A program made the translations under genes and the position numbers. The notes beneath the pieces were generated by a model, which had not been told where the DNA came from, did not search any database, and was given only the letters and a program-made list of their open reading frames with translations. A DNA stretch of 64,000 nt from assembly GCA_029565935.1 (NCBI GenBank), contig JAKQNF010000016.1:116031-180030 (forward strand), in the 5' to 3' direction. Origin of the DNA: Bacillota bacterium. GTDB lineage: Bacteria; Bacillota; DTU025; MWDF01. This document shows, piece after piece, positions 1-64,000 of the stretch; position 1 is the first letter of the stretch; every line of letters begins with the position of its first letter.

Positions 1-1048
1 AGAATGCGAGCTCCATGCCCAGGTAGTGGGCTATGCCGATGCAGAAGTTCGCGACCGTGCCCTTGTCAAGGCCCTCGGGGAGCCAGTCCATGCGCTTGAG
101 ATAGCCCCTCACGAAACCGTCGTAGTACTTCCTGGCAACATCCGGCACCACGTATTCACCCTGCCTTACGACCGAGTAGCAGAGGGGGTCGAAGGTGAGG
201 TAGAGGCAGAACAAGTACAGCCCCGCCAGCTCCTCCTCGAGCCTGGTCTCGCACTTGGGCATGTTGATCCTTATGAACCTTCTCAGCTCGCTCGATATGA
301 GCTTTATTATCTCGGCCAGGAACTGCTCCTTAGATTCGAAGTGGCTGTAGAAGGAGCCCACGGATATCCCGGCCTTCCTTGTTATGTCCGCTATGCCGAC
401 CGACGCAAAATCGCTCCCGCCGAAAAGCTCCTTGCCCGATTTGAGCAGTTTCGCCCTGGTGTCCTGCACTATATCCACCGCCGGTGGCAGCACCCTGTTG
501 GGCAGGAATTCTGCCAGAGGTCTCATGGGGATGCCGGGGAAGGGGCCCTTCGTCAGTATGGAACAGAGAGTGTCGATATCCGCGGTATGTCCGTCGAAGG
601 CGTGGCGTATATTGGCGAATCTGAGGCCGGACATCGTGAACTTGTACTCTGACTCCGAGACTTGCCTGCCTAGGACAGATTCCAGGTGGGCGGTGTATAC
701 ATCGTGCAGCCTACGCTCGTACTCGAGCATCCTGTACTGGCCCTGCCTGAAGGCCCGGATGAGGTGCTTTCGCTGCACGGTGATGCGCAACAGGTCCCTT
801 ACGTAGTTCCTGAGCCTTTCTTCGAAGCCTTTGCCGTCAAGGGACGGTCCGCTTCCGACGACGTCTATGGTCCGTTCCATGATGTTAACGAGCAGCTCGT
901 CCTTGTTCTTGTAGTAGTGGTACGCGATGCCGTTGGAGACCCCCGCGTTCCGGCATATGTCCGCGACGGACACTGTCGAATACCACCTTTGGGCGAAAAG
1001 CCTCTCCGCGACCGATATTATCTTTTCCCTCGCTTCGCCTCTGCGCAT
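1..1048 (-). CDS. TetR/AcrR-family regulator with two tandem TetR units in one chain (3' end outside window)
   Basis: Reverse frame from ATG (1048-1046) stays open to the window edge (349 codons, no stop, so not in the ORF track). It has two TetR-type HTH segments: VSVADICRNAGVSNGIAYHYYKNKDEL (aa ~26-52) and VGIADITRKAGISVGSFYSHFESKEQF (aa ~217-243). Confidence 0.85.
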   Translation of the reverse strand, partial: MRRGEAREKIISVAERLFAQRWYSTVSVADICRNAGVSNGIAYHYYKNKDELLVNIMERTIDVVGSGPSLDGKGFEERLRNYVRDLLRITVQRKHLIRAFRQGQYRMLEYERRLHDVYTAHLESVLGRQVSESEYKFTMSGLRFANIRHAFDGHTADIDTLCSILTKGPFPGIPMRPLAEFLPNRVLPPAVDIVQDTRAKLLKSGKELFGGSDFASVGIADITRKAGISVGSFYSHFESKEQFLAEIIKLISSELRRFIRINMPKCETRLEEELAGLYLFCLYLTFDPLCYSVVRQGEYVVPDVARKYYDGFVRGYLKRMDWLPEGLDKGTVANFCIGIAHYLGMELAF

Positions 1049-1063
1049 TCGGCACCTACCTAT

Positions 1064-1078
1064 TTGAGAACCTATTCA
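1064..1078. promoter_or_regulatory. Candidate TetR operator, copy 1 (TTGAGAACCTATTCA)
   Basis: 15-nt motif in the divergent intergenic region. It recurs at 1209-1223 with one mismatch. Confidence 0.4.
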
Positions 1079-1208
1079 TCAATAAGTATATTACACTGAG
1101 ACGCTGAATCCTGCTAAGCCCCGAAGACAAATATTTGGTAGAATCCCGCGGAAAATGTTTACGCGAAGAAGGATATTGCCAATCCGCGATGAATATCATT
1201 AAATAAAA

Positions 1209-1223
1209 TTGAGAACATATTCA
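1209..1223. promoter_or_regulatory. Candidate TetR operator, copy 2 (TTGAGAACATATTCA)
   Basis: Second copy of the motif, just upstream of the KAS III-like gene RBS. With the following A it is a partial palindrome (TTGA...TCAA). Confidence 0.4.
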
Positions 1224-1252
1224 AGGCAAAACACGTGCAAGGAGTGTGCGAC

Positions 1253-2266
1253 TTGGACATAGGTATGATGGGATACGGGCTCTATGTGCCCGAATCGCGC
1301 ATGAACGCGGCGGAGATAGCCGCCAAGACCGGCATACCGGAGAACGTGATAGCGCTGAAGTTTGGCATCAAGGGCAAGCCGGTGCCCGGTCCGGACGATA
1401 CGACTGCGAACATGGGGCTGAAGGCCGCAAGGAAGGCCGTGGAAGCGGCCGGGATCGACCCGGGGGAGATAGACGTCGTCCTCTGGTTCGGCGCCCAGCA
1501 CAAGGACTATCCCTGCTGGCTCGCGAGCCTTAAGGTCGCTGACGCGCTGGGCGCGGTGAATGCATGGGGTTTCGACATGGAGGCCATGTGCGGCTCGTTC
1601 ATGGCCGCCCTGGAAGTCGCAAGGGGCCTTATGATGGCGAGCGATACGAACAGGACGGTCTTGCTGGTGTCGGGCTACAGGAACGCTGACCTCATCGATC
1701 TGAGTGTGCCCGAGACCACGTTCATGGCCGATCTGGCGGCGGGCGGCGCCGCTGCCGTGCTCAGGCGCGGATACGGGAAGAACGTGCTCATGGGGACGGC
1801 CTTCAAGGGGGACGGGTCTTTCTCGGAGCTGTGCGTGGTGCCCGTGCTCGGATCGAAGAGATGGCCCCCAGAGCCGGGCGACGACCAGAAGGCGTACTTC
1901 GGCATTGACGATCCCGAGGAGTTCAAGAAGAAGCTGGGCGAAAAGACGATGCCGAACTTCTACTGGGTAGTCAGGGAGGCCCTCAGGCGCTCGGGCGGGC
2001 TTACCGAGAAGGATGTCGACTACCTCGCGATACTGCATTTCAAGAAGAGCGCCCACGACGCGGTGCTCACAGAGCTTGGGCTCGCCCCAGAGCAGACGAC
2101 ATACCTCGACGATTACGGCCACATGGGGCAGAACGACCAGCTGTTGTCGATCGACCTGGGCCTTAGGGCGGGGAAGATCAAGGATGGCGACATAATCAGC
2201 ATGGTGGGGGCGGGGCTGGGCTTCGTATGGGCCTCGGCGGTCATGAGATGGGGAGGAAAGGCATAG
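1253..2266 (+). CDS. 3-oxoacyl-ACP synthase III (FabH/KAS III)-like condensing enzyme
   Basis: ORF 1235..2266. Thiolase-fold KAS III features include the active-site Cys context FDMEAMCGSF and the N-terminus GYGLYVPESRM. The likely start is TTG 1253, 8 nt after AAGGAG; starts at 1235 or 1265 are also possible. Confidence 0.8.
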   Translation: MDIGMMGYGLYVPESRMNAAEIAAKTGIPENVIALKFGIKGKPVPGPDDTTANMGLKAARKAVEAAGIDPGEIDVVLWFGAQHKDYPCWLASLKVADALGAVNAWGFDMEAMCGSFMAALEVARGLMMASDTNRTVLLVSGYRNADLIDLSVPETTFMADLAAGGAAAVLRRGYGKNVLMGTAFKGDGSFSELCVVPVLGSKRWPPEPGDDQKAYFGIDDPEEFKKKLGEKTMPNFYWVVREALRRSGGLTEKDVDYLAILHFKKSAHDAVLTELGLAPEQTTYLDDYGHMGQNDQLLSIDLGLRAGKIKDGDIISMVGAGLGFVWASAVMRWGGKA

Positions 2267-2312
2267 GCTTTTGGGGATACTGGATGTTATTAAGCACGGA
2301 AGGGTGATCGGC

Positions 2313-3050
2313 ATGAAGATGGCCGGAAGGGTCTGCGTCGTGACCGGCGGCGGACGGGGTATCGGAAAAGCGATCGTGGAGAAGTTCCTGGAGTACGGAG
2401 CGGAGTACGTCTACGCCGTGGACCTCAACCAGGATGCGCTCACAGAGCTCGAAGGGCGTTATGCGAACGTGAAGGGGGTAGTGCTCAGCGTGACCGACAC
2501 CGCGGCGGTCAACGACTTTGCGGGGAAGGTCAAGGAGGAGAAGGGCAGGATCGACGTGCTCGTCAACAACGCTGGCGTCACCAAGGACGCGCTCATCCAC
2601 AAGATGAGCGACGAGGACTGGCAGTTCGTCATCGACGTGAACTTGAAGGGGCCCTTCATCATGACAAGGGCGATAGGCCCGATGATGATGGAGCAGGGTA
2701 AAGGCACCATCGTGACGATATCTTCGGTGGTAGGGCTTGACGGCAACATCGGGCAGACTAACTACGCCGCCACCAAGGGCGGTGTCGTGTCGATGACGAA
2801 GACGTGGGCCAGGGAATTCTCGAGGAAGGGCGCGAATGTGCGCGCCAACGCCGTGGCCCCGGGGTACATAAACACGCCGATGATGGCCACGGTCCCGGAC
2901 AAGGTGCTTGATCCCATCAAGGAGAAGACCTACTTCAAGAGGCTCGGGGAACCAAGCGAGATAGCCGAGGTGGTCGCGTTCTTGGCGAGCGACGAATCGA
3001 GCTACGTGACCGGACAGGTGATCAGAGCGTCCGGAGGACTGGTGATCTGA
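2313..3050 (+). CDS. Short-chain dehydrogenase/reductase, FabG-like 3-oxoacyl reductase
   Basis: Motifs TGGGRGIG (NAD(P) binding), NNAG, and catalytic S...YAATK. The ATG at 2313 gives the usual ~245 aa length. Confidence 0.85.
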   Translation: MKMAGRVCVVTGGGRGIGKAIVEKFLEYGAEYVYAVDLNQDALTELEGRYANVKGVVLSVTDTAAVNDFAGKVKEEKGRIDVLVNNAGVTKDALIHKMSDEDWQFVIDVNLKGPFIMTRAIGPMMMEQGKGTIVTISSVVGLDGNIGQTNYAATKGGVVSMTKTWAREFSRKGANVRANAVAPGYINTPMMATVPDKVLDPIKEKTYFKRLGEPSEIAEVVAFLASDESSYVTGQVIRASGGLVI

Positions 3051-3126
3051 CGGCGTCGGCGTGAAGGCCGGCGCGGTATCGGAAGGTAAGCATCGGAAGT
3101 CTGAGATTGAACATAGGAGGGGTAAA

Positions 3127-4305
3127 ATGAAGAAGATCCTTATCATCGCCCTTGCCCTGGCGCTCCTGGCGGCAGGTACCGTCATGGCGGCGGAACCCGG
3201 AGTGACCGAGAAGGAAGTCCTCGTAGGCAGCTTCATAGCGCAGTCTGGCCCTTACGCCGCGATCGGCGTCCCTTATGCCAACGGCATCAAGGCCTATTTC
3301 AACTGGATCAACAAGAACGGCGGAGTCAACGGCCGCCAGATCAAGTTCGTCGTCGAGGACGACCAGATGAACGCGGCCAACACGACTGTCGCGGTCAAGA
3401 AGCTCGTCGAGCAGGACAAGGTGTTCGCACTCGTGGGCGGGCTGGGCACCCCCGGCGTCGTGGCGACCTACAAGTACCTTGAGACCAACAAGGTGCCCCA
3501 CATCTACCAGGGCGCCGGCACCGGCATCATAGCTATACCGCCGAACAGGTACATCTTCCCCGTGCAGCCCAACTACACCACCGAGGGCGTGCTCATGGTG
3601 AAGTACCTGGCCGAGACGAAGAAGGCCAAGACCATAGCCGTCATCTACAGGAACCTCGACGACGGCAAGGAGATCGCCGCTTCCGTGAAGGCCGAGGCGG
3701 CCAAGCGCGGCCTTAAGGTCGTGGCGGACATCCCCATCGAGGCCACCGCTTCCGACATGTCGTCGCAGATCCTGCAGCTCACGGCAGCGGATCCGGACGC
3801 CGTCGTAATCGGCCTGTTCAACCCCCAGAGCGCCTCTTTCCTCAAGCAGGCCAGGGGTGATTTCAAGCTTACGAGGCCCACGTACTTGATGACGTATTCC
3901 AACGCCGACCTTACCGTGGCGGCCGGAGCTGCCGGCAACGCGGTCGGAGTAGAGGCGATGGCGTGGGTCAACGTCGACTTCACTAACTCGAACCTGCCGA
4001 TATTCAAGGTATACCAGCAGACATTCCCGGGCCAGCTGCCCAACGCGTTCGGAGTGGCGGGGCTGACCGCCGCCGAGATCTTCGTGGAGGGCCTGAAGAG
4101 GGCCGGAAGGAACCTGACCAGGGAAGGTCTAGTGAAGGCGATGGAGTCATTCGACAAGTTCACCGGTATGGTGGCCGTGGACATCAGCTACGGCCCGTAC
4201 GATCCCAACGACTGGACATGCAGGCTCGGCAAACAGTCGATGTACGTCTTGAGGTTCACCAAGGACAGCCTTGAGGTCGCGAGCGACTGGATTTACCTCA
4301 GATAG
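3127..4305 (+). CDS. ABC transporter substrate-binding protein, LivK/Leu-Ile-Val-binding family
   Basis: Signal peptide MKKILIIALALALLAAGTVMA follows AGGAGG. It has a type I periplasmic binding fold and sits upstream of livGFHM-type genes. Confidence 0.85.
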   Translation: MKKILIIALALALLAAGTVMAAEPGVTEKEVLVGSFIAQSGPYAAIGVPYANGIKAYFNWINKNGGVNGRQIKFVVEDDQMNAANTTVAVKKLVEQDKVFALVGGLGTPGVVATYKYLETNKVPHIYQGAGTGIIAIPPNRYIFPVQPNYTTEGVLMVKYLAETKKAKTIAVIYRNLDDGKEIAASVKAEAAKRGLKVVADIPIEATASDMSSQILQLTAADPDAVVIGLFNPQSASFLKQARGDFKLTRPTYLMTYSNADLTVAAGAAGNAVGVEAMAWVNVDFTNSNLPIFKVYQQTFPGQLPNAFGVAGLTAAEIFVEGLKRAGRNLTREGLVKAMESFDKFTGMVAVDISYGPYDPNDWTCRLGKQSMYVLRFTKDSLEVASDWIYLR

Positions 4306-4320
4306 CATAACGGATACCAG

Positions 4321-4352
4321 GGCCGCGGGACCCCTTCGGGGGAGCCGCGGCC
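4321..4352 (+). other. GC-rich intercistronic hairpin after the SBP gene
   Basis: GGCCGCGG (4321-4328) pairs with CCGCGGCC (4345-4352), with an inner CCCC-TTCG-GGGG. No T-tract follows. Confidence 0.5.
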
Positions 4353-4376
4353 TACTTCCATGTAAGGAGCGCCCAG

Positions 4377-5147
4377 ATGCTAGAGACTCGTAACGTAACC
4401 GTCCGTTTCGGCGGCCTGACCGCCGTAAAGGACATGTCCATGAAAGTAGCGCCGGGCACGATCCATTCGCTTATAGGCCCGAACGGCGCCGGCAAGACCA
4501 CGCTCTTCAACGTTATCTCCCGGATAATCGAGCCTACTTCCGGTGATGTTCTCTTCCGCGGGGAGAGCCTGAACGGGCTCTCCTCCGAGAAGGTCGTCTA
4601 CAGGGGCATAAGCAGGACGTTCCAGAACCTGCAGCTTTTCCGCAACACCACGGTGTACGAGAACGTGCTCTCCGGGCTCATCCATGAGTACAAGGGAGGG
4701 GAGATACCCTTCCTGCCGGGCGCGGGCAGGCGATTCATGGAAGGGACCCGCGACAGGGTGCTCGAGGTGGCGGAGATGATGGGCATAAAAGACAGGCTCA
4801 ACTCGATGCCCCAGTCCCTGCCGTACGGCATTTTGAAGAGGGTCGAGCTGGCCAGGGCGCTCGTGTCGGCGCCGAAGCTGCTTCTTCTCGACGAGCCCGC
4901 GGCGGGGCTGAACAACGACGAGACCCGCGAGATGGACCAGGTCTTCAGGAGGGTGAAGGCCGCCGGCGTCACCATGCTTCTCGTGGAGCACGACATGAAC
5001 ATGGTCATGGAAGTGTCCGACATGATAACGGTCATGAACTTCGGAGAGAAAGTTGCGGAAGGCCCTCCGGCCGTTATAGCCTCCGACCCGAAGGTCATCG
5101 CGGTATACCTTGGGAAGTCGGACATGGGGGTGAGGAAGCGTGCTTAG
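4377..5147 (+). CDS. livG: Branched-chain-type ABC transporter ATP-binding protein (LivG family)
   Basis: Walker A GPNGAGKTT, signature-region LPYG, Walker B LLLLDEPAAGL. Confidence 0.9.
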   Translation: MLETRNVTVRFGGLTAVKDMSMKVAPGTIHSLIGPNGAGKTTLFNVISRIIEPTSGDVLFRGESLNGLSSEKVVYRGISRTFQNLQLFRNTTVYENVLSGLIHEYKGGEIPFLPGAGRRFMEGTRDRVLEVAEMMGIKDRLNSMPQSLPYGILKRVELARALVSAPKLLLLDEPAAGLNNDETREMDQVFRRVKAAGVTMLLVEHDMNMVMEVSDMITVMNFGEKVAEGPPAVIASDPKVIAVYLGKSDMGVRKRA

Positions 5148-5835
5148 GGCGGAAGGCTTCACCGTAAGCTACGGCCACGTAAGGGCGGTAAAGGGGATAT
5201 CCTTCGAGGTCGGCAGGGGCGAGATAGTGGCGGTCATAGGGGCCAACGGCGCAGGCAAGTCCTCCACCGTGATGGGCCTTGCGGGAATCGTCGAATCGGG
5301 CGGGATGGTGGAGTTCGACGGGGAGGACATCTCCAGGGCGACGAACTACGCCAGGGTTTCGAAGGGGCTGGTGCTATGTCCGGAGGGCAGGCACATCTTC
5401 CCGGAGCTGACCGTGAACGAGAACTTGAAGATGGGCTCGTACAGGAGGGGCAGCTTCCTAAAAGGGCTCGGCCTCGTCCATGACCTGTTCCCGGTCCTCA
5501 AGGAGAGGAAAGACCAGGTGTCCGGCTACCTTTCGGGAGGGGAGCAGCAGATGCTGGCGATCGGAAGGGCGCTCATGGCCGATCCCAAGCTGCTGATGCT
5601 AGACGAGCCATCCTTGGGCCTTGCGCCGATACTCGTAGACCAAGTCTTCGAATCCCTCGAAAGGCTAAGGGAGGAACGCGGCCTTTCCATATTGCTAATA
5701 GAGCAGAACGCATTCAAGGCGCTTGGGATATCGCAGCGCGCGTACATCATGGAGACCGGCAGGATAGCGCTCGAAGGAAGATCCGAGGACCTTCTTGAGT
5801 CGGAGGACGTCAAGAAGGCATACCTCGGCATATAG
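5140..5835 (+). CDS. livF: Branched-chain-type ABC transporter ATP-binding protein (LivF family)
   Basis: Walker A GANGAGKSS, signature LSGGEQQ, Walker B LLMLDEPS. It overlaps livG by 8 nt. Confidence 0.9.
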   Translation: MLRAEGFTVSYGHVRAVKGISFEVGRGEIVAVIGANGAGKSSTVMGLAGIVESGGMVEFDGEDISRATNYARVSKGLVLCPEGRHIFPELTVNENLKMGSYRRGSFLKGLGLVHDLFPVLKERKDQVSGYLSGGEQQMLAIGRALMADPKLLMLDEPSLGLAPILVDQVFESLERLREERGLSILLIEQNAFKALGISQRAYIMETGRIALEGRSEDLLESEDVKKAYLGI

Positions 5836-5846
5836 GGGGTACGGCT

Positions 5847-6779
5847 ATGAATTTGGGGATCAAGTTGATGCAAGCCGTCCTCTTCGGGCTCTCCAAGGGG
5901 TCGCTGTACGGACTCATGGGCCTGGGCATATCATTGATATTCCGCACCGTGGACGTGATGAACTTCGCCCACGGCAACTCGGGGATGTTCGCGACGTTCG
6001 TCGCGCTGTCAGTCTATCTTCTCACAGGCAACGTGGTGCTCATGCTCCTCGCCGGGGCTGCCGCCGGGCTGGTGCTGGGCGTGCTGATAGACAAGTTCCT
6101 GATGAAAAGGGTCAAGGGCCTGTCTCACAGTTCGATGCTGATAATCACGCTGGGGCTGCTGATGATAATAGAGGCGCTGGCCTTCGCCATATGGGGGACC
6201 GAGCCTCTGATATTCCCCAAGGTTGTGGACAGGGCCCCGCTTATAGTAAGGCTCAGCAAGGGTATGCTCATACTTCCCGCAAACGACCTGGCAGGCGCCT
6301 TGATAGCGCTGGGGGTTTCGGTGGCGCTGGCCTTCTTCTTCAAGTACACGAAGTTCGGCACGGCGGTAAGGGCAAAGGCGCAGGACGTCGTGGGCGCGCA
6401 GGCGGTCGGGGTGAACACGAAGAGCGTCGACGCGGCGGCCTGGGGGATAGGGATCGCCCTGTCGGCGCTTGTGGGTATGCTGATCGCCTACAAGTCGTCG
6501 GTCACGCCGTCGATGATGGTGGAGATGCAGATATATGGGCTTACGGCGGCGGTGCTCGGAGGGTTCTCCAGCCTCTTCGGCGCCATAGTCGGAGGCCTGA
6601 TGCTCGGCCTCATCCAGGAGACGGTCGTGACCTTGATGTCCGCCGGCTTCACCGCTCTTAACATAACGTCGTCCAATCCGGTGGACTACCAGTTCTCGAT
6701 AATACTGATCATAATCATCGTCATGCTGGCGGTGAAGCCCGACGGGCTCTTCGCCTCCAGGTTCAAGGGGAAGGTGTGA
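5847..6779 (+). CDS. livH: Branched-chain-type ABC transporter permease (LivH family)
   Basis: Polytopic hydrophobic protein with LivH-like sequence and operon position. Confidence 0.85.
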   Translation: MNLGIKLMQAVLFGLSKGSLYGLMGLGISLIFRTVDVMNFAHGNSGMFATFVALSVYLLTGNVVLMLLAGAAAGLVLGVLIDKFLMKRVKGLSHSSMLIITLGLLMIIEALAFAIWGTEPLIFPKVVDRAPLIVRLSKGMLILPANDLAGALIALGVSVALAFFFKYTKFGTAVRAKAQDVVGAQAVGVNTKSVDAAAWGIGIALSALVGMLIAYKSSVTPSMMVEMQIYGLTAAVLGGFSSLFGAIVGGLMLGLIQETVVTLMSAGFTALNITSSNPVDYQFSIILIIIIVMLAVKPDGLFASRFKGKV

Positions 6780-6785
6780 ACCCGG

Positions 6786-8513
6786 ATGAAGAAGAGCTTG
6801 TTGAGGTACATATCGATTGCGATTACAGTCGGGGTCGGGCTGGGGCTCGTTTTCCATTCGCAGACCTACATACTGGCCATATTCTCGCGCCTGCTCATAT
6901 TCGCGATCGCCGCGACGGGCCTTAACATACTTACCGGGATGGCCGGACAGGTCTCGATAGGGCATGCCGCTTTCATGGCGCTGGGGGCCTATACTACGGC
7001 GTTCCTATCGCAGAGGTACGGGCTGCCGTTCGCGGTGAACCTCCTGCCGGTCGTGCTGGTTACGGCGCTTTTTGGCTACATAATCGGCCTGCCGGCGCTC
7101 CGTATGAAGGGATTCTACCTCGCGATCGCGACCATGGCCTTCGGTGTCGTCATCGAACAGCTCATAGCCGGCCAGGCCTGGCTGGGAGCCCATACGGGCA
7201 TCAGGGAGATAGCGCCCTTCTTCAAGGCGGAGATACTTAACTACGCCGTCAACCTGGGCTTCTTCCTGCTACTTTCGGTGGGGGCGTTCTCGCTGATAGA
7301 TTCTCCCATGGGTACTAAGTACAGGATGGTGAGGGATTCTGAGATAGCCGCCAGGGCCTACGGCGTCGACGTCTCGAAAGTCAAACTACACGCCTTCATG
7401 ATAAGCGCGGTCTACGGGGGCATCGCCGGTGCGCTGTACGCCCACACGGTCGGTTTCATCATACCTTCCAGCTTCGGGCTCTCGATATCCGTGAACCTGC
7501 TGGCAGCGATCATGATAGGCGGCCTCGGCTTCGTGCAGGGCTCTTTGTATGGAGCAGTCCTGATCTTCGGGCTTCCGTACTTCATGTCAAGGGGTTTCGG
7601 CCAATGGCTCACGCTGATAATCGGCGTGATGCTGATAGTGTTCGTGATGTTCTTCCCCAAGGGAGTGTCCTACGGGCTCATGATGCTGTGGCACAGATGG
7701 GCGCAAAGGCCGGTCATATGGGCGAGGAGGAGGTTTATCGGCGGCATGAGGAAGGATTCCAAGTTCGTGGAGGTAAAAGGCAAGAAGATACATTATCTGG
7801 AACATGGCGGGGGAAGCCCCGTCCTGATGATCCACGGGAATACCGGATCGTCCGATTGGTACGAGGACGTGATGGACATCGAGGGGATGAGGTGCATAGC
7901 CCCGGACCTTCCAAACTGCGGCCTGTCTGACAGGATCGACACGGGCGACATGGACGTATACGCCGACTACATGCTCGGCTTCATGGATTCGCTCAGGATA
8001 GGGGAGGCCGTCGTGGTCGCGCATTCCCTGGGCGGCGCCGTCGCTGTCTCGATGGGCTGCCGGCACCCAGAAAGGGTAAGTAAGATGCTGCTCATTGACC
8101 CTTGCCCCGTGAAGGGGCTGATCACCCCTGAAGAGCACTACCCCGTGATCGAGCTGTACAAGACGTCCAGGGACATGATGAAAGCGGCGCTGGGCGCCAT
8201 GACGCCCTCCATGAAGGACGACGCGAAGCTCAACAGGCTGGCGGACGGCGCCTTCAGGATGAACCAGGCGAGCTTCACCGAGCATCCCAGGGCGTTGGCG
8301 AGGTTCGACTATACGGGTAGATGCAAGGGCTTCAAGGGCAAGGTGCTGATAGTGGTGGGCAAGAAGGACACGCTGATAACGGAGGGGATGGCCAAAGAAT
8401 CCGCCGCCGAGTTCACTAACGCGGAAGTAAGGGTGATGGAAGGGATCGGCCACTCTCTCATGGTGGAGGACCCGGTGAAGTTCGTAGGACTGGTGAAAGA
8501 ACTGGCGGGCTGA
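6786..8513 (+). CDS. livM: LivM-family ABC permease fused to a C-terminal alpha/beta-fold hydrolase
   Basis: The N-terminal ~320 aa are a LivM-like polytopic permease. From about nt 7764 the sequence is VEVKGKKIHYLEHGGGSPVLMIHG (oxyanion HG), AHSLGG (nucleophile elbow), KKDTLI and GIGHSLMVEDP (Asp/His candidates). Confidence 0.85.
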   Translation: MKKSLLRYISIAITVGVGLGLVFHSQTYILAIFSRLLIFAIAATGLNILTGMAGQVSIGHAAFMALGAYTTAFLSQRYGLPFAVNLLPVVLVTALFGYIIGLPALRMKGFYLAIATMAFGVVIEQLIAGQAWLGAHTGIREIAPFFKAEILNYAVNLGFFLLLSVGAFSLIDSPMGTKYRMVRDSEIAARAYGVDVSKVKLHAFMISAVYGGIAGALYAHTVGFIIPSSFGLSISVNLLAAIMIGGLGFVQGSLYGAVLIFGLPYFMSRGFGQWLTLIIGVMLIVFVMFFPKGVSYGLMMLWHRWAQRPVIWARRRFIGGMRKDSKFVEVKGKKIHYLEHGGGSPVLMIHGNTGSSDWYEDVMDIEGMRCIAPDLPNCGLSDRIDTGDMDVYADYMLGFMDSLRIGEAVVVAHSLGGAVAVSMGCRHPERVSKMLLIDPCPVKGLITPEEHYPVIELYKTSRDMMKAALGAMTPSMKDDAKLNRLADGAFRMNQASFTEHPRALARFDYTGRCKGFKGKVLIVVGKKDTLITEGMAKESAAEFTNAEVRVMEGIGHSLMVEDPVKFVGLVKELAG

Positions 8514-8533
8514 CGGGCCTTATAGTCCACTGA

Positions 8534-8568
8534 ACGGATGGCCTCCTTAATTCAAGGAGGCCATCCGT
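8534..8568. terminator. Bidirectional hairpin between convergent genes
   Basis: Perfect 15-bp inverted repeat ACGGATGGCCTCCTT / AAGGAGGCCATCCGT with a 5-nt loop. Confidence 0.7.
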
Positions 8569-8595
8569 CTATTTCCCATGAAAGCTGCGCAGCAG

Positions 8596-9213
8596 TTAGT
8601 ACTCTACCTTTATGCTGGTTATGTAGGCCTTGCCGCCGTAAGATGACGAGAGCATCCATGGATAGAGCTCCTCGGGGAAACAGTACACCGCATCGAAGCT
8701 GGCTATCAGCGCGCCGTTCAGCGTGGCGCTGTAATTGTCGCCCTTTCTAACGATCTTTATCGTGTTCGTACCTTTCTTGTTATAGCTTGGCTGATTGCCC
8801 GAGACAAGCCTGATGTCAGTATCCGTCCCCTCAGCCATGTAGACGTTGTCCGAGGCGTCGTCGCCCAGTTTCAGGCAATATACCCCGACGAAGTCCTCGG
8901 GGAGTAAGCTTGAAGCCGAAAATAGGCCCAGCTTGACGTCCACGGTGTTGGAGGAATCCGTCTCGAGGTTGAACTTGACCGTCATCGTCAAGTCGCCCAT
9001 GTAGTAATATGGGCCGGAGAAAGCATAACCGTCCAGCTCGAGGCCCAAAATGCTCCTGTCCCAATAGAACGGCGGGCATATCATCAGCTTCGAGAAAGCA
9101 TCAACGTCGGTCTCCTTCTTAAAATCGAAGGACCACGAGTCACCACCACAGCCTGCCAAGCTTGCCATCAGCACTATCGCGGCGATGGCACACAACATCT
9201 TATACCGCCTCAT
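8596..9213 (-). CDS. Lipoprotein of unknown function (probable jelly-roll/LamG-like); paralog of 32330..33028
   Basis: Lipobox MASLAGC. It shares blocks with the 232-aa lipoprotein at 32330..33028: SFDF after the lipobox, and NTIKIVRKGDNYSATLNG versus NTVEISKRGDYFTVRMNG. Confidence 0.7.
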   Translation of the reverse strand: MRRYKMLCAIAAIVLMASLAGCGGDSWSFDFKKETDVDAFSKLMICPPFYWDRSILGLELDGYAFSGPYYYMGDLTMTVKFNLETDSSNTVDVKLGLFSASSLLPEDFVGVYCLKLGDDASDNVYMAEGTDTDIRLVSGNQPSYNKKGTNTIKIVRKGDNYSATLNGALIASFDAVYCFPEELYPWMLSSSYGGKAYITSIKVEY

Positions 9214-9446
9214 GTATGCACCTCCAAAGCGTCAATTGAACCCTACTCCCTGCCAGTGGCAAAATCCTCCAAGATTCTGCATTTGTTCTGAAAAATGAAC
9301 TTTGACGCGCTAAGGACCGTGGAGACGTTGCGTATGACTGTCAGGTCCTGCTATGAGATAATCATGAATAGTCGGCAGCACTTATGCCGCGGACGGCATC
9401 CATGGTAGGCCGTGAAACCACTTAAAAGGCCTTTGCGTTAGTATCA

Positions 9447-11057
9447 ATGTACCGATTAGCATTTCTTCGAAAGGTTGTGAATCCTTTGTCCAAGAAATTG
9501 ATGATATCTTGCGCCGCTGCGATGATATTGGCGATATCGCTCTCGACAGCATCGATGGCCGCCGTGCCCGCCCTTCCAGAGGGCGCCCTTTTCATCTACG
9601 GAGGGTACGCTGACGTCACGGGGGACGGCGCTGTAGACGAGGTCTACCTGATCGCAAGAAGAGCCCAGGCGGACTCGGATTTCATGTCCGAGCACGGCCT
9701 GCTCGTGATAGAAGGCAAGGAAGGCAAGCAGCTGCTCAACTGGCTGGGGCCCGAAAGCGCCGCTTATCCGGGCACATTGGCGTTCGGTAAGCTCGATCCG
9801 GGCAATTCCTTCGACGTCCTCGTAAACCTGCCATCCGGTGGCTCCGGAGGGATCACGACGGCGATGCCAGTATCGATGGAGGGCGGCACTCTTAGGATAA
9901 TGGCCGACCTGTATGCGCTAAACGACGGTCCGGCAGTGGACATGCTGGTGAACGACGGATACAAGATGGTCGCTAAGTACGAAGGGATAGACTTCACGAT
10001 AGACCTGCTAAAAGGCGCCGCCAAGGACGATGCGGGCACATACAGCGGCATCTTCGACGAGAGCGGAAGGAAAGTGGGGACTCTCAAGCCGGTCATGGAT
10101 CCGGTCGGCGCTACCGAAATGGCGGACGTCAACAACGACGGCATCAGCGAGCTGGTCACATACAGGAGCGTATGGGCGGTTTACCACGCCAATACGGTGG
10201 CCATCGCAAGGACTGTATGGGGCTGGGAGCAGGATGCCATAAAGCCGAGGTTCGTCTCCGTAAAACCACTTTTTTCTCCTCAGGACTATGCCAGTTACCT
10301 GTCCTCCATAAAATCCACCGACCCTGCCGAAGCTCTCAAGCTGGCGATCGACAAATATACGGCAGCGTTCTCGGCAGCGCCTCCTTACTGGAGGTATGAG
10401 GCGTTCCTCGTCTACAGGGATTATGCTTCTGCAGTGGCACAGAAGATAAGCGAGACTCTCCCTTCAACGGGCGCTGCGGACCAGGCGACGATGCAGAAGG
10501 TTTACCAGCTTGCGGATAGGCTGGCTCCTGTCGGGCTCGGCATATTCTACGTAGGAGAAGGAGAGCTGCAAGCGATGCCGGACCCTAAGTTCCAGCTCAA
10601 GAACCTGGAGAAGTACCTGCAGAGGGACGCCGTAGAGTTCCTGTTGCTGGAGGAAGTGGAAGTCTACGATATCTGGGCGATGGACGCTGCCTTGAACATA
10701 CAGCTAGAAGAAGTAGGCAACAGGCTACATGACTGGGAGTATTTCCTCCAAAGCTTCCCTGGCTCTGCGTTCGAGCAGTACGCCATGCAGCAGTATGTGG
10801 CGAAGCTGGCTGCGTTTATACTGGGCATCGACAACACCCCGAACTTCAGCTACAGCGACGGGACGCTGAATCCGGGCGTCATGGCGTCGTTGGAAAAATA
10901 CGTAAGGGAATACGGCAACATGCCTTCTGCAAAAACAGTGGCCGAAGCGATAGGGATAATGAAGGAAGGCAACGGAAAGCTTAACCAGGGGCTGATAGAC
11001 AGGATAATAGCATTGATACCCAAGCCTACCACCCAGGAAGAGAATACCGAGAAATAG
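9447..11057 (+). CDS. Secreted hypothetical protein
   Basis: Signal peptide ends ...LSTASMAAVP. Two DxDGxxDE/NNDGISE (FG-GAP/VCBS-like) motifs sit in the N-terminal half and the C-terminal half is helical. The true start may be GTG 9477 or a later ATG. Confidence 0.6.
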   Translation: MYRLAFLRKVVNPLSKKLMISCAAAMILAISLSTASMAAVPALPEGALFIYGGYADVTGDGAVDEVYLIARRAQADSDFMSEHGLLVIEGKEGKQLLNWLGPESAAYPGTLAFGKLDPGNSFDVLVNLPSGGSGGITTAMPVSMEGGTLRIMADLYALNDGPAVDMLVNDGYKMVAKYEGIDFTIDLLKGAAKDDAGTYSGIFDESGRKVGTLKPVMDPVGATEMADVNNDGISELVTYRSVWAVYHANTVAIARTVWGWEQDAIKPRFVSVKPLFSPQDYASYLSSIKSTDPAEALKLAIDKYTAAFSAAPPYWRYEAFLVYRDYASAVAQKISETLPSTGAADQATMQKVYQLADRLAPVGLGIFYVGEGELQAMPDPKFQLKNLEKYLQRDAVEFLLLEEVEVYDIWAMDAALNIQLEEVGNRLHDWEYFLQSFPGSAFEQYAMQQYVAKLAAFILGIDNTPNFSYSDGTLNPGVMASLEKYVREYGNMPSAKTVAEAIGIMKEGNGKLNQGLIDRIIALIPKPTTQEENTEK

Positions 11058-11124
11058 TGCCATACAAGACAGGTCGCATCCGTGTTCGCGATGTGACCGC
11101 CCGTGCTAATTAGAAGATGGATAA

Positions 11125-11155
11125 AAGAAGACGCTCCGCGAAAGAGCGTCTTCTT
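11125..11155. terminator. Bidirectional terminator hairpin
   Basis: AAGAAGACGCTC / GAGCGTCTTCTT 12-bp stem with a 7-nt loop, flanked by an A-run and a T-run, between convergent genes. Confidence 0.75.
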
Positions 11156-11178
11156 TGCGTCCTGGACTGTAATGCCTT

Positions 11179-12690
11179 CTATTTCACTATGGAGATCCTT
11201 CCTTCCACCTTCGGTGCAATCTCCTGGCCCTTGATGTACTTTATTGCCACGTCGCGCAGCATCTCACCCGACATGTAGAGCACCTTGGCGTCCTTGAACA
11301 TCGTATAGCCGTCTCCGCCGGCCGCCGTGAAGTCGTTCGTCGCCACGCTATAGAACCTGAAGGGATCTATGGTGAGGCCGTTCACCTTGACCTCGGATAC
11401 GCGGCTGCCTGCCGGCTTGGCGGGATCGAACTTGAATGTAAGGCCGCTGATCTGCAAGAAACCTCCGAGCTGGTTCGGATAGGAGCCTACGGAGAGTTCC
11501 AATGCCTTCACGATGGCATCTCCGCGCAGCTCGATTACTACCAGGCTGTTGTCGAAGGGCAGGACCGAAATTACGCCGCCGACCGTGATGTCCCCCGCTT
11601 TGAGGGAGGCTCTGATGCCTCCGCCGTTCGTAAGGGCGATGTCGGCCTTGGTCGCGCTCTTCATGATGTCGGTCACCAGGTTGCCCATGTTGGTCTCCTT
11701 GGTGCGGACGTTGGCGCGCTCCCCGTCAAGATCGACGAGAGCCTTGCCTATCACCACGTTCATCTCCTTGGATAGCGCGTCGCCATATACCTTTATGCGA
11801 GCGCCGACCCTGCTGGAAAGGCGTGCGTTCGGGATCTTCTCGTCGAGCCTTACGAGCTTGCCTTCGAATGCAGCCACCGCGTTGTTCTTGACGGTGACTT
11901 CCAGGGTCCCGGCATAGGCAGCCCATTCGCCGGCCGACACTATGATCGTGGGTCCTACCTTGACCGGCTTTTCTAGCACAGTATGGGAGTGGCCCCCCAC
12001 GATGATGTCTATCCCAGGTATCGCCTTCGCCAGCTTGAGATCCTCGTCATATCCCAGGTGGGATAGGCATACGATGATATCAGCGCTCTGTTCCAGCTCG
12101 GCCACGACCGTCATCGCCGAATCTATCGGGTCGAGGAACTTGAGGCCTACCACGTTGTTCGGGTGAGTGACTATCGGGGTGTCGACTGGTGACAGTCCGA
12201 ACATGCCGACCTTGATGCCGTTTATGGTGACTACGGTGTACGGAACTGCGAAATAGCTTCCGTCCTCATAGACTATGTTGGCGGCAAGGAACGGGAAGCC
12301 CGCAATGGAAGCAAGGTTGAGAAGTTGCTTCTGGCCGTAGTTGAACTCGTGGTTGCCTATTGAGGTGGCCGCGAACTTCATATCACGCATTACCTCTGCC
12401 ATGGGGACTCCGTTGAAAAGGTTGACGATGTTGGTGCCGTGCACCATGTCGCCCGAGGCTAGCAGAAGCACGTCCTTGCCCTCGTCCCTCAGCCCGTCGA
12501 CATAGGAGAAGAGCCTCCCCATGCCTCCGATGGCCACTTTCTCGTTGGTTGGGATCCAAGGTTCCAGCCTGCCGTGCACGTCGTTCACGTGCACTATCGT
12601 GAATTTACCGTCGGCCGCGGATGCCATGAAGGCTGCGGAAAGTACGATTAGCAGCGATATAAGGACTACCAAAATTCTCCTGTTTCGCAT
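11179..12690 (-). CDS. Secreted bifunctional metallophosphatase/5'-nucleotidase (UshA family)
   Basis: Signal peptide present. Calcineurin-like motifs are DVHG, GDMVHG, GNHEF and GGHSH, followed by a C-terminal 5'-nucleotidase domain. Confidence 0.9.
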   Translation of the reverse strand: MRNRRILVVLISLLIVLSAAFMASAADGKFTIVHVNDVHGRLEPWIPTNEKVAIGGMGRLFSYVDGLRDEGKDVLLLASGDMVHGTNIVNLFNGVPMAEVMRDMKFAATSIGNHEFNYGQKQLLNLASIAGFPFLAANIVYEDGSYFAVPYTVVTINGIKVGMFGLSPVDTPIVTHPNNVVGLKFLDPIDSAMTVVAELEQSADIIVCLSHLGYDEDLKLAKAIPGIDIIVGGHSHTVLEKPVKVGPTIIVSAGEWAAYAGTLEVTVKNNAVAAFEGKLVRLDEKIPNARLSSRVGARIKVYGDALSKEMNVVIGKALVDLDGERANVRTKETNMGNLVTDIMKSATKADIALTNGGGIRASLKAGDITVGGVISVLPFDNSLVVIELRGDAIVKALELSVGSYPNQLGGFLQISGLTFKFDPAKPAGSRVSEVKVNGLTIDPFRFYSVATNDFTAAGGDGYTMFKDAKVLYMSGEMLRDVAIKYIKGQEIAPKVEGRISIVK

Positions 12691-13082
12691 CGGTCATCCT
12701 CCTCATATAGATTTCGTTCGCTGATACACTTTGATTATACTGCAAGTGAATGCAGGTGCTGAATAGCGAAGGGGGCGTTTTGCGATACTCGGCCTACGAT
12801 TCGGAACGGCATGGCCCAGCGGGTTCCGTTTGAGCGGCGCAGTCAGCGTTTACGACGCGGACATCCATTCAGTGCGGTTCAGGTTCTCAAGGTGAAGTGA
12901 AATAATCAATTAATGAGAACTCATTGCCTTATGTAGTGCGCATATACAAATATCTGGCATTTAACGATAACAGAAAATGTAAAAACAATTCACTTCGTAA
13001 CATATTCAAAAAGGAGTTCACGGCGGAATATCGAAACCTTCGTTATACTTCCCACCTTCAAGTAGGAAAGGAGTGCAGGCAT

Positions 13083-16000
13083 TTGAGTCCGAGAAGAGTA
13101 TCGGTTTTATTACTTACGGCGGTCCTCCTGCTGTCGGCGGCCATGGCTTCGGCTTCGCTTCCGAAGGTGAACCCCGACGAGGTGCGCTCCAAGCTCGAAA
13201 GGCTAGGGCGCCCCAAGAAGATCGAGATCGACATGGACAAGCTATCTCTAAACGAGCAGATCAACTACACGGGCCCGAAGGCTATGAAGCCCGGTAGTGT
13301 GATAGTAAGGCTTGATACGGGCGCGAAGGCGACGGCAGCGGACGCCGCGCTAGAAGAGGCGCTTTTCAAGCTGGGCGGATCAATAGACGGTAAGCTTGAG
13401 ATGAAGGACAGGTCCGAAGGGGCCAAAGCGGCTGCTGCTGCGCCGCTGCGGTTCGCCTTCCTGAAATTCGCAGAAGACGCAGATGTCGAGGCATTGGCGG
13501 CAGAGCTGGGCAAAGTGCCCGGGGTGGTCTACGCGGAGCCCAACTACATGCTCTATCCCGATGCTACGACGCCTCCTACGGACACTTATTTCGCCAACGG
13601 TTGGCAGTACTACCTATACAACGACGGCAGACCCTACATATACATAACCTCATACGCGGGAACCCCTGGATCCGATATAAAGGCGATGCCGGCGTGGGAA
13701 TTCGCAAACTCCGACTTCGGGCTTGATTCGTCGAGCGTGGTGATCGGAGTGATCGACCAGGGCGTGTGCTTCTGGATACCCGAGCTTACACCCAACATGT
13801 GGATCAATGAGGCCGAGTTTTTCGGCACCGAGGGCGTGGACGATGACGGGAACGGCTACATGGACGACGTCTATGGATACGATTTCTACCACAACCTCGG
13901 CATCAACGATTATGACAGTGGCTACTTCCCCTGGATGGAAGACCCACATGGCACGCACGTGGCCGGTACGATATCATCGGACTGGGACGGCTACGGTGTA
14001 GCCGGGGCGTCCAGGAACGCGAAGATAATGAGCCTTAAGTTCCTCGGACCCGAAGGCGGCTATACCGAAGATGCCATGAGGGCCCTCGAGTACGCCGCGA
14101 TGATGGGAGCCGACCTTACTTCCAACAGCTGGGGCGGCGGAGAACCGAGCATGGCGCTGGCCGATGCGATCAAAGCGGCCGGCATCCTGTTCGTCACGTC
14201 CGCAGGCAACGACGGCAACAACAATGACTTCTTCGGGCACTACCCATCGTCGTACGCGAACCCGGATTCTCCGATGTACTGCGAGAACGTAATCTCGGTC
14301 ACAGCTACGGACGCGAACGACAACCTGTCGGCATACTCTTGCTACGGAGAGAAGTCGGTCAACATAGCCGCTCCGGGCACCTGGATACTCGCCCCTATAC
14401 CCATGGTGGGCTCAGGAGGCACGCTCGATTACGCATACTCTTGGTATACGGGCACTTCCATGGCGACCCCGCAGGTGAGCGCAGTCGCGGCGATGCTTAT
14501 AGCACAGGACAGGGCGCACACGGGCTACTCCCTGCCACAATATGACGATCCTGATCCGTACGGCGACTGGGATACGGTGAAGGAGATAATACTGAACAGC
14601 GCCGAAAGGAAAGCACAGCTCAACGGCCTGGTAAGCACGGGCGGCAGGCTCAACATGTACAACGCGTTGACCTGGCAGAGGCTGCCGAGCGTGGCGTCCA
14701 TAAGCGCAACACCGACGTTTAGCAGCGTCGCGCCGGTGGACATCGAAGTGAGCGTGAACATAGAGGACGCAGCCTATGCAGCGGAGATCGGGGCGATAGA
14801 GCACAGATGGTTCCTCACCACCTACGATGCCTGGTGGCAGCCGCAGGAGACGGGCATAACCGCCACCGGGCAGACGGCCACCTTGACGGTGCCCGAGGGA
14901 GGTTACGGCAACTACCAGGTAAGGTACGAGATGTACGATACTGACAACGACGTGGTCGTGACGACATCGTACAAGCATGTGCTGGTAGCCGAGCCGGAAT
15001 CGGTGCTCCTGGTGCTGGACGACCAATGGTACGGATACGAGGATATGTCCTGGCTGGACGAGATACCTTTCATCGCGTTCAGCATACCGTACCATTACGC
15101 ATTCCCGCCTATGGACATACCCAGCACCGTCCCCAACATCGTCTTCTGGACGACCTCCTACACCACCTCGGGCGTAATCAACGAGGACGACGCAAGGTGG
15201 ATAATCGACTACTTGAAGTACGGAGGCGGAAAGTTATTCTTGGCGAGCTACGAGATGCTGAACATGCTCGACGGATATTACGGCGAGTCCGCAATGTCGA
15301 CGGCTACGGCGGCGGAGCTGCTCGAGACGCTTAAGATCGACGGCTATGTCACTGACCATACCTACAAGATGACCGGGGATCTGCAGCTGTACGAGCCGAT
15401 GCTCAACGTCGAAGGCGATACGATAGCATGGGCCAACGAGCTGACGCTCGACCTTGAGTACGAAGTCTGGTATCCGTCCATTTTGGACTTCGGCGACGTG
15501 GTCACGGATTTCGGCCCGGGGGCGTATCCGATACTGCTGTCGATCTTCGGAGGGGCGATAGACGATCCTACAAGGGCCGCATACGGCCTGAGCTATGCCG
15601 GTGACGACTACAGGCTGGTGCTGCTCACCGCCCCGCTGGAGGCGATGCAGGGCCAGGACTACTACGATTGGTGGTTCGAGGAAGCGGAATCCAACGGCGA
15701 TATGTATAACTTCTGGTATTTCATGGGCTACAGCTGGCTCTTCCTGAACGGCGAAGGCCCGGACAGACTGGTCGCATGGCTGGATAACCCCAAGACCGGA
15801 GGAACGTACTCGGCCATCGACTTCGCGTGGGGCATCCAGGATGTACCGGAGACGAGCCACGGCGCCAGCATATGGTACAGGATTAACGAATCCTCGCCGT
15901 GGGAGCCGGTGACGATGTACACCCCCGCAGACGGCCTTGAATATCCTTGGATGTCGCCTCCTACGACCGCTGGCTCGCAGTACCAGGTGATGCTGCAAGT

Positions 16001-16334
16001 CTACGACGAATGGGAACCCTACAGGGTGGCGTACGACTTCGAAGGGCCGCTGGCCTTCTGGCCGATCTCCTCGGCGGAAGGGGCGAGGGCCGGCGTTGAC
16101 AGGGAGAACGGGCTCGTGAACTTCTACATCAACGCGAACAAGCCTGGCATGCTGTACGTGTACGACCTGTCCGGAACGCAGATCTTCTCCCACGAGGTGG
16201 AACAGGGGATAAGCACGGTAGTCTGGGATATGATGTACAAGGGCATGAGGGTGGCCCGCGGGCTATATGCCTTCCGCATAATCTATGAGGACGGCTCAGC
16301 ATCCAGGGTCGGCCGAGTGTTGATCAACTTCTAA
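13083..16334 (+). CDS. S8 subtilisin-family serine peptidase with a large C-terminal extension and a FlgD-Ig/T9SS-type C-terminal domain
   Basis: Catalytic triad contexts VIGVIDQGV (Asp), HGTHVAGTI (His) and GTSMATPQVS (Ser). The last ~78 aa (LYVYDLSGTQIF...GLYAFRIIYEDG...RVLINF) resemble the FlgD-Ig/T9SS CTD. The likely start is TTG 13083, after GGAAAGGAG, giving the signal peptide LSPRRVSVLLLTAVLLLSAAMASA. The track start at 12924 lies in AT-rich non-coding-looking DNA. Confidence 0.85.
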   Translation: MSPRRVSVLLLTAVLLLSAAMASASLPKVNPDEVRSKLERLGRPKKIEIDMDKLSLNEQINYTGPKAMKPGSVIVRLDTGAKATAADAALEEALFKLGGSIDGKLEMKDRSEGAKAAAAAPLRFAFLKFAEDADVEALAAELGKVPGVVYAEPNYMLYPDATTPPTDTYFANGWQYYLYNDGRPYIYITSYAGTPGSDIKAMPAWEFANSDFGLDSSSVVIGVIDQGVCFWIPELTPNMWINEAEFFGTEGVDDDGNGYMDDVYGYDFYHNLGINDYDSGYFPWMEDPHGTHVAGTISSDWDGYGVAGASRNAKIMSLKFLGPEGGYTEDAMRALEYAAMMGADLTSNSWGGGEPSMALADAIKAAGILFVTSAGNDGNNNDFFGHYPSSYANPDSPMYCENVISVTATDANDNLSAYSCYGEKSVNIAAPGTWILAPIPMVGSGGTLDYAYSWYTGTSMATPQVSAVAAMLIAQDRAHTGYSLPQYDDPDPYGDWDTVKEIILNSAERKAQLNGLVSTGGRLNMYNALTWQRLPSVASISATPTFSSVAPVDIEVSVNIEDAAYAAEIGAIEHRWFLTTYDAWWQPQETGITATGQTATLTVPEGGYGNYQVRYEMYDTDNDVVVTTSYKHVLVAEPESVLLVLDDQWYGYEDMSWLDEIPFIAFSIPYHYAFPPMDIPSTVPNIVFWTTSYTTSGVINEDDARWIIDYLKYGGGKLFLASYEMLNMLDGYYGESAMSTATAAELLETLKIDGYVTDHTYKMTGDLQLYEPMLNVEGDTIAWANELTLDLEYEVWYPSILDFGDVVTDFGPGAYPILLSIFGGAIDDPTRAAYGLSYAGDDYRLVLLTAPLEAMQGQDYYDWWFEEAESNGDMYNFWYFMGYSWLFLNGEGPDRLVAWLDNPKTGGTYSAIDFAWGIQDVPETSHGASIWYRINESSPWEPVTMYTPADGLEYPWMSPPTTAGSQYQVMLQVYDEWEPYRVAYDFEGPLAFWPISSAEGARAGVDRENGLVNFYINANKPGMLYVYDLSGTQIFSHEVEQGISTVVWDMMYKGMRVARGLYAFRIIYEDGSASRVGRVLINF

Positions 16335-16355
16335 CGAGGGAGGTGCGAGAAGCAA

Positions 16356-17288
16356 ATGAGGAAAAAGGCGACGATAATGGCTGCCATGGCCCTGGTCATG
16401 GCCGTGGCTCTGGCGGGTTCTAGCATTGCCGCCGAGTATTGGGGCACCCTGCCCTCCCTTAAGCTGGGATACTCGGTCAGGTCGGAAGGCATGGGTGGGG
16501 CGGGCCTGGCCCTGGATGGGGACCTCAGTTTGGCTGGCCTCAATCCCGCGGCGCTGCCGACGACAAAAGGACTGGGACTTTATACCAACTACACTTCGGT
16601 GTATGCCACTAACGGCAAGTTCAGCCTCGTCTTCGGATGCAAGTACTTCGGCATCGCGCTGGACGTGCTCGGCGCGACCGACATAGAGATCACCGACGAA
16701 TATGGAGCGATCATAGGCGTAGGGGACTACTATGAGGGCAACGTGGCCCTCATAGGCGGATACAGCTTCAAGCTTGGTAGCATGGGCTTCGTTTCCGTCG
16801 GGGCGTCGCTTAAGGGCCTGGGGCAGTTCATGCCCGAAAGCGACGGTTACGGTTTCGCGCTCGATGTGGGCGCGATAGGAAGGTACGACATCGGCAAGGT
16901 CGGCCTCAGCGCGGCATTCGTCCTGAGGAACGCACCCGGCATCATATGGTATCCGACCAGCGGTCCGTTGCCGGAAGCAGGGACTAAGGCCGCCGAGATG
17001 AGCTTCCTTGACATCGCGTACGCCGGAGGCATAGCGGCCCACTTCTTCGACGAGAAGCTGCTGGTTGCGCTGGACGTCGATTCGGCAAGGGGCCTTTCGG
17101 CGGGCATCGAAGGCAAGGTATCGGTCCTTAGCCTAAGGACCGGCGTCAACTGGTGGATGGACAGGCCGCTTTCGTTCTCGCTGGGCGCGGGGCTGGACCT
17201 GTTCAAAGGAGCAAGGCTGGACTACTCCTGGACCTACCTGGTCCACATGCCAGACAGGCACAGGGTGGGGCTGCTGATTAGGTTCTGA
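16356..17288 (+). CDS. Outer-membrane beta-barrel protein, PorV/PorQ-like
   Basis: Signal peptide present. The N-terminal motif SVRSEGMGGAGLALDGDLSLAGLNPAAL is typical of the PorV/PorQ-type barrel family. Alternating beta-strand pattern, and the protein ends ...VGLLIRF. Confidence 0.5.
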   Translation: MRKKATIMAAMALVMAVALAGSSIAAEYWGTLPSLKLGYSVRSEGMGGAGLALDGDLSLAGLNPAALPTTKGLGLYTNYTSVYATNGKFSLVFGCKYFGIALDVLGATDIEITDEYGAIIGVGDYYEGNVALIGGYSFKLGSMGFVSVGASLKGLGQFMPESDGYGFALDVGAIGRYDIGKVGLSAAFVLRNAPGIIWYPTSGPLPEAGTKAAEMSFLDIAYAGGIAAHFFDEKLLVALDVDSARGLSAGIEGKVSVLSLRTGVNWWMDRPLSFSLGAGLDLFKGARLDYSWTYLVHMPDRHRVGLLIRF

Positions 17289-17313
17289 CAGAATCTGCAT
17301 GGTGCGACCTGGC

Positions 17314-17340
17314 GGCGCGGGCGATTTCATCGCCCGCGCC
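17314..17340 (+). terminator. Intrinsic terminator-like hairpin
   Basis: GGCGCGGGCGAT-TTC-ATCGCCCGCGCC: a 12-bp stem followed by a T-containing tail. Confidence 0.6.
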
Positions 17341-17447
17341 TTACTTATATCCCCCTCGCAAATAAAGATTTAGGTGGCATGAAGGAACGACTATGGCTCC
17401 ATAGAAGTTTATAATGGTTAGTGAATGAAACCGACGGAGGGATCAAC

Positions 17448-18047
17448 TTGAAGAAAAGACTGATAGCTGCACTCGTATTATCGCTAATCCTCATGACACC
17501 CGCAATGGCCTCGGCGACTGACGTGATCTTCGGTCTGTCCTACAGGCTGGCCAAACCGGCGGACGAGGTGGCCGACGTGGGAAGCGACTTCAAGGCCAAC
17601 CTGGGACTGAAGCTGGACATATCCAAGATATTCGAGACCCACCTCGCCTTGAAGCTAGGGATGGTAAGGGAGGACATGTACGATCCGGCATCTGCGATGA
17701 AATTCGGCGTGGCAGGTGAGCTCGACGCCGTGTTCTCGCTGCTCAACTGGCAGATAAGCGAGGACTACCTGCTGAAGCTGGGACCCATCGCGGGGCTGAC
17801 CTTCGCCAACGGTCCAGCCTACGTGCCGGACGGAAACCTGGACCTGCTGCTTGGGGCCTTCGCGCGCTTCGATTTCCTCGAGAGCTTCAGGCTGGACACG
17901 AAGCTGGGATACGGTTTCATGAGCAAGGGCCTGATAGCCGCGTTCGGCATGGAATATGATTTCAACCCCAACTGGTTCATAAGGGCCGACTTCGAGTACA
18001 TGAGGAGAAACGGCTTCATAAGCATATCCGGAGGATACAGGTTCTAG
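17448..18047 (+). CDS. Small outer-membrane beta-barrel protein
   Basis: Signal peptide LKKRLIAALVLSLILMTPAMASA (TTG 17448 after GGAGGG). Amphipathic strands, and the C-terminus is ...ISGGYRF. Confidence 0.6.
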   Translation: MKKRLIAALVLSLILMTPAMASATDVIFGLSYRLAKPADEVADVGSDFKANLGLKLDISKIFETHLALKLGMVREDMYDPASAMKFGVAGELDAVFSLLNWQISEDYLLKLGPIAGLTFANGPAYVPDGNLDLLLGAFARFDFLESFRLDTKLGYGFMSKGLIAAFGMEYDFNPNWFIRADFEYMRRNGFISISGGYRF

Positions 18048-18091
18048 CGGACGGCAACGCCTCTGTGCGTGGCTGCCTCGCGAGCAAACTC

Positions 18092-18123
18092 GACGCAGAA
18101 GGCGAAGACCGCCTTCTGCCGTC
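18092..18123 (+). terminator. Hairpin after the OMP gene
   Basis: GCAGAAGGC / GCCTTCTGC 9-bp stem that can be extended by GAC/GTC. There is no clear T-tract. Confidence 0.35.
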
Positions 18124-18258
18124 GCATAATCCCTAGCAGCGATAAAGGACCCTGCCGCTCATCGGGTCGCTTCGAGGGCGAAGACCAGGCAATCGACCGG
18201 AAACAGGACAAGACTGCGAGTTCCCATCATCCATAAAAGGACGTTTGGAGGTTTTGTC

Positions 18259-19641
18259 ATGCGCAGAAGGGATGCTTATGCCGAGCCTTTCAGGATCAAG
18301 AGCGTTGAGCCGATCAAGATGACGAGCCGCGAACACAGGCGGAAGATGATAGAAGAGGCAGGGTATAACCTGTTCAACCTTGCTTCGGACGATGTCTATA
18401 TAGACCTTCTGACGGATTCTGGCACCGGAGCCATGAGCGACGCCCAATGGGCCGCCATGATGACAGGGGACGAGGCCTATGCCGGCAGCAGGAGCTACAT
18501 GGCCCTCAAGGAAGCGGTCAAGGATACGTTCGGATATGATTTCATGCTGCCTGTGCACCAGGGCAGGGGCGCCGAGAAGGTGCTCATGGCCATGATGGTG
18601 AAACCGGGGGATACGATACCGGGCAACATGCACTTCGACACTACGATAGGCCACATACTCCTAAGGGGCGGCAACCCCCTGGACCTCGTGGCTGAAAAGG
18701 GATACGAGATATCGAGCGACGAGCCGTTCAAGGGGGACATAGACCTCGCAAGGCTCGAGGAGACCCTGTCGGATGAGAACCTGAGCATCCCTTTCGTGAT
18801 CATGACGATAACCTGCAACTCGAACGGCGGCCAGCCCGTCTCCATGAAAAACATGAAGATGGCTTCGGATATCTGCAAGAAGCACAAGAAACCCATGTTC
18901 TTCGATTGCGCAAGGTTCGCGGAGAACTCCTGCTTCATCAAGATGAGGGAGGAAGGCTATGCCGACAAATCCATCAAGGAGATCGCCAGGGAGACCTTCG
19001 CCTTGGGCGACGGCTGCCTGATGAGCTCCAAGAAGGACGGCCTCGTCAACATCGGGGGACTGCTGTGCTTCAAGGATGAGCGGATGTACAGGAAGGCCTG
19101 GGAGTACGAGATACCTTTCGAGGGCTTCATCACATACGGCGGCATGGCGGGAAGGGACATGGCGGCGTTGGCGCAGGGCCTAAGGGAGGTGGTCGAGTAC
19201 GGCTATCTCGAGGATAGGTTGGGGCAGGTCGCATACCTGGCGGACCTCCTACTAGAAAGGGGCGTTCCGGTCATCACCCCGGCGGGCGGGCACGGGGTCT
19301 TCATCGACGCAAAGGAATACCTGCCGCACGTACCCCAGCTCGAGTATCCCGCGCAGGCCTTGGGGGTGGAGCTGTATGCCGAGGCCGGTGTAAGAGGCGT
19401 GGAGCTGGGCTCCTGCGCGTTCGGCCACAAGGATCCGGCTACCGGGGAGGAAGTGCCGCATAAACTGGAGCTTCTACGGCTCGCCATACCGCGGCGCACG
19501 TATACCGACAGGCACATGATGGTCGTAGCAAGGGCGTTCGAGGAGATATCGAAGAGGAAGGCCGGTATAGGAGGCCTGAGGATCGTATGGCAGGCCGAGG
19601 TTCTGAGGCATTTCACGGCCAGGTTCGAGCCCGTTGGGTAG
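18259..19641 (+). CDS. PLP-dependent beta-eliminating lyase, tryptophanase / tyrosine phenol-lyase family (tryptophanase-like motifs)
   Basis: AEPFRIKSVEP, DLLTDSGTGAMS, HQGRGAE, PLP-Lys context SSKKDGLVNIGG. The FDTTIGH and CARFAENSCF segments look more like TnaA than TPL. Confidence 0.85.
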   Translation: MRRRDAYAEPFRIKSVEPIKMTSREHRRKMIEEAGYNLFNLASDDVYIDLLTDSGTGAMSDAQWAAMMTGDEAYAGSRSYMALKEAVKDTFGYDFMLPVHQGRGAEKVLMAMMVKPGDTIPGNMHFDTTIGHILLRGGNPLDLVAEKGYEISSDEPFKGDIDLARLEETLSDENLSIPFVIMTITCNSNGGQPVSMKNMKMASDICKKHKKPMFFDCARFAENSCFIKMREEGYADKSIKEIARETFALGDGCLMSSKKDGLVNIGGLLCFKDERMYRKAWEYEIPFEGFITYGGMAGRDMAALAQGLREVVEYGYLEDRLGQVAYLADLLLERGVPVITPAGGHGVFIDAKEYLPHVPQLEYPAQALGVELYAEAGVRGVELGSCAFGHKDPATGEEVPHKLELLRLAIPRRTYTDRHMMVVARAFEEISKRKAGIGGLRIVWQAEVLRHFTARFEPVG

Positions 19642-19741
19642 ATATTTCCAGCGGTGGGGCGCCAAATGCAGGAAAACGGCCCTCAGCATAGAACTTTTTA
19701 ATGATACTAAGTCAAATCGGAATGGAAGGCAGGCGGATCAT

Positions 19742-21220
19742 ATGAGGAAAGTATTGCTTATTGCGACGGTTCTGTTGCTTGCGATAGGCCTTACCGGATG
19801 CACGATTAATATCCTGCCGGCTGCGACGCTTCAAGGGACTATCCAGTTAGAGGGCGGGGCGCCTGCTTCGAACGCGAAGGTGACCCTTACGCCGGCTTCT
19901 GCCGCGGGCACTTCATGGATGGGATATGCAGACGCGGCCGGTGCTTGGACTACGGGAAGGACGATAAGGCCGGAGGCGTATACTATCAAGTTCGAGCATC
20001 CTATGGCGGACTCGCCGGTGACGATAACCTACGATGTGCTGACACCGTACAAGACATACATCGTGCCGCTACAGACGTTGCCCTACACGCCTTCGGAAGG
20101 CGAGGGGAGCAAGGTCTCGGGAACTACGGTATGGGACCATGATGGCAATCCCGCCACTGCGATGGTACCGTTGATGGGAGTACTCATCACGCTCGACGGG
20201 CCCTCTTCGAGGACCGCTTATACCGATGCGACGGGCTCTTTCGAAGTCCTGGGCCTGCTGCCCGGGACGTATGACATATACGGAGAGAAAGACGGCTACG
20301 CGGCGGCCTCCTACATGGACGTCGCAGTTGCCGGTTCCGAGGTCTCGATGCCGCCGCTCGTGCTCGTCCAGGACAAGGTCGACGTCGGGGGCTATGTGTA
20401 TGAAGACGACGGCGTGACGCCCATCGTGGGCGCGGCGATCACCCTGACGCCGGCATACGGGGCATACGCCACTCTACATGCCACTACGGACGCCTTGGGG
20501 TTCTGGTCCAAGGACGACATCAAGGCAGGATGGTACAAAGTGAAGGCCGAGAAGACCGGCTATGTGACGGAGACCGTGGACCTGGACGCCATGGATTCCA
20601 CGATAACAACCCGCATAACAGCGGACGTCCTGCTGCCGGCGGTCGTGGCTCCGGGGGCTGCCGGCGCCGAGGGAATGGTAATCTGGGACCATGACGGTGA
20701 CCCTCTGACCGATTTTGTGGGCCTGAACAACGTTAAGGTCAGCTTCATCCCCGATGGGGGCACACTGCCTATAATGATAGCCTATACGGACACGACCGGC
20801 GCCTGGTCGGTGACCGGCCTGCCCATGGGCCTGTACACGCTGACCCTGGATAAGACGGGATTCATGACCCAGGAGATATCGCTTAACGTAACTGCCGCGA
20901 TGACCTACACGGTGGACACCGTGATCCTGGTGCCCGGCGCGACCACGGAGCCGGTATCAGTGACGGGCAAGGTGTTCGACCCCGCGGATACTCCCGTCGT
21001 AAGCTGCATGGTTATATTCGAGCCCATGTTCGACTGGGGTTATACGAGGGTCACGTACACCAACGAGGAGGGCAAGTTCACGATACCCAGCATGATAGCG
21101 GGGTACTACACCGTGACGCTCTCCAAATCGACGGCTTACGTAGATACCTATTATGACGTCGACCTTACGGTCGGCGGAGAATCCTACGACCTTGGCGTAC
21201 TGACCATCCAGACGCCGTAG
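19742..21220 (+). CDS. Lipoprotein built from repeated carboxypeptidase-regulatory-like (CarboxypepD_reg) beta-sandwich domains
   Basis: Lipobox LAIGLTGC. Repeated modules end in GLLPGTYDIYGEKDGY, AGWYKVKAEKTGY, GLPMGLYTLTLDKTGF and AGYYTVTLSKSTAY. The WDHDG(N/D)P motif occurs twice. Confidence 0.7.
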   Translation: MRKVLLIATVLLLAIGLTGCTINILPAATLQGTIQLEGGAPASNAKVTLTPASAAGTSWMGYADAAGAWTTGRTIRPEAYTIKFEHPMADSPVTITYDVLTPYKTYIVPLQTLPYTPSEGEGSKVSGTTVWDHDGNPATAMVPLMGVLITLDGPSSRTAYTDATGSFEVLGLLPGTYDIYGEKDGYAAASYMDVAVAGSEVSMPPLVLVQDKVDVGGYVYEDDGVTPIVGAAITLTPAYGAYATLHATTDALGFWSKDDIKAGWYKVKAEKTGYVTETVDLDAMDSTITTRITADVLLPAVVAPGAAGAEGMVIWDHDGDPLTDFVGLNNVKVSFIPDGGTLPIMIAYTDTTGAWSVTGLPMGLYTLTLDKTGFMTQEISLNVTAAMTYTVDTVILVPGATTEPVSVTGKVFDPADTPVVSCMVIFEPMFDWGYTRVTYTNEEGKFTIPSMIAGYYTVTLSKSTAYVDTYYDVDLTVGGESYDLGVLTIQTP

Positions 21221-21237
21221 GCCCATCGACGAGTGCC

Positions 21238-21265
21238 GAAGCCGGCGGGTCATCCCGCCGGCTTC
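21238..21265 (+). terminator. Intrinsic terminator
   Basis: GAAGCCGGCGGG-TCAT-CCCGCCGGCTTC: a 12-bp stem followed by TTCAT. Confidence 0.65.
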
Positions 21266-21386
21266 TTCATGAGGAAGGCAAGCCCTGACAACCGGTGCCC
21301 GGGACACCTATGAGCACGCATGAGCTATTACGGGCCGCCCGTATACCTTATAATCTCCTTAGCGATGAAGATTGGAGGCGACACGA

Positions 21387-21788
21387 TTGCACCTTGCGAC
21401 GATTGACAAGCTGTGTTCCGGATGCAAGGCGTGCCAGCTGGCATGCTCGATGACGAGGCGCAAAGAGGTGAATCCCAAAAGGTCGTTCATAAGGCCGGAA
21501 GGAAGGTTCCCGGCACCCGGGGACTATATTATAAAGTACTGCACGCAGTGCGGCGAGTGCGCGAACGTCTGTCCCACCGGGGCGATCTCCAAGAAAGGCG
21601 ACATATATGACATAGACGAGGACCTGTGCATACAGTGCGGCGCCTGCGTGGCGGCATGCCCTTTTAGCGTAATGCTCCTTCTCGACGGAGAGAAGGCCAA
21701 GAAGTGCAACGCGTGTGGTGCCTGCGTCGCGGCGTGTCCCAGGGCGGCCGTCTACGATTCGGACACTTCGAAGGGGGGCCGTTATTGA
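21387..21788 (+). CDS. 4x[4Fe-4S] polyferredoxin (AOR-associated)
   Basis: Four CxxCxxCxxxC(P/S) motifs: CSGCKACQLACS, CTQCGECANVCP, CIQCGACVAACP, CNACGACVAACP. The stop overlaps the AOR start (ATGA). TTG 21372 or TTG 21387 could be the start. Confidence 0.85.
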   Translation: MHLATIDKLCSGCKACQLACSMTRRKEVNPKRSFIRPEGRFPAPGDYIIKYCTQCGECANVCPTGAISKKGDIYDIDEDLCIQCGACVAACPFSVMLLLDGEKAKKCNACGACVAACPRAAVYDSDTSKGGRY

Positions 21789-23638
21789 TGAACGGCTATG
21801 CAGGCTACATCCTTAGGATAGACGTCGGGGCGAAGGCGTTCAGGAAAGAGGTCCTGGACCGGAAACTTGCTAAGGACTTCATCGGCGGCCGCGGCTTCGT
21901 GGATAAGCTCATATACGACGAGGTGCCCGTTGGGGCGGACCCGTTCGGACCACTCAACAAGGTGGCCGCAGCGCCCGGCCCCCTCTCCGGCATATTCACC
22001 CCGGCCTCAGGGAAGGTGCAGTTCGGCACGCTCTCGCCGGCGACTGGCATAATCGGGGACTCGAACATGGGAGGCCACTTCGGACCCGAGATCAAGTACG
22101 CGGGATATGACATGCTGATAATCGAAGGGGTCTCCAACACGCCCGTGACGTTGGTCATCGACGACGACAAGGTAGACTTCAAGGATGCCTCGGACCTATG
22201 GGGCAAGGGCTCGTTCGAAACAGAAGAGACGCTCAAAAAGCAGCTCGGCGCGGACTTCCAGATAGCGACGATCGGCCCGGCCGGCGAGAACAAGGTATAC
22301 TTCGCCTGCATCAACCACGACTTCGGACGCCAGGCCGGAAGGACCGGCATCGGCGCTGTGCTAGGCGCGAAGAAAGTGAAGGCGATAGCGGTAAAAGGCA
22401 GCAAGAGCATACCGGTTGCCGACCCGGACGCCGTGCTCAAGGTCGGCATGAACCTGTACAGGAAGTGCTTCGAGAAGCCCGGCCTTGCCGAATGGACCCC
22501 GCTGGGGACCGCCGGCGTGACCCCCTGGGTCAACGAGGTCGGCGCCTTCCCCACTAAAAATTTCCAAACGACCTACTTCGAAGGCCACGAGAAGATCGGC
22601 GGCCAGGCGATGAAGGACAAGATAATCGTAACGGACAAGGGCTGCTTCGCATGCCCTACACCTTGTGGCAAGTACTCCAGGCTCAAGAAGGAAGGCAAGG
22701 ACGTCTACGTGGAAGGGCCCGAATATGAAACGATAGCGATGCTCGGCGGAGACTGCATGCTGCCGGAGATAGAAGACGTAGCTTACGCCAACAGGCTGTG
22801 CGACGACCTCGGGCTCGACACTATATCAGGCGGGGCGGTGATAGCGTTCGCCCTGGAGTGCTTCGACAAGGGCATCATAACGAAAGAGCAGCTCGGAAGG
22901 GACATCTCCTGGGGCGACATAGGTTCTTTCGAATTCCTCGCGAACATAATCGCCAAGAGGCAGGGCATGGGCGACCTGCTCGCGATGGGCACGAGGATAG
23001 CCGCCAACAGGCTGGGCCATGACAGCATCCGGTTCGCCACCCAGGTAAAGGGCCTAGAGTGGAGCGGATACGATGCAAGGTGGGCCCCGGCGATGATGAT
23101 ATCCTATATGACAGCGGACATAGGGGCCCATCACAACAGGTCGTGGGCCATTACGTTCGACGTGGCCAAGGGAAGGGACACGCTTGAAGGCAAGGCGAAA
23201 AGGGCCGTAGAGCTGCAGAGGATCAGGCCGGCCTTCGACCTCATCGGCTGCTGCAGGCTGCAGTGGGTGGAGATAGGCTTCGAGCTTGAGAACTACGAGG
23301 CCATGTTCGAGGCCGTTTTCGGCGAGAGGACCACATGGCAGGACATCTACGTAGCCGCGGACAGGCTTTGGAACATGAACAGGGTAAGGGCCATGCTCGA
23401 GATACCCGGATTCGGGAGGGACGACGATTATCCGCCGAAGCGGTTCATGGAAGAGCCGGTCCTTTCCGGCCCGGCCAAAGGCAAGCTCATCGACAGGGCC
23501 TCCTGCGACAGGCTTCTGGACGACTACTACATGGAACGCGGATGGGACAAGGCCGGGCACCCGACGAAGAAGACGCTGGAAGCCCTCGGGCTGTTCGGAT
23601 GCATCGACGAGCTTAAGGCCAGGGGGCTTATGGCATGA
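21788..23638 (+). CDS. aor: Aldehyde:ferredoxin oxidoreductase (tungsten/molybdopterin AOR family)
   Basis: N-terminus MNGYAGYILRIDVG...FIGGRGF plus AOR N and C domains. The track start at 21704 lies inside the ferredoxin gene, so ATG 21788 is preferred. Confidence 0.9.
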   Translation: MNGYAGYILRIDVGAKAFRKEVLDRKLAKDFIGGRGFVDKLIYDEVPVGADPFGPLNKVAAAPGPLSGIFTPASGKVQFGTLSPATGIIGDSNMGGHFGPEIKYAGYDMLIIEGVSNTPVTLVIDDDKVDFKDASDLWGKGSFETEETLKKQLGADFQIATIGPAGENKVYFACINHDFGRQAGRTGIGAVLGAKKVKAIAVKGSKSIPVADPDAVLKVGMNLYRKCFEKPGLAEWTPLGTAGVTPWVNEVGAFPTKNFQTTYFEGHEKIGGQAMKDKIIVTDKGCFACPTPCGKYSRLKKEGKDVYVEGPEYETIAMLGGDCMLPEIEDVAYANRLCDDLGLDTISGGAVIAFALECFDKGIITKEQLGRDISWGDIGSFEFLANIIAKRQGMGDLLAMGTRIAANRLGHDSIRFATQVKGLEWSGYDARWAPAMMISYMTADIGAHHNRSWAITFDVAKGRDTLEGKAKRAVELQRIRPAFDLIGCCRLQWVEIGFELENYEAMFEAVFGERTTWQDIYVAADRLWNMNRVRAMLEIPGFGRDDDYPPKRFMEEPVLSGPAKGKLIDRASCDRLLDDYYMERGWDKAGHPTKKTLEALGLFGCIDELKARGLMA

Positions 23639-23871
23639 GGATAGGCGTGAAGGTCATGGGACATGCCGTGGAGTACTTCCCCGAGGACAAGAGGACGGCA
23701 TGGACGTACGAAGCGGAACAAGGAGAGAGCGTAAAGGACCTGATAGTGAAGTCGGGAATAAAGAGCGAGCTGGTAATGAACGTCGCCTGCAAAGGAAGGA
23801 TCATCCCCAAGGACACGCTGTTGGAAGACGGGATGGAACTGTTGCTGTTCACGCCGGTCTCCGGAGGATGA
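23635..23871 (+). CDS. MoaD/ThiS-family ubiquitin-like sulfur-carrier protein
   Basis: 78 aa ending in ...FTPVSGG (C-terminal Gly-Gly). It overlaps the AOR stop by 4 nt. Confidence 0.7.
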   Translation: MRIGVKVMGHAVEYFPEDKRTAWTYEAEQGESVKDLIVKSGIKSELVMNVACKGRIIPKDTLLEDGMELLLFTPVSGG

Positions 23872-23872
23872 T

Positions 23873-26263
23873 TTGACGAAGAGCATGGAAGACAAGGACA
23901 TCAAGAAGGCAGAAGGGATCAGGGTCGCCGCCGATGACACGGGCCCTCTCCTGACAAAAGAAGAGCACGGGCTGGTCTACAGGGGCTTCACGCTTGACCC
24001 CTTCCAAGAGTTGGCCATCTCGCACATAGACGAGGGTAGCTCGGTGATCGTCTCCGCCCCCACGGGCGTTGGCAAGACGCTCATCGCAGACTACCTCATC
24101 GAGAAGATGTTCCGGCTGGGGCACAGGGTCGTCTACACGGCGCCCATAAAAGCCCTGTCCAACCAGAAGTTCAAGGAGTTCAAGAAGCTGCTCGGGCCCG
24201 ACAATGTCGGCATAATAACCGGCGACGTGGTGATCAACTCCCTCGCACCCGTGTTAATCATGACCACCGAGGTGTTCCGCAACATCCTGCATCTGTCCCC
24301 CCAGGACCTTACCGGCGTGACCCATGCGATCTTCGACGAGATCCATTATCTGGGCGACGAGGAGAGAGGCACCGTCTGGGAGGAGTCCATAATATTCATG
24401 CCCGAGGACATGAGGCTCCTCGGGCTTTCCGCCACCATCCCCAACGCCGAGGAGCTGGCGGAGTGGGTAGAATCGGTCAAGGGCCACGATGTCAAGGTGG
24501 TGCGGCATAACAAGAGGGCAGTGCCTCTGATGCATCTCGTCTTCGAAAGGGAATTCGGCGAGGGCAGCCTTACTGACTACATGGACTTCAGGGCCAGGCG
24601 CGAAGCCGAGGAGCTCGCCATGGGGGCCGGTGAGAAGGAGACCTACGAGGACGGAGTGAGGTCCAGGAGGAAGCCCACCACTCACCGCGACCTGATAAAG
24701 CACCTAATAAAGAACGACAGGATACCTTGCCTTTATTTCGTATTCTCAAGGAAGGGCTGCGAGGAGAGGGCGGTAGAGCTCGTACGGGACACGGACCTGC
24801 TGACGTCGAAGGAGAAGCTTCTCGTCGACCAAGTGTTCGAGCGAAGGCTGGCCGGCATGGGCCTGGATTCGATGCCCAGCGTCGTAGCCATGAAAAGGGC
24901 TGCCAGACGGGGCATAGCATGGCACCACGCGGGCCTTCTTCCCGTGCTAAAGGAGATAGTCGAGGAGCTCTTCGAGACCAGGCTCGTTAAGGTGCTGTAC
25001 GCTACGGAGACCTTCGCCGTAGGGATCAACTTCCCCGTCAGGACGGTCTGCTTCGATTCGATGAGGAAATTCACCGGCGTGGATTTCCGGCCGATGACGA
25101 TGCAGGAATACTTCCAGATGGCAGGAAGGGCGGGACGCAGGGGCATAGACAAGATAGGCTACGTCTACGTCCTGGCCGATACGGATTCTTTCAGGCTGGA
25201 CGATTATCCGACCATAGACGAAAGAAGGCTCGAGCCCCTAAGGAGCAGGTTCTCCCTTTCGTACAACACAGTGCTCAACCTGGTCGAGGGAAGAAGCCCC
25301 GAAGAGATAGACAAGGTCTTAAGGCACAACTTCGCGAGCTACCAAAACGACAACCAGAAGGCGTCACTAAGAGCGCAGCTAGCGAACCTGAGGGCTTCGG
25401 ACGAGGAGCTTTCTTCCACGGCATGCCGTGAGTTCGGCACGGTCTCGTGCCCCGTCTACCAGGCGATGCTCAAAGAGGAGCTGGCCTTGAGCATCAAGAG
25501 GCTAAGGAGGGCCAGGAAGCACCAGAAGGAGAAGAAATCGCTGCTCCAGACGAGGATCCAGGAGCTGAAGGCGAACTTGAAGGAGGGCAAGTACAAGGAC
25601 TGCCCGAAGCAGAAGAGGCGCGAATGCAAGGCCCTTCTGACCAGGCGTCAGGCGCTCTCCTCCAGGGTGGACGAGCTCCAGTCGAGGCTCGCCGGAATGG
25701 CCCCTGACGAGAAGTACGTAAGGGAGTTCGAGAAGAAATCCCGCGTCCTGGAATCGCTGGGCTTCATGGAGAGGCGGAGGCTGCTCCCTAGGGGCATAAT
25801 GGCGAAGGAGATACATACGCAGGAGCTGTTGAGCACCGAGCTGGTATTCGCCGGCATGATACACGGCGCGACCGTCCCTGAGGCGGTGTCCTTGCTTATG
25901 TGCGTGGACTACGAGCCAAGGCGCGGGGAGATGCCCGTAAGGGCCGTGCAGTTCGACCTCGCCGGGGTGTATTCGATAATAGGCAGGATAGTGGAGGCCG
26001 AGGAACGGTACATAGGCTCGAGCCAGATCAACTTCTTCACGGGCATGGCCGACATAGCCTACAAGTGGAGCTCCGGCACCGAATTCCCGGAGCTCGTCAA
26101 GGCCTCAGGGTATGCGGAGGGCGATATAGTCCATTCCCTTAGGAGGACCATAGACCTCATGAGGCAGCTCAGGTCCGCCGGAAGAGCCGACGAGCTGCTC
26201 GCCTCTAAGCTCAAGGCCTGTATGGAGAGCATCGACAGGGGAGTAGTGGAGGTGATCCTCTAG
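23873..26263 (+). CDS. Ski2/HelY-like DEAD/DEAH-box (DExH) helicase
   Basis: Motif I APTGVGKT, motif II DEIHYLGD, motif III SAT, motif VI QMAGRAGRRG, and a long helical C-terminal region. It starts 2 nt after the MoaD-like stop. Confidence 0.85.
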   Translation: MTKSMEDKDIKKAEGIRVAADDTGPLLTKEEHGLVYRGFTLDPFQELAISHIDEGSSVIVSAPTGVGKTLIADYLIEKMFRLGHRVVYTAPIKALSNQKFKEFKKLLGPDNVGIITGDVVINSLAPVLIMTTEVFRNILHLSPQDLTGVTHAIFDEIHYLGDEERGTVWEESIIFMPEDMRLLGLSATIPNAEELAEWVESVKGHDVKVVRHNKRAVPLMHLVFEREFGEGSLTDYMDFRARREAEELAMGAGEKETYEDGVRSRRKPTTHRDLIKHLIKNDRIPCLYFVFSRKGCEERAVELVRDTDLLTSKEKLLVDQVFERRLAGMGLDSMPSVVAMKRAARRGIAWHHAGLLPVLKEIVEELFETRLVKVLYATETFAVGINFPVRTVCFDSMRKFTGVDFRPMTMQEYFQMAGRAGRRGIDKIGYVYVLADTDSFRLDDYPTIDERRLEPLRSRFSLSYNTVLNLVEGRSPEEIDKVLRHNFASYQNDNQKASLRAQLANLRASDEELSSTACREFGTVSCPVYQAMLKEELALSIKRLRRARKHQKEKKSLLQTRIQELKANLKEGKYKDCPKQKRRECKALLTRRQALSSRVDELQSRLAGMAPDEKYVREFEKKSRVLESLGFMERRRLLPRGIMAKEIHTQELLSTELVFAGMIHGATVPEAVSLLMCVDYEPRRGEMPVRAVQFDLAGVYSIIGRIVEAEERYIGSSQINFFTGMADIAYKWSSGTEFPELVKASGYAEGDIVHSLRRTIDLMRQLRSAGRADELLASKLKACMESIDRGVVEVIL

Positions 26264-26404
26264 GGCCTTCTTTGTCTCAGGCCGGAAATCACGGTCGATC
26301 TTTCCCGTATGTATTTCCCAACATGAACATTTCCAACAATTGTAGGAATAAGCAACCCCCTTGGCGAAGAAGTCCTCGGAACCTTACGACAAGGGGGTGT
26401 TTTC

Positions 26405-26989
26405 ATGGACGAGAAGATAGTCCCGCGTTGGGAATGGAGGACTTTCGGTCCCGATTTTCCTGAGGACGAGAAGAATATCAAGAAGTTCGGCGAACCCGCC
26501 CCCAAGAGGAGCGAGGAAGTCTACGTACTGTCCAGGATGAGCGACGAGAACACGAAGATCAGAGAAGGGCTCATGGACATCAAGATGCTGCAGGAGACGA
26601 ACGCGAACAGGCTAGAGCAGTGGAAGCCGGTGATGAAGGAGGCATTCCCGCTCGACTTGGAGAAGCTGAAGAAGATCTTCGCGGTCTACAAGGTGGCTCT
26701 GCCGCACCTAGAAAGGGACGAATACACGAAGGAGCAGTTCCTCGACGAGCTTGTGAGGCCCAACAGGGACCTTAAGGTTGTGGAAGTAAGGAAAGAAAGG
26801 TACGCCTATACGATCAACGGGACCATCGTGGAATTCGCGAAAACGTGGTTCAACGGGATCCCGTCCAAGACTTTCTGTGTGGAGCACGAGGACCCGGAGC
26901 TCGTAATGAAGACTGTGAAGGAGCTGGGCCTGGGGGGCTATCCAAACATCAACTACATCAAGGCGATGAAGAAGACGGTCGGCTTTTAA
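26405..26989 (+). CDS. Hypothetical protein, possible CYTH-like (triphosphate tunnel) domain
   Basis: 194 aa. The EWR near the N-terminus and the charged beta-strand pattern (VEVRKERY, VEFAKT, CVEHED) are weakly CYTH-like. It is adjacent to Ppx/GppA. Confidence 0.35.
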   Translation: MDEKIVPRWEWRTFGPDFPEDEKNIKKFGEPAPKRSEEVYVLSRMSDENTKIREGLMDIKMLQETNANRLEQWKPVMKEAFPLDLEKLKKIFAVYKVALPHLERDEYTKEQFLDELVRPNRDLKVVEVRKERYAYTINGTIVEFAKTWFNGIPSKTFCVEHEDPELVMKTVKELGLGGYPNINYIKAMKKTVGF

Positions 26990-27010
26990 GCGCGGGAGGA
27001 GGGAGCCGGC

Positions 27011-27931
27011 ATGGATAGGAAGGCGGTCATAGACATAGGTACGAACTCGATCAAGTTCATCCTGGCCGACATGGGCAAGGATGGGCAGTTCGAGGCCGTG
27101 ATGGACAAGAACAACATAGCGAGGCTCGGTGAGGGCCTAAAGGAGACGGGGATGCTTGCGGCCGATGCCATGAGCCGCAACTGCGAGTCCGTGAAGCAGT
27201 TCGCCGACATCGCGCGGACCGAGGGGGCGAATGAGATCCTGGCGGTCGGCACGATGGCCCTGAGGAGCGCGAAGAACTCCGCCGAATTCATAAGGATGGT
27301 AAAAAGTGCCACCGGGCTCGAGGTTAAGGTGCTTCCCGGAGAGGAGGAGGCCAGGTACTCATACCTCGCAGTGGTGTCCGGAATAGGCTTGGGCAAAGGC
27401 AGGATAGCCATCGTCGACACCGGGGGCGGCAGCACCGAATTCGTGTTCGGAGAGGGCGACGCGCTCGGCAAGAGGTTCAGCCTGGACCTCGGGGCGGTAA
27501 GGATAACAGAGGAGATGCTAAGGTCGGATCCCGTAAAAAAGGCGGAGGTCGACCTTGCGTACAAGTACATACTTAGGTTCCTTTCGGAGAACGGCATCCA
27601 TACGAAAGTGGACAGGCTCGTCGGCATGGGCGGAGGCATCACCAGCATGGGCGCCGTAATGTTCAAGATGGCCGAATACGATCCAGACAAGATACAAGGG
27701 TGCATCCTGAGCCTCGATGAGGTAGAAAGGCAGATAGGCCTATATTCCGCGAACACGGTCGAGCAGAGGAAACTAATTGTGGGGCTGCAGCCCAAGAGGG
27801 CGGACGTCATACTGGCCAGCGCCTTGATAGTGAAGGCGATAATGGGCAAACTGGGAGTCCAAGCCCTTACCGTCAGCGACAGGGGGCTGAGGCACGGACT
27901 CCTATACCATCTTGGAAGGACTAGAAGATAG
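27011..27931 (+). CDS. Ppx/GppA-family phosphatase (exopolyphosphatase / pppGpp phosphohydrolase)
   Basis: ASKHA-fold motifs AVIDIGTNSIKF and IVDTGGGSTEF. Confidence 0.9.
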   Translation: MDRKAVIDIGTNSIKFILADMGKDGQFEAVMDKNNIARLGEGLKETGMLAADAMSRNCESVKQFADIARTEGANEILAVGTMALRSAKNSAEFIRMVKSATGLEVKVLPGEEEARYSYLAVVSGIGLGKGRIAIVDTGGGSTEFVFGEGDALGKRFSLDLGAVRITEEMLRSDPVKKAEVDLAYKYILRFLSENGIHTKVDRLVGMGGGITSMGAVMFKMAEYDPDKIQGCILSLDEVERQIGLYSANTVEQRKLIVGLQPKRADVILASALIVKAIMGKLGVQALTVSDRGLRHGLLYHLGRTRR

Positions 27932-27966
27932 GCGCGAAGACCTTTATTGCGAAGGAGGGTTCTGGG

Positions 27967-28932
27967 ATGAGACACAGGAAAATCGCCGTCCTTCTGGCGT
28001 TCGTCCTGATTTCGGCCTCCCTTGCCCTGGGGGTGAGGGCGGCGAGCTTCCCTGAGAAGCCTATCAGGATAGTGAATTACGTAGCGCCCGGCGGCGTCAT
28101 GGACATCACCACGAGGAAGTTCGTCGACATCGCTTCAAAGTACACGAAGGCCGTATTCGTAGTGGAGAACAAGCCGGGCGCCGGCGGGCTGACGGGGATG
28201 GAATATGTGATAGAGGCACCGAACGACGGCTATACGGTGTTCGCTGCGACGAGCTCGAACATAATCACGGTGGTATCCACACAGGCAAACCAGGATAGGT
28301 ACGTCTGGAACTTCCAGTGGATATCGATGCTGATGAGAGACCCTGAGTGCGTCATCACGTCGGTCAACAACCCAATCAACACCTGGCCCGATATAGTAAG
28401 CGACGCCGTCGCCAAGAAGGGAAGCCAGATCTGGGTCGGCCCGTCGACGGGCGGCAACGACCACCTCGTGGCGCTAAAGCTCTGGGACAAGGCGGGGATA
28501 AAGGCGAAATGGGTGCCGTTCGAAAGCGGTCCTGCGGCCATGGCGGCGCTGATGGGAGGGGTCGGGGTGGCCTACGTGGGTAATCCCGCGGACATAACAG
28601 GAAGGCCCGACCTAAAGATAGCGGCCGTCTGCGCCCCCCAGAGGCTGAAGCAATTCCCTGACGTGCCGACCTTCAAGGAGCTTGGCATAACCGGCGTCGA
28701 GGACGAGATCATGTGGAGGGGCTTCGCAGTAGAGAAAGGCACACCGAAAGAGGCCATAGAATGGCTCCAGAACCTGGTGGACAAGGTGTACGCGGACCCC
28801 GAATGGATCAAGTTCTTCGATGAGCAGGCCATAGAGGTGACGAACTACAGGGAGGAACGCTTCACCCAGATCATCAAGATGAACATAGCCGACTCTACGG
28901 CCTACCTGAAGGCGGAAGGCCTGATCAAGTAA
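27967..28932 (+). CDS. tctC: Tripartite tricarboxylate transporter substrate-binding protein (TctC/Bug family)
   Basis: Signal peptide present. PIRIVNYVAPGGVMDITTR and ENKPGAGG are typical Bug-family motifs. Confidence 0.9.
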   Translation: MRHRKIAVLLAFVLISASLALGVRAASFPEKPIRIVNYVAPGGVMDITTRKFVDIASKYTKAVFVVENKPGAGGLTGMEYVIEAPNDGYTVFAATSSNIITVVSTQANQDRYVWNFQWISMLMRDPECVITSVNNPINTWPDIVSDAVAKKGSQIWVGPSTGGNDHLVALKLWDKAGIKAKWVPFESGPAAMAALMGGVGVAYVGNPADITGRPDLKIAAVCAPQRLKQFPDVPTFKELGITGVEDEIMWRGFAVEKGTPKEAIEWLQNLVDKVYADPEWIKFFDEQAIEVTNYREERFTQIIKMNIADSTAYLKAEGLIK

Positions 28933-28944
28933 GGGAATACGGGA

Positions 28945-28972
28945 CAGGGCGCGCGGTATACACCGCGCCCTG
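28945..28972 (+). other. GC-rich intercistronic hairpin after tctC
   Basis: CAGGGCGCG (28945-28953) pairs with CGCGCCCTG (28964-28972). No T-tract follows. Confidence 0.45.
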
Positions 28973-28995
28973 CCGTTGGTCTTGGAGGCGATGGC

Positions 28996-29562
28996 ATGTC
29001 AATCGCTTACTTCGCGAAGGGCGCGGGCCTTGCGATCATGCTGGCTGCGTTCGCCATGGCCGTAGGCCTTGCATACATCGTAGCGTCACGGACCGCGAAA
29101 AGAAGGATGGCGGGCCTTGTGGCCTTGGGTGCCTCCTTCATCTCGCTCGGGGCGTTCGTGCTGGTGCTTAGCGCAAACCTTGAGACGTCCGTGTTCAACG
29201 GCAACGAGGCCGCCATGATACCGAGGCTCTGGGCCGGGATCCTTATACCCGCTTCCGTCCTGATGATCTACAGGGCCCTTACAGGAGCGGAGGAGGAACC
29301 GGAACCGGCCGGGAGGACCGACAAGGTGCTGGCGGTGCTGGCGGCTTTAACCATAAGCGTAGCCTTGATGGACTACCTCGGCTATTTCATCTGTTCCGCG
29401 GCCTTCATCCTCATCTGCATGTACATGCTCGGCTATAGGAAGTTCCCCGTGATGCTGCTCATATCCGGCTCATGGGTCGCCTTCTCTTATTTCGTCTTCT
29501 ACAGGCTGTTGTACGTCGGATTGCCCCTTGGCAGCATCATCAAGGCCGTGTTCGGCATCTAG
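28996..29562 (+). CDS. tctB: Tripartite tricarboxylate transporter small membrane subunit (TctB)
   Basis: 188-aa four-helix membrane protein located between tctC and tctA. Confidence 0.75.
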   Translation: MSIAYFAKGAGLAIMLAAFAMAVGLAYIVASRTAKRRMAGLVALGASFISLGAFVLVLSANLETSVFNGNEAAMIPRLWAGILIPASVLMIYRALTGAEEEPEPAGRTDKVLAVLAALTISVALMDYLGYFICSAAFILICMYMLGYRKFPVMLLISGSWVAFSYFVFYRLLYVGLPLGSIIKAVFGI

Positions 29563-29580
29563 GCCGGGTGGGGAGGGATA

Positions 29581-31074
29581 GTGCCAATGGTCCTCACGAA
29601 CCTTTTCGATGGATTGGTCAGGATAATGAACCTCCAGTCGATACTGGTGATGACGGTCGGCGTGATAGTCGGGATCCTGGCGGGCGCGATGCCCGGGATA
29701 TCCCCCTCGATGGGAGTGGCCCTGATGGTCCCGTTCACGTTCAAGATGGACCCGTCCAACGCCTTGATATTCCTCGTGGCGATATATATCGCCGCCAACT
29801 ACGGCGGAGCCATAACGGCCGTGACCATAAACACGCCGGGGACACCGTCCGCGGCGGTCACGAGCTTCGACGGTTATCCTATGTGCAAGCAGGGCAGGGC
29901 GGGATGGGGCCTGGGCATGTCGCTGGTCGCTTCCGTCGTAGGCGGGATATTCAGCGTCATCATTTTGATCGCTTTCGCCGGACCTTTGGCCAAAGTTGCG
30001 CTCAAGTTCTGGCCGCAGGAGTACTTCTCTCTCGCGGTGCTCGGACTTTCGGCCACTGCGAGCCTCGGCGGCAAGGATTGGCTCAAGGTGCTCGTGTCGA
30101 CTTTGATCGGACTTCTGCTCTGCACCGTCGGGATGGATCCGATACTGGGAGTGAAGAGGTTCAACTTCAACTACATACCCCTGTATGACGGCTTCACCTT
30201 CATACCTGCTCTCATCGGGCTGCTTGCGATAAGCGAGGTCCTAAGCGAGATATCCGAGTTCAACTTCGTTACACAAAACGTCGCCGCCGCATTGAAGACC
30301 AGCTGGCCTGGCATAAAGGACTACTGGAAAGTAAGATGGACCATGCTTCGCGCATCGGTGATAGGCACCATAGTCGGAATATTCCCCGGAGCCGGCGCGA
30401 CGATAGCGGCATTCATCTCATATGACATAGAAAGGCGTATAAGCAGGACGCCGGAGAAGTTCGGGACAGGAATACCGGAGGGTGTGTGCGCGGGCGAGGC
30501 GGCTGACAGCGCCTCGGTGGGAGGCGCCCTGGTTCCGATGCTTACTCTAGGGATTCCAGGTAGCGCTACGACCGCGGTCCTCATAGGCGCGCTCATGATA
30601 CACGACCTGCAACCAGGCCCGGAGCTTTTCACGAAGCATCCTGAGGTCGTCTTCAACCTGTACAGCTCGATGTTCGTTGCGAACATCATAATGCTCGTAG
30701 TAGGGACGTGGGGCAGTAGGATATGGGTGAACGTGACCAGGGTGAGGAAGGAGATTCTGTTCCCGTTCATATTCAGCTTCGCTTTGATCGGCAGCTACGC
30801 GGTGCGCTCGTCGATGGTCGACGTCGCGATCTGCATAGGGTTCGGCATCCTGGGCTGGATATTGAGGAGGTTCAGGATCCCTTTGCCCCCGATGGTGCTG
30901 GGCATGGTGCTTGGGACTATGGCCGAGGTGAACCTGAGGAGGGCCGTGATGATAGGCGGGACCTGGGCCGTGTTCCAACGCCCCATTAGCCTTACGCTGC
31001 TGATATTGTCGGCCCTTTCGTTCGGGCTGCCGATATACGGAGAGATAAAGAGAAGGAAGAAGAAGGCCGCCTGA
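29581..31074 (+). CDS. tctA: Tripartite tricarboxylate transporter large permease (TctA)
   Basis: ~497-aa polytopic protein. GILAGAMPGISPSMGVALMVPFTF and GIFPGAGATIAAF are TctA-type repeats. Confidence 0.9.
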   Translation: MPMVLTNLFDGLVRIMNLQSILVMTVGVIVGILAGAMPGISPSMGVALMVPFTFKMDPSNALIFLVAIYIAANYGGAITAVTINTPGTPSAAVTSFDGYPMCKQGRAGWGLGMSLVASVVGGIFSVIILIAFAGPLAKVALKFWPQEYFSLAVLGLSATASLGGKDWLKVLVSTLIGLLLCTVGMDPILGVKRFNFNYIPLYDGFTFIPALIGLLAISEVLSEISEFNFVTQNVAAALKTSWPGIKDYWKVRWTMLRASVIGTIVGIFPGAGATIAAFISYDIERRISRTPEKFGTGIPEGVCAGEAADSASVGGALVPMLTLGIPGSATTAVLIGALMIHDLQPGPELFTKHPEVVFNLYSSMFVANIIMLVVGTWGSRIWVNVTRVRKEILFPFIFSFALIGSYAVRSSMVDVAICIGFGILGWILRRFRIPLPPMVLGMVLGTMAEVNLRRAVMIGGTWAVFQRPISLTLLILSALSFGLPIYGEIKRRKKKAA

Positions 31075-31146
31075 GACGTTATATTAGTGAGCCATGACAG
31101 GACCGGCGCTTGAAGGCCGGTGTAGATACCGACAACGGAGGTGATC

Positions 31147-31467
31147 ATGATGGCTGAAGATGACGACAGGAAGGAAGCGACGTGCCTGACGTCAGAGAGA
31201 TGCTGCTCGAATACCTGCGGGTACTTCGCCCTTGGATTGGGGCTAGGCCTTGCTGCGGGTGCGCTTGCCGGCATAATGCTGGCTCCCAAACCCGGCAGCC
31301 AGACGCGCGCCGATATCGCAGAGGCGGCGAAAAAGGCTGCACAGAAGGCTAGATCCAAGGTAGAGGAGCTCTTAAAGAAAGAAGAGGGCGAACAAGTACC
31401 CAAAGCGGCCGAACAAGAGAACCAAGAGGAAGCAGCAGAGATCCCACCCATCCCGGAAGGGGTGTGA
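31147..31467 (+). CDS. YtxH-domain protein
   Basis: GLAAGALAGIMLAPKPGSQTRADI is a YtxH hallmark, followed by a charged helical tail. Confidence 0.75.
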   Translation: MMAEDDDRKEATCLTSERCCSNTCGYFALGLGLGLAAGALAGIMLAPKPGSQTRADIAEAAKKAAQKARSKVEELLKKEEGEQVPKAAEQENQEEAAEIPPIPEGV

Positions 31468-31919
31468 AAATGGACATAACCCTAGACGGTTTCCTTCGCA
31501 CGCTATTGCTCATCCTGGCTGGCGTGGCAGTGGCTTTCCTAGCCATGCTGATATGGCACCTGATAGGCCTGATCAGGAGGATCAACGGCATTGTGGACTC
31601 TAATAGGACGAACGTTGATGATTCCCTTCGCGCGCTTCCCGGGGCGATCAAGAGCGCAGAAGAGGCGATGACTAGCATAAAAACCGTGGCCGACGGCGCC
31701 GAAGGCGTGATCGGCGGCATAAAGGGCGTCACCGACAAGGCCGGGAACATGATGGGCAACGTAGACAGGCTCGTCAGCGGCGCGGCCCAAAGGGCTGGCG
31801 GAACGGCCGGCAACATCATCGAGATAGCCCGGACGGTGGTCGAAGTGGTCAATTACGTTAAGGGGCTGTTCAAGAAGAAGGACGACAAGAAAGAGGACTC
31901 CGGAGCAGAAGGGGAATGA
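31464..31919 (+). CDS. DUF948-like membrane-anchored coiled-coil protein
   Basis: One N-terminal TM helix followed by a helical region. It overlaps the upstream YtxH gene by 4 nt, which is the common ytxG/ytxH-type pairing. Confidence 0.55.
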   Translation: MKMDITLDGFLRTLLLILAGVAVAFLAMLIWHLIGLIRRINGIVDSNRTNVDDSLRALPGAIKSAEEAMTSIKTVADGAEGVIGGIKGVTDKAGNMMGNVDRLVSGAAQRAGGTAGNIIEIARTVVEVVNYVKGLFKKKDDKKEDSGAEGE

Positions 31920-31969
31920 CTAACGGGAACTGACTTCGATACCTGAGACGAAGGGGAGGTAAGGCAGTC

Positions 31970-32010
31970 GGGCATGTCCTGGGATTGCGCGAAGGACATG
32001 CCCTTCTTCA
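31970..32010 (+). terminator. Intrinsic terminator
   Basis: GGGCATGTCC (31970-31979) pairs with GGACATGCCC (31994-32003), followed by TTCTTCATT. Confidence 0.6.
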
Positions 32011-32138
32011 TTCAGGAGCGTAATAGTGGAACATTAATCCAGGAAAACTCCGCCAACTGTACGATTATGACGACGGAAGCGTCGCATGCTGTACGAGCCG
32101 ATCCGACCGGCATTTTATTTCTTACAAGTACCGCCTGA

Positions 32139-32147
32139 TGGTATCAT
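32139..32147 (+). promoter_or_regulatory. Candidate extended -10 (TGgTATCAT) for selC
   Basis: TGnTATCAT sits 36 nt upstream of the tRNA-Sec 5' end. The -35 is weak. Confidence 0.3.
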
Positions 32148-32182
32148 GTGGATAGGAAGATAAGCTCATATAGAGCCGACTT

Positions 32183-32277
32183 GGGGGTGGATGGGTCCCG
32201 GTGGGTCCCTCGGTCTTCAAAACCGGTGGCGGGCACTTTGTGTCCGCGGTGGGTTCGATTCCCACACACTCCCGCCA
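32183..32277 (+). tRNA. selC: tRNA-Sec (anticodon UCA)
   Basis: Hand-folded. The acceptor arm is 8 positions (7 bp plus 1 mismatch). The D-stem is 6 bp (GGGTCC/GGGTCC with G-U pairs) with a 4-nt loop. The anticodon loop is CTTCAAA with TCA at 32217-32219. There is a long ~8-bp variable arm and a 5-bp T-stem with loop TTCGATT. The 3' end is G-CCA. The 8/5 geometry and 6-bp D-stem are tRNA-Sec hallmarks. Confidence 0.9.
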
Positions 32278-32288
32278 TAGAATAGCGA

Positions 32289-32325
32289 CCTCCGGCACTT
32301 CAAGGCCGGAGGCCGCATCTTTTCC
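32289..32325. terminator. Hairpin shared by selC and the convergent lipoprotein gene
   Basis: CCTCCGGC-ACTTCAAG-GCCGGAGG followed by CCGCATCTTTTCC. Confidence 0.6.
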
Positions 32326-32329
32326 GGGC

Positions 32330-33028
32330 CTAGAACGCCCAGCTGGCTTCCAGCTCCGTACCTGGCCAGTACGAGACCGAAACCCTCCTGAGGAAGAAAC
32401 CGTGGGGTGCAGAGTAGTCGAATGAGCCATGTATTCCGGGATACCAGTACTCGGCCCTGTTGGCAGGCTTGATGAGCATTCTCGCGCCCAGGATCGTTCC
32501 ATTCATGCGGACGGTGAAGTAATCGCCCCGCTTCGATATCTCGACCGTGTTGATAGAATCGTTGACCATCCCCGGCGGCTCGGCGTTCTCGTTGAAATAG
32601 TCCCAGTCCGAGCCCTGCCAGACGGAGTACTCGGGGCCCGTGTACATAGGGGAGGCCGATGTGGACGAAGTGGAGTAGTTGTGTATGCTCAGCCCGAAGA
32701 ACCTTGCCACGCTGACCGTTTCTTGCCATTTATCGTCTACTAGCAGGAAATTCATCCACTCTATCGGATCCGTGCCGTAGCTAACGTAGAACTCGAACTT
32801 GCATGTAAAATTACCGCTGAAACCATAAGGTGCGGTGAGCCTGTAGTCGGCCATCCAAAAACCTTGGTCCGTGAACGAGCTTGAGATGCCCTCTGCGTAC
32901 CATGCGCCCTGCTCGTTGGCAAAATCGCCCTCATCTACGAAATCGAATGAATACCGGGCCAGACACCCCGAAAGAGAGGCCACCACCACAATAAGCACCA
33001 GGACGGACGGTAACCTTGCCCTGCGCAT
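32330..33028 (-). CDS. Lipoprotein of unknown function; paralog of 8596..9213
   Basis: Lipobox ASLSGC, with the shared sequence blocks described for 8596..9213. Confidence 0.7.
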   Translation of the reverse strand: MRRARLPSVLVLIVVVASLSGCLARYSFDFVDEGDFANEQGAWYAEGISSSFTDQGFWMADYRLTAPYGFSGNFTCKFEFYVSYGTDPIEWMNFLLVDDKWQETVSVARFFGLSIHNYSTSSTSASPMYTGPEYSVWQGSDWDYFNENAEPPGMVNDSINTVEISKRGDYFTVRMNGTILGARMLIKPANRAEYWYPGIHGSFDYSAPHGFFLRRVSVSYWPGTELEASWAF

Positions 33029-33181
33029 TTACATCCCCCCAAACCGGAAGAAGTAGTGGGCGGCTTCAATGGACCGCCATCGTTAACATTATTCATAGGA
33101 TGCAAATTTCCTTTAATGAAACGTAATCGGCGGGATCATTGCCCGTAGACGGCGCTACCATGCGGTGCGAGCCAGGTCCTC

Positions 33182-33895
33182 CTAAGCCAGCGCCGGCAAT
33201 CCAAGTCGGGCGGAACGTATGCCGAAGAAATCGGAAATAGTCTTCTTCATCAGAGTGTGACCGCCTGCGTTAGGATGGATTCCGTCTAGGCATATGGCGT
33301 CTTCGTAGTTCTTCTGCATGAGGAACCTCTCCCTAATGTCGATCAAAGGTGCTCCTATCTCCGAGGCGAGTTTCATGACGGCGAGGCTGTAAAGCTCCTG
33401 CCACCTGTATATCCTGCTCAGATCGCCCAAGAAACGCATGACGTTCTCCTTGGATATGCCGTCCTTCGTTACCCAGTCGAAGAATTTGTCCGGAGCGAGC
33501 GGGGGCAGGGTGAAGAATATGGGGGCCATCCCGTTCGAGGCCGCCATGCGCACGATATCGGCCATGGCGTCCTTGAATACCGGCACCGGTATACGCGGAC
33601 TGTGATCCGAATCGGGATCCGCGCCAACTTCCGCCCAGTTGAAGTCGCAATCGTTGCCGCCCAGCTCGATCAGCAGCGAATCCGCCTTGAGGCCTTCTCT
33701 GATGGCATCTTCCAGGCGGGCCCTTGCCTCCACCGATGTCTGGCCCATCCTGGCGAGGTTGTGCACCCGCATGCCCAGCCCTCTCGTGAGGGAGGTCACG
33801 GCACCGTCCCTTAGGACCGAGTACCTTCCCCTATCCTCGTCATAGACCACGCCCAGTATCACTGAATCGCCCAGTACACAGACTTCTTCCGGCAT
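33182..33895 (-). CDS. SGNH/GDSL-family hydrolase
   Basis: Block I VLGDSV, block III ELGGNDC, block V DGIHPN. The ATG at 33895 (MPEEVCVLGDS) follows GGAGGG. The track start at 33976 adds 27 unlikely residues. Confidence 0.8.
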   Translation of the reverse strand: MPEEVCVLGDSVILGVVYDEDRGRYSVLRDGAVTSLTRGLGMRVHNLARMGQTSVEARARLEDAIREGLKADSLLIELGGNDCDFNWAEVGADPDSDHSPRIPVPVFKDAMADIVRMAASNGMAPIFFTLPPLAPDKFFDWVTKDGISKENVMRFLGDLSRIYRWQELYSLAVMKLASEIGAPLIDIRERFLMQKNYEDAICLDGIHPNAGGHTLMKKTISDFFGIRSARLGLPALA

Positions 33896-34037
33896 ATCCA
33901 CAGCACCCTCCGGCCCATCCGGGACACGTAATCTAGTTATTGATACTAGATTATGACGGAACGTGCACCATGTCAAGCGAACGATACTGTTTTTACACGA
34001 GGTGCGCCTCGTGATAGATTAATATAAAGAAGATCCC

Positions 34038-34664
34038 ATGGAGGTAGTGGCCATGCAGGAATGCCGAGATAAAGTGACCCAGTGGCTTATGAGGCTCGAG
34101 AGCGCTGGTGCACCGGGCTGGGAAGAGCTGCCCGGCATCGAGCTGTACATGGACCAGGTGCTGACAATGCTGGAAAGGCAGTCATCCAGTTACAGGGCCA
34201 AGGACGATGCCAAGTCGCTTACCGCATCCATGGTCAACAACTACGTCAAGGACGGGACCATACAAAGGCCCGTGAAGAAGAAGTACAACAAGGACCACAT
34301 CGCCAATCTCATCATGCTCGATACGGCAAAGCAGGTCCTGCCCATACTGGATATCTCGAAGCTGCTGAACGCAAGAGGGACCGAGATCTCCACGGAGGAG
34401 AAGTACAGGGTGTACCTCAAGCTGCAGAAGGAAGCGTGCACATCGGTGGCGGAGAAGATGCGCGAGGCCATGGACAACATGGGGGACCAGTGTGACAGCA
34501 CCCAGCTTTTCATGCTTGCGTCGAAGCTGGCGCTCGAGGCGAACATGATGGTGTCGGCATCGAAGATGCTCATAAGGGAGATACTGACCGAGCCCGAGGC
34601 GAAGCCCGAGGGCAAGAAGGCGACCGCCAAGAAAGCCGTGAGGGCGAAGGCGGAGAAGAAATGA
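34038..34664 (+). CDS. DUF1836-family protein with a Lys/Ala-rich basic tail
   Basis: ELYMDQVLTMLE...MVNNYVKDGTIQRPVKKKYNKDHIANLIML matches my recollection of the DUF1836 core. The C-terminal tail is EAKPEGKKATAKKAVRAKAEKK. Confidence 0.6.
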   Translation: MEVVAMQECRDKVTQWLMRLESAGAPGWEELPGIELYMDQVLTMLERQSSSYRAKDDAKSLTASMVNNYVKDGTIQRPVKKKYNKDHIANLIMLDTAKQVLPILDISKLLNARGTEISTEEKYRVYLKLQKEACTSVAEKMREAMDNMGDQCDSTQLFMLASKLALEANMMVSASKMLIREILTEPEAKPEGKKATAKKAVRAKAEKK

Positions 34665-34705
34665 CTGGGGGTGCGTGAGCACAAAACCAGGAAGGAGGAG
34701 TGCCC

Positions 34706-35764
34706 ATGAGTGAGACAACGGCCGGCAAGAGGCTGACAGCTATATCGTCGAAGGCGGGCTGAGCGGCCAAGATGGGTCCGGCGGACCTTCATAGGATAAT
34801 GAGCCACATGCCGCCACAGCAGGCCGAAGACCTCCTGGTGGGCACGGCCACGTACGACGACGCGGCAGTGTACAGCATCGGCAAGGACACCGCGATCGTC
34901 CAGACCGTGGACTTCTTCACGCCGATAGTGGACGATCCGTACGATTTCGGGGCGATAGCGGCGTCCAACGCCCTGTCCGACATATACGCCATGGGAGCGA
35001 GGCCGATAATGGCGCTGAACATAGCTTGCTTCCCGAAGGGCTTAGGCGAGGACTTGCTCGGGGAGATAGTAAGGGGTGGCGCCGACAAGGTCAACGAGGC
35101 AGGGGCGGTCGTAGCGGGCGGGCATACCGTAGAGGACGATGACTTGAAATTCGGCCTTTCCGTGACAGGTTTAGTGGACAAGTCCAGGATAACGGCGAAC
35201 TCCAGCGCTAGACCCGGGGACATGCTCGTGCTTACCAAGGCGGTAGGCACCGGCGTCATATCGACAGCGATAAAGAACGAACAATGCCCGGAAGAGTCCG
35301 CAAAAGCGGCGAGGCTTTCCATGCTCGCTCTGAACAGGGCAGCATCGGAGGCCATGGTCGAAGCGGGTGCGAAAGCCGCCACGGACATCACCGGCTTCGG
35401 CTTCTTCGGCCACCTGTTCGAGATGGCCGAGGCCTCCGGTACCTCGGCGGAAACCTGGCTTGAGAACGTGCCGTTGCTGCCTGGTGCGGCAAGGCTAGCC
35501 GAGGAGGGTTTCCTTCCAGGAGGCGCAGCCAGGAACCGCTCTTGGTTGGGCGAGAAAGTCGAGGTCGACCCGGACGTCCCGTTGCCTGTGGCGTCTCTCA
35601 TGTTCGATCCTCAGACATCGGGCGGATTGCTGATAGCAATCCCTGAGGAGGCCCTTGAAGGGCTACTGGAAGGCCTAAGGGCAAGAGGATGCATGCACAG
35701 CGTGGTCGGAAGGATGGGACAGCGCGGCGGGCGCTTGATAAGGGCGAGGTTCAAGAGGCCGTAG
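34706..35764 (+). CDS. selD: Selenide, water dikinase SelD, itself a selenoprotein (in-frame UGA = Sec at codon 19)
   Basis: ATG 34706 follows GGAAGGAGGAG. It reads MSETTAGKRLTAISSKAG-TGA(34760-34762)-AAKMGPADL in frame with track ORF 34772..35764. The TGA aligns with Cys17 of the E. coli SelD GAGCGCK loop. Confidence 0.85.
34772..34792 (+). promoter_or_regulatory. Candidate bacterial SECIS hairpin
   Basis: ATG-GGTCC-GGC-GGACC-TT-CAT starts 10 nt after the UGA: a 5-bp apical stem plus 3 more pairs across a UU bulge. Confidence 0.4.
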
Positions 35765-35837
35765 CCATCTACGACAACCGTGCGACCACCCATCAATCCG
35801 CTAGTCTTTGATGTAGAGCACCATGCGAGGTGAGGAT

Positions 35838-37262
35838 ATGGATTCTTCAAGTAAGGATTCGTTAAGGGCCTTGCCCTCGATAGATTCTCTGATCGGATCG
35901 GACGAGGGCAAGAGGCTTTGCATATCGTACGGGAAGGCCGCCGCCGTAAAGGAGCTCAGGGCGGCGCTGGCATCACTAAGGGATGCCAGCACCCAAATCG
36001 CCGACAGGCAGCAGGCTGCGGCATACGCGCTTGCCCAAGCCGGAAAGAAGCTTAGGTCGAACCTTCCCGGCCTGGTGAGGGTAATAAACGCGACGGGCGT
36101 GGTGCTCCATACCAATTTAGGAAGAGCACCGCTTTCGAGCATGGCGATAAGGGCGGCCCAGGAAGCCGCCGAAGGTTACAACGACCTGGAGTACGACCTT
36201 GCGCAGGGCAGGAGGGGCTCAAGGCAAGCACATGTTGCGGGGCTCGCCGCATCGCTGATAGGGGCGGAGGCCGCCCTCGTGGTGAACAACAACGCGGCGG
36301 CGGTGCTCCTTTGCCTCGATGCGCTCGCGAAGGGAGGGAAAGTCGCCGTATCTAGAGGCGAGCTCGTGGAGATAGGCGGCTCCTTCAGGGTGCCTGACAT
36401 AATGTCGGTGACGGGCGCCGTCCTTCTGGAAGTAGGCACGACCAACAGGACCAGGGTTTCTGACTACGAGAAGGCTGCTATGGAAGGCGCCGCAGCGATA
36501 CTAAAGGTCCATCCTTCCAATTTCCGGGTGACTGGCTTCACTTCCGAAGTCGGGACAAGGGAACTGTCCATAATCGCCAAGAAGCACGATATCCCCCTCA
36601 TATTCGACGTCGGATCCGGCTGCATGGCGAATGTGGAAGCATTCGGGCTGCCTTCGGAGCCTTCTCCCAAAGTCGCCATTGAAGAAGGGGCCGACATAGT
36701 GACCTTCTCCGCTGACAAGCTGCTCGGAGGGCCGCAATGCGGCATCATAGCGGGGAAGGCCGACCTGGTGGCGAAGATCGCCCGTTCGCCCCTCGCGAGG
36801 GCCTTCAGGGTGGACAAGATGAGGATAGCGGCGCTTGCGGCGACGTTGGCACAGTACGAATCAGAGGATACGATGTCCGACATCCCGGTCATCGCGATGC
36901 TCAAGGAACCGTTCGATGTGACGATGTCTAGGGCGGTGAAGCTCTGCTCCATGCTCAAGGGTCGGGCATGGGGCCGTGCTGGGCTGGATGGCGTCGCGTT
37001 TAAGCCGGTGGAGACCCTTGACGAGGTGGGCGGAGGGTCCCTTCCCGGCGCCACGCTGAAGGGTGCAGGAGTGCATGTCAGTTCGAAGGGCGTAAGGCCG
37101 GCCGAGGCCGCAAGGCTCCTTAGGGAAGCAAAGCCGGCGGTTGTCGCGCTGGAAAGGGCCGGGGGGATGCTCTTCTCGATGAGGGCGGTAAGGGAGGAAG
37201 AGCTGGCCTCGTTGGCGGATGCGATTGTGCAGGCCTTCGGGAAGGATGAAGAGGGCACATGA
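35838..37262 (+). CDS. selA: L-seryl-tRNA(Sec) selenium transferase
   Basis: LRALPSIDSLI N-terminus and PLP-Lys context FSADKLLGGPQCG. The ATG at 35838 has the better RBS; 35823 is also possible. Confidence 0.9.
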   Translation: MDSSSKDSLRALPSIDSLIGSDEGKRLCISYGKAAAVKELRAALASLRDASTQIADRQQAAAYALAQAGKKLRSNLPGLVRVINATGVVLHTNLGRAPLSSMAIRAAQEAAEGYNDLEYDLAQGRRGSRQAHVAGLAASLIGAEAALVVNNNAAAVLLCLDALAKGGKVAVSRGELVEIGGSFRVPDIMSVTGAVLLEVGTTNRTRVSDYEKAAMEGAAAILKVHPSNFRVTGFTSEVGTRELSIIAKKHDIPLIFDVGSGCMANVEAFGLPSEPSPKVAIEEGADIVTFSADKLLGGPQCGIIAGKADLVAKIARSPLARAFRVDKMRIAALAATLAQYESEDTMSDIPVIAMLKEPFDVTMSRAVKLCSMLKGRAWGRAGLDGVAFKPVETLDEVGGGSLPGATLKGAGVHVSSKGVRPAEAARLLREAKPAVVALERAGGMLFSMRAVREEELASLADAIVQAFGKDEEGT

Positions 37263-39175
37263 AGCATCTGATACTAGGGACGGCCGGGCATGTCGACCAC
37301 GGCAAGACCTCGCTCATAAGGGCATTGACCGGGACCGACACCGACCGCCTTCCTGAGGAGAAGGCACGGGGCATGACCATCGAGCTAGGTTTCACGCACC
37401 TCACCTTGCCTTCGGGGCTAGTGCTGGGCGTCGTGGACATGCCGGGGCACGAGAAGTTCATAAAGCACATGGCGGCCGGTGCCGGCGGCGTGGATATCGC
37501 CCTTCTTGTGATCGCAGCGGACGAGGGGATCATGCGGCAGACCGAAGAGCACCTTGAGATCCTGGAGCTGCTAGGTATATGTAGGGGAGTGGTGGCTGTC
37601 ACCAAGGCCGACCTTGTAGAAAAAGACTGGCTGGAGATGGTCGAGGAGGAGATACGAGATCGGCTTCAGAGCACGAGACTCTCATCGGCTCCTATCGTGC
37701 CCGTATCGTCTGTAACCGGCGCGGGGATAAAGGAGCTGGTCGCCAGGCTCGACGAGGTCGCCTCGGAGGCGCTGGAAAGGGTTAAGGAGCCTGCGTCAAG
37801 GCTCTATGTGGACAGGTGCTTCTCTATGACCGGCCAGGGCACAGTAGTCACTGGTACCTTGCTGGGCGGCCCGATTGCTGAGGGGGACAGGCTGGAGCTG
37901 CTGCCGCCGGGGAAGACGGTCCGCGTGAAGAAGGTAGAAGTGCATGACGAACAAGTGCATAAGGCCTACAGAGGCCAGCGCGTGGCGATGAACCTGGCCG
38001 GCACGGACAGGGACGACGTCGAACGGGGCATGGCCCTTGCTTCGGAAGGATGGCTTTCTCCCACATCCCTCGTGGATGCCGAGGTAACGATGCTGAGCGG
38101 CTCACCTCCCATCGAGCACAACGAGAGGCTTAGGCTCCACATAGGCACCGTGGAGGCGATAGCGAGGGCCAGGGTGCCGAAGCAGCCACAGGGAGGCGTC
38201 GCTTTAATACAGCTGGAAGTCGAAGAGAGGATTTGCCCCGCCCGCGGCGACCGCTTCATCCTCAGGTCCTATTCCCCGCAGACTACGCTGGCCGGTGGTC
38301 GCGTGGTGATGGTCCTACCACCAAGGCGCAAGGTGAGCTCCGATGAGGAGGCAGGATCGATCGCAAGGCTTGCTTCCGCAGATGCTGGCATCATGCTGGC
38401 AGAGCTCATAAGGTCGAGTGCGAGGGCGAAAGGGGCGAAAGCCCTGCCGATCGAAGAGCAAGCCCTTAGGAAACAGGCCTACATGAGCGAGGAGGCGTTC
38501 TCCTCAGCATTCGGGAAGGCCGAGGAGGAAGGTCTTCTATTCGCGATCGAGGCCGAGGGCATGCGCTACTTGATGGACGCAGGCTCGTACGACTTCCTGG
38601 CAGAAGGACTTCAAGAGGCGCTCTCGTCTTATCACGCTGAGCATCCTCTAAGGAAAGGTATGCCCAAGGAGGAGGCGAGACAGAAGGCCATGCCGTGGCT
38701 CGACAGGAAGCAGGCCGGCGCGTTGCTGGCACTAGAGGCCGCCAAAGGGAGGATAGCACAGTCCGGCGAGCGGGTAAGGCTGATGACGCACGAGGTCAGG
38801 TTGAGCGAAAAGCAGCAGGCAGCGGCGAGGAAGCTCGAGGACTCGTTCAAGCAGAACCTATTATCGCCGCCAGATTTGGATGAGCTGATAAGGACTCCGG
38901 GCGAGAACCTTAGTCAAGTCGCCGATTATCTCGTGGGAGAGGGGATACTTGTGCGGGCCTCATCCGAGGTGACGTTCCACAAGGACGCAGTAGATATGGC
39001 AATAAAAGCGGCCTCGAGCTTCGAGGGGCAGTTCACGGCGGCGATGCTAAGGGACGCTCTGGGCACGTCGAGGAAATATGCCATAGCCCTGCTGGAGTGG
39101 ATGGACGCAGAGGAGCTCACGCAAAGGAGCGGGGATTTCAGGAAGTTCAGGGAAGGCGACAACAAGGCACGATGA
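37259..39175 (+). CDS. selB: Selenocysteine-specific translation elongation factor
   Basis: GTPase motifs GTAGHVDHGKTSL, DMPGHE and TKAD, plus a long winged-helix C-terminal region. It overlaps selA by 4 nt. Confidence 0.9.
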   Translation: MKHLILGTAGHVDHGKTSLIRALTGTDTDRLPEEKARGMTIELGFTHLTLPSGLVLGVVDMPGHEKFIKHMAAGAGGVDIALLVIAADEGIMRQTEEHLEILELLGICRGVVAVTKADLVEKDWLEMVEEEIRDRLQSTRLSSAPIVPVSSVTGAGIKELVARLDEVASEALERVKEPASRLYVDRCFSMTGQGTVVTGTLLGGPIAEGDRLELLPPGKTVRVKKVEVHDEQVHKAYRGQRVAMNLAGTDRDDVERGMALASEGWLSPTSLVDAEVTMLSGSPPIEHNERLRLHIGTVEAIARARVPKQPQGGVALIQLEVEERICPARGDRFILRSYSPQTTLAGGRVVMVLPPRRKVSSDEEAGSIARLASADAGIMLAELIRSSARAKGAKALPIEEQALRKQAYMSEEAFSSAFGKAEEEGLLFAIEAEGMRYLMDAGSYDFLAEGLQEALSSYHAEHPLRKGMPKEEARQKAMPWLDRKQAGALLALEAAKGRIAQSGERVRLMTHEVRLSEKQQAAARKLEDSFKQNLLSPPDLDELIRTPGENLSQVADYLVGEGILVRASSEVTFHKDAVDMAIKAASSFEGQFTAAMLRDALGTSRKYAIALLEWMDAEELTQRSGDFRKFREGDNKAR

Positions 39176-39261
39176 CGCGCTCGACCGGGCGCGATTTAGG
39201 GCGGCGCCGGCTGGAAAGACCGCGCTCCCGGTGATATAATCACTGACAGTGACAACTGCAT

Positions 39262-39445
39262 AACCTGTAAGGGTGCCCCACCGTGTGGGGATAATAGGGA
39301 AGAGGCACCGGAGACGTCCTTAGCGGTTTCCGGCAAGCCCGCGGTCCCGCCACTGTACGCGACATGAAGAACCTGCGCCACTGGTCAGAAGCCGGGAAGG
39401 CAAAGGAAGAGCAAAAGTCGCAAGCCAGGAGACCTGCCCTTACAA
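39262..39445 (+). promoter_or_regulatory. Cobalamin (B12) riboswitch
   Basis: Conserved elements AATAGGGAAG, GTCCCGCCACTGTA, GCCACTGG...GCCGGGAAGGC and the B12 box AGCCAGGAGACCTGCCC (39423-39439). The boundaries are approximate. Confidence 0.85.
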
Positions 39446-39498
39446 GTGCTGTTCCGCCTTCGTGGAAAAAGGAGGATGCAGGCCGATTTGGTCTACTG

Positions 39499-39536
39499 AG
39501 CCCGTTCACCGGAAGGTGAGCGGGCTTTCGTCTTTT
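39499..39536 (+). terminator. Riboswitch expression-platform terminator
   Basis: AGCCCGTTCACC-GGAA-GGTGAGCGGGCT: a 12-bp stem with one G-U pair, followed by TTTCGTCTTTT. Confidence 0.75.
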
Positions 39537-39581
39537 AAGGCTTGCACGTCATTACCGTCCGACATTAAGGAGGTAGTGCAG

Positions 39582-40466
39582 ATGCGAAGAAAAACGATCA
39601 TAACGATGGTGGCCGTACTGCTGGTCTTGTCCTTCGCGACGATAAGCGCTCTTGCGACTGGCTATCCTGTGGCGATCAAGGACGCTACGGGGACAGAGGT
39701 GATCATAAAGGAAGAGCCGAGGAGGATAGTTAGCATAGTCCCGAGCGTGACCGAGATGCTCTATGCGGTGGGCCTGGGCGACAGGCTGGTCGGGGTCACG
39801 GCGTGGTGTACGTATCCCGAAGAAGCGAAGAAGGTCGACAAGGTAGGAGACGTCAACATAAACATAGAGGCCGTCCTCGCGAAGAAGCCCGACCTTGTCG
39901 TGGCGGATACTAGCATGAGCGGGACTACGATATCGAAGATAAGGGAACTGGGAGTGAAGGTGCTCGCCATAAAAGCAGACGACATAGCCGGGATGCTTGA
40001 TGCCCTAAAGCTGCTGGGCATGGCGGGGGGCAAGGAAGCTGAGGCGGACGCGCTGGTGGCGTCGCTCTCGTTTCGGATCGAGAAGGTAAAAGCCGCGATC
40101 GCCAAGTCGAAGAGCAGGCCGTCCGTATTCGTGGAGATATGGAACGAGCCTCTGATGACGGCGGGCAGGGGCACTTACGTGGACGAGCTGATAAGGCTGG
40201 CAGGCGGCAGGAACATAGCAGAGGGAGTAACGGGCTGGCCGGTGTTCAGCCAGGAGACAGTCATTAAGGAGAACCCATACTTGATAATCCTGACGAACTA
40301 CAACAAGGCGGAAGTACTTACGAGGAAGGCCTGGTCGGACCTCGCCGCGGTCAGATCGGGCAGGGTCATTGAGGCTAACCCGGACCTCCTTGTTAGGTCC
40401 GGACCCAGGTTGGTGGACGGCCTCGAGGAGCTGGCGAAGCTGCTGCATCCGGAGATGTTCGATTGA
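39582..40466 (+). CDS. btuF: Cobalamin/siderophore-type periplasmic binding protein (BtuF-like)
   Basis: ATG 39582 follows AAGGAGG. Signal peptide present, and RIVSIVPSVTEMLYAVGLGDRLVGVT is a class III SBP motif. It lies downstream of the B12 riboswitch. Confidence 0.85.
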   Translation: MRRKTIITMVAVLLVLSFATISALATGYPVAIKDATGTEVIIKEEPRRIVSIVPSVTEMLYAVGLGDRLVGVTAWCTYPEEAKKVDKVGDVNINIEAVLAKKPDLVVADTSMSGTTISKIRELGVKVLAIKADDIAGMLDALKLLGMAGGKEAEADALVASLSFRIEKVKAAIAKSKSRPSVFVEIWNEPLMTAGRGTYVDELIRLAGGRNIAEGVTGWPVFSQETVIKENPYLIILTNYNKAEVLTRKAWSDLAAVRSGRVIEANPDLLVRSGPRLVDGLEELAKLLHPEMFD

Positions 40467-40479
40467 TTTTAACGAGGTG

Positions 40480-41538
40480 ATGCCCATGCCTAGGAAAAGG
40501 GCCGCAGGATCCCTCATAGCGGTGCTGGCCGTCTCAGTCGTGGTGCTGATGGTCTCGGCCTCGGTGGGCACGGTTGGAGTGCCCGTAGCCGAGACGCTGA
40601 AGTCGGTGGCGGGCTGCCTTCCCGAAAGCATTAGGACGGCCCTTGGCATAGGAAAAGCCGACCCTGCCTTCGATGCGATAATAATGAAGGTGAGGCTGCC
40701 CAGGATCATACTGGGCTTCGCCGTGGGCGCCGCCTTGGGCGCAGCCGGCGCGTGCTACCAGGGGCTGTTAAGTAATCCTCTGGCCGATCCCTACATAATT
40801 GGCGTCTCTTCGGGCGCCGCTTTGGGGGCGAGCATAGGGATTGTGCTGACATCAAGCAGCATGGCGGCGTTAGGAGGGGCGATACCGCTCTTCGCATTCG
40901 GCGGCGCTCTTGTCTCGATGATCTTGGTGATGGCGCTAGCGCAGGTAAAAGGCAAGGTCCAGTCCGAGAGCCTGCTGCTTTCAGGGGTCGTTGTTGGTTC
41001 TTTCATCTGGGCGCTCGTCTCTTTCACCATGCTGGCCGCCGGAGAGGACCTGCCCAAGGTGATGATGTGGCTCATGGGCTCGCTCTCTGCTCGCAACTGG
41101 GGCCACTTCGCGATGTCCGCCCCGTACATAGCCGTGGGCATCGGGGCGATGATGCTCATGTCCAGGGGCCTTAACGTGATATCGATGGGAGAGGAGCAGG
41201 CCCGCTTCATGGGCCTGGGTGTGGAAGGCTTCAAGAAGGCCGTGATAGTGGCCTGCTCCCTAGCGACGTCGGCCGCGGTCGGCGTGTCCGGGATAATAGG
41301 GTTCGTCGGACTAATAGTGCCGCACATGGCGAGATATCTGACCGGTCCCGACCACAGGGTGCTGATACCCGTATCGGCCCTGGCAGGAGGGGCTCTCCTG
41401 GTGGCGGCGGACACGGTCGCCAGGACCATCATCTCCCCCGCCGAGCTGCCGGTGGGCACCGTCACGGCGCTCGTCGGGGCACCGTTCTTCTTCTACCTGT
41501 TAAGGAGGTCGAGGAGGGAGGGGAAATCCGGCAAATGA
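40480..41538 (+). CDS. btuC: FecCD/BtuC-family ABC permease
   Basis: Polytopic protein with RLPRIILGF...GACYQGLLSNPLADPYIIGVSSGA. The track start at 40369 overlaps btuF, so ATG 40480 or 40486 is preferred. Confidence 0.85.
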   Translation: MPMPRKRAAGSLIAVLAVSVVVLMVSASVGTVGVPVAETLKSVAGCLPESIRTALGIGKADPAFDAIIMKVRLPRIILGFAVGAALGAAGACYQGLLSNPLADPYIIGVSSGAALGASIGIVLTSSSMAALGGAIPLFAFGGALVSMILVMALAQVKGKVQSESLLLSGVVVGSFIWALVSFTMLAAGEDLPKVMMWLMGSLSARNWGHFAMSAPYIAVGIGAMMLMSRGLNVISMGEEQARFMGLGVEGFKKAVIVACSLATSAAVGVSGIIGFVGLIVPHMARYLTGPDHRVLIPVSALAGGALLVAADTVARTIISPAELPVGTVTALVGAPFFFYLLRRSRREGKSGK

Positions 41539-42320
41539 AGGTAAGCATGGAGAAGATAAGCTATTCATACGGCAGGAAGGCCGCCCTGACGGATGTGACG
41601 GCCTCGTTGCCGGCAGGAAGCCTCACCGGCATAATCGGCCCCAACGGCTCCGGCAAGAGCACGCTGCTTAGGATACTCGGCTACGTTGCGAGGCCGGCTT
41701 CGGGGAGGGTCACGTACGACGGGGCCGACATATCGTCCATGTCCCCCATGGGAAGGGCGAGGCTCATAGGCGCCGTCCTGCAAGACCAGGGCACGCAGTT
41801 CCCGTTCTCGGTGGAAGACGTGGTCGAGATGGGCAGGTTCCCCTATAACGGGATGCTGGGCAGGCCAGGACGCCGCGACACAGAGGCAATCCAGAAGGCG
41901 ATGGCGATGGCCGGCGTGCTCGGCCTCGAGGGAAGGCAGATAACCACGCTTTCGTCTGGGGAGCGGCAGAGGGTTTTCATCGCCCGCGCGCTTGCGCAGG
42001 AGCCCAAAGTGATGCTGCTCGATGAACCGACGTCTCATCTTGACATTTCCTACCAACTGGAGGTCATGGAGATATTGAAAGGGCTTGCGGCCTTAGGCAC
42101 CACGGTCATAATCGTGATGCACGACCTCAATCTTGCAGGCCTTTACTGCGACAGGCTAATAGCCCTGAAAGAGGGCCGCGTAGTGTCCGAAGGTCGGCCG
42201 GACGACGTTTTGACGGCTGACAACATACTGGAGATCTACGGTGTGAGGGCGGTCGTGAAGAACAACCCCGAGACCTCAAGGCCCGGTATCGTCATGCTGA
42301 CCCCTAGCTCGAAACCGTAA
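41535..42320 (+). CDS. btuD: ABC transporter ATP-binding protein (BtuD/FepC family)
   Basis: GPNGSGKST, LSSGERQRV, MLLDEPTSHLD. It overlaps btuC by 4 nt. Confidence 0.9.
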   Translation: MKVSMEKISYSYGRKAALTDVTASLPAGSLTGIIGPNGSGKSTLLRILGYVARPASGRVTYDGADISSMSPMGRARLIGAVLQDQGTQFPFSVEDVVEMGRFPYNGMLGRPGRRDTEAIQKAMAMAGVLGLEGRQITTLSSGERQRVFIARALAQEPKVMLLDEPTSHLDISYQLEVMEILKGLAALGTTVIIVMHDLNLAGLYCDRLIALKEGRVVSEGRPDDVLTADNILEIYGVRAVVKNNPETSRPGIVMLTPSSKP

Positions 42321-42477
42321 GGGCGCTACTTTAGGCGGCACTTTGACTTGTCGTGCCTAAACAATAAGATCCGATGCCCGCGAGGAGATTCAAACCTCCT
42401 GTCTTTCGTTATTTGATTGTCGGCGAATCGGGCGTAAACGCCCTACTTGGTTTATAATTGTCTAAAAGCTTCATGGA

Positions 42478-43095
42478 GTGGGGGCAGCTTCCTTGAAAAA
42501 TTGCTACGGTAGGATCGAAGACGCCCTTGTACAGGTCTACACAGGAGACGGCAAGGGCAAGACGACTGCGGCGCTCGGGCTGGCTATGAGGGCCGTCGGG
42601 CACGGCTTCACCGCCAGGGTGATACAGTTCATGAAGGGCTCGACGTACTACGGCGAGCTCTATGCCGCGGAGAGGCTTGCGCCTGAGCTCGAGATTTACC
42701 AGTTCGGCAGGGGCTGCAGGATACAAGAGCAGATCAGGAAGGGCGAGGCAAAGTGCGATATGTGCATGGAATGCTTCGTAACCAGGGGTAACGTCACAAG
42801 GACGGACCTGGAGCTGGCGGCAGAAGCTTACGTGCTTGCATTAAGGACGCTTAAGAACGCCGAGGCGGACGTGGTAGTCCTGGACGAGCTCACCAACGCC
42901 ATAAAGTACGACCTGCTTACCGTCGAAGATTGTGTCAAGCTGGTTAATTCCAGGGCCAAGGGAGTGGAAGTTATAATCACTGGCAGGGACGTGCCGGAGG
43001 AGATAGCCGACATAGCGGACCTGGTCACAGAGATGAAACCCATAAAGCATCCCTTCGAGAAGGGGATAGGGGCCAGGAGAGGGATAGAATACTAG
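42478..43095 (+). CDS. cobO: Cob(I)yrinic acid a,c-diamide / corrinoid adenosyltransferase (CobO/BtuR/CobA type) with a Cys-rich insert
   Basis: P-loop GDGKGKTTAALG and VVLDELTNAIKYDLL. The insert is CRIQEQIRKGEAKCDMCMEC. Confidence 0.85.
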   Translation: MGAASLKNCYGRIEDALVQVYTGDGKGKTTAALGLAMRAVGHGFTARVIQFMKGSTYYGELYAAERLAPELEIYQFGRGCRIQEQIRKGEAKCDMCMECFVTRGNVTRTDLELAAEAYVLALRTLKNAEADVVVLDELTNAIKYDLLTVEDCVKLVNSRAKGVEVIITGRDVPEEIADIADLVTEMKPIKHPFEKGIGARRGIEY

Positions 43096-43131
43096 TCGAC
43101 GCGCCTATAGCGCGACAAGCCAAATGGGGGA

Positions 43132-44292
43132 GTGAAAATGTCCTACTATGATAGAGGATCGTCCGGAAGAAGGCCCGGTTTATTGGGCTATTTCTTGGCA
43201 TCCCTCGCCGGTGTCCTGATAGGGGCTGTATTGGTGGGATCGATACTCCTGAATCTGCCGATCATGAGAAGCGGCAGCACGACGGGTGCCACATCTTCGA
43301 CCACGCAGAGTAGCACCTCCCAGGGCGGGCTGCTCTCGCCCGGGACGGATTCGATATTCAGCCCGGTCGCCGACGTGGCGCAGGCGGTTGGGCCTTCGGT
43401 GGTTAAGGTGGCCACGAAGCAGCAGGAGGTCGTTTATTCTTTCTTCGCGATACCGATGGTCCAAGAATCGGAGGGCCTTGGTTCCGGGGTGATAATCTCA
43501 TCTGACGGGTATATAATCACGAACGCCCACGTCGTGAGCAACGTGACCGAGGCCAAGGTCACCCTCAACGACGGAAGGGAATTCACGGCCAAGGTCGTTG
43601 GCTCTGACGAATACACAGACGTGGCCGTGCTGAAAGTGGAGGCCACAAACCTGCCGGCGGCGAAGCTCGCCGATTCGGACTACCTTAAGGTTGGGGAGCT
43701 GGCCGTGGCCATCGGAAACCCCTACGGCTTCGACCACACCGTCAGCGCAGGCGTGGTTTCGGCGCTCAACAGGTCCCTCGACATGGATAACGGCATCACG
43801 CTGGCGGGCATCATACAGACCGATGCTCCGATCAATCCCGGCAACTCGGGCGGGGCGCTGGCCTCGGCCGACGGGCTCGTCATCGGGATAAACACCGCGG
43901 TCATGGAGAACGCGCAGAACATAGGCTTCGCGATACCGATCAAGGCTGTCATGGCGGCGGCGGACGAGATAATCAAGTACGGCAAGGTCAAAAGGGCGTA
44001 CATCGGGCTTGCCGAATACATAGACCTCAACGAGGACATAGCCGCAAGGTACGGCCTGGCCTCCAAGACCGGAGTCATGGTATACAGCGTGGACCGCACG
44101 GGCCCGCTGGCCAAGGCCGGTTTGATAAGGGGTGACATAATCATCGAGCTGGACGGCAAGGCCATCCAGTCCGGTTCTCAGATAAGGGATTTCCTCAACG
44201 CAGCCGCGATAGGGGCCAAGGCGCAGGTCACATACATAGACAAGAATGGGAAGCAGAAGACCGTGGAGGTCTTGATGACCGAGATGCCATGA
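43132..44292 (+). CDS. htrA: HtrA/DegP-family serine protease with a PDZ domain
   Basis: N-terminal TM helix. Triad contexts are ITNAHVV, DVAVLKV and GNSGGAL. The C-terminal PDZ contains GDIIIELDG. Confidence 0.9.
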   Translation: MKMSYYDRGSSGRRPGLLGYFLASLAGVLIGAVLVGSILLNLPIMRSGSTTGATSSTTQSSTSQGGLLSPGTDSIFSPVADVAQAVGPSVVKVATKQQEVVYSFFAIPMVQESEGLGSGVIISSDGYIITNAHVVSNVTEAKVTLNDGREFTAKVVGSDEYTDVAVLKVEATNLPAAKLADSDYLKVGELAVAIGNPYGFDHTVSAGVVSALNRSLDMDNGITLAGIIQTDAPINPGNSGGALASADGLVIGINTAVMENAQNIGFAIPIKAVMAAADEIIKYGKVKRAYIGLAEYIDLNEDIAARYGLASKTGVMVYSVDRTGPLAKAGLIRGDIIIELDGKAIQSGSQIRDFLNAAAIGAKAQVTYIDKNGKQKTVEVLMTEMP

Positions 44293-44305
44293 ACGGAGGG
44301 TACCG

Positions 44306-45121
44306 ATGCAAACAAGGTTAAACTTCAAGATTATCAACTATCCTTTCATGGGAACCGGCGTCAACACCGAAAGGCTCATGCTGATGGCCAAGCTTTGTTA
44401 CTCGCCGATCGGCGCCGAGGGCATGGCTGACATGGTCATGGGGAAGGACTGCGACATCTCTGACGACGCTACCGGGCGTTTCGTGCGCGGCCTCATATCT
44501 TCAGGGCACCTTGGCGCGCTGGAGCATTGGTACACGAGTTTCGCCGTCGAGGGCTATTCAAGGATCTCGAGCCAGCAGAACGACAGGCACAGGATAATGA
44601 AGATGTTCAAGGACCATGGCTGCGCTGTAGGATACGTCTGCGACCCGGAGCAGGGTTCTGCGGACACCTCCCAGCTGCAGCAGTCCCAGAGGTATGTGAA
44701 GGAGCAGGATTTCAACTACGTGGTGCCTCCGAGCGTAATGGCCCACGCAAGCTTCTACGAGAGGTTCGTGAAGCTGCAGGAAGAGGTCCGGGCCCTTCAG
44801 GAGTACGGGCTGAACGAGGCGAAGCTTCCCGCCGAGGACGTAAGGTTCGCGCTCACGAACGCCACGGAGACGAGGTTCGTGATAACCACGAACGCACGCC
44901 AGCTAAGGCATATGTTCAACCTGAGGTGCTGCACCAGGGCGCAGTGGGAGATAAGGGAGCTGTTCTGCGGCCTGTTGGACGAATACAGGAAGATAGCGCC
45001 CAATATCTTCTGGAAGGCGGGCGCCTCGTGCGACGAGCTTGGCTACTGCCCGGAGGGATCCATGTCATGCGGCAAGGCCCCCACGCTCAAGAAACTCAAG
45101 GAGATGGCGGGGCTCAAGTAG
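44306..45121 (+). CDS. thyX: FAD-dependent thymidylate synthase ThyX (with an insertion in the signature motif)
   Basis: SGHLGALEH, RHR ... SQLQQSQRY, TNARQLRHMFNLRC. About 23 extra residues sit between RHRI and the (T)SxxxxSxRY part of the ThyX motif. Confidence 0.8.
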   Translation: MQTRLNFKIINYPFMGTGVNTERLMLMAKLCYSPIGAEGMADMVMGKDCDISDDATGRFVRGLISSGHLGALEHWYTSFAVEGYSRISSQQNDRHRIMKMFKDHGCAVGYVCDPEQGSADTSQLQQSQRYVKEQDFNYVVPPSVMAHASFYERFVKLQEEVRALQEYGLNEAKLPAEDVRFALTNATETRFVITTNARQLRHMFNLRCCTRAQWEIRELFCGLLDEYRKIAPNIFWKAGASCDELGYCPEGSMSCGKAPTLKKLKEMAGLK

Positions 45122-45133
45122 CCCCCCTATAAC

Positions 45134-46498
45134 ATGGAAGAGAGCAAGCGCACGATGACGGATAAGGACATGCCGGAGGAAGCGAGGGTGGCGACGCCCG
45201 AGAGCCTGAAAAGGAAGAACCTCCGGCATAACTATAAGTGGGCGGTAACGGACGGCGTGCTTGCCTATGTATCGGCGGGCATGGTGCCTCCTTTCATATC
45301 GATCATGGCGCTCACCTACGGCGCGAACGCGATCGGCCTGTCCATGATCAACCTGCTGCCCTCCCTGGTGAACACCCTGCTGTTTTTGCCGTTCGCGGGA
45401 ATAGCCGAGCGCAGCAAGAGCGTTAAGAAGCTTGTGCTGCTCTCGGGGTATCTCACAAGGTCGGTCTTCCTCGCGATGGCGTTCATACCTTTCATGCCGC
45501 AAGGATGGAAGGCCGACCTGGTCATAGCCCTGAACGCACTGCAGGCGGTGCCCTCGGTCCTATACTTGATAGTATGGACGGACATGATGGGCGCCTCCTT
45601 CCCGCAGAGCGAGTGGGGCGTGGTCTTCTCAAGGAGGAACGCGCTTGCGAACCTGGCGTCAGTGATCGGGACGGTCGCCGCGGGATATCTGATCGACTGG
45701 CTGCCGGGCGAGTGGGGCTACTTCGCGATATTCGCGATATCCGGCATAACGGGCATGCTCTCGATATACGCATTGCAGCATATCAAAGAAGTACCTTCTC
45801 CTAAGGCGGAGACGAGGAGCATCTCCGTCTTCAAGAGGCTGGCGATGCCGTTCAGGGACAAGAAGCTGGGAAGGCGCTTCGCCTACTTCTCTGCGGGCCT
45901 CTTCCTCTACAATCTCGGCATATACCTCTCGGCCCCGGCGTTTCCGATGTTCTACGTGAAGGAGCTTGGGCTTACCAAATCGATGATAAGCCTTCTGAAC
46001 ACCGCCGGAACGTTGTTCGTGGTCCTGACGTCGCCTTTCTGGGGCAGGCTGTCGAGAAAACGGGGCAATGCGATAGTGTTCGCATACTCCACGATATGGC
46101 AGGCGCTCTTCCCATACTTCTACTACATCTCGGGGAAGGACCTGGGGATGATGTTCGCCTGGCAGGCGATACTGGGCTTCGGCGTTGCGGGATACAACCT
46201 CTCGATGTTCAACCTGGGCCTTGAGTACGTGGACGAGACGGAGCGCCCGAACGGTATTGCCGTAACGAACACCGTGATATTCATGTCCGGCATCATCGGC
46301 TCCCTCATCGGAGGTCCGCTGATGCAGATGAAGGGCATCGGCGCTACCTTCTTGGTCTCGACCATCATAAGGGTGTTCGGCTGGGCAGTCTTCCTTGCTG
46401 TTTTTGAGCCCTCAAAGATAATGGGGAAGGTATTTAACAAGCGTGAGTCGAAACAGACAGTGGCGAAAAGCGTTAAGAATACCGGAGACAAAAGCTGA
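45134..46498 (+). CDS. MFS-type transporter
   Basis: 454 aa with about 12 hydrophobic segments and a cytoplasmic N-terminal extension. Confidence 0.7.
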   Translation: MEESKRTMTDKDMPEEARVATPESLKRKNLRHNYKWAVTDGVLAYVSAGMVPPFISIMALTYGANAIGLSMINLLPSLVNTLLFLPFAGIAERSKSVKKLVLLSGYLTRSVFLAMAFIPFMPQGWKADLVIALNALQAVPSVLYLIVWTDMMGASFPQSEWGVVFSRRNALANLASVIGTVAAGYLIDWLPGEWGYFAIFAISGITGMLSIYALQHIKEVPSPKAETRSISVFKRLAMPFRDKKLGRRFAYFSAGLFLYNLGIYLSAPAFPMFYVKELGLTKSMISLLNTAGTLFVVLTSPFWGRLSRKRGNAIVFAYSTIWQALFPYFYYISGKDLGMMFAWQAILGFGVAGYNLSMFNLGLEYVDETERPNGIAVTNTVIFMSGIIGSLIGGPLMQMKGIGATFLVSTIIRVFGWAVFLAVFEPSKIMGKVFNKRESKQTVAKSVKNTGDKS

Positions 46499-46521
46499 TG
46501 CTTGATGAGGAGGGAAGGCAG

Positions 46522-46848
46522 ATGAAGCTTATTCTTGCGATAGTAAGGGACGATACGATGAGGGCCTTGAACGAGACCCTCACGGACGCGGGCTACATGT
46601 TCACCAAGGTGGCAAGCAGCGGCGGGTTCCTGAAACTGGGAAACACCACCCTCCTTATGGGCGTCGAGGACGCCAAGGTGGAAGAGGTCCTGATGATGAT
46701 AAAGGACTGCTGCAAAACAAGGCAGGAATACATGTCGCTGGGGGTGCCGATACCATCACAGGGGGGATTCGTCCCACCGCCGGTGAAAGTAGCGCACGGC
46801 GGTGCGACGGTTTTCGTGATGGACGTTGAAAGTTTCATCAAAGTCTGA
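46522..46848 (+). CDS. darA: P-II-like cyclic-di-AMP receptor (DarA/PstA family)
   Basis: MKLILAIVRDD...FTKVASSGGFLKLGNTTLLMGVED...GGATVFVMDVESF closely parallels B. subtilis DarA as I recall it. Confidence 0.85.
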   Translation: MKLILAIVRDDTMRALNETLTDAGYMFTKVASSGGFLKLGNTTLLMGVEDAKVEEVLMMIKDCCKTRQEYMSLGVPIPSQGGFVPPPVKVAHGGATVFVMDVESFIKV

Positions 46849-46850
46849 AA

Positions 46851-46868
46851 TTGATAATCACTTATCAA
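46851..46868. promoter_or_regulatory. Perfect 7-4-7 palindrome TTGATAA-TCAC-TTATCAA (Rex-box-like)
   Basis: Seen directly. It follows the TTGnnAA-N4-TTnnCAA architecture of Rex operators. Confidence 0.35.
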
Positions 46869-46875
46869 ATGCTGG

Positions 46876-46907
46876 AGAGGCGCACCGCCGGAAAGCGGTG
46901 CGCCTCT
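46876..46907 (+). terminator. Hairpin after darA
   Basis: AGAGGCGCACCGC-CGGAAA-GCGGTGCGCCTCT: a 13-bp stem with no clear T-tract. Confidence 0.5.
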
Positions 46908-46936
46908 GTGGTACTGAAAATAGGACAGCTGTATTA

Positions 46937-46954
46937 TTGTGAAGGGATGTACAA
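46937..46954. promoter_or_regulatory. Second Rex-box-like site TTGTGAA-GGGA-TGTACAA
   Basis: The left half is the canonical TTGTGAA. The right half matches TTCACAA at 5 of 7 positions. The site lies ~45 nt upstream of the hfsA-like start, next to TATACT (46961-46966). Confidence 0.35.
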
Positions 46955-46996
46955 AACAGATATACTTAATGAGTAAGATACTATGGAGAATGAACA

Positions 46997-47239
46997 ATGA
47001 AGACTGTTAAAGTGTGCGTCGGAAGTGCTTGCAACATCAAAGGCGCCCCAGAGGTAATCGAAAGGTATAAGAGGCTCATCGAGGAGAACGCCCTTCAGTG
47101 CGACGTTGTACTGAAGGGATGCTTTTGTATGAAGAACTGCTCCAGTGGCGTATCCGTGGAACTGGATGGGACCGTCCTCAACGGACTGGACCCTGCCGAG
47201 GCCGAAGTCCAGTTCAGGAAGTTGATAATGGGGGAGTGA
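46997..47239 (+). CDS. Small thioredoxin-like [2Fe-2S] ferredoxin (HfsA-like)
   Basis: 80 aa, VKVCVGSACNIKGA...LKGCFCMKNC. It has the same Cys pattern as the C-terminal domain of HydA at 54279-54527. Confidence 0.7.
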   Translation: MKTVKVCVGSACNIKGAPEVIERYKRLIEENALQCDVVLKGCFCMKNCSSGVSVELDGTVLNGLDPAEAEVQFRKLIMGE

Positions 47240-47245
47240 AAGCCG

Positions 47246-48925
47246 ATGCCTGCGATTCTTAGCGTCCCTTCGAATTGCAGGGACTGCTACAAGTGCATAC
47301 GGTACTGCCCCGTAAAGGCTATTAAAGCATCCGGAGGCCACACGGAGATAGAAGAGGAGCTCTGCATCGCCTGCGCCGAATGCGCAATCGTATGTCCTCA
47401 AGCTGCAAAGGTGGTCAGGGACGACAGGGGCTCGGTCATGGCAAGGCTCGCATCGGGTGGTACATCGGCCCTCGTACTTCACCACGCGTTCGGATCATCC
47501 TTTCCGGGCATCGACCCCTCAAAGGTGGTGGGAGCGGCCAAGAGGCTGGGATTCACGCACGTCTACAGCACCGCGAAAGCGTCGGCCGCGACCGTAAGGG
47601 CACACCTTGAGCTTGCGGGGGTGTCAGAGAAGAAGCCGATCATAGCATCATATTGCCCCGTCATAGTCAACCTGATAGAAAGATATTACCCTGAGAAACT
47701 GGAGAATCTGGCGCAAGTCGCCACCCCCATGGTCGCCCAGGCGAGGAAGCTCAGGAAAACGCTGGGCCAGAGCTGCTATATCGTATACGCAGGACCCTGC
47801 ATCGCCTCCAAGGGCGAGGTGGAAAGGCAGGAGTACAGGGGCCTGGTGGACGCCGTGCTCACTTTCGGCGAGCTTGCCTCCATAATCGACAAGAAGGGCC
47901 TTAGTATAAAGGATTGCACCGCGGTAGAACCTGAGGACGGATGCCCCACTGCAGAGGAGGACAAGGCACAGGAAAACAGGCCCGCTTCTGAAGGCGACCT
48001 TTACGGCGGGGAGATATCGGTCCTGGGTATAGAAGGGTCCATGCATGCCCTGAGCCACATGGACGACTACTCCGACTTCCCGCTGCTGGACCTTGCGGCC
48101 TGCGTCGACTGCTCTTTGTGCGGACCATCCGGGACGAGGGGGAAGGCGGGCCGCATGAGCCTGATAAGGGCCAGCACGCGGCGTGTCGCTGACGTAGGAG
48201 AAGCAGCCGCTGAGTGTTTCGACACATCGGCGAGGTATACATCGAAGGACGTAAGGAAGCCCGAGCCCGCCGAGGCGATGATCACGAAGGTGCTGTCGAA
48301 GATCGGCAGGGGCCCGAAGGACGACCGCACGGACTGCGGCGCCTGCGGCTACTACACTTGCCGCGACCTTGCGGTAGCGATCACCAGGGGCCTGGCGGAA
48401 CCCGAGATGTGCATGCCCTTCATGAAGTCGGGCGCAGAGGCCATGGGCAACCTCGTGGTGAACGAATCCCCCAACGGCATCCTCGGGGTAAGGAGCGACA
48501 TGACGGTCGCGCTGACGAACCCAGCCATCTGCCGGATCACCGGCCTGTCGGCGGAATCGATGATCGGCAAGCCGATCCCGGATATCTTCGAAAAGGAGCC
48601 GTTCAGGACGGTATTCGAGACGAAGACTACGATAATGAGGCAGACGAACGGCAACTGCGGCCTGGAGAAGGCGAAGGAAGCCTACATGCACCTGCAGTCG
48701 AAGGACATGGTGGTGCTGATAGTATCCGACCTTAGCAGGGAGTTCAAGGACAAGGAGGCCCTAGTCAAGGAGAGGCGGGAGACCGCCGAGAGGGCCGGCA
48801 GGGTCATAGAGAACCAGATGAGGGTCGCACAGCAGGTGGCAGGCCTCATGGGAGAGGCGGCGGCCGAGACGAAAGTACTGCTCTCAAGGCTTATGAAGCA
48901 GCTCGAGGAGGGTTCGGAGGAATGA
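47246..48925 (+). CDS. Sensory-type [FeFe]-hydrogenase-like protein (HydS/HfsB-like): 2x[4Fe-4S], H-domain, Fe-S motif, PAS
   Basis: CRDCYKCIRYCP and CIACAECAIVCP. H-cluster motifs are altered: ASYCP (vs TSCCP), GPCIASKGE (vs MPCxxKxxE) and AACVDCSLCG (vs MACxxGCxxGG). Then CGACGYYTCRDLA (RnfB-type Fe-S motif), then a PAS-like segment GILGVRSDMTVALTNPAICRITGLSAESMIGKPI. Confidence 0.8.
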   Translation: MPAILSVPSNCRDCYKCIRYCPVKAIKASGGHTEIEEELCIACAECAIVCPQAAKVVRDDRGSVMARLASGGTSALVLHHAFGSSFPGIDPSKVVGAAKRLGFTHVYSTAKASAATVRAHLELAGVSEKKPIIASYCPVIVNLIERYYPEKLENLAQVATPMVAQARKLRKTLGQSCYIVYAGPCIASKGEVERQEYRGLVDAVLTFGELASIIDKKGLSIKDCTAVEPEDGCPTAEEDKAQENRPASEGDLYGGEISVLGIEGSMHALSHMDDYSDFPLLDLAACVDCSLCGPSGTRGKAGRMSLIRASTRRVADVGEAAAECFDTSARYTSKDVRKPEPAEAMITKVLSKIGRGPKDDRTDCGACGYYTCRDLAVAITRGLAEPEMCMPFMKSGAEAMGNLVVNESPNGILGVRSDMTVALTNPAICRITGLSAESMIGKPIPDIFEKEPFRTVFETKTTIMRQTNGNCGLEKAKEAYMHLQSKDMVVLIVSDLSREFKDKEALVKERRETAERAGRVIENQMRVAQQVAGLMGEAAAETKVLLSRLMKQLEEGSEE

Positions 48926-50091
48926 GCTCCGGCCTTTACTACGAGGCTTCGTATTCCTCTTTGTGCAAGCACGGGGAGACGATCTGCGGGGACAAGGTTG
49001 AGATAGTCAAAGCCTCGGGTTCGATGATGGCGGTGCTCTCGGACGGCTTAGGTTCCGGCATCAAGGCGAACGTGCTCTCGACGCTGACCACAAGGATAGC
49101 GACGTACATGCTAAAGGAAGGCTCCAGCATCGAGGATGTCGTAGACACGATAGGCAGGACGCTCCCGATATGCCAGGTGAGAGGCGTCGCCTACTCGACG
49201 TTTTCGATAGTGAGGCTCTCGGAGGACGGCACGGGCAACGTCGTAGAGTACGACACGCCGGACATCTTCCTTTACAGGGAAGGTACGGTCACTAAGATAA
49301 GCACGAAGAAGCGCAAGGTGGCGGAGAAAGAAGTTTTGGAGGGCAGCTTCGAAGTCAAGGACGGGGATCACTTGTTCATGGTCTCGGACGGCGTCATACA
49401 CGCAGGCCTCGGCGACATCCTCAACCTCGGTTGGCAGTGGGAGAACGTGGCCGAGTACATAAGGAAGACTGTGCCTAAGGCAAGGGGCGACAGCGCGCAG
49501 CTCTCGAAGTGGCTGACCGGGGTTTGCGACCAGTTCTACGGTGGCAAGCCGGGTGACGATACGACGGTCGTATGCATAGCGGCGAGGCAGCCGAGGATGA
49601 CATCGGTGGCGATAGGCCCGCCCAGCAGGAAGGAACTGGATGCGGAGCTCGTAAGAAAGTTCATGGCGAGGCCGGGCAGGAAGATAATCTGCGGGGGGAC
49701 CACTGGCAACCTCTTCGCAAGGGAGCTCGGCGCGGACATGGAAGTGGACCTTAGCACGGGCGGGGACGGGATCCCCCCCATGGCGAAGATGAAGGGCGTA
49801 GACATGGTGACCGAGGGGATAATAACCCTCACGAGCGCGTTGGACAAATTAGGAGCCATAGATGCCGGCGAGATGACGAAGGCAGGAATGACAGGACGGG
49901 ATGCGGCATCATTATTGGCGAAGGCGCTGCTAGATGCGGACAGGCTGGATTTCTTCGTCGGAAGGGCCAAGAACATAGCCCACACCGACGCAGCGTCGCT
50001 TGTAGACTACAGGTTCAAGAGCCAGGCTGTGGACGCCGTCATCAGGATGATGAGGGCGTTAGGTAAAGACGTCAGCGTAACTTACTATTAA
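48922..50091 (+). CDS. PP2C/SpoIIE-family serine phosphatase with an uncharacterised C-terminal domain (HfsC-like)
   Basis: GDKVEIV...AVLSDGLGSGIKANVLS...HLFMVSDGVIHAG...GDDTTVV are PP2C motifs. The C-terminal ~170 aa are unassigned. It overlaps the upstream gene by 4 nt. Confidence 0.8.
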   Translation: MSSGLYYEASYSSLCKHGETICGDKVEIVKASGSMMAVLSDGLGSGIKANVLSTLTTRIATYMLKEGSSIEDVVDTIGRTLPICQVRGVAYSTFSIVRLSEDGTGNVVEYDTPDIFLYREGTVTKISTKKRKVAEKEVLEGSFEVKDGDHLFMVSDGVIHAGLGDILNLGWQWENVAEYIRKTVPKARGDSAQLSKWLTGVCDQFYGGKPGDDTTVVCIAARQPRMTSVAIGPPSRKELDAELVRKFMARPGRKIICGGTTGNLFARELGADMEVDLSTGGDGIPPMAKMKGVDMVTEGIITLTSALDKLGAIDAGEMTKAGMTGRDAASLLAKALLDADRLDFFVGRAKNIAHTDAASLVDYRFKSQAVDAVIRMMRALGKDVSVTYY

Positions 50092-50116
50092 TCAACCCAA
50101 GGAGGTTAATGCCGAA

Positions 50117-50614
50117 ATGACCCAGGATCTTAGCTCAGCGCGGAAATTCGAGAAGATCAATGGCATCATCGAGAAAAACGGTAAAAGTCAGAGCGCGCTT
50201 ATACCGATCCTCCAGGCGGTACAGACCGAGTACAGGTACCTGCCTGAGGAAATCCTAACCTACATCGCGACAGCGCTCGGCATACCCGCAGCCACGGTGT
50301 TTGGCGTGGCGACATTCTACGCGCAGTTCTCCCTTGAGCCCAAGGGCAAGTACGTGGTCAGGGTGTGCGACGGCACCGCGTGTCATGTCAGGGGTTCGAT
50401 GCCGGTCTATGACGCCATCATCAAGAGGATCGGCCTCAAGGAAGGCAAGTTCACGACATCCGACCTCAGGTTCACGGTCGAGACCGTAGCCTGCCTCGGA
50501 GCATGCGGACTTTCACCCGTGCTCATGGTCAACGACAAAGTATACGGGCAGATGACGGCCGAGGCGGCCGAGATCATCATCGATGCCCTTCTGAAAGAGG
50601 AGGGACTGGTATGA
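50117..50614 (+). CDS. hydC: NuoE-like [2Fe-2S] subunit of NAD(P)-dependent [FeFe] hydrogenase (HydC)
   Basis: LIPILQAVQTEYRYLP and VCDGTACHVRG...CLGACGLSP are thioredoxin-like 2Fe-2S motifs. Confidence 0.9.
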   Translation: MTQDLSSARKFEKINGIIEKNGKSQSALIPILQAVQTEYRYLPEEILTYIATALGIPAATVFGVATFYAQFSLEPKGKYVVRVCDGTACHVRGSMPVYDAIIKRIGLKEGKFTTSDLRFTVETVACLGACGLSPVLMVNDKVYGQMTAEAAEIIIDALLKEEGLV

Positions 50615-52494
50615 GCAAGGTGACTAGCGAAAAGCAGCTTTCTGAGCTCAGGGAGAAATATCTTTCGAAGATTTCCTCCTTCGGGAAGAGGGTCTTCGTG
50701 TGCGTAGGACCCGGCTGCATCCTCTCTGGCGGCGCCGAAGTCTACGACGCACTGAAAGCGGAGCTCGACAAACGCGGCATATACGCGTTCCTCGACGACG
50801 AGAAGGCGGACGAGAATTCGATCAACACGATAAAGACAGGCTGCCACGGCTTCTGCGACATCGGGCCGCTTGTTAGGATCGAACCCGGTGCGATCACCTA
50901 CTGCCACGTGAAACCGGAAGACGTGACCGAGATAGTCGAGAAGACACTTCTGGGCGGACAGGTCATCGAAAGGCTCCTTTACAAGGACCCCAAGACGGGA
51001 AAGCCGATCACTCACGAGTGCGAGATACCTTTCTACAAGAAGCAGATAAAAGTGGCCCTGGCTGGTTCGGGCAAGGTAAACGCCGAGGACCTCAGGGAGT
51101 ATATAGCCAACGGCGGCTACGCCGCTCTGGCCAAGTGCATCACCACGATGACCCCCCAGCAGGTCATAGACACTATACTCGAATCGGGCCTGAGGGGAAG
51201 GGGCGGCGGAGGCTTCCCCACCGGCAGGAAATGGGGTTTCGCGGCCGCTCAGGTCAATGAAGTCAAGTACATGGTCTGCAACGGCGACGAGGGCGACCCG
51301 GGAGCGTTCATGGACAGAGCCGTCATGGAAGGCGACCCTCACAAGGTTATAGAGGGCATGGCGATAGCGGGCTATGCCATAGGCGCTCATTACGGCTACA
51401 TCTATGTCAGGGCCGAGTACCCGATCGCCATCAAGAGGCTCACCAAAGCCATCGGTCAGGCGGAGGAGATGGGCCTGCTGGGCGACAACATCCTCGGCAC
51501 CGACTTCTCGTTCCACCTCAAGATCAAAGAGGGCGCCGGCGCCTTCGTATGCGGCGAGGAGACGGCCCTTCTGGCATCGATAGAGGGCAAGCGCGGAATG
51601 CCCAGGTCCAGGCCACCGTTCCCCGCAGTGAGCGGGCTGTTCGGTAAGCCCACGATCATCAACAACGTGGAGACGCTGGCCAACGTGCCCATGATCATCA
51701 ACAAGGGGGCCGCGTGGTTCAAGTCCATGGGAGTTCCCACCAGCACCGGCACAAAGACCTTCGCGCTCACCGGCAAGGTTAACAACACCGGCCTCATCGA
51801 AGTCCCGATGGGAACTACTTTAAGGGAGATAGTGTTCGACATCGGCGGCGGCGTAAAAGGCGGGAAGAAATTCAAGGCCGTCCAGATCGGCGGACCCTCG
51901 GGCGGATGCCTGACCGAACAGCACCTAGATATGCCCCTTGATTATGACTCGCTGCAGAAGGCGGGGGCCATGGTAGGGTCCGGCGGAATGGTCGTCGTGG
52001 ACGAGGACACCTGCATGGTGGAGATGGCGCGCTTCTTCATGAACTTCACCCAGAAGGAATCCTGCGGTAAGTGCGTACCCTGCCGTGAGGGAACCAAGAG
52101 GATGCTGGAACTGCTCACCAAGATAACCTCCGACAAGGCTGACGAGGCCGACGTGGACACGCTTCTGGAGATCGCATCGGTAGTCAAGGACAGCTCCCTA
52201 TGCAACCTCGGCAAGACAGCCCCCAACCCGGTGCTCACGACCATGAAGTACTTCAAGAACGAGTACGACGCGCACATTTACGACAGGGTGTGCCCCTCCC
52301 ATGTGTGCAAGGCTTTCGAGCACTACGAGATACTTCCCGAGCTGTGCAAGGGCTGCGGCAGATGTAAGAAGGTGTGCCCCGTCGAGGCGATATCGGGCGA
52401 GCTGCGGGCGCATCATGTCATAGACTACGACAAGTGCATCAAGTGCGGGGCGTGCGCCGAGACATGCGCGTTCAACGCAATCGTCAAAAGGTGA
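50611..52494 (+). CDS. hydB: NuoF-like flavoprotein subunit of [FeFe] hydrogenase (HydB)
   Basis: GLRGRGGGGFPTGRKW (FMN/NAD site), CNGDEGDPGAF, ESCGKCVPCREG, and C-terminal 2x[4Fe-4S] CKGCGRCKKVCP / CIKCGACAETC. ATG 50611 overlaps the hydC stop (ATGA). The track start at 50503 lies inside hydC. Confidence 0.9.
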   Translation: MSKVTSEKQLSELREKYLSKISSFGKRVFVCVGPGCILSGGAEVYDALKAELDKRGIYAFLDDEKADENSINTIKTGCHGFCDIGPLVRIEPGAITYCHVKPEDVTEIVEKTLLGGQVIERLLYKDPKTGKPITHECEIPFYKKQIKVALAGSGKVNAEDLREYIANGGYAALAKCITTMTPQQVIDTILESGLRGRGGGGFPTGRKWGFAAAQVNEVKYMVCNGDEGDPGAFMDRAVMEGDPHKVIEGMAIAGYAIGAHYGYIYVRAEYPIAIKRLTKAIGQAEEMGLLGDNILGTDFSFHLKIKEGAGAFVCGEETALLASIEGKRGMPRSRPPFPAVSGLFGKPTIINNVETLANVPMIINKGAAWFKSMGVPTSTGTKTFALTGKVNNTGLIEVPMGTTLREIVFDIGGGVKGGKKFKAVQIGGPSGGCLTEQHLDMPLDYDSLQKAGAMVGSGGMVVVDEDTCMVEMARFFMNFTQKESCGKCVPCREGTKRMLELLTKITSDKADEADVDTLLEIASVVKDSSLCNLGKTAPNPVLTTMKYFKNEYDAHIYDRVCPSHVCKAFEHYEILPELCKGCGRCKKVCPVEAISGELRAHHVIDYDKCIKCGACAETCAFNAIVKR

Positions 52495-52508
52495 GGAGGT
52501 AAAGGCAT

Positions 52509-54530
52509 ATGCCGATCAACGGATATATTACCGTAGATAATATGAAAGTGCCCCTTGAGGGCGAGGATAACCTGCTGAAGGTAGTCCGCAAGGCTGGGAT
52601 AGACCTTCCCACCTTCTGCTACCACTCACAGCTCTCCAGCTACGGCGCATGTAGGATGTGCGTAGTAGAGGTGGAGCGTATGGGCATCGTGGCCTCATGC
52701 TCGGTGCCGCCAACGGATGGCATGGTCGTGAGGACCAACACCGAAAGGCTCAGAAGGATAAGGAAGACCATCCTTGAGCTGCTGCTGGCAAACCATGACC
52801 GTGAATGCACCACCTGCGGCAAGAGCAGCCAGTGTAAGCTCCAGGAGCTGTCCGAGAGGTTCGCGGTGTCCGATCTCAGGTTCGGCAAGGGCGACAAGAG
52901 ATATGCGATAGACCATAGCACGCCAGCGATCGTGCGCGATCCCAACAAGTGCATCCTATGCGGCGACTGCGTCAGGATGTGCGCGGAAGTACAGGGTGTA
53001 GGCATCCTGGACTTCATGTACAGAGGTTCGAAGGCGATGGTGGGCCCGGCGTTCGGCAAGCCGCTCGCCGAGGTCGACTGCGTGCAGTGCGGACAGTGCA
53101 CCACGGTCTGCCCTACGGGCGCGCTCATGCTCAAGAGCTACACGGCCGACGTATGGAAGGCGCTGGACGATCCTAAGAAGACGGTCATGGTACAGATCGC
53201 CCCCGCGGTAAGGGTTGCTCTGGGCGAGGAATTCGGAATGAAGCCGGGCGAGATAGTCACCGGCAAGATAGTCGCGGCCCTAAGGCGCCTGGGATTCGAT
53301 CTGGTGTTCGATACCTGCTTCACGGCCGACCTCACCATAATCGAGGAAGGCAACGAGTTCGTCAGCAGGCTCAAGAACGGAGGCGTCCTGCCCCAGTTCA
53401 CGTCGTGCTGCCCGGGTTGGGTCAAGTACGTCGAGCAGTACCACCCCGAGCTGATACCCAATATCTCCTCCTGCAAGTCACCGCAGCAGATGTTCGGCTC
53501 GGTCGCGAAGAAGTATCTAGCCAAGGACATGAACCTGGATCCCAAGGACGTGGTCGTCGTGTCGATAATGCCGTGCACCGCGAAGAAGTTCGAGGCCAAC
53601 AGGCCCGAGTTCTCCCACGACGGCATGAAGGACGTCGATTACGTGCTAAGTACCAGAGAGCTGGCCAGGATGATCAAGGAAGCCGGCTTCAGCTGGGACG
53701 ATCTTGAGATAGAATCCTTCGACGTCCCGTTCGGCCTTGGCACCGGCGCAGGTGTCATATTCGGCAACACAGGCGGCGTCACCGAAGCCGTCCTCAGGTC
53801 GACCCAGGCGCTGCTAGGTGCGAAGACCGACACCCCGATAGTGTTCAACGAGGTAAGAGGTCTGGACGGCATCAAGGAAGCCGTAGTTAACGTAGAGGGC
53901 ATAGACATCAGCCTTGCCATAGCGAACTCTCTGTCGGCTGCAGAGAAGCTGATCGAAGAGGTCCAGTCCGGCAAGAAGGCCTACCACATCATCGAGGTCA
54001 TGGCATGCCCCGGTGGGTGCATAGGCGGAGGCGGACAGCCCATATCTGCCGATCCGGAAGCGAAGGCGAAGAGGGCAAGGGGCCTTTACGAGGCCGACAA
54101 GGGCCTGATGATCAGAAGGTCGCACGAGAATCCTTACGTGGCCGAGCTCTACAAGCAGCACCTAGGCGAGGCCAACTCGCACGAGGCGCACGAGAGCCTG
54201 CACACGGAATACGGCCACAGGAAAAGAATCCTGGGCGAGGACATCAAGGTTATGGTGACCGAGGGCAAGCGTGAAGGCATGGTCGACGTCGCCGTGTGCC
54301 TAGGTACTTCCTGCTACTTGAAGGGCAGCTACAACGTACTGCACGCCCTCATGAACAAGATCGATGAGATGGGCCTTGCGGACCGCGTGAACCTGCACGG
54401 CACATTCTGCTTCGAAAACTGCCACGAATCGCCCTGCGTGAAGGTCAATGGTGAAGTGAAGGGCTACGCAGGCACCGAGGACGTGGCGGAGAGCATAATC
54501 AAGGACAGGATACTTCCCATACTCAAATAG
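52509..54530 (+). CDS. hydA: [FeFe] hydrogenase catalytic subunit HydA (with a C-terminal thioredoxin-like 2Fe-2S domain)
   Basis: N-terminal 2Fe-2S and 4Fe-4S domains. The canonical H-cluster motifs FTSCCPGWVKYVE, MPCTAKKFEA and EVMACPGGCIGGGGQP are all present. The C-terminal segment is VAVCLGTSCYLKG...FCFENC. Confidence 0.95.
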   Translation: MPINGYITVDNMKVPLEGEDNLLKVVRKAGIDLPTFCYHSQLSSYGACRMCVVEVERMGIVASCSVPPTDGMVVRTNTERLRRIRKTILELLLANHDRECTTCGKSSQCKLQELSERFAVSDLRFGKGDKRYAIDHSTPAIVRDPNKCILCGDCVRMCAEVQGVGILDFMYRGSKAMVGPAFGKPLAEVDCVQCGQCTTVCPTGALMLKSYTADVWKALDDPKKTVMVQIAPAVRVALGEEFGMKPGEIVTGKIVAALRRLGFDLVFDTCFTADLTIIEEGNEFVSRLKNGGVLPQFTSCCPGWVKYVEQYHPELIPNISSCKSPQQMFGSVAKKYLAKDMNLDPKDVVVVSIMPCTAKKFEANRPEFSHDGMKDVDYVLSTRELARMIKEAGFSWDDLEIESFDVPFGLGTGAGVIFGNTGGVTEAVLRSTQALLGAKTDTPIVFNEVRGLDGIKEAVVNVEGIDISLAIANSLSAAEKLIEEVQSGKKAYHIIEVMACPGGCIGGGGQPISADPEAKAKRARGLYEADKGLMIRRSHENPYVAELYKQHLGEANSHEAHESLHTEYGHRKRILGEDIKVMVTEGKREGMVDVAVCLGTSCYLKGSYNVLHALMNKIDEMGLADRVNLHGTFCFENCHESPCVKVNGEVKGYAGTEDVAESIIKDRILPILK

Positions 54531-54551
54531 CCTCTTAAGAGGATGAACACG

Positions 54552-54579
54552 AGGCCCCGGCCGCTAAAGGCCGGGGCCT
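54552..54579 (+). terminator. Intrinsic terminator after hydA
   Basis: AGGCCCCGGCC-GCTAAA-GGCCGGGGCCT followed by TTTGC. Confidence 0.7.
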
Positions 54580-54693
54580 TTGCATAGGGTGCCCGGCGGA
54601 CGTGCCGCCATATTCCGCCCATCTTGAAGGGACGTTGGAGGAAAGTGCGGCTTACGCGGTGAATTAACACGTGACTGGAGGACATCGGGCCAT

Positions 54694-56310
54694 ATGACAT
54701 CCACCTCGGTGCGCAAGACCATGGACAAGAATAAGCATCTTAAGTATGTGCTGGCGTTTTCGCTGGCCCTTACCTTGATGGTCGGCACCGTCGCGGCGGT
54801 GGAGGTCTACTGGGCGGTGGCTCTTTCCACCACCGACAGGGCCAAGGCGGCGGCGTCGATGGCGTCGGTGGAAGAGGTGGCGGGGACGAAATCCTCCATC
54901 CTCGAGGCGAGTATCGACGGCAAGCTCTATTACAGGGTGGCAGCGGGACCCTTCTCTGATCGCGGGAGGGCGACCGAGGCAAGGGATCTGCTAAGGTCCG
55001 GAGGATGGCCCGATGCATGGCTGCTTGCAAGGCAGGACGCATCAACTCCTTCGACGGAAGCGCCGGAGACGAGCCCACAACAAAACACAGGTGCGGCTTC
55101 ACGGACGATAACGGTCGGACTCACATGGATCTTAGGCCCGGAATTGGTCATAGGTACCGAAGGAAGGCTGAATGCCATAGGATCGGCGAGCGAAGGGGCA
55201 GATGCGACGACAATCGCGGCGGAGCGGGCTATCGAGCTCGTGGCCGAGGGCGAAGGCATAAGGGTGAAGACCTCTGACGGCGATCCAGGCACTTATCTGA
55301 TACCTCCGGTCATCGTTGAGGCGGATGTCGGCGCCATCTGGCTAAAGGAATCCTACAAAGTCTACAAGGGAACGATAAAAGTGACGAGGAAACAGGGATC
55401 CGGATCTTTGTACGCTGCCAACGTCCTGGACGTCGAGGACTACCTTCTTTCGGTGCTTCCGGCGGAGATAGGGGGCAATTCCCCGAAGGAGGCGTACAAG
55501 GCCCAAGCCGTCGTTGCGAGGACCGAGGCGCTCGCTTTCACCGGCAGGCACCAGGACATGGGCTGGGACATCTGCGACAGCACGCACTGCCAGGTCTTCA
55601 GGGGGCTCTATGGCCAATCGCCCAACCAGGACATAGTGAAAGCCGTCCAGGAGACCGCGGGGGAGGTGCTTTTCTCGTTAGGGACGATGGTCAGGACCGC
55701 AAGCTTCCACTCATCCTGCGGCGGCTGGACTGAATCCTCCGAGGACGTTTGGGGTTCGAAGTTCGCACACCTCTCCAACGTGGGATGCAGGCTCGATGCG
55801 GGACCCATGCCGAACCTAAGGGACGAGGCGACGCTCAGGAAGTATATAGAGGAAGGGAACAAGAAGGACCTGTGCTACGGCGGTATCGGATACCGGTGGA
55901 AGGCTTCCGTTGAGGTAAAAGCAATAGAGGCGGAACTAGCAAGGATGGTCTTAGACGGGGTTGCGTCGGCAACTGATGAAATCCCTTTACAAGGGCCTCC
56001 AAGGGTTACGAAGAGGTCCGCCAGGGGCGCGGCGCTCGAGTTAAGGATGTCTTCCAGCACCGCGGAATATATAATAAAAGGTGAGCTTAACATCAGGAAG
56101 CTGTTGGGAGGCTCGACGATTATCAAGAGCGGCGTCTTCGTGATACTGCCCGTATCCGTAGAAGGTCGCCTCGACATAATCGGGGCCGGCTACGGACACG
56201 GGGTCGGGATGTGCCAGGACGGCGCGAAGGCGCTGGCCAAGCTGGGCAAGGATTACAGGGCGATACTCTCCTTCTATTACAGGGGCGGTTCGGTGGCGAA
56301 AGTCTACTAA
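54694..56310 (+). CDS. SPOR-domain / SpoIID-LytB-domain fusion protein (peptidoglycan remodelling)
   Basis: TM anchor present. The SPOR-like segment is GKLYYRVAAGPFSDRGRATEARDLLRSGGWPDAWLL. SpoIID motifs are VLPAEIG, SFHSSCGGWTES and GYGHGVGMCQDGA. Confidence 0.85.
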   Translation: MTSTSVRKTMDKNKHLKYVLAFSLALTLMVGTVAAVEVYWAVALSTTDRAKAAASMASVEEVAGTKSSILEASIDGKLYYRVAAGPFSDRGRATEARDLLRSGGWPDAWLLARQDASTPSTEAPETSPQQNTGAASRTITVGLTWILGPELVIGTEGRLNAIGSASEGADATTIAAERAIELVAEGEGIRVKTSDGDPGTYLIPPVIVEADVGAIWLKESYKVYKGTIKVTRKQGSGSLYAANVLDVEDYLLSVLPAEIGGNSPKEAYKAQAVVARTEALAFTGRHQDMGWDICDSTHCQVFRGLYGQSPNQDIVKAVQETAGEVLFSLGTMVRTASFHSSCGGWTESSEDVWGSKFAHLSNVGCRLDAGPMPNLRDEATLRKYIEEGNKKDLCYGGIGYRWKASVEVKAIEAELARMVLDGVASATDEIPLQGPPRVTKRSARGAALELRMSSSTAEYIIKGELNIRKLLGGSTIIKSGVFVILPVSVEGRLDIIGAGYGHGVGMCQDGAKALAKLGKDYRAILSFYYRGGSVAKVY

Positions 56311-56321
56311 GGTGGTCATGG

Positions 56322-56951
56322 ATGTCTTTCTTGAATAAAGCCAAGAGAATAGCGCCTTTGGCGCTCGTCGTGGCAGTTCTCATAGCCGCGGCCGGCTGGC
56401 AGGTATGGGAGCTTCATGTAAGCTCCGACCGCCTCGAGGAGCTGAGGTCTGACCTGGAGGAAGCCAGGTCGTGGACCGAGGACCTGCAGGCGAAGCTGGG
56501 GCGGCTGGATGACGAGATAGCCAGGATGGGCTTCGTGAAGGTCGACCTTTACTTCACCATGATGACAGAGACTACCATCAAGGTCGTGCCGGTGAAGAAA
56601 GTAGTGGAATCTGGGGACGAGCTGGCGCTGAACGTAGCCAGGGCGCTAGTGGCGGGCCCAGGGACAGCGGTCGGGGGCATCTATCCCGCCGTCCCTGAAG
56701 GCGTACAGGTGCTTGGTGTGTCCGTGAAGAGCGGCATCGCCTACGCTGACTTCTCCGAGCAGATCCTCAAAGCTGGCTTCGGAAGCGAAGGTGAGCTTGC
56801 GATGGTGTCGTGCATAGTGAACACGCTCACCTCGCTGCCCGGGATAGACAAGGTGCAGATATTGGTGGAGGGCAGGAAGGTGGAAAGCCTTGGTGGGCAT
56901 GTCCTGGTGGCGGTGCCGCTGTCCAGGATGGACGACTTGATGGACGATTAG
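56322..56951 (+). CDS. GerM(N)-domain protein
   Basis: TM anchor, a coiled coil, then a GerMN-like segment (ALNVARALVAGPG...IDKVQILVEGRKVESLGGH). ATG 56322 is preferred to the overlapping track start at 56211. Confidence 0.7.
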   Translation: MSFLNKAKRIAPLALVVAVLIAAAGWQVWELHVSSDRLEELRSDLEEARSWTEDLQAKLGRLDDEIARMGFVKVDLYFTMMTETTIKVVPVKKVVESGDELALNVARALVAGPGTAVGGIYPAVPEGVQVLGVSVKSGIAYADFSEQILKAGFGSEGELAMVSCIVNTLTSLPGIDKVQILVEGRKVESLGGHVLVAVPLSRMDDLMDD

Positions 56952-56971
56952 TATTGAGTGTGGAGGAAGTC

Positions 56972-57808
56972 ATGCGAAAAGTGGCGATAGTGACCGACAG
57001 CGCTTCGGGGATTCCTGAAGATACTGCAGGGAAGCTAGGAATAGAGATCATCCCCATGCAGATCATCAAGGGGGGAGAGGCCTTCACGGTCGGCACCGAC
57101 ATCACTTCTTCTGAGGTATACGAGGCCATGCGCCAAGGGAGTATCCTGAAGACTTCCCAGCCGCTCGTGCCCCACATCGAAGAGGCCTACACGAAGGCGT
57201 TGAAGGAAGCGGAGAGGGTGATCTCGGTCCACATAAGCTCCAAGCTCACCAGCACGGCGTCCACTTGCAGGATGGTGGCCGGCATGGTGGCGCCCGACAG
57301 GATAGAGGTCATAGACAGCTCAACGCTCACCATGATGTACGGCCTGGCCTGCATCAAGGCGGCTAAGAGGGCGGTGGCCGGCTGCAGGGCCGAAGAGGCC
57401 AGATCCGTGATAATGGACGTACTCTCGAGGGTGAGAGGCTGGCTGGCAGTGCCCTCGCTGAAGCATCTGTCGCATTCCGGAAGGGTCTCCAAGGCGCTAT
57501 CGACGCTGAGTTCGCTGCTCGCCATCAAGGTAATATTGCGGATGGAGGGCGGCGAGGTGCTGCTAGAAGATAAATACAGATCCTCGGCCACTGCATACGA
57601 GAAGATGCGCGATTTGGCGGTCGATGCTTGCGGCGGCAGGGCGAGCTCACTCGCATACCTGCACGGCGACAATCCGAACGAGGCGGCAGCGCTGGAGGAG
57701 ATCGTTAGAGAGGCAGTGCAGTGCGACGACATCATAACGGCGGACATCAGCCCTGTAGTCGGAGTCCATACAGGCCCCGGCCCGTTCGGCGTGGCGATCC
57801 TTCCATGA
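56972..57808 (+). CDS. DegV-family fatty-acid-binding protein
   Basis: MRKVAIVTDSASGIP...LKTSQP...HISSKLTSTAS are DegV motifs. The track start at 56810 overlaps the upstream gene. Confidence 0.85.
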   Translation: MRKVAIVTDSASGIPEDTAGKLGIEIIPMQIIKGGEAFTVGTDITSSEVYEAMRQGSILKTSQPLVPHIEEAYTKALKEAERVISVHISSKLTSTASTCRMVAGMVAPDRIEVIDSSTLTMMYGLACIKAAKRAVAGCRAEEARSVIMDVLSRVRGWLAVPSLKHLSHSGRVSKALSTLSSLLAIKVILRMEGGEVLLEDKYRSSATAYEKMRDLAVDACGGRASSLAYLHGDNPNEAAALEEIVREAVQCDDIITADISPVVGVHTGPGPFGVAILP

Positions 57809-57832
57809 CCAGCGACTGATCCTTTCACGGAG

Positions 57833-60800
57833 GTGCGTTGTTTGAAACTAAGTCGGATTCTCCTAGTATCGATGGCCATAGTCCTTGCAGCCTCGTCAGG
57901 CGCTTCGGCAAAGCTTATTTTGTCAGGCGAGAGCGTCTGGAAGCTGGGCTACGGCAGCCGGTACTACTCAACATTCGGCTGGAAGCTCGGGCTCGGTGGC
58001 TTCTTGGCTTCGCAGGAGCTGCGGCTGGACGTCAAAGGTGAGATCGTAGACGGCCTTACGCTCGAAGCCCATCTCGACAACACCAAGGGGGACGTATTCC
58101 AACAGCTCACGGTAGGCCTCTCATGGCAAGGGATAACGGCCGCGGGAGGAAGCATCAGATACATCCCATATATACCGTCAATGGGAAGGCCCAAGTCCTC
58201 GGTCATGGGCCTTTCGGCTGCTTATGCCGACGATAAGGTATCGGTCTATGCAATCGGGGGGAAGTCCCAGGGCGCAAGGGGAAGCAGGACCTTCAAGGGG
58301 ATGAGCGCCCAGGAGAAGATAGAGTATGTCATGGACGGGCCGTATATGCCGGCAAGGTCCGAGGATGGGCTGCTCTCGTCGGCAGAAGGGCTGTGGCACG
58401 CCGCGAGCGGCGCTGATTTCGATCCCGAGCTCGACGAAGGTTCAGTAGTCTGGGAGGAGTCTTCCATTGCGGGCGACATCGACGATTACCTTTCCATGAA
58501 CTCCCTAGGGTCCCTATGTAAAACCCTGTCCAATCCGGACGGCACCTTAGTGCCGGGACAGACCTATCCGTCTTCTTCCGTAGACGGCCTTTCGGGCATC
58601 AGCGGCGCATACATAGTATTGAGGGACCTGTCGTTTGGCATAGCTAGGAAGCTGATCCTGGAACTCATAGGGCAGTACAACGCAAATTTGGGACTCACTG
58701 GGGATCATGCGCTCAAGTACCCCTATGTGGCGGGCAGCACGACAGACACGGAGTTTCTGACCGGGCTCACCGAAGGCTGGATGAGCCTGGCTACGTCCTC
58801 CAAGGCGACGGGGGAGGTCTTCGCCAAGGTGCCGTTCACGGCTTTCGGTAGGGGTCTGATTTATCCCCTGGGTTCGTCGGACGTACTGCCGGAGACACTT
58901 ACGCTTTCTGCCGTAACTGAGGGCGGGTTGACGATCCCCCTGGCGGCGACCGGCGCGACGTGGACCTGCTACGAGGACAGGGGATACCTGCAGATGCAGC
59001 TTCCAGTCGGCTTCTTCGATTCATACGCGGCCATAAGGGCAGGTTATAGCTACAGGATCACCCAGGGCATGTATTTCCTCGGAGCAGGGATAATAAGAGG
59101 GAGCGTTGCCGTAAGGCTCGACGGGGTGGCCCTCAAGGAAGGTACCGATTACGAGATCGAATATGAGACCGGGGTCCTTCTGCTCATGGTTCAGATAAGC
59201 GAGGGGGCCGAAGGGCTTGTAGAGGTCGAGTTCGAATATGAAACGCCCGGAACAAAAGCCTGGCTTGCAGGGCTGGGCGTGTCATATAGACCGATAAAAG
59301 ATCTGGAGCTGCTGCTGGAATACTGCTATTCCTCCGATTCGCCTCTTCTGGCGGAGGATGAGACGACGGTGCCGAGAGAGCGTAGCTACGACAACCTCCT
59401 TGCAGCCGAGGCGCGGTGGAAGCCGGCCTATGGAGTGAGCCTTAGCGCGGGCGCGCTGTTCTCGGCCTCTACGTTTCCCGGGAAGGAAGCCATAAGGCCA
59501 AACGCGCCCAACGCGGTTACGTCGGTGGCGATTCTCGAGGACAACGCGGGTGGGATTTGGTGGGCGTTCCTCAGCAAGGCCGGAGTAAGCGTCCTTTCGC
59601 CGTATTCTGGGACGTGGAAGGTCGTCGGCCTGCCTGCCGCATTGTCAGGCTCTTTGGTGAACTCGGCTTTCTCCGACAATACGTACTGGTACTTCGGGAC
59701 GAGCGTCGGCATCGCCCGTCTCAGCGCCGACTACCTGGGCTTTGGCGAAGGCTTCATGGATGTGACGGCCCTTTGGAAGACCGCGGGCGCAAGGCAGGGG
59801 ATGCCGTCAGATGAGGTCTCGTCGTTGGAGCTTTTCGAAGGGCAGCTTTACGCTGGCACTCCCATAGGGCTGGTGGCAGGACCCGCGGATATCGCAGGAC
59901 CGTGGAGGCTGTACAGGCCCGCGGATCATCCTGGGCTTGCAGGGGGCGATGTCACCGGATTGGCATCTACCGGAGCCGGGCTTGTCGTGACGACCGCCGA
60001 TTCCGTCGCCTTGTTCGACGGGAACGCATTCGTCAGGATATCCGATTCAGGGGCCGTCAGCCTTGCGCATGCGCCGTTGGACGGCGGCATCGAAGCGGTC
60101 GCGGCGACAAGCCGGGGCGTGCTCCTCATAAAAGACGGCATCGTGGCCGGAACAGTGCAGCCGGCAAAGGACATTGTGTCGGCGGCGGGATACGGATCGT
60201 TCCTGTATTACGTGACGTACGAGGGCCTGTTCGCATATGACCTGGGGTTGGGGATCGAGACCCTTCTAGCAGGGATGGCCGGGCTGAGGTCCGTTGCGAC
60301 CGACGGGCTGGACGTATTCGCGGGAGGGACCGCAAACGAAGATTACTCGCTGCCGTTGGTAAAGCTGGCGTACCCGATGGGCGCATCACAGACGTTAGGC
60401 CCGGACGTCCATGGGATAGACGGCAGGGACAGGGCGCATTACATACCGCAGGTCCCATCGGAGCACACCTCGTTCGGCTTCGGGGCATATGTCACGGCAG
60501 GTTATGATTCTGACCTGCTGTCGGTGGACGCGTCTTTGAAGACGAGGAGCAGGGGAAGCCTTGCCGGCTCGGGGCCGGGGAGCCCGGATTCGGCATCTTT
60601 GGACCTTACCCTGGGTTGGAGGCCGACGTCGAACCTGGGGGTCAGCATGTATGAGTCCTTCTCTGCGGCAAAGCTCTGGTCCTATTTATCGGGCGCCGGC
60701 ACGCTGGAGCTTACGAATGCTGTCCAGGCGGGGCTCAGCTGGAAAGGCCCCGTCACGTTGAGCTTCTCGATGAATTACAAGATCACCGGCAAGCCCGGGA

Positions 60801-61864
60801 TAGAAGGATCCAGGTCGCAGACGGCAGGGGCCAGCGCCGGTCTGCAGTATTCGATCGGCGGACTGCGCCTCACGAGCGCCCTTTCTGCTTACGTAAAGAT
60901 CAACGATGGCATGGACCCGTTCGCATACTCCACCGGCTCGCTTGCAGTCTATCTCCAGATCGACAACCATGCCTCCCTGATGCTTTCCTACGTCGAGCCC
61001 ACGCCGTTCGGCTCTCTGCTACAAGCCGCAGGCAACTACCGCTCGGTATCCGGCAGCTATAGGTATTTCGCATACACTCCCACAGGCAGCGTGAGCGTCA
61101 CGGGAAAGGGCAGCTACAGGAGGGACCTTAAGAACTCGTCCAACATAGCCGACGTGAGCGCGGCTTGGACCTACTCGGCAAGGCAGCTCGTGTTCCTGGG
61201 CACTTCATTCCTGCCAAGGGTCGAGCTGTCTGCTGCATATGCGGCACCCCAGGGAGCCGATAGCAAGGTGAGCGCCTATGTAAAGCTCTCGTCCGGGATG
61301 TCCTTCGGCATCTTCGGAGCCGATACCAGCGTATCCAACAAGCTCACCTACATGATCGAATCCAGGCGCATGCTCAACTCCGGCGAGGGGAGCGTAACGG
61401 CGCACTTCGGGAAGGCAGGGTGGCCCCTGAGGCCCTCCTTGCAGCTAGGAGCGTCGTACCTGGTCGAGACCGCGAACATGGCGGAATCCAGGGGCAGCTG
61501 GAAGGCGGACTTAAAGCTGTTGCTAGCAAGCAGCGGCAAAGTGGCTAACCAGGCAAGCCTCGGCTACTCCTATTCAAGCTACAAGGGCGGCAAGCACGAC
61601 ATAGGGCTTTCCGACTCTCTGTCGTTTACCGCGCTTGAAGGGAAGATGAGCATAGGCGCCGGCCTGGATGCAAGCATCGGGCTTAAGCAATCGGACATCG
61701 GCTCATCTTCGTACAAGGCCTCCATGAATGCGAGCATCGGCTACAGGTTCGACGGTAATTGGTCGGCTAGGGCAACAGGGGAAGTGGGTCTTGGTTCCGC
61801 ATCGCTCGAAGGCGTGCCTAAGCCGCTTTACGGATTCGAAATCACCGCCACGTTAAGGTTCTAA
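57833..61864 (+). CDS. Giant (1343 aa) outer-membrane protein: beta-barrel-like N- and C-terminal regions flanking a beta-propeller-like middle
   Basis: GTG start. Signal peptide ...LAASSGASA. Alternating-residue strands appear at both ends. The middle (aa ~560-800) has Reg_prop-like repeats (GGIWWAFLSKAGVSVL, YWYFGTSVGIARL, GQLYAGTPIGLV). The OMP-type C-terminus is YGFEITATLRF. Confidence 0.6.
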   Translation: MRCLKLSRILLVSMAIVLAASSGASAKLILSGESVWKLGYGSRYYSTFGWKLGLGGFLASQELRLDVKGEIVDGLTLEAHLDNTKGDVFQQLTVGLSWQGITAAGGSIRYIPYIPSMGRPKSSVMGLSAAYADDKVSVYAIGGKSQGARGSRTFKGMSAQEKIEYVMDGPYMPARSEDGLLSSAEGLWHAASGADFDPELDEGSVVWEESSIAGDIDDYLSMNSLGSLCKTLSNPDGTLVPGQTYPSSSVDGLSGISGAYIVLRDLSFGIARKLILELIGQYNANLGLTGDHALKYPYVAGSTTDTEFLTGLTEGWMSLATSSKATGEVFAKVPFTAFGRGLIYPLGSSDVLPETLTLSAVTEGGLTIPLAATGATWTCYEDRGYLQMQLPVGFFDSYAAIRAGYSYRITQGMYFLGAGIIRGSVAVRLDGVALKEGTDYEIEYETGVLLLMVQISEGAEGLVEVEFEYETPGTKAWLAGLGVSYRPIKDLELLLEYCYSSDSPLLAEDETTVPRERSYDNLLAAEARWKPAYGVSLSAGALFSASTFPGKEAIRPNAPNAVTSVAILEDNAGGIWWAFLSKAGVSVLSPYSGTWKVVGLPAALSGSLVNSAFSDNTYWYFGTSVGIARLSADYLGFGEGFMDVTALWKTAGARQGMPSDEVSSLELFEGQLYAGTPIGLVAGPADIAGPWRLYRPADHPGLAGGDVTGLASTGAGLVVTTADSVALFDGNAFVRISDSGAVSLAHAPLDGGIEAVAATSRGVLLIKDGIVAGTVQPAKDIVSAAGYGSFLYYVTYEGLFAYDLGLGIETLLAGMAGLRSVATDGLDVFAGGTANEDYSLPLVKLAYPMGASQTLGPDVHGIDGRDRAHYIPQVPSEHTSFGFGAYVTAGYDSDLLSVDASLKTRSRGSLAGSGPGSPDSASLDLTLGWRPTSNLGVSMYESFSAAKLWSYLSGAGTLELTNAVQAGLSWKGPVTLSFSMNYKITGKPGIEGSRSQTAGASAGLQYSIGGLRLTSALSAYVKINDGMDPFAYSTGSLAVYLQIDNHASLMLSYVEPTPFGSLLQAAGNYRSVSGSYRYFAYTPTGSVSVTGKGSYRRDLKNSSNIADVSAAWTYSARQLVFLGTSFLPRVELSAAYAAPQGADSKVSAYVKLSSGMSFGIFGADTSVSNKLTYMIESRRMLNSGEGSVTAHFGKAGWPLRPSLQLGASYLVETANMAESRGSWKADLKLLLASSGKVANQASLGYSYSSYKGGKHDIGLSDSLSFTALEGKMSIGAGLDASIGLKQSDIGSSSYKASMNASIGYRFDGNWSARATGEVGLGSASLEGVPKPLYGFEITATLRF

Positions 61865-61889
61865 TGTAGAAGTTCAAAACCCGATGGGA

Positions 61890-61895
61890 TATAAT
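61890..61895 (+). promoter_or_regulatory. Candidate -10 box (TATAAT) for tRNA-Arg
   Basis: Perfect TATAAT 12 nt upstream of the tRNA 5' end, in AT-rich spacer. No clear -35. Confidence 0.3.
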
Positions 61896-61907
61896 TCTAT
61901 TGTCTGT

Positions 61908-61982
61908 GCGCCTATAGCTCAGAGGATAGAGCGTCGGCCTCCGGAGCCGAAAGCGCAGGTTCGATTCCTGCTAGGCGCGCCA
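61908..61982 (+). tRNA. tRNA-Arg (anticodon CCG)
   Basis: Cloverleaf folded by hand. Acceptor GCGCCTA/TAGGCGC, D-arm AGCTCAGAGGATAGAGC, anticodon stem TCGGC/GCCGA with loop CTCCGGA (CCG at 61941-61943), T-arm GCAGG-TTCGATT-CCTGC. CCA is encoded. Confidence 0.9.
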
Positions 61983-62078
61983 CGTCCTTACAAATATCCA
62001 ATTTATGCGAGCACTTGCCCTAACGCTTTGCTGAATGTAAGATTTAGTTTGGACTGATACGAATAGTTTGCCCTGGAG

Positions 62079-62414
62079 GTGTGCTACTTGGTTGAGGAGG
62101 CCCTTCAAGTCCTTCTGAAAGCGGAAGCCGATGCAGAACAGCTGGTGGCCGACGCGAAAGCGAAATCACACGAGATCATAAAGAAGGCCGAGCGCTCGGC
62201 ACAGGAAGAGATGGACGTTTCCATTGCAGATGGGAAGTCTAAGGCTTCCGACGTGGCCGCGGAGTACGATTCAAAGGCCAGGGCCGAAAGGGAAGAGGTT
62301 AAAGCCGTAACGGCCGGCAGGATCGCGGAGGACGAGAAGTTCGCCTCCGCTAATAAAGCCATCGCCCTCAAGAAGGCGATGGAGAGGATTGTGAGAGCAA
62401 ATGGCCATCGCTGA
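62079..62414 (+). CDS. V/A-type ATP synthase peripheral-stalk subunit (G/H-like)
   Basis: ~110-aa all-helical charged protein (EEALQVLLKAEADAEQLVADAKAKSHEII) immediately upstream of subunit I. The likely start is TTG 62088, after GGAGG. Confidence 0.6.
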   Translation: MCYLVEEALQVLLKAEADAEQLVADAKAKSHEIIKKAERSAQEEMDVSIADGKSKASDVAAEYDSKARAEREEVKAVTAGRIAEDEKFASANKAIALKKAMERIVRANGHR

Positions 62415-64000
62415 GATGCTGAAAGTGGCCATAGTGGGATTCAAGGATGACGCTGAGCGCGTGACCGACATTATGCAGAAATGCGGCGCCGTGCAGGTAG
62501 AATCCTTCCAGTATGAATCACTTGGAAGCGGAAGGTTGGACAGGACGGTGGACATCCAATCCGGCATCGCCCACTACGAATCATTCATCCAGGACATGAA
62601 ATACGTCCTGGATTTCATGGACAAGCACAAGGAGTTAAAGAAGTCCTTCATGGCATCCTTCATCGGATGGCATTACAGGATAGGCGAGAAGGAGTACGGC
62701 AAGTACGTCGACGAGGGGGAGGCCCTCGCCTTAAGGCTCACCGAAGAGGCCAGGAACCTCGATACGGCGATAGCCTCAGTCAATGAGCGCATAATGGGAG
62801 CATCCCATGACATAGAGTTGCTTGCTCCATGGAAGGACCTCGGTATAGCGCCCTCGTCATATAGCGGTGTACGTAGCGTCGACGCGCTCTTCTTCTCGAA
62901 GGAGAAGTCGCGTAGGGAAGTCCCGCTGTCGGAAGTGCTCGAAGACGTAAAAACCTCTGCCGCCTGGCAGGATATGGGATTCGACGAACGCTGCACATAC
63001 TGCCTGGTGCTCGCGGAGAAGTCCTCTTCACAGGCCGTATCCGAGGCGATGGCGACCGCCGGTTATGCGCTCGCTGAGCTGCCTTGGGCGGAGGAGCGCC
63101 CGGACGAGGCGATCGCAAGGCTCAACGAGGAACTTTCTAGGCTCAACGGTGAACTGGCCGTTCTCGTCAAGAAGGCGGTCTCCTTTTGTGACAACAGGGC
63201 CGCTGCCTTCTCTCTCTTCGACCATTTCTCTAACAAGAAATCCCAGCACGAGACCGCGTCAGGATTCATGGCCTCCGGCACCGCGTTCCTTTTGGAAGGC
63301 TGGATAAGGAAGGACAGGCTCGCTCCTTTCGAAAAGGCCGTCAAGGCTGAAGCGCCAAAAGCGGCGGTGATGACAAGACAACCCGCCGAGGACGAGGACG
63401 TGCCGGTCGACTTGATAAACAAGGGCGTCTTCTTCCCGTTCGAGGCGGTCACCAGGATAATGGGGCTGCCCAGGCAGGGCAGCATCGACCCGACCCCTCT
63501 TCTTGCGGTGTTCTTCTTCATCTATTTCGGGACATGCATGGGAGACGCCATCTACGGCGTGATACTCACTCTCGCCTCACTGTACATGATGAAGAAGATA
63601 AAGACGGCCGGCATGGGCACGATGCTGCTGCAGCTCATGACCGCCGGTGGCATAGCCACGATAATATTCGGCATACTTACGGGAGGGTATTTCGGCGACC
63701 TGTTCTCAAGGTGGATAAAGCCCCTCTGGTTCGATCCCATGAGCGAGAACGGCCCGCTGATCTTCCTCGGTTACGCCTTCGCGATGGGCGCCTTCCAGGT
63801 GCTCTTCGGGATGGGCATCAAGGCGTGGGACAACGTAAGGAACGGCAAATGGCTCTCGGCCATCTACGACCAGGGCTTCTGGGTCGTGCTCCTGCTTGGG
63901 GTAGGTCTGCTCATAGGCGGCGGCGCTCTCGGCGAGATATATTCCAAGGTAGGGAAGTACATGGCCATAGCCGGGGCCATAGGCCTCGTGCTCACGCAAG
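62401..64000 (+). CDS. V/A-type ATP synthase subunit I (partial, continues beyond window)
   Basis: The frame is open from ATG 62401 to the window end and is not in the track. N-terminus is MAIAEMLKVAIVGFKDD. The soluble domain is followed by membrane helices with DPTPLLAVFFFIYFGTCMGDAIYG, typical of subunit I. Confidence 0.85.
   Translation, partial: MAIAEMLKVAIVGFKDDAERVTDIMQKCGAVQVESFQYESLGSGRLDRTVDIQSGIAHYESFIQDMKYVLDFMDKHKELKKSFMASFIGWHYRIGEKEYGKYVDEGEALALRLTEEARNLDTAIASVNERIMGASHDIELLAPWKDLGIAPSSYSGVRSVDALFFSKEKSRREVPLSEVLEDVKTSAAWQDMGFDERCTYCLVLAEKSSSQAVSEAMATAGYALAELPWAEERPDEAIARLNEELSRLNGELAVLVKKAVSFCDNRAAAFSLFDHFSNKKSQHETASGFMASGTAFLLEGWIRKDRLAPFEKAVKAEAPKAAVMTRQPAEDEDVPVDLINKGVFFPFEAVTRIMGLPRQGSIDPTPLLAVFFFIYFGTCMGDAIYGVILTLASLYMMKKIKTAGMGTMLLQLMTAGGIATIIFGILTGGYFGDLFSRWIKPLWFDPMSENGPLIFLGYAFAMGAFQVLFGMGIKAWDNVRNGKWLSAIYDQGFWVVLLLGVGLLIGGGALGEIYSKVGKYMAIAGAIGLVLTQ

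Follow-up and report, generated by a model that had tools for sequence, protein, structure and literature searches.

A single six-gene unit, in the order hfsA-like, hydS, PP2C, hydC, hydB, and hydA, occupies positions 46997-54530 of the window (the whole 64-kb stretch of DNA analyzed). The first three genes are the regulatory half of this operon and are assigned, by descent and predicted architecture, to the group C3 phosphatase-linked sensory [FeFe]-hydrogenase modules of the HfsABC type. The HydS-phosphatase module is of a kind already described (group C3, Thermoanaerobacterium hfsABC), and the two new points at this locus are the altered metal site of the sensor and the family-specific C-terminal domain of the phosphatase. 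The best overall explanation, which we hold with moderate confidence, is that a C3-derived module carries a rebuilt sensor that would report Fe-S redox state to the PP2C phosphatase and thereby tune HydABC.

Organization and transcription of the operon

The three upstream open reading frames (ORFs) described in an initial annotation of this DNA are present on the forward strand at 46997-47239 (80 aa), 47246-48925 (559 aa), and 48922-50091 (389 aa), as are the 4-nt overlap (ATGA) that translationally couples the phosphatase to hydS and the 25-nt gap between the phosphatase and hydC, inside which lies an AGGAGG ribosome-binding site. The remaining genes, also on the forward strand, encode a NuoE-like [2Fe-2S] subunit of a bifurcating hydrogenase (hydC, 50117-50614; PF01257, 2.6e-51; NF005722, 144.8 bits vs a cut-off of 141), a NuoF-like FMN/NADH subunit of 627 aa (hydB, 50611-52494; PF01512, 1.7e-48; PF10589, 2e-33; TIGR01959, 515 bits, below the cut-off of 559), and the catalytic [FeFe] hydrogenase subunit (hydA, 52509-54530; NF040763, NADH-dependent group A6, 814 bits vs a cut-off of 765). 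The start ATG of hydB overlaps the hydC stop (ATGA), with hydB orthologues likewise called at 627 aa, and the HydA motifs are canonical (TSCCP, MPCTAKK, and EVMACPGGC). HydCBA has the features of, and is predicted to be, an electron-bifurcating HydABC hydrogenase (group A3/A6).

A scan for hairpins and fold energy found no strong hairpins inside 46997-54530, only at both ends; the interval 50091-50117, where the initial annotation had considered a terminator that would separate the two halves, holds none. Upstream, a 13-bp, G+C-rich hairpin on the forward strand (46876-46907; fold energy -35.2 kcal/mol, z = -6.8 vs shuffles), located 3' of the upstream c-di-AMP-receptor gene and present at the equivalent position in the relatives L001, L088, and L085, is likely the terminator that cuts the operon off from upstream transcription. 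Downstream, a 12-bp, G+C-rich hairpin followed by TTTGC (54551-54580, forward strand; -35.9 kcal/mol, z = -3.0) is likely the terminator of the operon itself. The overlaps and short gaps, the hairpins confined to the ends, and the identical six-gene order in relatives together argue for one operon.

A promoter scan placed a sigma-70-like promoter (TTGTGA-18-TATACT; 46937-46966, forward strand) ahead of the first gene. The -35 region overlaps a Rex-operator-like palindrome, TTGTGAAGGGATGTACAA (46937-46954), which has two mismatches to the Rex consensus TTGTGAAN4TTCACAA and is the sole match in the window with two or fewer. L001 and L088 have palindromes with one mismatch at this position, the box in L091 and L085 has more mismatches than the two in the window, and TTATTGTGA...ACAA and TATACT are invariant across four relatives. 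A rex gene was not found in the window, and rex genes adjoin the module in 4 of 80 loci. Rex, responding to NADH/NAD+, would probably also control transcription of the whole unit.

Architecture of the sensor and its small Fe-S partner

Based on Pfam, NCBIfam, and motif comparison, the 559-aa protein is a hydS/hfsB-like, group-C-type hydrogenase-like sensor with two [4Fe-4S] sites (residues 7-56; two Fer4 matches), an H-domain (residues ~77-300; Fe_hyd_lg_C, 3.4e-34), a Cx2Cx4Cx16C motif (residues 364-389; C364, C367, C372, and C389; PF04060 FeS, 1.3e-9), a PAS domain (residues 402-474; 2.1e-7), and a conserved C-terminal helix (residues ~515-555). The RnfB-type Fe-S motif, the PAS domain, and the group C sensory architecture proposed in the initial annotation are all borne out, as this domain set exactly matches the "putative sensory" M2f/group C layout of two [4Fe-4S] clusters, H-domain, Cx2Cx4Cx16C, and PAS (PMC8163306). 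Motif comparisons against 69 and against 120 relatives found seven of the eight N-terminal Cys columns 100% conserved (C43, 81%). The earlier readings ASYCP (Tyr136) and GPC (Gly183) also hold and correspond to the loss of the proton-relay Cys (CpI C299), which is kept in about 28% of family members, and of M353. Membership of the catalytic groups A or B, the case in which the sensory assignment would fall, is not indicated, with every catalytic-hydrogenase model failing (B1, 120.8 bits, cut-off 450; A6, 66 bits, cut-off 765; group A, 64 bits, cut-off 406). By similarity, HydS nests in its family, sharing 55% identity with a canonical sister clade and 30-38% with the remaining members.

For the 80-aa hfsA-like product, the description as a thioredoxin-like [2Fe-2S] ferredoxin stands on its Cys pattern, C-x4-C...C-x3-C (C7, C12, C44, and C48), at least 90% conserved in 70 orthologues; the match to the 2Fe-2S_thioredx family is sub-threshold (PF01257, E = 2.9e-4, 21.1 bits, below the curated cut-off of 24.8). 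The gene adjoins HydS in 64 of 80 loci.

The [2Fe] pocket of HydS

The initial annotation had all four H-cluster Cys ligands retained. Three do occupy canonical positions, but at the position of the bridging ligand (CpI C503) HydS has Ser290 (C290S), and the preceding residue, 289, is a new Cys (C286-V-D-C289). The spacing here is C-x2-C, where all 109 distant relatives and the HydA of the window itself have C-x3-C. The Lys equivalent to CpI K358 has become Ser188 (K188S), the Ala-Pro-Ser at 79-81 (CpI A230-P231-S232) has become H79-H80-A81, and a further change is E282D; the CpI numbers come from a motif alignment via the HydA of the window, not from a structure. Among the 109 distant relatives, the Lys and the bridging Cys are universal (109/109) and Ala-Pro-Ser nearly so (107/109), the catalytic HydA also keeps the Lys and the bridging-Cys spacing, and the pocket is canonical in the sister clade (L001 and L088).

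Five protein clusters make up the small subclade of the window HydS, one from the window organism, one from "Firmicutes bacterium ADurb.Bin153", and three others. C-x2-C is conserved in all five, and in two members the GPC motif has also lost its Pro and reads AHC. Of the family-invariant positions, 13 of 29 are changed in the H-domain vs 9 of 54 in the rest of the protein; counting subclade-specific changes alone gives 12/29 vs 4/54 (p = 3.5e-4). The window lineage keeps, under purifying selection, the four Cys with which a [4Fe-4S] cluster can be bound, along with the remaining Fe-S sites, the PAS domain, and the C-terminal helix. Comparison with these relatives shows an H-domain rebuilt exactly at the residues predicted to hold the [2Fe] subcluster, and because of this the "H2-sensing" label of the initial annotation is doubtful for the window HydS. 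With the residues that normally hold the hydrogen-binding iron center lost, HydS may sense something other than hydrogen, and its probable role is to sense Fe-S redox state or, in an atypical way, H2. Overall, the gene observations of the initial annotation are partly confirmed and its interpretation is partly supported.

That the protein remains an ordinary functional group C3 H2 sensor, with Cys289 (or Cys292) as the bridge and the other changes tuning H2 affinity or redox potential, is possible but on the unlikely side. As four Cys are retained, an H-cluster with unusual bridging geometry could form, the conservation of C-x2-C across the subclade is in keeping with this, the operon retains the gene for a catalytic hydrogenase that needs regulation, and known sensory enzymes tolerate loss of C299, M353, and M497 (PMC8163306). 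However, the Lys, the bridging-Cys spacing, and Ala-Pro-Ser are all altered together here, K358, P231, and S232 are among the CpI residues in contact with the distal CN ligand or forming the cavity lining (PMC10147833), and the AHC variants carry the departure from the canonical motifs further.

Selection on the H-domain is purifying (dN/dS 0.11 vs an 88%-identical orthologue), a value that would be expected just as well if H2 binding were retained. The FeS/PAS part is more constrained (0.055) and the linker at residues 301-355 less so (0.27), with neighboring housekeeping genes at 0.09-0.19, similar to the HydS domains. A decaying H-domain, leaving the sensor module as a non-functional relic in the operon, would fit the linker value and the identity of HydS to the sister clade, only 55% compared with 80-93% for PP2C, HydC, and HydA; it is nevertheless very improbable, given H-domain and FeS/PAS values near those of housekeeping genes, ORFs intact in 11 and 21 independent contigs, and a new Cys spacing that is itself conserved. 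The low H-domain dN/dS, the intact ORFs, and the conserved C-x2-C indicate instead that HydS is still functional.

The phosphatase and its second domain

The product of the third gene is an hfsC-like PP2C (SpoIIE/RsbU-type) Ser/Thr phosphatase, in which a PP2C domain (residues ~5-222) is fused to a family-specific alpha/beta domain (residues 224-389). The assignment draws on Pfam (PF07228 at residues 33-220, 6e-15, 56.1 bits vs a cut-off of 25), on the nearest PDB matches (SpoIIE 3T91 and 5UCG), and on AF2 models (pLDDT 85.6 and 86.5). The initial annotation had raised the possibility that the metal-binding Asp residues were missing; D24, D41, D156, and D212/D213 are kept, invariant, and aligned with the SpoIIE motifs. 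SpoIIE proper was considered and rejected, as the protein scores 50.3 bits against the equivalog TIGR02865 (cut-off 490.8) and matches in the phosphatase domain alone.

The C-terminal domain of ~170 aa, left unassigned in the initial annotation, lacks a Pfam match and a PDB HMM match and is family-specific in a library-wide profile search. Domains of the methylglyoxal synthase type have a three-layer alpha/beta fold and a GTTG phosphate-binding loop. The modeled domain weakly resembles this enzyme, with a Foldseek match to 1vmd (E = 3.3e-3, probability 1.0, TM-scores only 0.39 and 0.41) and an hhalign match to an approximate E. coli MgsA sequence over CGGTTGN...TEG (P = 3.6e-4, probability 37%). 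The conservation of this second domain and its possible phosphate-binding loop suggest that the phosphatase receives a second, metabolic input.

Family-wide gene context

HydS adjoins a phosphatase gene in 79-80 of 80 species genomes, such that the two are an obligate gene pair in the wider family. The pairing is known from Ruminococcus albus (PMC6776011) and from hfsABC, HydDB lists [FeFe] group C3 as "phosphatase-linked, putative" (PMC5037454), and the class and its H2-dependent regulation have been treated elsewhere (PMC5037454, PMC6776011, PMC5707799). A catalytic hydrogenase lies within 10 kb of HydS in 51 of the 80 loci and is presumably the control target of the pair, which is usually found beside one. 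The gene adhE is often adjacent to the module.

The triad is also seen beside a different, monomeric hydrogenase or lacking any hydrogenase in its vicinity (29/80 loci), a distribution that argues against HfsA and HydS being extra electron-transfer subunits of the HydABC complex with an unrelated job for the phosphatase. The predicted co-transcription of all the genes, their richness in Fe-S sites, and the resemblance of HfsA to the C-terminal 2Fe-2S domain of HydA and HydC speak for such a role, but the PAS domain and PP2C partner are a signaling architecture, and deletion of hfsA or hfsB (the sensor) has a phenotype that differs in fermentation from that of hfsC or hfsD deletion (PMC5707799), making extra subunits highly unlikely.

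Consistent with the initial annotation, which saw no partner kinase, anti-sigma factor, or STAS protein nearby, the Pfam-scanned ORFs of the 64-kb window include no kinase, STAS protein, or sigma factor. Nor does a kinase, STAS, or sigma-factor gene recur near HydS in the 80 genomes; the absence of a kinase is typical of the family and so no peculiarity of this locus. The hfsD that the initial annotation took to be kinase-like is in fact a ferredoxin-linked [FeFe] hydrogenase (PMC11837493). Since the phosphatase is obligate and no kinase travels with it, the output is to be sought elsewhere, in the hydrogenase itself, adhE, or unlinked proteins.

Proposed mechanism

In the favored explanation, HydS would no longer carry a canonical H-cluster and, rather than binding H2, would report the reduction state of its Fe-S chain (ferredoxin or electron pressure), possibly fed by HfsA. 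The C-terminal [4Fe-4S]/PAS/helix region may relay the signal to the PP2C, which would be co-made in stoichiometric amounts and whose weakly methylglyoxal-synthase-like domain may add a phospho-metabolite input. The phosphatase would then remove phosphate from a hydrogenase subunit, or from a protein whose gene lies at another genomic site, tuning HydABC.

A more specific and tentative proposal, to which we give somewhat under even weight, is that a small anaerobic-digester lineage of Bacillota has made a group C sensor into an Fe-S protein without [2Fe], a bacterial counterpart of Nar1/NARFL, that signals redox state, not H2, through PAS and PP2C. If so, the canonical sister clade and the rebuilt subclade form a natural before-and-after pair in otherwise syntenic operons, and the difference in [2Fe]-binding residues is a natural experiment on the respective shares of H2 binding and Fe-S redox state in signaling. 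The proposed signaling mechanisms of putative sensory [FeFe] hydrogenases were still unproven as of April 2026 (PMC13104023).

Comparison with known systems

The phosphatase shares the catalytic fold and metal-binding Asp residues of SpoIIE/RsbU-type PP2C proteins, but has the putatively methylglyoxal-synthase-like C-terminal domain instead of their N-terminal regulatory/membrane domain and, unlike partner-switching systems, has no STAS substrate or GHKL kinase encoded nearby. Nar1/NARFL (IOP1) is a eukaryotic [FeFe]-hydrogenase-like protein without a [2Fe] subcluster that works in cytosolic Fe-S assembly. It resembles the proposed state of the window HydS, by analogy only, in keeping the [4Fe-4S] Cys, losing the [2Fe] pocket, and being non-catalytic, and differs in having no close kinship, PAS domain, phosphatase partner, or signaling role.

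The two biochemically characterized putative sensors, TmHydS (Thermotoga maritima, C/M2f) and TamHydS (Thermoanaerobacter mathranii, D/M2e), have like the window HydS lost the proton-relay C299 (Tyr in the window), possess a C-terminal [4Fe-4S] motif, and are encoded with a bifurcating hydrogenase; TmHydS also has Gly in place of M353, and TamHydS, unlike the window HydS, is without PAS. Both have a genuine H-cluster with slow H2 turnover, and the [2Fe]-holding residues changed in the window are not reported as altered in them.

The closest likeness is to group C3, R. albus HydS, and T. saccharolyticum HfsABC, which share with the window the sensor order (two Fer4, H-domain, Cx2Cx4Cx16C, and PAS), a small 2Fe-2S protein upstream, a translationally coupled PP2C directly downstream, an adjoining catalytic [FeFe] hydrogenase, and a cluster without a dedicated kinase. 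Unlike the sampled group C3 members outside its subclade, the window sensor is without the K358 Lys and the canonical bridging-Cys spacing, as well as the Ala-Pro-Ser that nearly all of them keep. The partner also differs, being a monomeric ferredoxin hydrogenase in hfsABCD and R. albus and, in the window, the trimeric bifurcating HydCBA encoded downstream in the same operon.

Operon organization and genomic context

The module comprises an hfsA-like gene encoding an 80-aa 2Fe-2S protein (46997-47239), hydS, encoding a 559-aa hydrogenase-like sensor (47246-48925), a gene for a 389-aa PP2C phosphatase (48922-50091), and hydC (50117-50614), hydB (50611-52494), and hydA (52509-54530), with the coordinates of the first three ORFs in exact agreement with the initial annotation. 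The hfsA-like gene and hydS are spaced by 6 nt, ATGA overlaps join hydS to the phosphatase gene and hydC to hydB, and the 25-nt gap between the phosphatase gene and hydC carries an AGGAGG ribosome-binding site. Hairpins occur on either side of the six genes, one of 13 bp and rich in G+C (46876-46907; z = -6.8) at the end of the upstream c-di-AMP-receptor gene and one of 12 bp (54551-54580) 3' of hydA, and a sigma-70-like promoter is located at 46937-46966. No terminator was apparent between 50091 and 50117, as 50070-50130 folds no better than chance (z = 0.29). Collectively, the tight junctions, the hairpins at either end, the unstructured 50070-50130 interval, and the promoter support a predicted single transcription unit of six genes. 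The gene order is identical in all close relatives recovered, and an Rfam scan of the operon returned no RNA element at gathering score.

Several other features occur in the same window. A cobalamin riboswitch (39254-39455, + strand; 87.7 bits) precedes a FecCD/ABC-type transporter and a CobA/BtuR adenosyltransferase gene (40369-43095), and a tRNA-Sec (32183-32273, +) adjoins selenium genes (34772-39175, +) consisting of an AIR-synthase-family gene (AIRS/AIRS_C, possibly selD-like), selA, and selB; together these resemble a full, or almost full, set for selenocysteine insertion. At 21372-23638 (+), an aldehyde:ferredoxin oxidoreductase gene (AFOR_N and AFOR_C, E = 2e-116) comes after a polyferredoxin gene, which places a further ferredoxin-linked redox enzyme near the module. 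A 1343-aa ORF (57833-61864, +), located 3' of spoIID, a Germane-domain gene, and degV, is kept in all close relatives, with syntenic orthologues (~1340 aa) that have no Pfam match on record.

Domain content and classification of the hydrogenases

Based on Pfam and NCBIfam domain calls, HydS possesses two ferredoxin-type [4Fe-4S] motifs, an [FeFe]-hydrogenase H-domain (3.4e-34), an RnfB-type FeS motif (C364-x2-C367-x4-C372-x16-C389), and a PAS domain. The protein falls far below the cut-off of every catalytic-hydrogenase model, including B1 (121 vs 450 bits), A6 (66 vs 765), and group A (64 vs 406), and the group C assignment made initially holds on domain layout, which is equivalent to that defined for M2f/group C (PMC8163306); the initial description of the module as a whole was largely right. 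HydA scores above the curated NADH-dependent group A6 model (814 bits; cut-off, 765), and its TSCCP, MPC, and C-x3-C motifs are canonical. The 80-aa HfsA-like protein is under the Pfam cut-off and its C-x4-C...C-x3-C pattern is kept in 70 orthologues.

The 'proton-relay' cysteine of TSCCP, generally stated to be lost in group C, is kept in 30 of 109 (~28%) phosphatase-linked HydS proteins. At residues 538-539, the near-invariant Thr-Thr of LLGETTAETK, the most conserved C-terminal motif of the family, is Ala-Ala in the window and throughout its clade, canonical sister clade included; if this Thr-Thr were a phospho-site, the clade has lost it.

A rebuilt metal site in HydS

The real peculiarity of the module is that HydS, as judged from alignments, has lost the defining residues of an H-cluster site. 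HydS was aligned with 69 phosphatase-neighbour HydS proteins and, separately, with 120 database relatives. Amongst positions conserved in ≥90% of the family, 13 of 29 are altered in the H-domain compared to 9 of 54 in the rest of the protein (p = 0.009), and when changes shared with the canonical sister clade are left out, the counts are 12 of 29 and 4 of 54 (p = 3.5e-4). With the numbering of the catalytic hydrogenase CpI transferred through the HydA of the window, the altered H-domain positions are predicted to be those holding the [2Fe] subcluster. The Lys in GPCIA-K is replaced by Ser188 (CpI K358), Ala-Pro-Ser by His79-His80-Ala81 (CpI A230-P231-S232), Ser-Pro by Thr-Pro (CpI S323), and Glu282 by Asp. 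In addition, Ser290 takes the place of the bridging Cys (CpI C503) and residue 289 is a new Cys, such that the P3 motif of HydS reads C-V-D-C and not C-x-x-x-C. As has been reported previously for CpI, K358, P324, and Q325 contact the distal CN ligand and A230, P231, S232, S323, and P354 line the cavity (PMC10147833). The Lys and the Cys are kept in all 109 more distant relatives and the APS in 107 of the 109.

The rebuilt pattern is confined to five protein clusters of a 5.8-billion-protein collection: P0270 (same sequence as the window HydS; 11 contigs), P0271 (88% identical, 'Firmicutes bacterium ADurb.Bin153'; 21 contigs), P0278, P0279, and P0280. C-x2-C is present in all five, and in two of them the GPC motif has also lost its Pro. 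Despite a syntenic operon, the site is canonical in the sister clade (P0272-P0277; loci L001 and L088), which has 55% identity to the window in HydS and 76-93% in the other operon proteins. The displaced Cys was rejected as an alignment artefact because there are no relative gaps at that point against either the sister clade or HydA. The subclade-specific N363D and K375L adjoin the C-terminal cluster and both make its surroundings more negative; for a group D enzyme, aspartates next to cluster cysteines have been argued to lower the potential of that cluster (PMC13104023).

Relative to the 88%-identical orthologue (locus L091), dN/dS was 0.11 for the HydS H-domain, 0.037 for the N-terminal clusters, and 0.055 for the FeS/PAS/C-terminal part, with 0.03 for both the phosphatase and HydA and 0.09-0.19 for neighbouring housekeeping genes. 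The rebuilt H-domain is under constraint, and these values, along with intact ORFs in many assemblies, led us to reject a pseudogene reading. The four H-domain cysteines would still hold a [4Fe-4S] cluster, with the canonical [2Fe] site gone or deeply altered, and HydS would probably signal Fe-S redox state. An H-cluster of unusual geometry is the rival explanation and is the less likely of the two.

A Rex-like operator

The -35 region of the operon promoter overlaps TTGTGAAGGGATGTACAA (46937-46954), and no other sequence in the window matches the Rex consensus with two or fewer mismatches. Across four relatives, neither the half-sites nor the TATACT -10 box varies, and L001 and L088 possess a Rex-like box with one mismatch in the same place. 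Rex control of such operons has already been proposed (PMC10084766). The box is closest to the consensus (one mismatch) in the canonical-sensor clade, compared to two to four mismatches in the rebuilt-sensor clade, a contrast that rests on five sequences (including 46937-46954 of the window, L091:9690-9707, and L085) and may be chance.

The phosphatase and its second domain

The phosphatase belongs to the SpoIIE family of PP2C proteins and the metal-binding aspartates (D24, D41, D156, and D212/D213) are all present. Residues 224-389 are conserved to the same degree as the catalytic domain, with GPP, D240, C257-G-G, P285-P286, G292-x-D294, T297-E-G, and N351 invariant and A353-H354-Q-N-P near-invariant. 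A profile search with this second domain recovered 1269 library representatives, the best 150 of which all had the ~385-aa architecture or were fragments of it, with no other architecture amongst them. There was no Pfam match (19 members each scanned, E up to 10) and no PDB match by sequence profile. AlphaFold models of the phosphatase are confident (pLDDT 85.6 and 86.5), and the top structural neighbours of the second domain are methylglyoxal synthases (1vmd, E = 3.3e-3, probability 1.0; TM-scores 0.39 and 0.41). With hhalign against E. coli MgsA, CGGTTGNLFARELG pairs with ATGTTGNLISRATG (P = 3.6e-4, probability 37%). As a lead, the second domain may be regulatory and of a flavodoxin-like/MGS-like type, possibly with a loop that binds phosphate.

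Gene neighbourhoods and the absence of a kinase

A profile search with the phosphatase returned matches in at least 597 species genomes, and amongst the best 80 loci HydS is directly 5' of the phosphatase gene in 79-80, 64 possess the small 2Fe-2S gene, and a catalytic [FeFe] hydrogenase occurs ≤10 kb away in 51. The hydrogenase is encoded by hydCBA downstream (9), upstream (14), or in divergent/convergent orientation (3), or is of the HfsD type (400-540 aa; 26), with some loci having more than one arrangement. A scan of the 297 other neighbour ORFs revealed no recurring signalling family, with only two HATPase_c, three response regulators, and four Rex (beside the module in 4 of 80 loci), and a single APH/Pkinase-like gene beside the module (L053), ruling out a conserved adjacent kinase. 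The initial annotation had treated the lack of a partner as an oddity; the absence stands, with no kinase, STAS protein, or sigma factor in Pfam scans of ~48 ORFs from across the 64-kb window, but for the named class to which the module belongs, having the phosphatase and no kinase is usual.

Some loci have additional features. In Desulfobacterota and Syntrophaceae MAGs (L033, L043, L052, L067, and probably L046), HydS is ~765 aa rather than ~570 aa. The first four possess a conserved 288-306-aa protein (59-67% identical) without a Pfam match 3' of the phosphatase gene, and L046 has a 296-aa ORF at the equivalent position that is unmatched at E ≤ 1e-8.

Nine of the 80 genomes, all outside the window, possess a TnpB/Cas12f-like protein (460-530 aa) 3' of the HydS-linked phosphatase gene (L019:10266-11747, L020:11154-12710, L023:11180-12661, L021:11164-12684, L039:11193-12782, L025:7110-8603, L061:11180-12655, L038:11189-12577, and L066:14182-15696), directly after the phosphatase gene in eight and after adhE in L066. 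The profile matches Cas12f and TnpB structures at 3e-9 and the zinc finger is kept, with the first RuvC Asp substituted in each of the nine (GxSRG) and Gln in most cases in place of the RuvC Glu. As the position is kept while identity drops to 25-29%, the protein looks domesticated and nuclease-dead (TldR-like), and in these species it could provide the sensor module with a DNA-binding output. Right after the stop codon of the TnpB-like gene lies a ~90-nt noncoding block (L019:11760-11850, L020:12710-12800, L023:12715-12805), with a terminator hairpin behind it; the block hardly differs between three species in which the TnpB-like proteins are just 62-67% identical. This block may be a guide-RNA scaffold; it matches no Rfam family, and a search for guide targets within the three loci returned only self-complementary terminator stems. 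A second conserved block, 5' of the TerC gene (L019:12000-12075, with counterparts at the equivalent position in L020 and L023), reads GGGGAGTAGC...GTCAACA...AGCAAGACC and then a terminator; it is under the Rfam gathering score in these loci and resembles a yybP-ykoY manganese riboswitch.

Relationship to known systems

The module is the same as that of the Thermoanaerobacterium hfsABCD operon, which encodes a small protein (HfsA), a PAS hydrogenase (HfsB), and a serine phosphatase (HfsC); HfsD, described in the initial annotation as kinase-like, is a ferredoxin-linked catalytic hydrogenase and no kinase (PMC11837493). Ethanol yield and adhE expression rise when hfsA or hfsB is deleted, whereas deletion of hfsC or hfsD shifts flux to lactate (PMC5707799), such that the sensor genes and the phosphatase/hydrogenase genes differ in phenotype. 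In Ruminococcus albus, the sensor, phosphatase subunit, ferredoxin hydrogenase, and adhE form one cluster with 111-fold regulation by H2 level (PMC6776011). Amongst the 80 loci, adhE (bifunctional aldehyde/alcohol dehydrogenase, ~865 aa) adjoins or lies a few genes from the module in ~7 (L008, L024, L066, L013, L016, L017, and L041), consistent with the regulatory connection reported for hfsB and adhE.
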